In this document: one piece after another, positions 1 through 32,000 of the stretch | Layout of the letters: every line of letters starts with the position of its first letter | Position numbering within the stretch: the first letter of the stretch is position 1 | Source: an archaeon GW2011_AR10 | Lineage (GTDB): Archaea; Iainarchaeota; Iainarchaeia; Iainarchaeales; GW2011-AR10 | DNA length: 32,000 nucleotides | NCBI GenBank assembly: GCA_000830275.1 | Contig: CP010424.1 | Coordinates: 30,001-62,000 of the forward strand | Direction of reading: 5' to 3' | Position numbers and translations under genes: made by a program | The notes under the pieces: generated by a model | Databases searched by the model: none | The model's input: the letters and a program-made list of their open reading frames with translations, nothing else | What the model was told of the DNA's origin: nothing

Positions 1-951
1 GAACCATGAAGCAGCATCTTCCGTTGTTGAGTACTTTGCGGAATTTATCTCTACCCTGAGCTGAATGTCCTCCATTTTGTTTGGGTTTTTGTTCTTCACC
101 CTTATTGTCTGCTGTGCAATGCCGCCCTCAAACGTTGTCAGCCTCATTGTGCCGCGCGGCGAAACCTCCATTTTTCTTGAATCGAACTGAATCAAAGCAA
201 AAGAAGCATTAATGATTGCATTGGGGTTATCCTGGCCCTTTATTCGGATTTTTCCTGAAAGGTTTTCTCCAAACAGCGAGGATGCAAGGTCCTCTCTAAC
301 CTGCAATTCAAGCTCTGCTGTAAACTGGCCTGGTGGAACAGTCAACGGCTTGGGGTAAGAGAAGCTCATCCTTTTGCTGTCCAACGCTCCCTCGAACACA
401 AACTCTATTGCTTGGGGTGTTGACTCGTTGTTGGTTACTGTAACCGTAACAATTTTTTTTTCTCCTGAAAGAAGTTTTTCCGGGAACTCTCCGCTTAATG
501 ATATATCAACGTTTTCCTCTAGTTTCAAGGAAATTTCAGTGTTTCCCTTAACTTCTATGGGGTAACTGCGCAGAGCCTTGAAGCCAGAAGCGTTGACCGT
601 TACAGTGTAGGAGCCATCCTTTAAGCTGAGAGTGTCTCCAGAGTTGATTCTTTCAATTTCTTTTCCCCCTGAATCGAACACCCTTATGGTGGCGCCAGAA
701 ATAGTCTGCCCCTCAGTGCTTAAAGCGGTTATTGAAACAGTTCTGAAGCTTCCAACGAGGAAATCGTACGCAAAATAGGCTATGCCGATTAGCACAATCA
801 CTGCCACTATTTTAAGCCAGTTGCCTTTGAGGAAGTCAATTGCACCGCCAATGATGGCGCCAGCGCCGCTTGGTTCAGAGCCAAAATCTATTTCGCCCTC
901 ATGCGGCACATCGTAGCGCCTTGAAGAGTCATCATCGTACATGGCTGCCAT
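1..951 (-). CDS. Membrane-anchored surface protein with Ig-like / carboxypeptidase-regulatory-like repeats (start is in the window, 3' end runs off the left edge)
   Basis: Absent from the ORF track because it has no stop in the window. The ATG at 951-949 is preceded by an in-frame stop (plus tca 952-954). I checked every plus-strand triplet from 1-3 to 949-951 and none is TTA/CTA/TCA, so 317 codons are open to base 1. The translation starts MAAMYDDDSSRRYDVPHEGEIDFGSEP, has one hydrophobic helix (WLKIVAVIVLIGIAYFAYDFLV), then beta-rich modules (ISGATIRVFDSGGKEIERINSGDTLSLKDGSYTVTVNASGF; GEKKIVTVTVTNNESTPQAIEFVFEG). Confidence 0.6.
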   Translation of the reverse strand, partial: MAAMYDDDSSRRYDVPHEGEIDFGSEPSGAGAIIGGAIDFLKGNWLKIVAVIVLIGIAYFAYDFLVGSFRTVSITALSTEGQTISGATIRVFDSGGKEIERINSGDTLSLKDGSYTVTVNASGFKALRSYPIEVKGNTEISLKLEENVDISLSGEFPEKLLSGEKKIVTVTVTNNESTPQAIEFVFEGALDSKRMSFSYPKPLTVPPGQFTAELELQVREDLASSLFGENLSGKIRIKGQDNPNAIINASFALIQFDSRKMEVSPRGTMRLTTFEGGIAQQTIRVKNKNPNKMEDIQLRVEINSAKYSTTEDAASWF

Positions 952-1009
952 TCAATAGGTAGTTAAAACCACTATTAAATACTTTTGGTGAAAAAATAAG
1001 TTGAGCTGC

Positions 1010-1396
1010 ATGAAGGTAGCGCTGATCTCAAGCAGGCAGGCCGCCATAAATTTTTTGCCTGAGCTGCAGGAAGCTCTTGAGAAAAAAATACTCGACATTG
1101 AAGTAGAGCAGTTTGAAGTGCAGCTAAACACTGATATTCCCAGGAAAACAAAAGGCCTATTGGGCTTTGACATGATTTTTGTTTCAATACCCTTCAAAGA
1201 GGAAACCCAAAAAATAAGAATCCTGATCCAGAAACTTGTTGACTTGGATTTAGCAGCAGAGTCAAAGATAATCAATGGCGTTGAAGAAATCCAGCTGGAG
1301 GAAGACCTCTCGGCAGAGGAAGCAAAGGAAATTAAAAAATCAGAAGCCGAGAAATGGAGCAACATCATTTTAGAAAAAATTCTTGAAGCCCAATAG
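1010..1396 (+). CDS. Hypothetical protein (128 aa), alpha/beta N-terminal half with an acidic helical tail
   Basis: The ORF track gives 1001..1396 from TTG; the first ATG at 1010 gives MKVALISS. The pattern alternates hydrophobic strand and helix, followed by EEDLSAEEAKEIKKSEAEKW. The overlapping minus ORF 952..1368 is a Ser/Phe-rich shadow. No family recognised. Confidence 0.45.
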   Translation: MKVALISSRQAAINFLPELQEALEKKILDIEVEQFEVQLNTDIPRKTKGLLGFDMIFVSIPFKEETQKIRILIQKLVDLDLAAESKIINGVEEIQLEEDLSAEEAKEIKKSEAEKWSNIILEKILEAQ

Positions 1397-1424
1397 TTAT
1401 CGGCCTTTTAGGCGTTGAAGGGCA

Positions 1425-2495
1425 TCACTTTTTGTTTTTCTTTTTTTTACCTGTGCTTTTCGTTTCCTGGAGTTTCTGGATTTTTTTCTCTTTCTCTGAG
1501 AGAATTTCCCTGAGGTGCTTTAACAAGCTGGTTTTCTCTTCAAGGTCTTTCTGCATTTCCACAATGCTTTTCTTGAATTTGTTGAAAGCTTCAGTTTTCG
1601 CGTTTTCTTTTTCGTGCTCTAAATCCAGCAGTTCCTTGGAGTAGGTGCGGCGAAGCTGCAGAGTTTCATGCTCTATGTCTAACACGATTTTTTTCGCGTA
1701 GTCCCGCTCTTTTTTTAACATCAGAATCACTTCTAGCGCTTTTTTCATGAACTGGCTTGTAAGCTCCTCGGTTGCCTTTATTCTGCCATCAAGCTCCTGC
1801 TGGCTTGCAAGCAGCATCTCAACGCTTTTCCTGTTGGAGTCAAGCTCTTTTTCCAAAAGCGTTGAATGCCTTTCAAGGTTTCTGGAAAGCTCCTGCAGTT
1901 CCATTTCAAGGTCAGAGGAAGTGCCTTCCTCAAGCCTTCCAACCAATGACTTGTTCCTCAGCTCCTCGTACCTGTGCTTCAGGTTCTGGAACTCGTCCTC
2001 TTTTTGCTCAAGCAGCTCAAGAATGTTTCTTTTATGCGAGCTTTCCATGAAAGGCCTTGCTTCTTTCTTTCGCAGGAAAAGGTCAACCCTTTCAAGGGCA
2101 TAGCGTGTCTTCAGCAGCATTCCCAGCACTTTCTGCTCCAGTTCAGAGTAAAGCTCTTTCGAACCTGTTTCATCGCCCAGCTCTGCAATGCCTCGCTCTC
2201 TTGCGCGCTGCAGCCTTGATTCCTCCATTTTCTGGTTTCTTTTCAGCAGGGAAATTAGCTCGCCTAATTCCTTGGAGTGCTTTCCTATATCAGGGCCATT
2301 AAGCGCTTGCCCCTCAAAGTTTAGCTGAAGTTCCTCCAGCAGAGCTGCTGTTTCCTCCAGCGATGAAATGGTTTGGGTGAGGTTGTAAATGAAGGAGTTT
2401 CTCGTGTAATCCTTCCACTGCTTCCCGCTTATTCTGCTTTGAAGCTCTTCAACTTCCTCGTGAACCTTTTGTGCCAGTACAATGGACTCAGCCAT
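1425..2495 (-). CDS. Coiled-coil protein (356 aa) with a Lys-rich C-terminal tail
   Basis: Almost the whole ORF is heptad-like E/K/L/Q sequence (for example ELQELSRNLERHSTLLEKELDSNRKSVEMLLASQQELDGRIKATEEL) and it ends STGKKKKNKK. The plus-strand ORFs lying over it are low-complexity shadows. No enzymatic motif seen. Confidence 0.6.
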   Translation of the reverse strand: MAESIVLAQKVHEEVEELQSRISGKQWKDYTRNSFIYNLTQTISSLEETAALLEELQLNFEGQALNGPDIGKHSKELGELISLLKRNQKMEESRLQRARERGIAELGDETGSKELYSELEQKVLGMLLKTRYALERVDLFLRKKEARPFMESSHKRNILELLEQKEDEFQNLKHRYEELRNKSLVGRLEEGTSSDLEMELQELSRNLERHSTLLEKELDSNRKSVEMLLASQQELDGRIKATEELTSQFMKKALEVILMLKKERDYAKKIVLDIEHETLQLRRTYSKELLDLEHEKENAKTEAFNKFKKSIVEMQKDLEEKTSLLKHLREILSEKEKKIQKLQETKSTGKKKKNKK

Positions 2496-2572
2496 AAATT
2501 CCCCTATAACTATGATGATTATCTATATAAATTATTTTTGCAGCTCCGTTCAACCAAAAAGATGCCTGGCTT

Positions 2573-2896
2573 TCAAATCCAGTTTGAGTCTACAAGATGC
2601 ATGAAGGCAGCCTGGTCAGCTTTGGTTATTTGCATTTTTTTTCCTTCCACGCTGTAAACTGCTGCAAGTGAAAGGTTTCTGATAAGCCCTATTTTTTTGC
2701 CATTTGGGGTTTCAAGCACAACAAACGTTTCTTTGCTCTTGCGGACAGCAGTTTTTTCTAGAATTTCTTCGGCCAGTTTTTTCTGAATGCTGTTTGCTGG
2801 CTTTCTGGAAAAAAACCCGGAGAAAAACCCGCCAATTCGGAGGCGCCTGGACTTCATGTAAAAGATTACTGTGAAGTGGTTAATAATTTTTTCCAT
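2573..2896 (-). CDS. Small hypothetical protein (107 aa; possibly starts at internal MKSRRL)
   Basis: Only an ORF of plausible composition (basic N-terminus, then KETFVVLETPNGKKIGLIRNLSLAAVYSVEGKKMQITK, beta-rich). It is divergent from the beta-CASP gene across an AT-rich gap. No family recognised. Confidence 0.35.
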   Translation of the reverse strand: MEKIINHFTVIFYMKSRRLRIGGFFSGFFSRKPANSIQKKLAEEILEKTAVRKSKETFVVLETPNGKKIGLIRNLSLAAVYSVEGKKMQITKADQAAFMHLVDSNWI

Positions 2897-3013
2897 GGAA
2901 CTTTGCTGTTCTTTCCTGTTCCAAAAAATAAAATGTTTCAGGAAAACCAGTGCAGTTAAGTACTACCAGAAATTTATTTATATTACTTCCACCTATTCTC
3001 TTAGGTCTTCACA

Positions 3014-3994
3014 ATGCAGTTTTCAGGGGAACACGGGATACGCATCCGCCACGACTCGGATTTGTTTATTGACGCCTGCGGAGTGAAAGGAAAAAACATC
3101 ATAGTAAGCCATGCCCATTCCGACCACGCAAAAATAACCTCTGCCAACAACTACTTTATGTCAAGGGAAACTGCCTCGCTTTTGCACTTGAACGGAAAAG
3201 AAAAGGTAAAGGAAGTTCCGTTCGGCAAAAAGTTTGAGGTTAATGGCTTCGAGGTGTCAATGTACAATTCCGGTCACATTCTCGGGGCAGCACAGCTGAA
3301 AGTATGCAACGGCAAAGAGGTTGTTGCAACAACCGACTTCAAGCTGCAGAAAAGCATCCTCCTTGAGCCAGCTGAAATACTTCACGGAGATGTCCTGCTG
3401 ATGGAGAGCACTTTCGGTTTGCCAGAATACATTTTTCCTGAAAGGCAACTGGTCTATGAGGACATGATTAAGTGGGTTAACTCCCAGCTAGCGCTAAAAC
3501 GCTTTGTTGTGTTGGGGGGTTATGCGACTGGAAAAGCGCAGGAGCTCACAAAAGTGGTGAACGAGTTTTTGAATGAGACGCCGCTGGTGCACAAGCGGGT
3601 TTTCGAACAGAACAAGGCATACGAGTCAAACGGCGTAAGGCTTGGTTCCTTCATTGAATTGAACCACAACCTTGATGAAGCAGACATCCTAATACTGCCG
3701 CCGCACTTTATCAGCGATGACTTGCTTCACGCAGTTTCACTGCAGTCTGGGAGAAAGGTAAGCTGTGCAATTGCAACCGGCTGGCGGGGCAGCAAATTCA
3801 AGACTTTTCCTTTAAGTGACCACGCTGACTTCAGGCAATTGCTTGGTTATGTGAAGGAGTCAGAGCCCAAGATGGTGTTAACGCACCATGGCTTTGACAG
3901 GGAGCTGGCAAAAAGCATTCAGAAAAAACTCGGGGTGCCGGCAAAGTCGCTGCAGGATTCAAACCAGAAAACGCTTCAGGAATTCTTAAGCTGA
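3014..3994 (+). CDS. Short-form beta-CASP family metallo-beta-lactamase-fold nuclease
   Basis: All diagnostic motifs occur in order: SHAHSDH (HxHxDH), NSGHILGAA (motif 3 His), TTDFK (motif 4 Asp), LLMESTFG (beta-CASP motif A), LSDHAD (motif B) and VLTHHG (motif C). At 326 aa it has no KH or other N-terminal RNA-binding domains. Confidence 0.8.
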   Translation: MQFSGEHGIRIRHDSDLFIDACGVKGKNIIVSHAHSDHAKITSANNYFMSRETASLLHLNGKEKVKEVPFGKKFEVNGFEVSMYNSGHILGAAQLKVCNGKEVVATTDFKLQKSILLEPAEILHGDVLLMESTFGLPEYIFPERQLVYEDMIKWVNSQLALKRFVVLGGYATGKAQELTKVVNEFLNETPLVHKRVFEQNKAYESNGVRLGSFIELNHNLDEADILILPPHFISDDLLHAVSLQSGRKVSCAIATGWRGSKFKTFPLSDHADFRQLLGYVKESEPKMVLTHHGFDRELAKSIQKKLGVPAKSLQDSNQKTLQEFLS

Positions 3995-3998
3995 TTGC

Positions 3999-4805
3999 AT
4001 GAAGCTTTTTGCTCCTGTTCCAAAACTGAAATTTTTTGGTCTTGTTTCAAGGGCAAAGGTTTCACTGGTTTTTTTCTTTGCGCTGCTGGCTGCATACTTT
4101 TTTCTTTCAGGCGGCAACCTCTTCATTCCGCAGCAGGCAATTTTTTCGCTTTCTTTCGGCTGGGGTGCATTGCATAACGCTTTCTTTTTTGAATTCGTGC
4201 AGAAAAGCCTTTTTCATCTCACAGCAAACATTGTTTCCTTTCTTTTCTTTGCATTGATTGTTGAGCTTGCGCTTTCAGGCCTTGACGTTTTGCTGGTTTT
4301 CTTTTTTGCGTCAATTGCTTCAGCACTTGTCTTTCTACTGTTAAACCCAAGCACTGTTTTGTTCGGCTCAAGCGCTGGAGTAAGCGGCCTTCTCGGAGTT
4401 GCAGCTGTGCTCTCCCCCAGAAAAACCGCTGCAGCAATAATTGCAGTGGTTCTGCTGCTCAACTTCCTTGTTGTCCCATTTGTTTCGGAAACCCTGAAAG
4501 CAGAGGAAGCACGGCTTCAGGAAAAACAGGGGTTGCTGGAAAAAGACTTGAACCGTGCGCTGGCAGGCGGCGACAAGAACAGGGCTGCTGCAATCAAGGA
4601 ACAGTTAGGGAAGGCCGAGAAGGAAGCAGCTGAATTTGACTTAGGCAAATTGTTTGACGCTGTCACTGGCACCGACTTCTGGATTCACGGTTTGGGGGCA
4701 TTTTTCGGTTTGGCTTACTTGTTTTTCTTCCGCAGGGAAAAGTTCTGGCACGCGCTGAAAGAGATTTCCGGAAAAGTGAAGAAATATAAATCAGGAAGGC
4801 ATTAA
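3999..4805 (+). CDS. Rhomboid family intramembrane serine protease with a long insertion before the last helix
   Basis: HLTANIVSFLFFALIVE (TM2 HxxxN motif), GSSAGVSGLLG (GxSxG catalytic Ser helix) and WIHGLGAFFG (catalytic His helix). Several hydrophobic helices. Starts 4 nt after the beta-CASP stop. Confidence 0.75.
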   Translation: MKLFAPVPKLKFFGLVSRAKVSLVFFFALLAAYFFLSGGNLFIPQQAIFSLSFGWGALHNAFFFEFVQKSLFHLTANIVSFLFFALIVELALSGLDVLLVFFFASIASALVFLLLNPSTVLFGSSAGVSGLLGVAAVLSPRKTAAAIIAVVLLLNFLVVPFVSETLKAEEARLQEKQGLLEKDLNRALAGGDKNRAAAIKEQLGKAEKEAAEFDLGKLFDAVTGTDFWIHGLGAFFGLAYLFFFRREKFWHALKEISGKVKKYKSGRH

Positions 4806-4812
4806 TTTTCTT

Positions 4813-5220
4813 ATGCGGTTTGGTTTCAGAAAAAAGCGGAAGCCAAAAAAGCCTGCCTCAGGAGATAGTGGTTTGGAGGAGTTTGTGCCGGATAAGGGCA
4901 CAACGCAATTGAGGAGGGCTTTTGTGGGAAAGTTTGCCTTGCCTGATGCAAGGTTGCGTAGAACTCTTAATTCGCTTGAGAAAAAATTTTCAGAAACAAG
5001 GGAAGGAAAAGGCCTCTTGAAAACACTCAGGAACGCAAATTCAAGGCTTGACAGAATGCGAAGTTCACAGTCTCTTTACCGCTCTTATGTTTCCGCCCAC
5101 ATCCAGTTCACTGAGGGCATGATCAGGTTTGCACAAAAAAGTGGTGCGCTCCCTGCAGTAATTGAGCAGCTCAGGTTCGAGTCCAAGGAATGGCACTCCC
5201 GCCTCATGAAAGCCCGCTGA
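4813..5220 (+). CDS. Small basic helical orphan protein (135 aa)
   Basis: ATG at 4813. Basic N-terminus MRFGFRKKRKPKKP. The C-terminal ~45 aa are alignable to the next ORF (FAQKSGALPAVIEQLRFESKEWHSRL vs FARSEGSYATVIASIQGELKSWQGKL). Confidence 0.5.
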   Translation: MRFGFRKKRKPKKPASGDSGLEEFVPDKGTTQLRRAFVGKFALPDARLRRTLNSLEKKFSETREGKGLLKTLRNANSRLDRMRSSQSLYRSYVSAHIQFTEGMIRFAQKSGALPAVIEQLRFESKEWHSRLMKAR

Positions 5221-5265
5221 TTGCTCTTGCGCAAGTATTTAATATTCCAATTCCCTATTTCTATT

Positions 5266-5718
5266 ATGTTTTTTATTATGTTCAGGGTGCCTGGAGCGCT
5301 AAAAGGAAAACATTTAGTTGGAGGGCAAGGTGCCGCTAGTAAGGCTGCTCAAAGAAAGGCTCGCGATTCTGTTTCCCCCAAAAAACTTGAAAAGGCAGCG
5401 CGCTTTAGTGCACTTCAGAAAAAACGGGTTACAAAGCTGTTCAATGAAAACGCTGTGGGCATTCTTTTAATGAAGAAAATCTGGTCTGCTGCCAGTGATT
5501 ACAGTAGAAGGGTTGAAATGTATTCCCGCCAAAAAATTGGTGCGGAAGAGGCTTTGACTATTGAGAGAACCCATAAGAAGTTGGTTTCAGCAAATGTAAA
5601 ATATTATGAAAGCCTGCTCGAGTTTGCGAGGAGCGAGGGCTCTTATGCTACAGTGATTGCCTCAATTCAGGGAGAATTAAAGTCGTGGCAGGGCAAGCTT
5701 CTTACATCCAGGAACTAA
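5266..5718 (+). CDS. Small basic helical orphan protein, tandem paralog of 4813..5220
   Basis: The track ORF starts at TTG 5221. I prefer ATG 5266 (or 5278, MFRVPGALKGK) because a TATA-like tatttaatat lies at 5235-5244, about 25-30 nt upstream, which would give a leaderless mRNA. The C-terminus is paralogous to the preceding ORF. Confidence 0.5.
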   Translation: MFFIMFRVPGALKGKHLVGGQGAASKAAQRKARDSVSPKKLEKAARFSALQKKRVTKLFNENAVGILLMKKIWSAASDYSRRVEMYSRQKIGAEEALTIERTHKKLVSANVKYYESLLEFARSEGSYATVIASIQGELKSWQGKLLTSRN

Positions 5719-5778
5719 TGCTGTTGCCTTTCGTCTGCATCCATTTGCCTGGAATTAGCCTTTTATTATTACCCTTAA

Positions 5779-5790
5779 AGTATATAATAT
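5779..5790 (+). promoter_or_regulatory. Candidate archaeal TATA box for the aspS-gat operon
   Basis: agtatataatat sits in a 285-nt AT-rich gap. A start about 25 nt downstream (~5810) would put the whole hairpin array in the 5' leader. Sequence resemblance only. Confidence 0.4.
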
Positions 5791-5817
5791 AGCAAAATGC
5801 TTGTGTTTTTGAACAAA

Positions 5818-5967
5818 TAGCGAATGACTTTAATAATGGTAAAAAACAAGTCATTCGCTAGTCGCAAAAGACATTAAGAAATTACCAAAACCAATGTCTT
5901 TTGCTAAAAAACTGCATTTTGCAACCAGCAAACAGCAAATTAAATGTTAAAAATCAAGCTGTTTGCT
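5818..5967 (+). promoter_or_regulatory. Three tandem perfect hairpins (structured 5' leader, or a REP-like palindrome array) upstream of aspS
   Basis: H1 arms 5818-5830 tagcgaatgactt / 5848-5860 aagtcattcgcta (13 bp, 17-nt loop). H2 arms 5864-5875 gcaaaagacatt / 5893-5904 aatgtcttttgc (12 bp, 17-nt loop). H3 arms 5927-5936 agcaaacagc / 5958-5967 gctgtttgct (10 bp, 21-nt loop). All stems are mismatch-free and all loops are A-rich. Confidence 0.7.
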
Positions 5968-6002
5968 ATATGGCTAATAGTTGGTGTACTGGTGAGCGTT
6001 TA

Positions 6003-7778
6003 ATGCAGAGGACTCATTCTTGTGGCGAGCTAACCGAGAAGCATGCCGGAAAAGAAGTGGTTTTGAGTGGCTGGGTTAGCAACAGAAGAGACCACGGAGG
6101 CTTAACCTTTGTTGACTTGAGGGACCGTTATGGCATAACCCAAGTAATATTTAACCCTAAAACCAGCAGAAGCGTGCAGGAAAAAGCAAAGGAATTAAGA
6201 GACGAGTTTGTTGTTGCTGTCAGTGGAAATGTTGTGAAGAGGCCAAAGGGCACTGAAAACAAGGAGCTTTCAACTGGGGCAATTGAGGTGCAGGCAAAGG
6301 AACTCGAAATAGTGAGCCGCTGCGAGCCGCTGCCATTGGAGGTAAGCGGAAAAACATTGGCTAATGAGGATGTGAGGCTAAAGTACAGGTTCCTGGATTT
6401 GCGCAGGCCGGAAATGCAGCAAAACATTGTTTTAAGGCACAGGCTCGGAAAAGTTGTGAGAGAGTACTTTTATTCAAGGGGCTTCCTTGAAATTGAAACG
6501 CCTTTTCTTTCAAAGTCAACTCCGGAGGGAGCAAGGGACTACCTTGTTCCAAGCAGAGTCCATCCGGGAAAATTTTTTGCTCTTCCGCAGAGCCCGCAGC
6601 TGTTCAAGCAGCTGCTAATGGTCAGCGGCTTTGACAAGTATTTCCAGATAGTGAAATGCTTTAGGGACGAGGATTTGAGGGCAGACAGGCAGCCGGAGTT
6701 CACGCAGATTGATGTTGAAATGAGTTTTGTAAGCGAAGAAAACATTTTTGAAATTGTTGAGGGGCTGTTTAAAGACATATTCAAGGAAATCAAGGGAATA
6801 AACCTGAAGACTCCTTTTCCAAGAATCAGCTATGAGGAGTCGATGGAGCGCTTTGGCGTTGATAATCCTGACATGCGCTTTGGGCTGGAACTGGTGGAAG
6901 TAACCGAAGCAATCAAGGGCTCAGGCTTCAAGGCATTCAGTCAAGAAATCGAATACAATGGAATAGTTAAGGCGCTTAACGCTGAAAAATGCGGCGGATT
7001 TTCAAAGAAAGAGCTAGATGAATTGATTGAGCTGGCGCAGGTGCACCGGGCGAAAGGCCTTGTATGGTTTAAGGTTGCAAGTGGCGGCTTGGAGGGCCCG
7101 GTTGCAAAGTTTTTCAACGAGAAAATTTTGAAGGAACTTGCAAGTAAAACAAAAGCAAAGGAAAATGATTTGCTTCTGCTTGTTGCAGGAAAAGAGGAAG
7201 TAGTTAATGCAGCGCTGGGGAGCATTAGGAGGGAGTTGGGGAAAAAACTTGGCTTGATTGACGATAAGAAGATTTCTTTTGTGTGGATAGTTGATTTTCC
7301 GCTGCTGGAGTTTGACGAGGAAGAAGACAGGTGGCAGGCAAAGCACCATCCTTTCACTTCTCCGCAGGAAAAAGATTTGCCATTACTTGAAAAGGAGCCA
7401 GGCAAAGTCAAGGCAAGGGCATATGACGTTGTGCTTAACGGTGTCGAGCTTGGCGGGGGAAGCATCAGGATTCATAGGGGGGAAGTGCAGGAGAAAATGT
7501 TCGCTGCTCTTGGCATTTCAAAGCAGGAGGCAGAAGCAAAGTTCGGGTTTTTGCTGGATGCATTCAAGTATGGTGCACCGCCTCATGGGGGAATTGCTTT
7601 CGGCTTTGACAGAATTGCAGCAATGCTTGCAGGCACTGAAAGCATCAGGGAAGTAATAGCGTTCCCGAAAAACAAGGCGGCAGTTTCGCTGATGGACAGT
7701 GCTCCAAGCCCAGTAAGCGAGAGACAGTTAAAGGAGCTGAAGCTGAAGCTTGACCTTGAAAAGAAAGGAAAGAAATAG
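6003..7778 (+). CDS. aspS: Aspartyl-tRNA synthetase, bacterial type (with GAD insertion domain)
   Basis: ATG 6003 gives MQRTHSCGEL, preceded by GGTGA at 5991-5995. Class II motifs are present: FFALPQSPQLFKQLLMVSGFDKYFQIVKCFRDEDLRADRQPEFTQIDVEMSF and GGGSIRIH. At 591 aa it carries the ~130-aa insertion (SYEESMERFGVDNPDMRFGLELVEV...) typical of bacterial rather than archaeal AspRS. Confidence 0.92.
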   Translation: MQRTHSCGELTEKHAGKEVVLSGWVSNRRDHGGLTFVDLRDRYGITQVIFNPKTSRSVQEKAKELRDEFVVAVSGNVVKRPKGTENKELSTGAIEVQAKELEIVSRCEPLPLEVSGKTLANEDVRLKYRFLDLRRPEMQQNIVLRHRLGKVVREYFYSRGFLEIETPFLSKSTPEGARDYLVPSRVHPGKFFALPQSPQLFKQLLMVSGFDKYFQIVKCFRDEDLRADRQPEFTQIDVEMSFVSEENIFEIVEGLFKDIFKEIKGINLKTPFPRISYEESMERFGVDNPDMRFGLELVEVTEAIKGSGFKAFSQEIEYNGIVKALNAEKCGGFSKKELDELIELAQVHRAKGLVWFKVASGGLEGPVAKFFNEKILKELASKTKAKENDLLLLVAGKEEVVNAALGSIRRELGKKLGLIDDKKISFVWIVDFPLLEFDEEEDRWQAKHHPFTSPQEKDLPLLEKEPGKVKARAYDVVLNGVELGGGSIRIHRGEVQEKMFAALGISKQEAEAKFGFLLDAFKYGAPPHGGIAFGFDRIAAMLAGTESIREVIAFPKNKAAVSLMDSAPSPVSERQLKELKLKLDLEKKGKK

Positions 7779-7809
7779 TTTTTGCTTTTTTCATTAGTTT
7801 AGGCGGTGC

Positions 7810-8112
7810 ATGTTTTTGGCTAATGCAAGGGTTAATGCTGAAACACTGAAAAGGGTTGCAAGGAACGCTAGGCTTAACCTTTCAGATGATGAGGTGAGGG
7901 AGTTCTTGCCTCAACTCAACGAGGTTCTTGAAAAGTTTTCAGTGCTCGGCAAAATGAAGGTTGAAAAAGTGAAGCCTTCCTTTCAGCCGGTTGAGTTAAG
8001 CAATGTGCTGCGGGAAGACAATGCGTTGGAGTGCTTGACGCAGGAAGAAGCGCTTTCAAACACCAAGCACAAAAAGTACGGCTACTTCAGGGGGCCGAAG
8101 ATTATTCAATAG
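7810..8112 (+). CDS. gatC: Glu/Asp-tRNA amidotransferase subunit C
   Basis: 100 aa. Sequence VARNARLNLSDDEVREFLPQLNEVLEKFSVL...SFQPV...LREDN is GatC-like. GGCGGTG lies at 7802-7808 before the ATG. It sits immediately upstream of gatA. Confidence 0.85.
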   Translation: MFLANARVNAETLKRVARNARLNLSDDEVREFLPQLNEVLEKFSVLGKMKVEKVKPSFQPVELSNVLREDNALECLTQEEALSNTKHKKYGYFRGPKIIQ

Positions 8113-8128
8113 CTTAGGAGTAGGTTGA

Positions 8129-9550
8129 GTGGACGCATTCCGGTTCGCGAAAGAATCGCAGGGAAAAGGTTTTTCAGTTGAACATCACACAGCGAAAGTG
8201 CTGGAAAAATCGGAAAAGCTTAACAAAAGATTTCATCACCTTAAGCTGATTTCATCTGATTATGCTGTTAAGCGCTCCAAAGAACTTGACAGGCAGGGAA
8301 AACGTTCTGGACGGCTTTTTGGCTTGCCGGTTTCAGTGAAGGACTGCCTTTGCATTAAGGGCATTGAGTCAACTGCCGGCTCAAAAATTCTCTCAGGCTA
8401 TCTGCCGGTTTCAACTGCAACAGCTGTTAAAAAGCTGGAGGAAGAAGGCGCAGTTGTGATTGCAAAAACCGCGCAGGACGAGTTTGGTTTCGGAACTTTT
8501 TCCACTAACATTCTGGAGCAGAAAATTCCGCTTAACCCGTTTGACTTGGAGAGGAGCTGTGGTGGAAGCAGCGGTGGCTCAGCCGGATTCACTGCTGTTG
8601 CTGATTTCCCGCATGTTTCGGTTGGGGAAAGCACTGGTGGCAGCATTGCGTGCCCTGCATCTTTCTGCGGTGTTGTCGGCTTAACCCCGAGCTATGGAAG
8701 GGTTTCAAGGCATGGCCTGATTGATTACGCCAACTCTCTTGACAAAATAGGCGCAATTGCTAAAACAGTGAGAGAGGCAGCACTGCTTCTGGAGCTTATG
8801 TCAGGAAAAGACGAAAAGGATTCAACTTCGCTTCCAGCAGAAGCTGAAAAGCTTTCCGAGCTCAATGGCACTGATGCAAAAAAATTGCGAGTAGGCGTAG
8901 TGAAAGAGTTTTTTGGTGCAGGAATCAGCAGTGGAGTAAGCAAGGTTGCATGGAACGCAATTAAGCAGCTTGAATCAGAGGGCGCAAGAGTGGAGGAAGT
9001 TTCACTTCCTTTGAATGCGAAGTTCGGCATAGCAGCATACTATCTTATTGCGTTAAGCGAGGCCTCAACAAATCTTGCCCGTTACTGCGGAATGCGTTAT
9101 GGGGTGCATGAAAAGCTTGAGGGAAACTTTGACGAGTACTTTTCAATGGTGCGCAGCAAAAATTTTTCGAAGGAATCCAAGAGAAGAATCATTCTTGGCA
9201 CTTTTGCCAGGATGGCTGGCTTCAGGGGTGCTTATTATGTTAGGGCAATGAAGGCCCGCACAAAACTTGTTGAGGAATTCAGGAAGGCCTTTAAGAGTTT
9301 CACGGTTCTTGCCCACCCAACAATGCCGTTGGTTGCACCTAAATTCAGTGAAATTGAGAAGCTTAGCCCCTTACAGCAGTACTCAATGGATTTGTGCACT
9401 GTGCCTGCAAATTTGGCTGGTTTGCCTCACATTTCAGTCAATGCAGGGAAAAGCAGCGGAATGCCGGTTGGCCTGATGTTTTCAGCTGACCACTTGCATG
9501 AAAAAAATGTGGTTTCAGCTGCAGCTGCTCTCGAGGCGGTGGTTGCTTGA
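8129..9550 (+). CDS. gatA: Glu/Asp-tRNA amidotransferase subunit A (amidase signature family)
   Basis: GTG start with AGGAG at 8116-8120. Amidase signature GGSSGGSAGF, plus GLPVSVKD and GESTGGSIACPASFCGVVGLTPSYGRVSRHGLI. Confidence 0.92.
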   Translation: MDAFRFAKESQGKGFSVEHHTAKVLEKSEKLNKRFHHLKLISSDYAVKRSKELDRQGKRSGRLFGLPVSVKDCLCIKGIESTAGSKILSGYLPVSTATAVKKLEEEGAVVIAKTAQDEFGFGTFSTNILEQKIPLNPFDLERSCGGSSGGSAGFTAVADFPHVSVGESTGGSIACPASFCGVVGLTPSYGRVSRHGLIDYANSLDKIGAIAKTVREAALLLELMSGKDEKDSTSLPAEAEKLSELNGTDAKKLRVGVVKEFFGAGISSGVSKVAWNAIKQLESEGARVEEVSLPLNAKFGIAAYYLIALSEASTNLARYCGMRYGVHEKLEGNFDEYFSMVRSKNFSKESKRRIILGTFARMAGFRGAYYVRAMKARTKLVEEFRKAFKSFTVLAHPTMPLVAPKFSEIEKLSPLQQYSMDLCTVPANLAGLPHISVNAGKSSGMPVGLMFSADHLHEKNVVSAAAALEAVVA

Positions 9551-10323
9551 GGAAGGAAACAAGGGCTGCGATTAAAGCTGCAGGCGAAGCCGGAAAAATA
9601 ATAATGAAGCACTTCAAGAGAAAGCCTTCCTTCATGCATAAGTCAAGCGCCGTAGACCTTGTCACAGAGGCTGACTTGGAAGCTGAGAAGAAAGTAAAGT
9701 CAATTTTGGGAAAGGCTTTCCCTGATTTTGGGTTTTTGGGAGAGGAATCCGGGGCAGAGGAAGGTTCCAATGGCAGGTATTGGGTTGTTGACCCCGTAGA
9801 TGGAACAAACAATTTTGCTCACCGGTTCCCTTTCTTCTGCGTTTCAATTGCTTTGGTGGAGGAAAAAAAAGTAGGGCTTGGAGTCATATTCGATCCTGCT
9901 GCAAAAGAGCTGTTTGTTGCAGAGAAAGGAAAAGGCGCTTTCCTCAACGGGAACAGAATAAGGGTTTCAAGCACCTCCAGATTGATTGATTCGCTTGTTG
10001 TTACTGGTTTTCCATACAATGAAAGAAAATTAATTGATAAGACAATCAAATCAATTAGCAATCTTGTTGGAAAAACCCACGGCGTGCGGAGGATGGGTTC
10101 TGCTGCGCTTGACCTCTGCTATGTTGCAAGCGGAAGATCAGATGCTTTCTTCGAGTATGAGTTGAAGCCGTGGGATGTTGCTGCAGGGCTAATTATTTTG
10201 GGTGAAGCCGGGGGCAAGCTTACGACAATCAACAACGAAAAAGCAGATTTGTTCAGCGTTAACTTCATCGCGTCAAACGGAAAAATTCACAGGGAACTAT
10301 TCGAAAAACTGGTGAGGCTATGA
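9547..10323 (+). CDS. Inositol monophosphatase family protein (IMPase/FBPase-type)
   Basis: FLGEESG, WVVDPVDGTNNF, RRMGSAALDLCYVASG and WDVAAG. The TTG start at 9547 overlaps the gatA stop (9548-9550). Its stop (10321-10323) overlaps the gatB ATG (10320). The conserved N-terminal helix AAIKAAGEAGKII argues against the later ATG at 9604. Confidence 0.85.
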   Translation: MRKETRAAIKAAGEAGKIIMKHFKRKPSFMHKSSAVDLVTEADLEAEKKVKSILGKAFPDFGFLGEESGAEEGSNGRYWVVDPVDGTNNFAHRFPFFCVSIALVEEKKVGLGVIFDPAAKELFVAEKGKGAFLNGNRIRVSSTSRLIDSLVVTGFPYNERKLIDKTIKSISNLVGKTHGVRRMGSAALDLCYVASGRSDAFFEYELKPWDVAAGLIILGEAGGKLTTINNEKADLFSVNFIASNGKIHRELFEKLVRL

Positions 10324-11741
10324 TGGCATTGCAGGAAAGCAGTTCAGGTTTCAGGGCTGGGTTCGAGCTTCACGTTTCCTTGAACACGGAGAGCAAGCTT
10401 TTCTGTGGCTGCAGTGTCGCGGAAAAAACCGCTGCCCCAAACTCTTCTTGCTGCGAGATTTGCCTTGGTTTTCCAGGAAGCAAGCCCCTTGCCAACAGGA
10501 AGGCTATTGAGTACGCGTTGAAACTCGCACTCGCCCTTAACTGCAAAATAGCTCCTGAAATGCGTTTCTCCAGAAAGGTTTACAGCTACCCTGACCTTGC
10601 AAAAAACTTCCAGATATCTCAGTTTGAGGTGCCGTTAGGAGAGAATGGCTTTGTTTTGCTTGACTCAGCCAAAAAAATTCGCATCAAGAGGGTTCACTTG
10701 GAGGAGGACCCTGCGGCAATAGTGCATGAGGGCAGCGTTGCTTCAGCTTCATCTTGCCTTGTTGACTACAATCGTTCTGGAGTGCCTTTAGTGGAAATTG
10801 TGACTGAACCAGACATTTCTTCTGCTGGGGAGGCAAGAGAATTTTTTTCAAAAATTAGGTCAATTATTTTTTACCTTGACATTTTTGATGAAAGGAAATC
10901 AGTAATAAAAGCTGACACCAATATTTCGGTTGATGGCGGGAACAGGGTTGAAGTGAAAAATGTGACCGGCATCAAAAACATTGAGAAGGTGCTTGGCTTT
11001 GAGGTTGAAAGGCAGAAAACTGCGGTTAAAGCAGGAACTGGAGTGAAAAGGGAAACAAGGGGCTTTGATGAAGTAACCTCTTCAACCTTTTCTTTAAGGG
11101 AAAAGGAAACAGAAGATGACTATGGCTACATCATTGAACCAGACTTAACCAAAATAGTTCTTGAAAAGAAATTGGTAAAAGAAGTCAGGGATTCCCTTCC
11201 TGAACTGCCAGAGGAAAAAGTGAAGAGGCTCAAAAAGGAATTCAAGCTAAGCGAGTACAATGCAAGGGTTATGGCGTCAGACCCTGAGCTTGGCAAACTA
11301 TTTGAGTCAGCTGCAAAAGAAGTCGGAGCAGAGCTTGCGGCAAAGTTCCTCAGCAGAGAGCTTTTAGGAATACTCAACTACAATGACCTTTCGCTGAGAG
11401 AGTTAAGCCTTTCCTCCAAGGAAATAATTTCGCTGCTTAAGCTGCTGGAACAGGAAAAGGTTTCAGAAAAGAATGCCAAGGAAGCAACGATAAAATATGT
11501 TTTGGAAGGCGTTCCCCCACTCAAATTCCTCAAAGGAGAACAGCTTTTGTCGGATGTGCCTGATGACACATTAATTAAAACTGTTGAAAAGGTCATGAAA
11601 GAAAACCCTAAGGCAATAAGTGATTTGCGGAAAGGCGAGAAAAAGGCAATGAATTTCTTGGTGGGAATTGCAATGCGTGAAATGAAGGGAAAAGCCGAGG
11701 CAAGGAAAGTCCAAGAAATAATCAAGGAAAAACTAAAGTGA
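10320..11741 (+). CDS. gatB: Glu/Asp-tRNA amidotransferase subunit B
   Basis: GFELHVSLNTESKLFCGCS, CEICLGFPGSKP, VHLEEDPAAIVHE, DYNRSGVPLVEIVTEPD and a C-terminal YqeY-like tail. GGTGAGG lies at 10311-10317 before the ATG. Confidence 0.92.
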   Translation: MMALQESSSGFRAGFELHVSLNTESKLFCGCSVAEKTAAPNSSCCEICLGFPGSKPLANRKAIEYALKLALALNCKIAPEMRFSRKVYSYPDLAKNFQISQFEVPLGENGFVLLDSAKKIRIKRVHLEEDPAAIVHEGSVASASSCLVDYNRSGVPLVEIVTEPDISSAGEAREFFSKIRSIIFYLDIFDERKSVIKADTNISVDGGNRVEVKNVTGIKNIEKVLGFEVERQKTAVKAGTGVKRETRGFDEVTSSTFSLREKETEDDYGYIIEPDLTKIVLEKKLVKEVRDSLPELPEEKVKRLKKEFKLSEYNARVMASDPELGKLFESAAKEVGAELAAKFLSRELLGILNYNDLSLRELSLSSKEIISLLKLLEQEKVSEKNAKEATIKYVLEGVPPLKFLKGEQLLSDVPDDTLIKTVEKVMKENPKAISDLRKGEKKAMNFLVGIAMREMKGKAEARKVQEIIKEKLK

Positions 11742-11745
11742 TTGA

Positions 11746-12204
11746 ATGAAAGCGCAGGAACCATTTGCTCTCACCGCGCTGATTGCATTGATTGGTGTTT
11801 CAGGCTGCGTGCAGCAAACAGAGCCAATAAACGAACTGGGGTTAATTTCGTATGCGGTTGACGGAGACACAATCAGGCTTTCCGATGGAGAATATGTCAG
11901 GCTCATAGGCATTAATTCAACTGAAAGCGGGGAAAAATGCTTTGAGGAAGCAAAAAAGCACCTTGCTTCATTGGTCAATAACAGGCTTGCCTCCATGCAA
12001 TCAGATGAAGAGAACCGGGACAAGTACGGAAGGCTCCTTCGCTATGTTTTTGTTGACGATAACTTTGTAAACCTTGAATTGGTGGAAAGCGGCAATGCTT
12101 TTGCTTTCAGGTTTGAGCCAAACACTCTGTATTCCGGCGAGTTTGCTTTAGCGGAAGAACAGGCTAGAGCTGCAGGCAAAGGCTGTTTGTGGAGCAAAAG
12201 TTAA
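11746..12204 (+). CDS. Secreted staphylococcal-nuclease-like (SNase/thermonuclease) lipoprotein
   Basis: Signal peptide with a lipobox-like ALIGVSGC. SNase core VDGDTIRLSDGEYVRLIGINSTE...DKYGRLLRYVFVDDNFVNLELVESGNAF. The start is 4 nt after the gatB stop. Confidence 0.8.
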   Translation: MKAQEPFALTALIALIGVSGCVQQTEPINELGLISYAVDGDTIRLSDGEYVRLIGINSTESGEKCFEEAKKHLASLVNNRLASMQSDEENRDKYGRLLRYVFVDDNFVNLELVESGNAFAFRFEPNTLYSGEFALAEEQARAAGKGCLWSKS

Positions 12205-12255
12205 GCTGCCTTAAAGAAAACGTTCGATGGGCAGCAGTAAAAAATGCTTTTTTTT
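12205..12255 (+). terminator. Hairpin plus T8 run after the nuclease gene
   Basis: gctgcc (12205-12210) pairs with ggcagc (12230-12235). A T8 run lies at 12248-12255. Oligo-T tracts are the usual archaeal termination signal. Confidence 0.4.
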
Positions 12256-12396
12256 AGTGAAATACTCGTTTTTATGGCCTGAATGCCCTAATTCGTTCGA
12301 ACAGTGTACTACTTTTTGGGTTTTGTACCAAAATCCCTTTATAAAGCGGAAAAGAAGAGTATTATAGTGCAATTTACCCCACGTGAATAGCGCAGA

Positions 12397-12455
12397 AGGC
12401 ATCAAGTGGTTTTACCCTTCATCACCTCACATTGATGCCTCTTTTTCTTTTTTTT
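12397..12455 (+). terminator. 9-bp hairpin followed by a long T tract (terminator, attenuator, or 3' end of a small RNA)
   Basis: aggcatcaa (12397-12405) pairs with ttgatgcct (12432-12440), followed by ctttttcttttttttt (T-rich, 12442-12455). A TATA-like ctttataaa lies at 12337-12345. The next CDS starts at 12498. Confidence 0.3.
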
Positions 12456-12497
12456 GGTTCAAAAAATTGTGTTAAGCAGGTATTTGGAGGAGTGTAA

Positions 12498-12806
12498 ATG
12501 GCAGATTACGCTTGGGATTCACTAAGGCCTTTAACCCAGTTTGCTTTGGATGCGGACCCATACATAAAAGTCCTTGTTTTCCTTTTATCATTAGCAATAT
12601 TTGTAATTTCTTTTTTAGCTTACAGAAAAACCAAGACACAAAAACTTCTGTTTGTTTCCTTTGCTTTCCTGTTTTTTGCCTTAAAGTGGCTTGTGAAAGT
12701 TTTGGACCTTTTTGTTTCCCCGGGAAGGTTTTTGTCTGACTCAAGCGAAAACGTTTTTGAGTTCTTGATTCTGGTTTCCTTGTTTATGGCTATATTCAAG
12801 AAGTGA
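12498..12806 (+). CDS. Small integral membrane protein (102 aa, about 3 helices)
   Basis: Strong SD GGAGGAGTG at 12486-12494. Hydrophobic helices VLVFLLSLAIFVISFLAY, LLFVSFAFLFFALKWLV and VFEFLILVSLFMAIF. It sits directly upstream of a wHTH regulator. Confidence 0.6.
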   Translation: MADYAWDSLRPLTQFALDADPYIKVLVFLLSLAIFVISFLAYRKTKTQKLLFVSFAFLFFALKWLVKVLDLFVSPGRFLSDSSENVFEFLILVSLFMAIFKK

Positions 12807-12815
12807 GAGGCAGTG

Positions 12816-13340
12816 ATGGATGAAATTGATGAAGCCCTCGAGCTTGAAGTCAGGAACAAAATATACGGCCTTTTGAAGGAGTCTCCTGGCTTGCATTTCA
12901 GGGAAATTCAGCGCAGGACAGGCATGGCAACAGGCAGCCTTCAATACCACTTGGATTACCTTCAAAGAAGGCATCTTGTGAAGCAGGTGAAGGACACCAA
13001 GTTCACCCGCTTTTACTTGATTAGGGAGGGCTTCGAAGAAGAGAAGGAAATGTCTTTGCTGAGGCAGGGCAGCTTAAGAAAAATAGTGCTTTTTTTGCTC
13101 ACGCACAAGAAAGGCAACAACAGGCAGATTTCAAAGGCAATTGGCCTCAGTCCAAGCACGACCTCTTGGCACTTGAACAGGCTGTTTTCCGAGGGGCTAG
13201 TCCAGAAAAAAAAGCGCGGAAGAAAAACATTTTTTTCGCTTGTTGACCCTGAGAGGGTAGCCAGGCTTTTGGTTGGATACAGGAAAAGCTTTCTGGATGA
13301 AATGGTTGACGGCTTCGCCGAAATCTGGAAAGAAATATGA
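12816..13340 (+). CDS. Double winged-helix (ArsR-like) transcriptional regulator
   Basis: Two HTH units: LHFREIQRRTGMATGSLQYHLDYLQRRHLV and NNRQISKAIGLSPSTTSWHLNRLFSEGLVQKK. ATG at 12816 (the track starts one codon earlier at GTG 12813). Confidence 0.65.
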   Translation: MDEIDEALELEVRNKIYGLLKESPGLHFREIQRRTGMATGSLQYHLDYLQRRHLVKQVKDTKFTRFYLIREGFEEEKEMSLLRQGSLRKIVLFLLTHKKGNNRQISKAIGLSPSTTSWHLNRLFSEGLVQKKKRGRKTFFSLVDPERVARLLVGYRKSFLDEMVDGFAEIWKEI

Positions 13341-13381
13341 AAATCCGTGCATCAACTTTTTCCAGCTGTCTTGGTTTGAGC

Positions 13382-13390
13382 TTTTTTTTT
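13382..13390 (+). terminator. T9 tract after the regulator gene
   Basis: An uninterrupted run of nine T lies 42 nt after the stop at 13338-13340, consistent with an archaeal oligo-T terminator. Confidence 0.35.
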
Positions 13391-13418
13391 AAACTGTTTG
13401 CAGGCACAGTTTTTGAGT

Positions 13419-14057
13419 ATGCCTGATGCTAAGGAAACAGCAGATAAAACCATTAAGCTGCTGAAGAAAGAATATCCTGCAGCAAAAATCCAGCTGCTCC
13501 ACAAAAACCCGTTGGAGTTAATGGTTGCAACAATTCTCTCAGCGCAGTGCACTGATAAAAGAGTCAACATTGTAACAAAGGAACTGTTCAAAAAATACCG
13601 GGCAATTGATGACTACGCTGATGCTGACAGGAAAGCGTTCGAGCAGGCCATTAGGTCAACTGGCTTTTACAGGAACAAGGCAAAAAACATAATCAGTGCT
13701 TGTAAGATTATAAGGGAGAGGCATAACGGAAAAGTGCCCCATTCTATGGAAGAACTAGTCCAGTTGCCCGGAATTGCAAGGAAAACAGCGAACATTATTC
13801 TCTCAGGTGCATTCGGGAGGCTGGATGGAATAGCAGTTGACACCCATGTTGCACGCCTAAGCCAGAGGCTAGGGTTAAGCAAAAACAAGGATCCAGTGAA
13901 AATAGAGCTAGACTTGATGCAAATAGTGCCAAAGAGGGAGTGGTGGAGCATTTCCACGCTGCTGATAAATCATGGAAGAGCAGTGTGCACTGCAAGAAAG
14001 CCTAAGTGCAACGACTGCATTTTGAGCGCTTCCTGTCCCTCAGCATTCAGGTTTTAA
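13419..14057 (+). CDS. nth: Endonuclease III (HhH-GPD DNA glycosylase/AP lyase with 4Fe-4S cluster)
   Basis: LELMVATILSAQCTDKRVN, LPGIARKTANIIL, VDTHVARL and the Cys cluster CTARKPKCNDCILSASC. ATG 13419 is preferred over the track TTG 13398. Confidence 0.9.
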   Translation: MPDAKETADKTIKLLKKEYPAAKIQLLHKNPLELMVATILSAQCTDKRVNIVTKELFKKYRAIDDYADADRKAFEQAIRSTGFYRNKAKNIISACKIIRERHNGKVPHSMEELVQLPGIARKTANIILSGAFGRLDGIAVDTHVARLSQRLGLSKNKDPVKIELDLMQIVPKREWWSISTLLINHGRAVCTARKPKCNDCILSASCPSAFRF

Positions 14058-14140
14058 CAAAGAGGATTGCATTGTTAAATTTTTTTTTGAATAGCATTGT
14101 TTTAAATATTTTTTTAATTAAAATATTTTTCAGTGAAAAA

Positions 14141-14572
14141 ATGGAAAAAAGATTCGCTGCATTTTTCTTGGTTTTGCTGGTGTTTTTTTTAGGCTGCACT
14201 CAGCCACAGCAGAGCAATGGTGGAACCCCAATAAGTAATGGCGCTGGCCCAGATGGCAGCTTAAATGGCGATGATGCCGTTACGCCTGCGGGCGGAGAAA
14301 CAAAAGAATTCGATGTGAGGGCATTTCAGTGGGGGTTCAATCCAAGCAAAATTGAAGTAAGCGAAGGCGACACGGTTGTGCTTCGCATTTCAAGCGAGGA
14401 CGTTGACCACGGCTTTAATTTGCCCCAGTTTGGCGTGAACAAAAAGATTGTTCCAGGCGAAACTGTTACCGTTGAATTTGTTGCAGACAAAAAAGGTACT
14501 TACAGGTTTTTCTGCAATGTTTTTTGCGGTGAAGGCCATGAGCAAATGGAAGGCCAGCTGATAGTCAACTGA
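14141..14572 (+). CDS. CuA-type cupredoxin lipoprotein (cytochrome oxidase subunit II C-terminal-domain-like)
   Basis: ATG 14141 gives a signal peptide with the lipobox FFLGC. The full CuA ligand pattern is present: DVDHGFNL ... FFCNVFCGEGHEQM (H, CxxxC, H, M), closely resembling ba3-type subunit II. The track extension back to 14006 overlaps nth and looks non-coding. Confidence 0.8.
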   Translation: MEKRFAAFFLVLLVFFLGCTQPQQSNGGTPISNGAGPDGSLNGDDAVTPAGGETKEFDVRAFQWGFNPSKIEVSEGDTVVLRISSEDVDHGFNLPQFGVNKKIVPGETVTVEFVADKKGTYRFFCNVFCGEGHEQMEGQLIVN

Positions 14573-14585
14573 ATTCATTCAACCC

Positions 14586-14708
14586 AAAAGATACCTCGGC
14601 TTTTAAGTCGCGGTTTGTAGGCCTCGGTATCTTTTCCGTTGACGGGTTCATGACGTCCATTAAATGTTGGGATACCCCTGCCTTTAGGCATGGGAGGACG
14701 TCATTTTT
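14586..14708. terminator. Two imperfect hairpins between convergent genes
   Basis: aaaagatacc (14586-14595) pairs with ggtatctttt (14626-14635). tgacgtcc (14651-14658) pairs with ggacgtca (14696-14703), with an inner tgcc/ggca pair, followed by ttttt (14704-14708). The second hairpin overlaps the last codons of the GT4 gene. Confidence 0.3.
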
Positions 14709-15765
14709 CAAGGAATTCAACCCATTCCTTTACAACTGTTTTCCAGCTGAAATCCTGCTTCAGGCACTCTTGATTCATTTCCTTCCATTTTTTTCGGTTT
14801 TCACTCACACCAACTGTTTCTTCCACAAACTTTTGCTGATAATCGTTTTTTAGAGGGTCGCCTTCAATCAGCACCCCACAGCCCTTTCTGACTGTTTCAG
14901 GCAGCGCTCCCCTGCGGGAAGTTATTATTGGCACTCCGAGTGAAATGCTTTCCATAGCTGAAATGCAGGATGTTTCCTCAAACGTGTTGGGGTAAAGGTA
15001 AAGAGAGGCATCGCTTAATTCGCTTAAAAGCTCTTTTTGGGGCAGCGCGCCATGCACGAACACTGCCTCCATTCCACCTGCTTTATCGTAAAGCCTCTGC
15101 CATTTCCCTTCACTCATTTGATAGACTTTTCTTCCACCAAAAATGTGGAGCTCTGCTTCAGCAATCCTTCTTTTAATTTCAGGCCACAGCTTCAGCAGAA
15201 CCGCAAGGCCCCTGAAAGGAGTGGTGGAATAAACAAACTTTCCGGGGTTTTTTTCCTTTGCTTTAAGCTCGCTCACAATTTTTTCGTCAACCCCGTTTCT
15301 TGTCAGAAAAAACCCTTTTTTTCCTGCAAAAGGAAATCCTTCAACCAAAGCGTTTTTTTGGAATTTTGAGACGACAAAAAAATAGTCTATTTCCGGCAGC
15401 ACTTTTCTGAGATGCAGTTTCAGTTCAGCAGAGTACAGTTCTCCCTTAGGGTTGTCCTGCAACCACAGGAACTTTTTTTCAGCGCTGAACTTGCTCTGGA
15501 AAACGCTTAAGCCGCGCTGGCTTACAAACATTCCAAAGCCATTCTTTGCTTCGCTTTCAAATCGCTTTCTGTTTTTGTACTCCACTTTGTTGAACATTCC
15601 TTCCTCCAGGCAGTTGTTGTAAACTGTTACAGTGAAGCCCTTTGCTGCAAGGCCTTCAGCAACCCGGAGTATTGCTGTTTCGCATCCGCCTAAAGGCGTG
15701 TTTTCTATTGTAGCGCCGTTGAATGGGGTTCCTGCTTCATCAAAAAAAACAATTTCTTTTTCCAT
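14701..15765 (-). CDS. Glycosyltransferase family 4 (GT-B fold)
   Basis: The C-terminal half carries the GT4 signature EETSCISAMESISLGVPIITSRRGALPETV (E-x7-E). 354 aa. Confidence 0.8.
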   Translation of the reverse strand: MEKEIVFFDEAGTPFNGATIENTPLGGCETAILRVAEGLAAKGFTVTVYNNCLEEGMFNKVEYKNRKRFESEAKNGFGMFVSQRGLSVFQSKFSAEKKFLWLQDNPKGELYSAELKLHLRKVLPEIDYFFVVSKFQKNALVEGFPFAGKKGFFLTRNGVDEKIVSELKAKEKNPGKFVYSTTPFRGLAVLLKLWPEIKRRIAEAELHIFGGRKVYQMSEGKWQRLYDKAGGMEAVFVHGALPQKELLSELSDASLYLYPNTFEETSCISAMESISLGVPIITSRRGALPETVRKGCGVLIEGDPLKNDYQQKFVEETVGVSENRKKWKEMNQECLKQDFSWKTVVKEWVEFLEK

Positions 15766-15859
15766 AACATTACTGCATTACAAAATTATTTAAACGCAAA
15801 ACCAGTTATGTATAAGAAAGATATTTTATATAAGTTTGTCATTCTTTAATTTGGTTTTA

Positions 15860-17194
15860 ATGGATTCCAGGCGTATTGCAATTTTTGTCCTAGGTGCACT
15901 TCTTGCACTCGCTGCTTTTTTTTCGCCTGTTGAAGTGGCTCCTCAAGCAAAAATGGTTTTTGCAATAACAGTTCTTGCGGTTGTTTACTGGTTTTCAGAG
16001 GTGCTGCCGCTGCATGTTACCGGCCTGCTGGTAAGCTTTCTGCTGGTATTATTCGGCGGTTTTTCTCCTGGGCAAATTTTTCCCAATTACTTTGACCCAG
16101 TAGTAGTGCTGCTGCTTGGCGGCTTTATGCTGGCGTTCGCGCTTGAAAAATTCGAGCTTGATGAACTTATTGCACTGCGAGTCTTAAAGCATGTTGGGCA
16201 TTCCCCAAGCAGGATAGTGCTCGCATTCATGGCGATAACTGCTTTTCTTTCATTCTGGGTTTCAAACACTGCTGCTGCAGCAGTAATGATTCCTATTGCG
16301 CTGTTCATTTTAAGGAAAAACAAGCTTGCAACAAAGGATTCCTCTTTTGCAAAGGGGTTCCTTCTCTGTGTTGCTTATGCAGCAACAATCGGCGGCTTGG
16401 GCACGTTAGTTGGAAGCACTCCGAACCCTTTAGCGCAGCGCTACATTCAGGATTTAGGCCAAAGCTTTGAGTTCCTTGACTGGAGCTATTATGGTTTGCC
16501 TTTTGTAGTGGTCTTCCTGCTGGTAATATGGTTTGTTGTGCTACGCATTTTCAAGCCTGAAATTTCCGGCCTAAAAATCGACTCAAAAGAAATCAGAATG
16601 GACCGAAGCAAGTGGCTTGTTCTTGCAATTTTTATTGCAACAGTTTTTCTATGGGTTACTGGCAGCTTAACAGGGTTAAGCAGCAGTGTTGTTGCACTTG
16701 TGCCGATTCTGCTCCTCTATTTCACTCGCCTGGTTGAAGAGAATGATTTCTCCAAAATCAACTGGCCCATACTTTCCTTGATAGGTTCAGGCATTGCACT
16801 CGGCTTTGCTTTCCATGGATCAGGCTTTGACCTGTTTATTGCCTCGCTTGTTGAAGGACTGATTACCGGGTTGCCGCTGCTTCTGGTTATTTTCATTGTG
16901 GTTGTTGTAAGCGTTCTGCTGACAATGCTTGCTTCCAATACTGCTTCTGCCGCAATAATGATTCCGCTTGTAATCCCGCTTGCTCCAGTGATAGGCATCA
17001 GGCCAGAAATTCTCATAGTAATTGTTGCAATAGGTGTTTCCCTTGACTTCACTGCCCCGATGGGAACCCCGCCTAATGCAATCGCTTTTTCAACCGGTTT
17101 TCTTTCCGTGAAAGAAATGGCAAAAGTTGGCTTGCTGTTAAGCCTTCTTGCATCAATTCTTGTGGCGCTCTTAGCCACTTTCATCTGGGTTTAA
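15860..17194 (+). CDS. DASS/SLC13-type anion (sulfate/di-tricarboxylate):cation symporter
   Basis: Duplicated hairpin motifs SNTAAAAVMIPIA and SNTASAAIMIPLV. More than 10 hydrophobic helices. ATG 15860 is preferred over the track TTG 15836. Confidence 0.8.
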   Translation: MDSRRIAIFVLGALLALAAFFSPVEVAPQAKMVFAITVLAVVYWFSEVLPLHVTGLLVSFLLVLFGGFSPGQIFPNYFDPVVVLLLGGFMLAFALEKFELDELIALRVLKHVGHSPSRIVLAFMAITAFLSFWVSNTAAAAVMIPIALFILRKNKLATKDSSFAKGFLLCVAYAATIGGLGTLVGSTPNPLAQRYIQDLGQSFEFLDWSYYGLPFVVVFLLVIWFVVLRIFKPEISGLKIDSKEIRMDRSKWLVLAIFIATVFLWVTGSLTGLSSSVVALVPILLLYFTRLVEENDFSKINWPILSLIGSGIALGFAFHGSGFDLFIASLVEGLITGLPLLLVIFIVVVVSVLLTMLASNTASAAIMIPLVIPLAPVIGIRPEILIVIVAIGVSLDFTAPMGTPPNAIAFSTGFLSVKEMAKVGLLLSLLASILVALLATFIWV

Positions 17195-17229
17195 CAAGCA
17201 TTAAATATTTGGATATAAAAGCAACAGGA

Positions 17230-17315
17230 TGGGGGTGCCAGGGATCGGACCTGGGACCTTCCGGTTTCTGCTTCCGCATTATCAGCCGGATGCACCACCA
17301 CTATGCTACACCCCC
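17230..17315 (-). tRNA. tRNA-Ile(GAU) with a 14-nt intron at 37/38
   Basis: Minus-strand read: GGGGGTG TA GCAT AGTGGTG GTGC A TCCGG CTGATA [ATGCGGAAGCAGAA] A CCGGA AGGTC CCAGG TCCGATC CCTGG CACCCCC A. The acceptor, anticodon and T stems all pair. The anticodon GAT is the complement of 17281-17283. The intron is plus 17266-17279. A relaxed bulge-helix-bulge can be drawn (CUG/CAG central helix, 3-nt bulges at both junctions). Confidence 0.8.
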
Positions 17316-17460
17316 AATAAGGCTATCAGCTCGCTGAAGCACTTAGAATTTAGCTTGGATTAACTTTTTAAAAGCATTTTCAGGCGCCAAAATTTTGTCA
17401 TTTAAAGCCCATTGCAGAACTTTTTAATAGAATGCCTGCACAAATTTAGTTTACGATTCT

Positions 17461-17575
17461 AGCCCCATAGTCTAGCGGCCAAGGATACAGGGCTTTGGTC
17501 AAAGCTTGCTTTGGTTCGCCAAGATAGGCTCTTGGAAGAAACCCTGTGACAGGAGTTCGAATCTCCTTGGGGCTA
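17461..17575 (+). tRNA. tRNA-Gln(UUG) with a 42-nt intron at 37/38
   Basis: AGCCCCA TA GTCT AGCGGCCAA GGAT A CAGGG CTTTGG [intron 17499-17540] A CCCTG TGAC AGGAG TTCGAAT CTCCT TGGGGCT A. The anticodon TTG is at 17495-17497. The BHB is drawable: CTTT (17493-17496) pairs with GAAG (17535-17538), leaving bulges GG|T and AA|A that carry the splice sites. An outer helix forms between CAA (17500-17502) and TTG (17532-17534). Confidence 0.9.
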
Positions 17576-17608
17576 TTTTTTTAAACTCGAAAGCACTATT
17601 GTTAATTG

Positions 17609-17791
17609 ATGGGTTTTCTGGACAAATTCATGGGAAAAAAAGAAGAACAGCAGGAAGAAGCTCCGCAAGGAAAATATGGTGAGGAGTGCTCTGTTTGCGG
17701 AAAGCGCGGAACAGAAAAAAAGTGGATGGGGCAGTACTTTCACAAAAGGTGCCTGCGCGGGCTGAAGAAGGGCGCAAAGAAAATGATTTAG
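17609..17791 (+). CDS. Small zinc-knuckle-like protein (60 aa)
   Basis: CSVCGKRGTEKKWMGQYFHKRC (CxxC ... HxxC) flanked by an acidic N-terminal and a basic C-terminal segment. It overlaps the convergent cupin gene by 4 nt. There is no other support. Confidence 0.4.
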   Translation: MGFLDKFMGKKEEQQEEAPQGKYGEECSVCGKRGTEKKWMGQYFHKRCLRGLKKGAKKMI

Positions 17792-18156
17792 ATTTTTGTT
17801 GTGCCTTTCCTTCCGTACTTGTCTTCCAATCTCACAATATCCTTTTCGTCAAACTTTCCGAAAGCGATTTCAAGGACTCTTGCTTTCTTTTTCGCACTTA
17901 GTCTGTGCCTAGATTTTCGTGGAACAAAGATTGGTTCACCTATCCTTGCGTGAATAATTCGTTCATCAACTTCAGCTACAAAGCCTGAATCTAATGGAAG
18001 CCAGAGCTCATCGCGGAGCTTGTGGTATTGAAGGCTAAGGCTTTCCCCAGCTTTCACTTCAAGAATTTTCACAGTAACTTTTTTCTCCTTGCAGTACTGG
18101 GAAAAGCTGCCCCAAGGCTTTCTCACGTGCAGGAAATCTTTATGCAGTTTTTTCAT
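17788..18156 (-). CDS. Cupin domain protein, mannose-6-phosphate isomerase type II C-terminal-domain-like
   Basis: VRKPWGSFSQY...KILEVKAGESLSLQYHKLRDELW...GEPIFVPRKSRHRL matches the RPWG / H-x-H-R-E-W cupin pattern of type II PMI domains. 122 aa. Confidence 0.7.
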   Translation of the reverse strand: MKKLHKDFLHVRKPWGSFSQYCKEKKVTVKILEVKAGESLSLQYHKLRDELWLPLDSGFVAEVDERIIHARIGEPIFVPRKSRHRLSAKKKARVLEIAFGKFDEKDIVRLEDKYGRKGTTKI

Positions 18157-18160
18157 TTGC

Positions 18161-19003
18161 TCACTTCCAGTACTTTTTAAGTACTTCTGGAATTTCGCTT
18201 AAAAAATCCGATGCAGTAAAACCATATCCTTTCTTTCTTAAAAGTATATCTCCTACTGCTCCATTGATGAATGCTGCAGCGCATGCAGAATCAAACAAGG
18301 AATTCTTCTGCGCAACCAGTGCAGCGCAGATTCCAGCGAGAACATCCCCTGTTCCTCCAACAGTCATTCCTGCATTTCCTGTCTTGTTCAGCTTCACTTT
18401 TCTGCCATCTGAAATTGCATCAATTTTTCCCTTAAGCAAAATAACGCAGTCGTGTTTTTTGGCAGTTTGTTTAACAATTTTTTCCCTGTTTTTGTGGGGG
18501 TTTTTTCCTGAAAAAATTTGGAATTCAACTGCATGAGGCGTAATAAGGACTTTTCCGGAAAACTTTTTGCCTTTCATGGCTTTTATTGCGTCTGCATCCA
18601 AAATCATTGGTTTACCGCATTTTGAAACAACTTTTTTCACAAAATTGGCGGTTTTCTTGTCTTGCCCTAGTCCGGGCCCAATAAGAACGCAGTCAGCTTT
18701 TTTGCTCAAATCCAAAACATTTTTTGCATCAGTTTCAGAAAAAGAACTGCCTTTTACTTTCCTCACAATCAAATCCGGAGAGTAGCGATTAATAATAAAG
18801 CCGGCTTTTTCAGGTGCAATTACTGTTACCAAATCCACGCCCGTTCTATAACATGAAAGGGCTGCAAGTGCAGCCAATGCTGGCGCTCCAACCAAGTCAT
18901 TGCTGCCGCCAACAACCAACACTTTCCCATTATCCCCCTTGTGCGAGTCCGGCCTTCTCTTATGAAAGCATTTCCTAGCATCTTTTTCCTGGACAATTTT
19001 CAT
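18161..19003 (-). CDS. nnrD: ADP-dependent NAD(P)H-hydrate dehydratase (YjeF C-terminal family)
   Basis: HKGDNGKVLVVGGS, LIGPGLG, LITPHAVEF and GNAGMTVGGTGDVLAGICAAL. The ATG overlaps the gatE stop (ATGA at 19003-19000). Confidence 0.85.
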   Translation of the reverse strand: MKIVQEKDARKCFHKRRPDSHKGDNGKVLVVGGSNDLVGAPALAALAALSCYRTGVDLVTVIAPEKAGFIINRYSPDLIVRKVKGSSFSETDAKNVLDLSKKADCVLIGPGLGQDKKTANFVKKVVSKCGKPMILDADAIKAMKGKKFSGKVLITPHAVEFQIFSGKNPHKNREKIVKQTAKKHDCVILLKGKIDAISDGRKVKLNKTGNAGMTVGGTGDVLAGICAALVAQKNSLFDSACAAAFINGAVGDILLRKKGYGFTASDFLSEIPEVLKKYWK

Positions 19004-20889
19004 TTTGAAACAACTTTTTCTATTTCCTTTTTCAGCAAAGCATTTATTTCCTGGCCTGAGGCTTTTCCCTTCAATTCTTTCATTGCATCCCCCATAAGCG
19101 CGCTCGCGGACTGCATTCCTTTCTCTTTAACCAAAACCATATTTTTACGCACAATTTCTTTCACAATATTTTCAACTTCTCCTGTTCCAACAGCCTTAAC
19201 TTTCATTTCTTTCAGCACTGATTCAAAGCTTTCCCTTGGTTTTTTCGCCCACCATCCAAGCACTTCAAGCAAAACATCCTGCGTTATTTTCTTTTCCTTC
19301 AATGCAAGCATTGTTTCCTCAACCATTTCATTTGAAATGTTTTCAGTCGGAATTCCGTCCCTTTTGAGTTTTGTTATTCCTTCAAGCAGCAGCACTGCCG
19401 CCTGCTTTGCGTCAACTTTCTTCTCTTCCACTAGCCTGCGGTAAAACCTCGCGTAATTGCTGAGCTTCATTTCTTCCGCGAGCTTTTCGCTTAAGCCGAA
19501 CTTCTTCACGAAAAGCTCTTTTCTTTGCTCTGGAGTCAAAGGAAGGTTTGCTCTAATCTGTTTCAGGATTTTTTCGTCAACAGCAATTGTTTCCAAATCA
19601 GTTTCAGGGTACATCCTTGCTGCTCCCGGCAGGGGCCTGCTGTATTCAGTGTTGCCGTCTTCCAGTGCATTTCTTGTTTCCTCTGGCACTCCTTTAACTG
19701 CAATCAGTGCCCTGTCCTTGACAGCATTAAGTGCTTTCCTTATTTCTTCAATGCTTTCGTGGAACACAAGGACAAAAGCATCCTTTTCTTTAACTCCAAG
19801 TTTTCTTTCAATTGTTTCCTTTTCCTGCGCACTGATTCCATAGCCCGGAAGCTCATCCGAGTGAAATATTCCTTTAAGCTTGCTGCGTGCCTTAACATAA
19901 CTCGAGATTTCTGTTCCAAAGCGCCTGTTTGGCTGCACTTCTTGTCCGAGCAAACCCTTAAAGCCGTTGAGCTTTACCGCAAAAACCTTTTTTCCTTTCA
20001 GCAGCTTGCAATCACTGCCATACAATTCATTTGCCAGCTCCTTTTCTTCTCCAATGCAGTTGCTTTCATTTATTCTGCGCAGTTTCAATTCTTCTCTTAT
20101 TGCAAGCAGTATGCGCTGCCTCTCCACTTCCCTCCTCACATACTCATCAATTAGCTCAACTTCCTGGACTCCTTTAATTTCTACTCTTGCACCTTCACTA
20201 ATTGAAATGTTTAGGTCCTGCCTTATTGTTCCTAAGCCTCGCTTCATTCTCCCCGTTCTGCGCAGCAATGCGCCGATTGCTAGAGCGCATTCCTTCACTT
20301 CCTCAGGAGAAAAAAGTTCAGGGTTAGTTGCAAACTCAATCAGCGGGATCCCTAATCTGTCAAGCCTGTAAACGATTTCGTTTTCCCGTTTCTCCATTGG
20401 CCTTGCAGCATCCTCCTCCAGAACAATTGTTTGAACTCCAACTTCCTTGTTTTTCAGCTTCAGTTTTCCTCCAACTGCTACAAGCATTGTGCGCTGGAAA
20501 GAGCTAGTGTTTGAGCCGTCAGCAACCAACTTTCTCATCACAAACATTTCATCAAGTATGCTGGCTTGGGCCATCAGTGCAACTTCCAGTGCTACCTTCA
20601 ATGCATCTTTGTCAATTGGCTGCGGTGGGGCTGAATCAGTTTCAACTTCACACGTGGAGTCATTGTAGCCCTCGTAAATGTAGGTTAAACCCTTTCTTGT
20701 CTGCTCCAGCGCTGCTGCGTCAAACTCTCCCATTTCTGAAGCAGTCGGCCTAATGTATCTGCGAACAGTAAAATTAGGCTTGTCTTCGCGCAGCACTGAT
20801 TTGTCCCTGCAGAACAGCTTTCCTGTATCGAGCTGCTGGTGCACTTCCAATCCTGCTTTCAAACCCAGTTTTTTGTAGTCTTCAGCCAT
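19000..20889 (-). CDS. gatE: Glutamyl-tRNA(Gln) amidotransferase subunit E (archaeal)
   Basis: LGLKAGLEVHQQLDTGKLFC at the N-terminus. 629 aa, with a GatB-like core plus the inserted domain and a C-terminal GatB/YqeY tail (ASALMGDAMKELKGKASG). Confidence 0.9.
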   Translation of the reverse strand: MAEDYKKLGLKAGLEVHQQLDTGKLFCRDKSVLREDKPNFTVRRYIRPTASEMGEFDAAALEQTRKGLTYIYEGYNDSTCEVETDSAPPQPIDKDALKVALEVALMAQASILDEMFVMRKLVADGSNTSSFQRTMLVAVGGKLKLKNKEVGVQTIVLEEDAARPMEKRENEIVYRLDRLGIPLIEFATNPELFSPEEVKECALAIGALLRRTGRMKRGLGTIRQDLNISISEGARVEIKGVQEVELIDEYVRREVERQRILLAIREELKLRRINESNCIGEEKELANELYGSDCKLLKGKKVFAVKLNGFKGLLGQEVQPNRRFGTEISSYVKARSKLKGIFHSDELPGYGISAQEKETIERKLGVKEKDAFVLVFHESIEEIRKALNAVKDRALIAVKGVPEETRNALEDGNTEYSRPLPGAARMYPETDLETIAVDEKILKQIRANLPLTPEQRKELFVKKFGLSEKLAEEMKLSNYARFYRRLVEEKKVDAKQAAVLLLEGITKLKRDGIPTENISNEMVEETMLALKEKKITQDVLLEVLGWWAKKPRESFESVLKEMKVKAVGTGEVENIVKEIVRKNMVLVKEKGMQSASALMGDAMKELKGKASGQEINALLKKEIEKVVSK

Positions 20890-20939
20890 TTTCTCGTAAT
20901 ATTTGAACCAGAAAAAGCTTTTTATTGGTGTTCAATGCC

Positions 20940-22325
20940 TCAAATCCTCACGAGGTAAACGTTCCAACCCTTGCCTTTCCCTCTGCTGTGCCCTGTGTCA
21001 AGCAGGTCGTGTTTCTCCAAAAACTGGAACATTTGCTCTGCTTGAGCTGACTGGAAAGCGCGTTTTGCTCTCTCTACTTTTCTTCCCTGCGGGCCAATGA
21101 ATGCAAGCCCTCTTGCAAGAACATTAATTGATCTTGGCCCGAACTGCTGCGCAAAACCCTTCTCTTGGACTGCTGCAAGGAAAACTCTTTGCGTGAGAGA
21201 GCCGCTAGTGAAAAGTGAAACCAAGGAATCACGGTTAAGCAGTCTTTTTTGCATCATTTCCCTTAACGTTTTTCCTGTTTGGTTGTTTTCTTTTGATATT
21301 TCTTCAAGGCAGTATTCGGCAACATTGAACCCCCTTTTTGTTTCCTTTGCTATTTCCTCTCTTTGCCTGATTTCCTGCTTTCTTTGCTCAACAGTTTTTT
21401 CCCTTGGAACATAAGCAGCCATCCTTTCAGCTCTTGTGCCGACCTTTGCAGGTTTTTCTGTTATAGCAACCGCTACTTGAACCTTTTTTGTGGGTTTGAA
21501 AGTCTGAATAAACTTTTGCTGCGCTGTCTGAATAAATTCCGTTTCAGCTTTATCAACTGCTTCAGAAAGATTTGCCAGGTCTTGTTGAGGCCTGTCAACT
21601 GTTAACTCTTTGTATAATTCTCGCCTTCTTTTTTCAAATTTTTCAAAATTATTGATAATCCAGTTTTTTGCCCTTCTTCTTTGGGCTGGTGTTAAGCGCT
21701 CATGCCCAAAGGCCCTGAAAAAAATTCTGTTTATGTCCTTGTTTTTTTCCTGAAAAACAAACCTGTCTCCTCTTCGGATTTCCAAATATTCTCTTTCAAT
21801 GTTTCTCAGGTCAATTCCCGTTTCACTCAATTCCTCAAGTGTTGGTTTGCCCGCCAACTCAAAAGCAATTTTGACTGTTTCCCTGTCTACCGGAATTCCT
21901 CTTTTCTGCAAATAATTTTCAATTGTTGAAAGAGTACTAGAAAACGCTTTTCTTCTTTCAGCCTTCAAAATTTGTTCAATTGTTGCTGATAAGAAATAGT
22001 TAATGTCTTTTTCAGGGGTTTCCTTCAAAAACTTTCTCTGAACAAGTGCTTGCAGTCTTCCAGTGCTGGCTTTACGCGATAACATTCTATTGTTGGCTTG
22101 CCTTTTAGCAAAATTCCTCAGTGCGGCAACAGTCGCATGCCTGTTCTGCAAAAGGAAATCAATTTTTTCCTGCATGGAAATGTTTTCATATTTTGATAAG
22201 CGCCCTCTTTTCCTGAATTCCAGTGCCATTAAAGCGGGCTTTGAGATTGGCGTTCGCCGAAACTTTTTCCAAAGCCCTCTGCGCTCTGCTTTCGGCTGCT
22301 TTCCCCAAGGGCTTCTCCGAGGCAT
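20940..22325 (-). CDS. Large, highly basic, mostly helical orphan protein (461 aa) with a winged-helix-like C-terminus
   Basis: Clean long ORF, co-directional with the genes around it and 41-50 nt from each neighbour. It is rich in R/K/Q/E. The C-terminal AEQMFQFLEKHDLLDTGHSRGKGKGWNVYLV looks like a helix plus beta-hairpin wing. No catalytic motif or known family recognised. Confidence 0.6.
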   Translation of the reverse strand: MPRRSPWGKQPKAERRGLWKKFRRTPISKPALMALEFRKRGRLSKYENISMQEKIDFLLQNRHATVAALRNFAKRQANNRMLSRKASTGRLQALVQRKFLKETPEKDINYFLSATIEQILKAERRKAFSSTLSTIENYLQKRGIPVDRETVKIAFELAGKPTLEELSETGIDLRNIEREYLEIRRGDRFVFQEKNKDINRIFFRAFGHERLTPAQRRRAKNWIINNFEKFEKRRRELYKELTVDRPQQDLANLSEAVDKAETEFIQTAQQKFIQTFKPTKKVQVAVAITEKPAKVGTRAERMAAYVPREKTVEQRKQEIRQREEIAKETKRGFNVAEYCLEEISKENNQTGKTLREMMQKRLLNRDSLVSLFTSGSLTQRVFLAAVQEKGFAQQFGPRSINVLARGLAFIGPQGRKVERAKRAFQSAQAEQMFQFLEKHDLLDTGHSRGKGKGWNVYLVRI

Positions 22326-22366
22326 GAAAATAATAAGTGAGTGCAGCTATTTAAACTTTCTCGAAT

Positions 22367-22966
22367 TCAGCTTTTTCTGGCAACCAGTATTCTTTGCAGC
22401 GCGGAAATGTTGGTTGCAATTGCCAGCACAATGATTAGCAGCGCCAAGTAGTTTAAGTCAAATGCGCCGAAAAATATGCCCAAAAACAGCAGGCCAAGCC
22501 TTTCAGCCCTCTCGAATGCGCCGCCCTTCAGCTCTTCACGCACCAATTCCTTTTCTTTTGCAGCAGCCTTAACATAGGTTGTCATCATGCCTCCAAACAA
22601 GTAAAGCAGCAGCCAGAAATTTGCTGGAAGGTAGAATGAGGGCATGCTCACAAAAAACAAGCCAAGCACTATGAGCGCTTCAATGTAGCGGTCAACAACC
22701 GTGTCAAGGTATGCGCCGAATTTGGTTACTCTTCCTGTTACGCGCGCAACGCTCCCATCAACCAAATCAAGGAAGCCTGCAACAGCAAAGGCTGCTGCAG
22801 CTAAAAGCAGCTGGCTTTGCGTAAGAAAATAAAAGGAAGCGATTGCCGGCACCAAGCTCAGCATTGTCCACTGGTTTGGAGTTAAACCCAGCCTTGAAAA
22901 AATCATTCCGATTTTGGTGGAAAGCGACGCAAACTTTTCCCTGTTTTTGTAAAGCACTTTAACCAC
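22367..22966 (-). CDS. CDP-alcohol phosphatidyltransferase, probable archaetidylinositol phosphate synthase
   Basis: Signature DLVDGSVARVTGRVTKFGAYLDTVVD (D-x2-DG-x2-AR-x8-G-x3-D-x3-D). 199 aa, multi-helix membrane protein, in an operon with MIPS. Confidence 0.75.
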   Translation of the reverse strand: MVKVLYKNREKFASLSTKIGMIFSRLGLTPNQWTMLSLVPAIASFYFLTQSQLLLAAAAFAVAGFLDLVDGSVARVTGRVTKFGAYLDTVVDRYIEALIVLGLFFVSMPSFYLPANFWLLLYLFGGMMTTYVKAAAKEKELVREELKGGAFERAERLGLLFLGIFFGAFDLNYLALLIIVLAIATNISALQRILVARKS

Positions 22967-23408
22967 TCACAAGAAAAGCACCTATTACTATTAGAACTGC
23001 CCCAATAACCACTTTAAGTGTTTGCCCTTCCGCCGGCAGCTCTTTGAGCAGAATGATTCCAAGCAAAACAGCAATTAGGGTGTTGGTGTTGTATAGCGGT
23101 GCAAGCCTTGAAAGCTCCAAGCCGGATTCAAATGCCAAAAACATGAAGAGCTGCCCAACTGCCCAAACAATTCCTGCCAGCAGACCAATTCCAATTACGA
23201 TTGGGTTTAGCGGAATTTGCTGCGGCTGCAAGAGAAAGTAAATGCCGAACACCAGCATAACCCCCACTATCAGCAGAACTCCTGCAGTTTGGGTTGGAAT
23301 GCCGAGATAGTCCTTGTTCACAAGCACTTTTGCTATCACTCCATAAGAGCCCCATGCAAGAATTGGAATCAATACAAGAATCAGCCAGTTGTCTGCCTGC
23401 ATTTTCAT
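22959..23408 (-). CDS. Single-domain EamA/DMT-superfamily membrane protein
   Basis: 149 aa with 4-5 helices and a Gly-rich helix pattern ([16 protein letters not shown]...[16 protein letters not shown]). It overlaps MIPS by 4 nt and the transferase by 8 nt. Confidence 0.6.
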
Positions 23409-24508
23409 CTCTCCCTTGAGCCCTTAATAAATTCCTCAACCATTTCTTTTGCAACAGAATCAGGAAACTGGTGCATGGGGTGCTTGCAAGTGTAAGCTGA
23501 AACTGATGTAAGCTCTCCGCCAATGCCTCTATCCATTGCAATCTTTGCTGCCCTAACTGAATCAATTACTACTCCAGCAGAATTAGGCGAGTCTTCAACA
23601 CTAAGCCTAAGCTCTAGCTCAATTGGGACATCTCCGAATTTCCTTCCCTCAATGCGGATAAAGCACACTTTGTTGTCTTTCTGCCATGGCACGTAATCGC
23701 TTGGCCCAATGTGAATGTTCTCTGCTTCCAGCGGAATGCTCATCTGGCTCTGCACTGACTCTGTTTTTGAAATCTTTTTGCTTTTCAGCCTGTTTCTCTC
23801 CAGCATGTTCAGGAAGTCAGTGTTGCCGCCAGTATTTAATTGGTATGTGCGGTCAATTTTCACGCCCCTGTCCATGAAAAGCTTTGTCAGAACCCTGTGC
23901 GTTATTGTTGCCCCAACCTGGCTCTTCACGTCATCCCCTATAATGGGCAAATTTTTCTGCCTGAACTTTTTCTCCCATTCAGGGTTGCTTGCAATGAAAA
24001 CCGGCATGCAGTTCACAAAAGCGCAACCTGCTTCCAGTGCTGCTTCCGCGTAATACTTTGCAGCTTCCTCCGAGCCGACAGGAACATAATTAACCAAAAT
24101 GTCTGCTTTTGTTTTTTTCAATTCTGATGCAACATCAACCGGCTTCTGCATTTCGTCAACCAAAAAAGTTCTGTCATCAGGATAATCTTTCATGTGGTCT
24201 GCAACCCCATCCAATACTGGCGGCTTCTGCACAATCACGTTCTGCTTTGGAACATCCCTGAAAAAAACTTTCGTGCAGTTCGGTTTCTCAAAAATCGCCT
24301 GGCTTAAGTCCTTCCCAACCTTTCTCTTGTCGACATCGAAAGCAGCAACGAATTTAATGTCCTTAATGCCATAAGAGCCGAAAACATTGTGCATTAGGCC
24401 GGAAACAAGCTCGTCTTTTCTGGAAACGCCCCTGTAATAGTAAGCGCCCTGCACCAGCGAGGAAGCACAGTTGCCTACTCCTGCAATTGCAACCCGTATT
24501 TCAGCCAT
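23405..24508 (-). CDS. myo-Inositol-1-phosphate synthase (archaeal/bacterial short form)
   Basis: N-terminal Rossmann [21 protein letters not shown], plus [17 protein letters not shown] and NTGGNTDF. 367 aa. Confidence 0.85.
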
Positions 24509-24519
24509 TAAACCACAAG

Positions 24520-24539
24520 TATTTTATGGCTGTAAAATA
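24520..24539. promoter_or_regulatory. AT-rich palindrome in the 59-nt divergent MIPS / PadR promoter gap
   Basis: tatttta (24520-24526) tggctg taaaata (24533-24539). It could be two opposed TATA boxes and/or an operator. Sequence observation only. Confidence 0.3.
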
Positions 24540-24567
24540 TTTAAGCTTTCCTCTCCTTATTCCTTTG

Positions 24568-24879
24568 ATGGATTCACCGGAATTAAGGCGCCTTGAAGGG
24601 CAGCTGTCAAGGGAAATACTGTGGATTTACCTTCTTTCTATTCTAAAAAGCAGTGGCCCAATGCATGCTTACGTGCTCCGCGAAAAAGTGAGGGAGAGGT
24701 TCGGCTTCTTGCCGGGAGAGGTTACAGCCTACATTGTGCTCTACAAACTGGAGTCAAGGGGCTACGTTAAAACAAGGAAGGAAGCCAACAGGGTTGTTTA
24801 CTCCATTGCTGCAAGCGGAAGAAATCTGCTGAAAGAAGCGGAAAAAAGCTTCAGGCAAAAGCAGAAGCTACTATTTTAG
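24568..24879 (+). CDS. PadR-family winged-helix transcriptional regulator
   Basis: ILWIYLLSILKSSGPMHAYVLREKVRERFGFLPGEVTAYIVLYKLESRGYVKTRKE is the typical PadR wHTH. ATG 24568 is preferred over the track start at 24487, which overlaps MIPS. Confidence 0.7.
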   Translation: MDSPELRRLEGQLSREILWIYLLSILKSSGPMHAYVLREKVRERFGFLPGEVTAYIVLYKLESRGYVKTRKEANRVVYSIAASGRNLLKEAEKSFRQKQKLLF

Positions 24880-25077
24880 CCTTATTATTTTGTTCCTGCC
24901 AAGAAATTCCTGCTGTGTTTCTGAAGCAAGGTAACTGCTCATGTACCTGCTTACAGTGCTTTTGTCAAGGCCGCTTGCCCTTGCAAGCTCCCGTATCCAG
25001 AGGCCGTCTGGCCTGGATTTAAGTGCTTTTTTTATTGCCTTGATTTTTTCCTCATCTGCTTTTTTTGCTTTATGCAT
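24871..25077 (-). CDS. Mini winged-helix/HTH DNA-binding protein (68 aa)
   Basis: DGLWIRELARASGLDKSTVSRYMSSYL is a helix-turn-helix. It has a tail-to-tail 9-nt overlap with the PadR gene. Confidence 0.5.
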   Translation of the reverse strand: MHKAKKADEEKIKAIKKALKSRPDGLWIRELARASGLDKSTVSRYMSSYLASETQQEFLGRNKIIRLK

Positions 25078-25114
25078 GAAAAATAATGAGACATATGTCT
25101 TATTTAACTTTATC

Positions 25115-25576
25115 TTAGACCTGCTTCAGCACAATCATTGTCTGGGTTTTGTCCACGCCGTCAATGTTCCTGAGTTTTTCGGTTACGATGTTGTTTAGGT
25201 CCTCAATGTCCTTTGCAAGAACAAGCGCAATTATGTCAAGGCCTCCTGTCAGGATTGTAACTTGTCTTACTCCGTCAAGGTGCTTAATCTGTTTCGCAAG
25301 ATCTGCCTGCCTGATTTTCTTGCTTTCAATGTTGTAGTTAATTGTTATTCCGATGAATGCCATGATTGGCCTTCCCAGTTTCCTGTAGTCAATGTTAACA
25401 GTGTAATTCAGTATTATTCCGTTTTTTTCCAGTTTCTTAAGCCTGTTGTGGATAGTGGTTGGAGGCCAGCCGAGCCTCTTGCTTAGCCTTCCCACAGTCT
25501 GCCTGCTGTTGTTGATTAGCTCGGAAATCAGTGCCCGGTCCTTTTCGTCAATTTTCAGTCTTTTCTCCTCTTCCAT
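25115..25576 (-). CDS. Lrp/AsnC family transcriptional regulator
   Basis: MEEEKRLKIDEKDRALISELINNSRQTVGRLSKRLGWPPTTIHNRLKKLEKNGII (HTH) followed by a RAM/ACT-like domain (AFIGITINY...VTILTGGLDIIALV). ATG 25576 is preferred over the track start at 25639. Confidence 0.85.
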   Translation of the reverse strand: MEEEKRLKIDEKDRALISELINNSRQTVGRLSKRLGWPPTTIHNRLKKLEKNGIILNYTVNIDYRKLGRPIMAFIGITINYNIESKKIRQADLAKQIKHLDGVRQVTILTGGLDIIALVLAKDIEDLNNIVTEKLRNIDGVDKTQTMIVLKQV

Positions 25577-25781
25577 GTGCTTTAACCCACTAATTTTATG
25601 TATTTTAATATATATAAATATTTTGGAATATTTTTCCATTTTTAAGCTAAAATAGTCATTTTTTTGAAAATTTTTCGAAAAAAATCGGAATATGTTTTTA
25701 TATAAGTTTCAGGCAGGATTATGTATAAACTTGGTTTCTTTTCAGCAATACATTAAATGCAAAAAACAGGTATGTAACTCT

Positions 25782-26879
25782 ATGCAAAAAAAGAAAATAC
25801 TGTTCTTATACAATGGCGGAACAATCGGTCAGATTCCAGAAAAAAGGGGCAACCAAGTAATTTTGGTTGCGCCCAAGGATGGCAAAGAGTTTCGCTCTGC
25901 TTGCCAGCCAGTTCTTGAAAAATTCAGCAAAGAACAAAACTTGGAAATTGATTTTGAATTAGTGACCACTAAAGACAGCACTAACATGACGCCCAATGAC
26001 TGGGAGAAACTGATTTTCAGAGTAAAAAAAGCACAGGATGATGAAAAATATGACGCTGTCGGAATAGCCCACGGAACAGATACATTGGTTTACACGGCAA
26101 CCGCATTAGCGCTTGCGCTTCATGGAAAAAACCCCGAGAAAAGCGGTTTAAGGATTCCAGTTTGTATTACCGGGGCACAGAATCCAGTTTACGAACAAGG
26201 CGGAGACGGAAAGTTCAATCTTGAAAATTTGTTCAGAGTGCTTAATAGTTCAATTGAAGAAGGAGTGGCAGATGTATTGGTAAATTTCTGGGACAAAGTT
26301 TTTTTGGGGTGCAGGACACTAAAAACAAGCGAAAAAAACTTTGACGCCATGGAATCCCCTTCATATCCAAAGGTGGGCTTGATTGACGGAACCGGAGTCC
26401 ACATTTATAAAAATCTTTTAAGAAAAAAAGAAAACGCTGAAGAAAAACTGAATATTGCTCCGAAATTCGGAAGAGGCGTAGTTAGCTTCGAACTTGCTCC
26501 TGGAATAGAGCCAAGCCTTATTTTGGGCTTCATTACAAGCGGCGGAGTAGCAGCAATGATCCTTAAATCTCTGGGGGAAGGAAATGTCTGCTCTGAGGGA
26601 GAATTCAGTTTGCTTCCAGCAATAAGACAATCTACAAATGAATATATGACGCCGATTTTCATTACAACAAAGTTTGTCGGCGGGAATGCAGTTGCAACGC
26701 ATTATGAAACCGGCTATGAAGCATTAAAGGCAGGGGCAATTGCCTGCTTTGACCACACAGACGTGGCTGTTGATGTTAAGGTAAGGTGGCTGATTGGAAA
26801 TGGTATTTGCTCAAGCATTGAGGAATTCCGCAAAGCAATGAAAACAAGTTTTGCTGGGGAAGTAACTTTCTTAAAATAA
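25782..26879 (+). CDS. ansA: Type I L-asparaginase family protein (catalytic motifs intact)
   Basis: ATG 25782 gives MQKKKILFLYNGGTIGQ (GGT nucleophile motif). DSTNMTP, AHGTDTLVYTA and CITGAQNP are also present. 365 aa. Confidence 0.8.
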   Translation: MQKKKILFLYNGGTIGQIPEKRGNQVILVAPKDGKEFRSACQPVLEKFSKEQNLEIDFELVTTKDSTNMTPNDWEKLIFRVKKAQDDEKYDAVGIAHGTDTLVYTATALALALHGKNPEKSGLRIPVCITGAQNPVYEQGGDGKFNLENLFRVLNSSIEEGVADVLVNFWDKVFLGCRTLKTSEKNFDAMESPSYPKVGLIDGTGVHIYKNLLRKKENAEEKLNIAPKFGRGVVSFELAPGIEPSLILGFITSGGVAAMILKSLGEGNVCSEGEFSLLPAIRQSTNEYMTPIFITTKFVGGNAVATHYETGYEALKAGAIACFDHTDVAVDVKVRWLIGNGICSSIEEFRKAMKTSFAGEVTFLK

Positions 26880-26881
26880 AA

Positions 26882-26899
26882 AAACCCGTTATTGGGTTT
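26882..26899. terminator. Small hairpin after the asparaginase stop
   Basis: aaaccc (26882-26887) gttatt gggttt (26894-26899), preceded by an A-run. This is a weak, bidirectional-looking signal. Confidence 0.3.
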
Positions 26900-26920
26900 C
26901 AGGCGGGAAAGTTTCAACAC

Positions 26921-27085
26921 TTGTTCTCTCAGTTATCCCCCGCGCAGATTCTTTCCAATAAGTTCTTTTTCGCCTTTAAAGCACTGTTCAACTATTTTAG
27001 AGCATTTTAATTGTTTTTTTGGCTCGTTTTTGTCGTATGCGTAAACTATTATGTTGGTGTCAAGAAAGGCGGGCTCACCTGTCAT
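26921..27085 (-). pseudogene. Truncated PIN-domain (VapC-like) N-terminal fragment fused in frame to a degenerate copy of the gatD 3' end
   Basis: The minus ORF 27085..26933 reads MTGEPAFLDTNIIVYAYDKNEPKKQLKCSKIVEQCFKGEKELIGKNLRGG*. FLDTNIIVYAYD is a classic PIN N-terminus, but a PIN domain needs about 130 aa. The tail ELIGKNLRGG, and the bases after its stop, align to the gatD C-terminus ELVGKNLRGEISERTQ. At DNA level 26921-26966 matches 27236-27283 at about 75% by eye, with two 1-nt gaps and a 13-nt exact core agattctttccaa (26946-26958 = 27251-27263). Confidence 0.6.
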
Positions 27086-27221
27086 ATAGGTCCGCCCTGT
27101 TTTTGTACAATAGTTTTCCCAATAAATACCCTTTTTTCAGCCTTTGGAGGGCGCGCTGCCTGATTTGCTCCCTATTGCTTGTATTTTTATAAAAATCAGA
27201 ATTAAATAAACCCTTCCTCAT
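27075..27221 (-). CDS. Possible antitoxin (VapB-like) remnant, 48 aa
   Basis: The minus ORF reads MRKGLFNSDFYKNTSNREQIRQRALQRLKKGYLLGKLLYKNRADLYDR*. It ends 11 nt inside the PIN fragment start, which is a toxin-antitoxin-style overlap. Its first 20 nt overlap the gatD 3' end out of frame. It is too short for a full DNA-binding antitoxin. The call is positional inference only. Confidence 0.25.
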   Translation of the reverse strand: MRKGLFNSDFYKNTSNREQIRQRALQRLKKGYLLGKLLYKNRADLYDR

Positions 27222-28533
27222 ATTGTGTCCTCTCACTTATCTCTCCCCTGAGATTCTTTCCAACCAGTTCCCTCGCCTCTTCAGGCTTGTAATTTCCAAG
27301 CAGCCACGCCAGCTTAATGAAGGCTGTTTCCGGCAGCATGTCCTTCCCAGGAATAATGCCGAGTTTCTGCAGTTCAACGCCCTTGTCGTAAACGTGCATG
27401 TGAACCCTGCCATAAAGCGTTTGTGTTGTCATCACAACAACGCTGTTTTTTGCCAACTCCGCCAAAGCTTTCCACAGTTTCTTGTGCACTTCATTATTTT
27501 TGTCGCTCACGAAGCCCGGAGCATGGCCTAAGCCTGTTCCCTCAATCACAATTCCCTTGAACTTGTTTTTCGAGTAAAACTCGAACTGCTCCGGAAACAT
27601 GTTAGTGGTTATTTTAAGCAAGCCAACTTTGTCCTCCATTTTGTCCAAAACCCTGAATTTTTTGTTAGGATTTTTTCTATTATAATCTTTTTTCAGGAAC
27701 TCAATCTGCTTTGTTTTGTAATCCACTAAAGCAATTGGAGTGTCATTCACTGCCTTGAACGCATCACGCCTCGAGGAATGCATTTTGCGGGTTTTGCATG
27801 CAGGCAGGATTGCGCACTTGTCGTCGCTGGAGGAATTGTGCATGCATATTGCAACCCCGGCAAAATCGCTTTTAAGAATGAATTCTGCTGCACAGTCAAG
27901 GTTCATTGCTGCATCAGAACTGCCTCTGTCAGAGCTTCTCTGTGCTCCAACCAGCAGCACCGGCACAGACACATTTTCCAGAATGAAGGAAAGCGCTGCT
28001 GCAGTGAAGTGCATTGTGTCAGTGCCGTGGCCGATTATTACTCCCTTGGCTCCTTTGCCCGCCATTTCTGCAACGCTGTTTGCAATAACCGAGTAGTGCT
28101 TGAAGCGCATGTCATCGCTCCACATGTTGCTCAAAAACTTGGAGCTGATGTTGCATTTCTCGGTTATTTCAGGGTACATTGAAAGAACGTCTTTCTCGTC
28201 AAAGTGGGCGTAAACCGCCCCGCTTCTGTAATCAACCCTGCTCGCAATTGTGCCACCAGTGTGAATTATTGCAATTGTGGGGAGCTGCGGATTTTTCTTT
28301 ATTTCACGTGTTTCTGCTTTCCCGACTTTTTTCAGCCCCTCCATTTTTTCGATTTTTGTTTTAGCTGAAACTTTTACGCCAATGTTGTAGCCTGACTTGA
28401 GTTTTAACCGCAGAATGCTGCTGTTTTTCCCTGCCGGCAGAACGTTCCCCTCAAAAACCTTGGTGCCTTCGGTTACTTTTATCAGCTGCCCTTCAGCAAT
28501 TTTGTTTTTTTTCAGGAGAGAAGCTGCATCCAT
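27202..28533 (-). CDS. gatD: Glutamyl-tRNA(Gln) amidotransferase subunit D (archaeal)
   Basis: GatD-specific N-terminal domain (KVTEGTKVFEGNVLP...LKLKSGYNIGV) followed by an asparaginase fold with IIHTGGTIAS, GHGTDTMHFTA and LLVGAQRSSDRGSSDA. 443 aa. Confidence 0.92.
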   Translation of the reverse strand: MDAASLLKKNKIAEGQLIKVTEGTKVFEGNVLPAGKNSSILRLKLKSGYNIGVKVSAKTKIEKMEGLKKVGKAETREIKKNPQLPTIAIIHTGGTIASRVDYRSGAVYAHFDEKDVLSMYPEITEKCNISSKFLSNMWSDDMRFKHYSVIANSVAEMAGKGAKGVIIGHGTDTMHFTAAALSFILENVSVPVLLVGAQRSSDRGSSDAAMNLDCAAEFILKSDFAGVAICMHNSSSDDKCAILPACKTRKMHSSRRDAFKAVNDTPIALVDYKTKQIEFLKKDYNRKNPNKKFRVLDKMEDKVGLLKITTNMFPEQFEFYSKNKFKGIVIEGTGLGHAPGFVSDKNNEVHKKLWKALAELAKNSVVVMTTQTLYGRVHMHVYDKGVELQKLGIIPGKDMLPETAFIKLAWLLGNYKPEEARELVGKNLRGEISERTQYEEGFI

Positions 28534-28538
28534 TCAAT

Positions 28539-29594
28539 TCACGTGATTTGCTTTCCCTTGTTTTTGTTGAATTTGCTTATTTCTCCGGCGTAGTTTTTCT
28601 GCATCATTTTTTTGACTTCAGAGAACTTGTTTGTTTTCGCTAGAACCCACATTAGCTTAACGTAAGCAGTTTCAGTGAGCATATCATAAACAGGAATTAT
28701 TTTCATTCCCTTCAGCCTTGAACCTATCTCGGCCTCATATATGTGCTGCCAGAAGCTTCCCAGAATGCAGTCGCTTGTTACAACAATCGGCACGCTTTTC
28801 CTGTAAGCGTAATTGATTCCATCCCTTATTGATTCATCATGCATTGGAATGTTTCCAAGGCCGTAACCCTGCAAAACAAGGCCCTTATAGCCAAGGTCAA
28901 CCGCGTTTTTTATGCACTCGCCGTTGAAGCCAGGAAACATCCTGAAAAGCATCACCTTTGTTTCGAGCTTGTTGTAGAGAACCGGCTTTCTTTTTCCTCT
29001 TTTCCTGTAAGGCTGCATCAACTCAATGAACTGCTGGATTTTTCCAAGAGGCACGTCTGAGCCGCTCCTGAATGCAGTGAATTCTGATGCATTTATTTTT
29101 TTGGTTCTCGTGGCCCTGAAAATCCTGCCGTTGAACACGAGAACTGTTTCAGCAATGTCTGCTGTGCCGGCAACAGTAATTGCTTCCCTCAGATTCCACT
29201 TGGCATCAGTGTTTAATTCTGTTGGGTCAACAACCGAGCCAGTGAAAACAATTGGGATATTGTTGTTTTGTATGAGGAAAGCAATTGCCGTGTCAGCGTA
29301 ATGCATTGTGTCCGTTCCCATTGTTACTACGATGCCGTCGAATTCCTCCATGTTGTAGTAAATGGAGTTTGCCAGCGTGAGCCAGTGCTCTGGCTTTATA
29401 TCGGAGCTGTCCATTCGAAAAATGTTTGCTGTCTTGATGTCAAATTTTTCCCTGATGCCGGAAACAATGTCAATAAGGTCTTCTTCTGCGAATTCCCCGT
29501 ACTTCCATTTTCCTTTAAAAGGTTTTGCGCTAATGGCTCCACCGGTTCCAATTACCAGCACTCTTGGTTTTCTGTGTTTCATGCCAAAAAACAT
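28539..29594 (-). CDS. Asparaginase-fold (AnsA-like) paralog lacking the nucleophilic threonine
   Basis: VLVIGTGGAISAKP stands where asparaginases and GatD have TGGTI(A/G). MDSSDIKPEHW, TMGTDTMHYA and VFTGSVVDP are retained. It has no GatD N-terminal domain. Its stop is 5 nt before the gatD ATG. Start at ATG 29594 or 29582. Confidence 0.8.
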   Translation of the reverse strand: MFFGMKHRKPRVLVIGTGGAISAKPFKGKWKYGEFAEEDLIDIVSGIREKFDIKTANIFRMDSSDIKPEHWLTLANSIYYNMEEFDGIVVTMGTDTMHYADTAIAFLIQNNNIPIVFTGSVVDPTELNTDAKWNLREAITVAGTADIAETVLVFNGRIFRATRTKKINASEFTAFRSGSDVPLGKIQQFIELMQPYRKRGKRKPVLYNKLETKVMLFRMFPGFNGECIKNAVDLGYKGLVLQGYGLGNIPMHDESIRDGINYAYRKSVPIVVTSDCILGSFWQHIYEAEIGSRLKGMKIIPVYDMLTETAYVKLMWVLAKTNKFSEVKKMMQKNYAGEISKFNKNKGKQIT

Positions 29595-29625
29595 TGACCA
29601 AAGCTCTTTTTTTATTTGTTTCTAA

Positions 29626-30534
29626 TTGAGAGTTTATTGGTGGAACACAGTGTTTTTGAAAGAGCACCTGCTTGGAGTGCCAGAAGACGTTAAAACCCTC
29701 ATTCTGCTTGTTTCAGAGCAAGCAAAAAAGATAAGGAAAGGCTTCCTTGAACACAGCAGGCTTGCCGGCACAAAAAACATTTATGGGGAGGAACAGCTTG
29801 AGCTTGACAAGTGGGCTGATGATATTATCCTTAAAGCAATGGAGGAAAGCAAGCTTGTTAGGAGCGTTGCTTCAGAGGAAAGGGACGAAATAACTTCAAT
29901 AGTAAAAGCAAGGGGCTCTTGGGGCATCACAGTTGACCCATTGGATGGAATGAGCTGCGTTGAAACGAACCTTTCAGTTGGCACCATTATTGGAATGTTC
30001 AATGAGGGAAATGTTCTCGAGCCAGGCAACAAAATGGATGCAGCGTGCTTTGTTCTGTATGGCCCACTTACTACTCTGACTTATGCTTACAAGGGCTGGG
30101 GCTGCCACGAGTTCGTGTTGGATGAGCAAGGAAACTTTGTTTTACGCAATGAGAGCATGAAAATTCCTGAAGGAAAAATTTATGGTTCAGGCGCATTGAG
30201 GAAGGACTGGATTCCGCAGCACAAAAAGTACATTGAGGAACTAGAAAAACAGGGCTACAAGCTCCGCTTTTCGGGAAGCTTCACAGCTGACTTCAACCAA
30301 GTGCTGCATTATGGGGGTTTATTCACTTATCCTGCTTCAACCGGCAGCCCGAGCGGAAAACTGAGGCTGCTGTTTGAAGGCAACCCAATGGCGTTCATTG
30401 CAAAAGAAGCAGGTGGCAACAGCTTTAACGGAAAAAAATCAATTCTGGATGTCAAGCCTGAAATATTGAGCCAGCGCGTGCCCATCTACATCGGCGACAA
30501 AAAAACAATTGACCTTGCGAAAAAGTTCTTCTGA
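29626..30534 (+). CDS. fbp: Fructose-1,6-bisphosphatase, class I
   Basis: VDPLDGMSCVETNLSVGTIIG, SGSFTADFNQVL and GKLRLLFEGNPMAFIAKEAGG closely mirror E. coli Fbp ([21 protein letters not shown]). The start is uncertain: TTG 29626 or GTG 29650. Confidence 0.88.
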   Translation: MRVYWWNTVFLKEHLLGVPEDVKTLILLVSEQAKKIRKGFLEHSRLAGTKNIYGEEQLELDKWADDIILKAMEESKLVRSVASEERDEITSIVKARGSWGITVDPLDGMSCVETNLSVGTIIGMFNEGNVLEPGNKMDAACFVLYGPLTTLTYAYKGWGCHEFVLDEQGNFVLRNESMKIPEGKIYGSGALRKDWIPQHKKYIEELEKQGYKLRFSGSFTADFNQVLHYGGLFTYPASTGSPSGKLRLLFEGNPMAFIAKEAGGNSFNGKKSILDVKPEILSQRVPIYIGDKKTIDLAKKFF

Positions 30535-30572
30535 AGCAGTTTTAAATACTTTAAATTCCTCTTTTTAATGAA

Positions 30573-31286
30573 ATGCCTGTAAGACCTTCTCCAAAAAGAG
30601 CCAGTTCCTTAAAAGAACTAAAAGCAAGTATTCCTGATAAGTTCAAGCGCCAATTTCCCCATGTCTCAACAAGAATCGAGTTGTGGCTAAATCACCAGCC
30701 AAGAGAATTTTTAGGCACGAGAGATAGGCGAAGAATTTTCTGGGAAGTTGTCAATTTCGGAACGCCTTTCTTAAGGGAATTCGGAGAAAGGCAAACTAAA
30801 GACTTACGAAGGTATTCTTATACTTTGGGAAATTATGAGAGTCCTGTAACAATTTCAAGCTCTACCAACTCAGTCAAGGTAAGCCTTTCTTTCTCGAGGT
30901 ATAAAAAAAATAAAATATTAAAGATTGAAGGGCTCCAAGGGGTTAGAACTGCTTCAGTTACACGTCAAGATTTCTATGCAGTCATGAGAGAAATGATTAG
31001 CATAGCCAAATCATCAGGCTATAATGTAATTTATTTTATTAAGCCGGAAAAACACCCTTATTATGATGAAGATGTTTTGGATTTGAGGACTTTTTATCGT
31101 CAAAAAATGAGAAGAAAAGGAGAAGACCTTGACAAATTATCGGCAGAAGGAAGGCCAACCCTCTTTGAGTTAAGGGAATTGCAGGAAGAGCACCAGGAAA
31201 GAATGAGAAAACTATATTATGGAATTGCAACAGCATTCAAGTTCAACAGGAAAACAAAGGGAAAGTACATGGAATTAAAAATCTGA
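30573..31286 (+). CDS. Basic orphan protein (237 aa)
   Basis: Clean ORF with a basic N-terminus MPVRPSPKRASS. Residues ~44-81 (REFLGTRDRRRIFWEVVNFGTPFLREFGERQTKDLRRY) are alignable to residues ~178-218 of the 461-aa orphan. No known family recognised. Confidence 0.5.
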   Translation: MPVRPSPKRASSLKELKASIPDKFKRQFPHVSTRIELWLNHQPREFLGTRDRRRIFWEVVNFGTPFLREFGERQTKDLRRYSYTLGNYESPVTISSSTNSVKVSLSFSRYKKNKILKIEGLQGVRTASVTRQDFYAVMREMISIAKSSGYNVIYFIKPEKHPYYDEDVLDLRTFYRQKMRRKGEDLDKLSAEGRPTLFELRELQEEHQERMRKLYYGIATAFKFNRKTKGKYMELKI

Positions 31287-31324
31287 TTTATTTGCTTTCG
31301 AATGTTCTTGTAATAAAGAATTAG

Positions 31325-32000
31325 CTACGTTCTTTCCCTGTTCCACAAGTCAACCAATGTTTTGTAGTTGCCTGCAACCCTTGCTGCTGCCTCTTCTCTT
31401 GAAATGGTTCCGTCATTCAGTGCTTTCATTGGCTCCCAGAAAACCGTTCTTCCAACAGCAAAACCAATTATGCCTTTTACTTTTGCCCCAACTTTTAACC
31501 ATTCCTTTACTTTTTCTGCGTCTTCGCCCCTCCCAAGAGTAATGATTCCAGCGGTTCTTCCTTCTGCTTTCACTTGCTTTACAACAGCTTTGCAGTATTC
31601 AACTTTGTCAACTCCCTCCAGCTTCCAGACATCTGGCTCAACACCAGCATCCTGTATTTGCTTGATGGCTTTAACCATCAGTTTTGGCCTCAACTCTGCC
31701 TCATACCTGTTTTTGTCTCCTCCAACAGATTGGAGCTGTTTTTCTTCTGCCGGAACAAGCAATTCAAAAATAAATTTTTTTCCTATTTTTTTGGCATAAT
31801 TGCTTGCCTGCACCAGCCTATCAAGCTGTCTCTTGTTCAGCTTTCCGTCTCCCTCCGGGTTGTATCTCACAAGAACTTTTACAAAGAAGGGGTCAACTCT
31901 TTTGATGTGTGCCCTGAAGTCTGCTTCATCAAAATCGAATTCGTCTTGGCCTGATCTCTCTATTGGCATCGCGGTTTTAATGCCTTTGCTTTTCGCGTCC
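31325..32000 (-). CDS. Class I aldolase-like TIM-barrel protein, DUF2090 / IolC C-terminal-domain-like (5' end probably outside the window)
   Basis: FVKVLVRYNPEGD, FIFELLVP, DVWKLEGVD, GIITLGRGED and GFAVGRTVFWEP resemble the LacD/DUF2090 aldolase-type barrel. The track starts it at ATG 31969, but the ten in-frame codons upstream (31970-31999) contain no stop and there is no SD before 31969. 214 aa is also short for this fold. Confidence 0.5.
   Translation of the reverse strand, partial: DAKSKGIKTAMPIERSGQDEFDFDEADFRAHIKRVDPFFVKVLVRYNPEGDGKLNKRQLDRLVQASNYAKKIGKKFIFELLVPAEEKQLQSVGGDKNRYEAELRPKLMVKAIKQIQDAGVEPDVWKLEGVDKVEYCKAVVKQVKAEGRTAGIITLGRGEDAEKVKEWLKVGAKVKGIIGFAVGRTVFWEPMKALNDGTISREEAAARVAGNYKTLVDLWNRERT

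Follow-up and report, generated by a model that had tools for sequence, protein, structure and literature searches.

The array of three hairpins upstream of aspS is probably a cluster of dispersed palindromic units resembling the bacterial REP/BIME elements, and not a sensor specific to aspS. The hairpins are real and structurally constrained, yet they are generic, movable units. They belong to a family of ~45-nt hairpins that occurs in intergenic spacers of the archaeon studied here and of other organisms in similar samples. We analyzed a stretch of 32,000 nt (the window), in which positions 5779 to 5970 are best explained as a mosaic cluster of three full palindromic units in the orientations +, -, and + together with two orphan arms (Table 1). 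A sequence-only reading of the same DNA had proposed a new structured leader for the aspS-gatCAB operon and had named a REP/BIME-like palindrome cluster as its alternative. That alternative is the best fit to the evidence presented below.

The window belongs to a groundwater DPANN, Diapherotrites-like archaeon. Its archaeal nature is evident from gatD/gatE, an intron-containing tRNA, and regulators of the HVO_0163 and Lrp types. The hairpins lie in a 284-nt spacer between an open reading frame of 150/165 aa (stop at 5718) and the aspS ATG at 6003, a start that agrees with the N termini of related proteins (MQRTHSC/MKRTHSC). Downstream of aspS follow gatC, gatA, an inositol monophosphatase gene, gatB, and an SNase gene. 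Gene callers were misled by the array: they placed the aspS start further upstream, at an ATG at 5970 that is false and yields 602 aa in place of 591 aa.

All three hairpins of the sequence-only reading were recovered as mismatch-free inverted repeats with the same arms and loops, and they are not a product of chance. Defining a hairpin as a perfect stem of at least 10 with a loop of 10 to 25, we found none in 4,931 of 5,000 dinucleotide-preserving shuffles of the 284-nt spacer, one in 69, and two or more in none, against the three observed. The remaining 31.7 kb of the window contain two hairpins by the same definition. In the whole 32 kb, inverted repeats of 10 nt or longer whose arms lie within 40 nt of each other number just 13, and the perfect ones upstream of aspS are three neighbors in a row. 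Folding of a 222-nt stretch, compared with shuffled sequences, gave z scores of -5.2 on the plus strand and -6.0 on the minus strand.

The hairpins are three copies of a single palindromic unit of ~45 nt (43 to 47 nt), with the second being an inverted copy of the unit seen in the first and third. The layout of the unit is [T/C]AGC[R]AA, 12 nt, TG[G/T]TAA, 11 to 13 nt, and TT[Y]GC[T/G]A, with the hexamer at unit positions 20 to 25 in all three copies. The bottom stem, (A)TAGCAAA/TTTGCTA(T), is conserved; the upper stem of 5 to 7 bp is variable yet complementary; and the A/T-rich loop of 17 to 21 nt is centered on TGGTAA. The window as a whole has 10 copies of the motif TAGCRAA, and 5 of them fall within 5790-5968. 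Loops 1 and 3 share AATG(G/T)TAAAAA, as had been noted before. The complementarity between TGGTAA in loop 1 (5837-5842) and TTACCA in loop 2 (5882-5887) is also present; it had been taken for a possible kissing interaction but is explained by the inversion of unit 2.

Table 1. Features of the aspS upstream region, in window coordinates
Feature	Position	Strand	Remarks
BRE/TATA-like TAAAG-TATATAATATA	5776-5791	+	Read from sequence; putative promoter; left boundary of the repeated module, where similarity to L055 starts
Orphan half-site A, TAGCAAAATGC	5790-5800	+	Complementary to the half-site GCATTTTGC at 5914-5922 (inverted repeat I15, 9 bp, 100%); conserved in L055
Palindromic unit 1, forward	5816-5862	+	Stem TAGCGAATGACTT/AAGTCATTCGCTA, perfect arms 5818-5830/5848-5860 (13 bp), loop of 17 nt with TGGTAA; identical stem in L055; covariance model R1, 54.9 bits, E = 1.5e-8 (unit 1 being a training sequence)
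Palindromic unit 2, inverted	5860-5908	-	Stem GCAAAAGACATT/AATGTCTTTTGC, perfect arms 5864-5875/5893-5904 (12 bp), loop of 17 nt, its motif reading TTACCA on the plus strand; R1, 49.9 bits on the minus strand
Orphan right arm D', CTGCATTTTGCAAC	5912-5925	+	Homolog of the u2 right arm in L055 (alignment A3)
Palindromic unit 3, forward	5924-5970	+	Stem AGCAAACAGC/GCTGTTTGCT, perfect arms 5927-5936/5958-5967 (10 bp), loop of 21 nt with TGTTAA; R1, 44.5 bits; right boundary of the shared module
Shine-Dalgarno-like GGTGA	5991-5995	+	Read from sequence; 8 nt before the aspS start
aspS, bacterial-type AspRS with GAD domain, 591 aa	6003-7778	+	Pfam tRNA-synt_2, 5e-128; GAD, 4e-24; outside the repeat

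We aligned 15 units (A4), drawn in part from other loci (described below). The search pattern behind six of the 15 fixes the outer seven pairs and the loop hexamer, and conservation at these positions is partly by construction; the independent evidence comes from covariation in the inner stem (pairs 11 to 16) and from neighboring units that were not forced. The helix is paired in 87% of the cells of these 15 units, against 34 to 46% when the partners are slid by one to three columns. Double-sided changes occur in 9 of the 14 pairs, and the 39 compensatory cells compare with 11.4 ± 2.8 in shuffles, which bears out the earlier view that the stems are diverged copies of one unit whose arms have changed together. 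Pairs 11 to 14, which directly follow the conserved stem base, hold in every one of the 15 units and show three or four pair types. Only 2 of ~183 paired cells are G.U, and the rest are Watson-Crick. With nearly no G.U, pairing is therefore equal on both strands, as expected for a palindrome at the DNA level and not for a structure under selection only in one RNA.

Further units were sought in metagenomes with the pattern TAGCRAA-N12-TGKTAA-N11-13-TTYGCTA. Among the 44 matches, 6 had at least 12 of 14 outer positions complementary, compared with ~0.6 expected by chance, the pattern itself forcing complementarity at 7 of the 14. The neighborhoods of the matches carry extra units that the pattern does not demand (L038a, L046a, and units u2 to u5 of L055). 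Across ~0.9 Mb of examined loci, clusters of perfect hairpins were found solely in loci with family units or a pattern match. The palindromes lie at unrelated loci, which speaks against a leader specific to aspS. Several pattern matches were set aside as chance matches or hairpins of another kind: L065 is a bacterial-looking terminator ahead of a YraN-like open reading frame, L066 has poor arms, L033 is a 53-nt tandem repeat, and L025, at best a doubtful member, has a stem of 21 bp close to a group II intron.

The 1.1-kb contig L055 can be aligned to window positions 5781-5970 over 191 nt with 76% identity. Half-site A and unit 1 are nearly the same in both, after which L055 carries four or five other units, and the order of the units differs between the two arrays. 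Its flanks are unlike those of the window on both sides, with GC-rich hairpins upstream and the start of a HAM1-like open reading frame downstream. The 27-aa HAM1-like N terminus gave no word match in the protein collection. Unit u3 of L055 has the same stem as window unit 3 and a different loop. The closest counterpart of window unit 2 is u4 (GTAAAAGACA/TGTCTTTTAC), which differs by a compensatory change from C-G to T-A and sits after u3, i.e., at another position in the array. Of u2, the window retains the right arm only, its left arm and loop being replaced by unit 2. The L055 array may be either a paralog in the same genome or a copy from a relative.

Units are also found beside other genes. 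The 7.7-kb contig L046 encodes a GAN-like DHH protein, PPDK, NAD kinase, and HMG-CoA reductase, and its 448-nt NAD kinase-hmgA spacer contains two family units and, further upstream, a third hairpin. The last hairpin ends 18 nt ahead of the HMG-CoA reductase start codon. L038 (GC content of 0.30) carries two adjacent units between convergent gene ends, and L039 carries a single unit in a divergent spacer. Adjacent units are oppositely oriented in the window (+ - +), in L038 (+ -), and in L046 (+ -). The stem base and the loop hexamer are common to contigs of 30%, 41%, and 44% GC.

The L046 spacer also allowed us to follow the units between relatives. This contig comes from the same sample as the window and has nearly the same GC content (0.439 versus 0.438), but we rejected its assignment to the window organism, as its NAD kinase has its own relatives (100, 91, 87, and 79% identity) and is itself absent from the sources of the window organism. 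In the orthologous spacer of L072, the relative at 87%, both units are missing, and the site reads GGGCA-T-TTACAAATAAG. The relatives at 79%, L074 and L079, have one different hairpin at the site of the L046 units (AACTGTGGCAAA/TTTGCCAAAGTT), and a hairpin of this type is found at another point of the L046 spacer (7160-7218). All of these contigs have kept the promoter-like box that flanks the site and an open reading frame of 39 aa. Whole units have therefore been gained, lost, and moved while their surroundings were kept.

At the aspS locus itself, five of eight assemblies break or are N-gapped inside the array: L009 at 5866, L010 at 5868, L012 at 5890, and L070 at 5939, with L071 having NN across 5831-5866. 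In practical terms, the units break metagenome assemblies of the window organism at this locus. The array is sequence identical in all same-organism assemblies that cross it (L011, L068, and L069). Repeats at other places in the genome would account for the breaks, as would variation in the population. Over ~50 kb of contiguous genome (the window extended by 8.6 kb on its left and 10 kb on its right, taken from other assemblies), model R1 found no further unit. The dispersal of the units is a dispersal across the contigs and organisms examined, the window genome having one array in ~50 kb.

We next compared the aspS upstream regions of relatives. A search of 5.8 billion proteins with the AspRS returned sequences that were 99 to 100% identical (the same organism), followed by sequences of at most 65% identity, with none between; several of the latter are named Diapherotrites, Woesearchaeota, or Micrarchaeota. 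A scan of GTDB genomes with AspRS gave bacterial relatives only, at 25 to 58% identity, which are useless for a comparison of leaders. Three relatives (AspRS identity of 64 to 65%) keep the gene order MBL-aspS-gatC-gatA-IMPase-gatB, and the MBL gene of the window is 59% identical to that of one of them, L013. Their MBL-aspS spacers of 60, 72, and 44 nt are T-rich and promoter-like and contain neither hairpins nor a Shine-Dalgarno sequence, and model R1 detected no unit at these three loci. No hairpin pairing is therefore kept upstream of aspS in these relatives, contrary to what a conserved leader would predict. With relatives' spacers of only 44 to 72 nt, ~2 kb must have been added between the MBL gene and aspS in the window lineage, consisting of a rhomboid gene, two paralogous helical open reading frames, and the 284-nt spacer. 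The 135- and 150-aa proteins encoded upstream of the array were considered as mobilizers and rejected: they are helical paralogs (27% identity; E = 3e-9) in which Pfam shows neither a nuclease nor a DNA-binding domain.

The array may nevertheless be transcribed. Promoter-like motifs of the window consist of (g)aaag followed by TTTAAATA/TTTATATA and are centered 26 to 38 nt ahead of start codons, with leaders that are short or absent. The motif at the left boundary of the module fits this pattern and predicts a transcription start at ~5810, just ahead of unit 1. In L046, likewise, a conserved A/T box precedes the first unit by about the distance between promoter and transcription start, and in both L046 and the window the array ends 18 to 35 nt ahead of the start codon. 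Both the tatataat sequence (5781-5788) and the GGTGA reported earlier are present. The proposal that the array is the 5' untranslated region (UTR) of aspS is thus plausible, judging from the BRE/TATA-like motif and the Shine-Dalgarno-like sequence, whereas the attached specificity for aspS/gatCAB is not supported. Placement in a 5' UTR is not a rule either, because the L038 pair sits between convergent genes.

In the mechanism that we favor, the units would spread and turn over at the DNA level in the manner of bacterial REP, BIME, and REPIN elements. The route could be a single-strand DNA enzyme that recognizes hairpins or, alternatively, recombination and template-switch repair by which the arms stay free of mismatches. 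The recognition features would be the two conserved parts, stem base and loop. A cluster would have landed between the promoter-like box and the Shine-Dalgarno sequence of aspS, inside the lineage-specific 2-kb insertion, so that it would probably be transcribed as a hairpin-rich 5' UTR. Such a UTR may affect mRNA stability and would not sense Asp, Asn, or tRNA.

A general cis-regulatory function seems unlikely. On that view, the hairpins would be sites for a DPANN protein, itself conserved, with affinity for RNA or for DNA in single-stranded or cruciform form, and they would co-regulate or insulate housekeeping genes, with aspS, HMG-CoA reductase, and the HAM1-like gene as the proposed targets (near their promoters or 5' UTRs). 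A stem base and loop hexamer that are the same from 30 to 44% GC could equally mean the binding site of a host factor with a role in the cell. The arrays of the window and L046 start at about the transcript start expected from a TATA-like box, and the two orientations within each array would show the loop motif on either strand. If the motif were read in RNA, however, half of the units would present its complement, and the near absence of G.U pairs also speaks against this function. The turnover described above is a further difficulty, since units are gained, lost, and replaced between relatives whose flanking proteins are 79 to 91% identical. In addition, the L038 pair is not located at a promoter, and the arrays have no linked regulator gene.

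It is less probable still that the hairpins are a nonmobile by-product of local mutation. Quasi-palindrome mutagenesis via replication template switching is an established mechanism, and A/T-rich spacers in these small genomes might form palindromes on the spot and perfect them through template switching or quasi-palindrome correction. The arms are indeed perfect and Watson-Crick, as such switching would give, and the local density of arrays is low. The shared TAGCAAA and TGGTAA would on this account reflect the common descent of a few old spacers and neither transposition nor function. Against it, the same type of unit is found at different positions in homologous arrays and amid unrelated flanks, and the unit ends and loop motif are common to organisms of very different GC content.

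An aspS-specific riboregulator, i.e., a T-box-like or autoregulatory 5' leader that senses tRNA-Asp/Asn, the amino acid, or AspRS, is highly improbable. The array does lie between a TATA-like box and the aspS Shine-Dalgarno sequence, its predicted folding is strong, and loop 3 (UGUUAA) resembles, in our own reading, the anticodon loop of tRNA-Asn. As in the T-box leaders of bacterial aminoacyl-tRNA synthetase (aaRS) genes, a multihairpin region precedes an aaRS gene. Unlike those leaders, the array has no specifier loop, T-box sequence, or terminator/antiterminator. Rfam cmscan of 5650-6050 at an E value of up to 10 gave no T-box (RF00230) and only spurious matches to miRNA, sRNA, and snoRNA families. 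At the gathering threshold, nothing was found in the window spacer, and L055 likewise gave nothing meaningful (at the gathering threshold or at an E value of up to 10). The T-box core sequence GGUGGNACCGCG has no match in 5719-6002 with up to three mismatches, 5600-6100 contains no terminator-like site, and the minimum free energy fold keeps the Shine-Dalgarno sequence outside hairpins 1 to 3, which do not sequester it. The antisense strand folds equally well. Furthermore, the array is not kept upstream of aspS, all three syntenic relatives being without hairpins there, and the same units adjoin unrelated, non-aaRS genes. The novel structured leader of the aspS-gatCAB operon put forward in the sequence-only reading is thus largely refuted. 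For annotation, a tempting false trail is thereby closed: nothing here points to a T-box-like aaRS leader in archaea.

The least probable explanation is a replication element, either a chromosomal origin with ORB-like repeats or a rolling-circle origin hairpin left behind by an integrated plasmid or virus: inverted repeats are clustered in an A/T-rich spacer, and loops such as AAATATTGGTAA may loosely resemble nick-site loops of rolling-circle origins, but no orc1/cdc6, Rep, or integrase gene lies within ~50 kb, the units are found at more than one locus and are indel polymorphic between relatives, a scan of viral contigs with the unit pattern gave only six chance matches (7 to 10 of 13 arm positions complementary), and the paper on the Rep-Arvir rolling-circle origin contains no hairpin matching the units.

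Among known mobile elements, the subterminal hairpins of IS200/IS605 (TnpA, a Y1 HUH enzyme) are similar to our units in being small DNA hairpins whose shape and foot sequence, and not the full sequence, could be recognized in single-stranded form. They differ in that our units have no adjacent tnpA or tnpB and form bare clusters, not the two ends of an element. Pfam searches within 10 kb on either side revealed no Y1/HUH transposase (Y1_Tnp) or other candidate mobilizer. Like MITEs, the units are noncoding, intergenic, and indel polymorphic and have terminal inverted repeats. The L046 pair is flanked by TATTA at either end, a possible target duplication, although this is weak evidence in A/T-rich DNA. 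The units are much smaller than typical MITEs, amounting to approximately two terminal repeats plus a loop, and their inner arms differ between copies. No parent insertion sequence was found for the units; the only one seen (in L068, with DDE_Tnp_1) ends in the terminal repeat TTGTAGATTAAT, with a duplication of 9 bp, and is unrelated to the unit ends.

The REP, BIME, and REPIN elements of enterobacteria and pseudomonads offer the closest comparison. Short extragenic palindromes, alternating mosaics, a conserved stem foot, and presence/absence variation are their characteristic traits, and in BIMEs and REPINs adjacent units have opposite orientations (PMC2817692, PMC3116915). Our units, 43 to 47 nt long with stems of 10 to 14 bp, correspond in size (35 to 45 nt in REPs, which are otherwise given as imperfect stem-loop palindromes of ~20 to 45 nt), in their arrangement as mosaic clusters with neighbors in alternating orientation, in having a conserved stem base below an upper stem that is variable but paired, and in their presence or absence between close relatives. 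Both also disturb assemblies, and REP/BIME clusters are often transcribed with the flanking genes, as may be the case here. On the other hand, the host here is an archaeon, the units are A/T-rich and not G+C-rich, and their loops of 17 to 21 nt are unusually large and contain a conserved hexamer. REP/BIME elements reach tens to hundreds of copies per genome; the ~50 kb of contiguous genome examined here contain one array, while the breaks in five of eight assemblies hint at repeats or population variation. Bacterial REPs are defined by a GTAG/CGTC tetranucleotide tag at one end (PMC3733652). This tag is absent from the ends of our units, which read (A)TAGC...GCTA(T); GTAGC is seen only in the doubtful member L025.

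The Y1 proteins of the RAYT type have been reported only in bacteria, with archaea having only TnpA of the IS200 type (PMC6006769), and all descriptions of REP/BIME-type repeats and the RAYTs that accompany them are likewise from bacteria (PMC2817692, PMC6006769). Our literature searches found no REP-like elements in archaea. We only tentatively suggest, as a rather speculative extension, that the units are cis-elements of an undescribed archaeal hairpin-recognition system, either REPIN/RAYT-like or based on a DPANN-wide RNA- or DNA-binding factor. The first form would be the first of its kind outside bacteria, with a domesticated single-strand DNA enzyme reading the TAGCAAA stem base and the TGGTAA loop. 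In the second form, the hairpins would be used in the 5' UTRs and spacers of housekeeping genes. Were a family of the same design as REP/BIME present in the ultra-small genomes of DPANN archaea, such elements would be tolerated or exploited in reduced archaeal genomes as well, and a hairpin-recognizing enzyme as yet unknown would be indicated.

Gene callers place the start of aspS in public assemblies at ATG 5970, giving a protein of 602 aa, and they assign 601 aa to an aspS variant with an extra A. The GGTGA SD, as well as alignment against relatives, favors ATG 6003 as the true start (591 aa). The 11-aa extension is false; its source is the sequence directly 3' of the third palindromic unit upstream of the gene (window 5970-6002).

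A lineage-specific block separates aspS from the MBL-fold gene, which immediately adjoins aspS in relatives. The two helical ORFs of this block (135 aa and 150 aa) share 27% mutual identity (E 3e-9), and neither had an informative Pfam match. In one strain of the window organism (locus L068), an insertion of 5.1 kb separates the MBL gene from a 107-aa gene, at a site corresponding to window about 2900-3010. The insertion is flanked by TTGTAGATTAAT inverted repeats and a 9-bp duplication, AGTTCCATG. Its restriction-modification pair consists of N6_Mtase/Eco57I and RE_MamI.

Coordinates of the features described in the window and in related loci
Feature	Locus	Position	Strand	Content or length
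Strain insertion	L068	4449-9594		IS (DDE_Tnp_1), 239-aa ORF, tRNA-like stretch, type II restriction-modification pair
Lineage-specific block	Window	3999-5718		Rhomboid protease gene, two paralogous helical ORFs
Conserved spacer ORF	L046	about 7020-7140		38-41 aa
Conserved spacer ORF	L072	4699-4815		38-41 aa
Conserved spacer ORF	L074	1901-2020		38-41 aa
GC-rich hairpins	L055	564-672	- (stored locus)	Two
Short hairpins	L039	1650-1915		Series
Inverted repeat	Window	14579-14642		22 nt, imperfect (82%)
tRNA gene	Window	17227-17316	-
tRNA gene	Window	17461-17575	+	115 nt
Amidation genes, including asparaginase-family paralogues	Window	6003-11741, 19000-20889, 25692-26879, 27202-28533, 28539-29594
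Lrp/AsnC regulator	Window	25115-25639		Among amidation genes

The spacer between the NAD kinase and HMG-CoA reductase genes holds a small ORF (MSLSDVLKTHEAKKKARAKIV...) in four of four relatives. This ORF is accompanied by its own promoter-like box, CGAAAC-TTTTTATAG, and is conserved far better than the neighboring hairpins.

Hairpins outside the palindromic family were also observed. About 150 nt from the array on the metagenome contig L055 are two perfect 14-bp hairpins with 20- to 25-nt loops (sequences beginning TGGATGGGCCCCAA and AGGCAAAGGCCTGC), in GC-rich, noncoding-looking surroundings; the stretch had no Rfam match. Their geometry matches that of the A/T-rich family units, whereas their sequence is unrelated. 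On the metagenome contig L039, other short hairpins adjoin the single family unit. Two of them have an identical outer stem, CAAAAAT/ATTTTTG, but different inner stems, the same conserved-outer, variable-inner design as in the family upstream of aspS. Apart from the family units, the window contains just one intergenic hairpin of notable size, the inverted repeat in the spacer where a cupredoxin-like gene and a glycosyltransferase gene converge; it too is unrelated in sequence to the units.

Two tRNA genes in the window point away from one another, and the length of the plus-strand gene implies an intron. ARAGORN found the minus-strand gene only, with an odd, 4-base anticodon; both genes may therefore have noncanonical features.

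Genes for tRNA-dependent amidation are concentrated in the window: aspS-gatCAB, gatE, gatD, and two more paralogues of the asparaginase family. Despite the archaeal host, the encoded AspRS belongs to the bacterial GAD-domain type.
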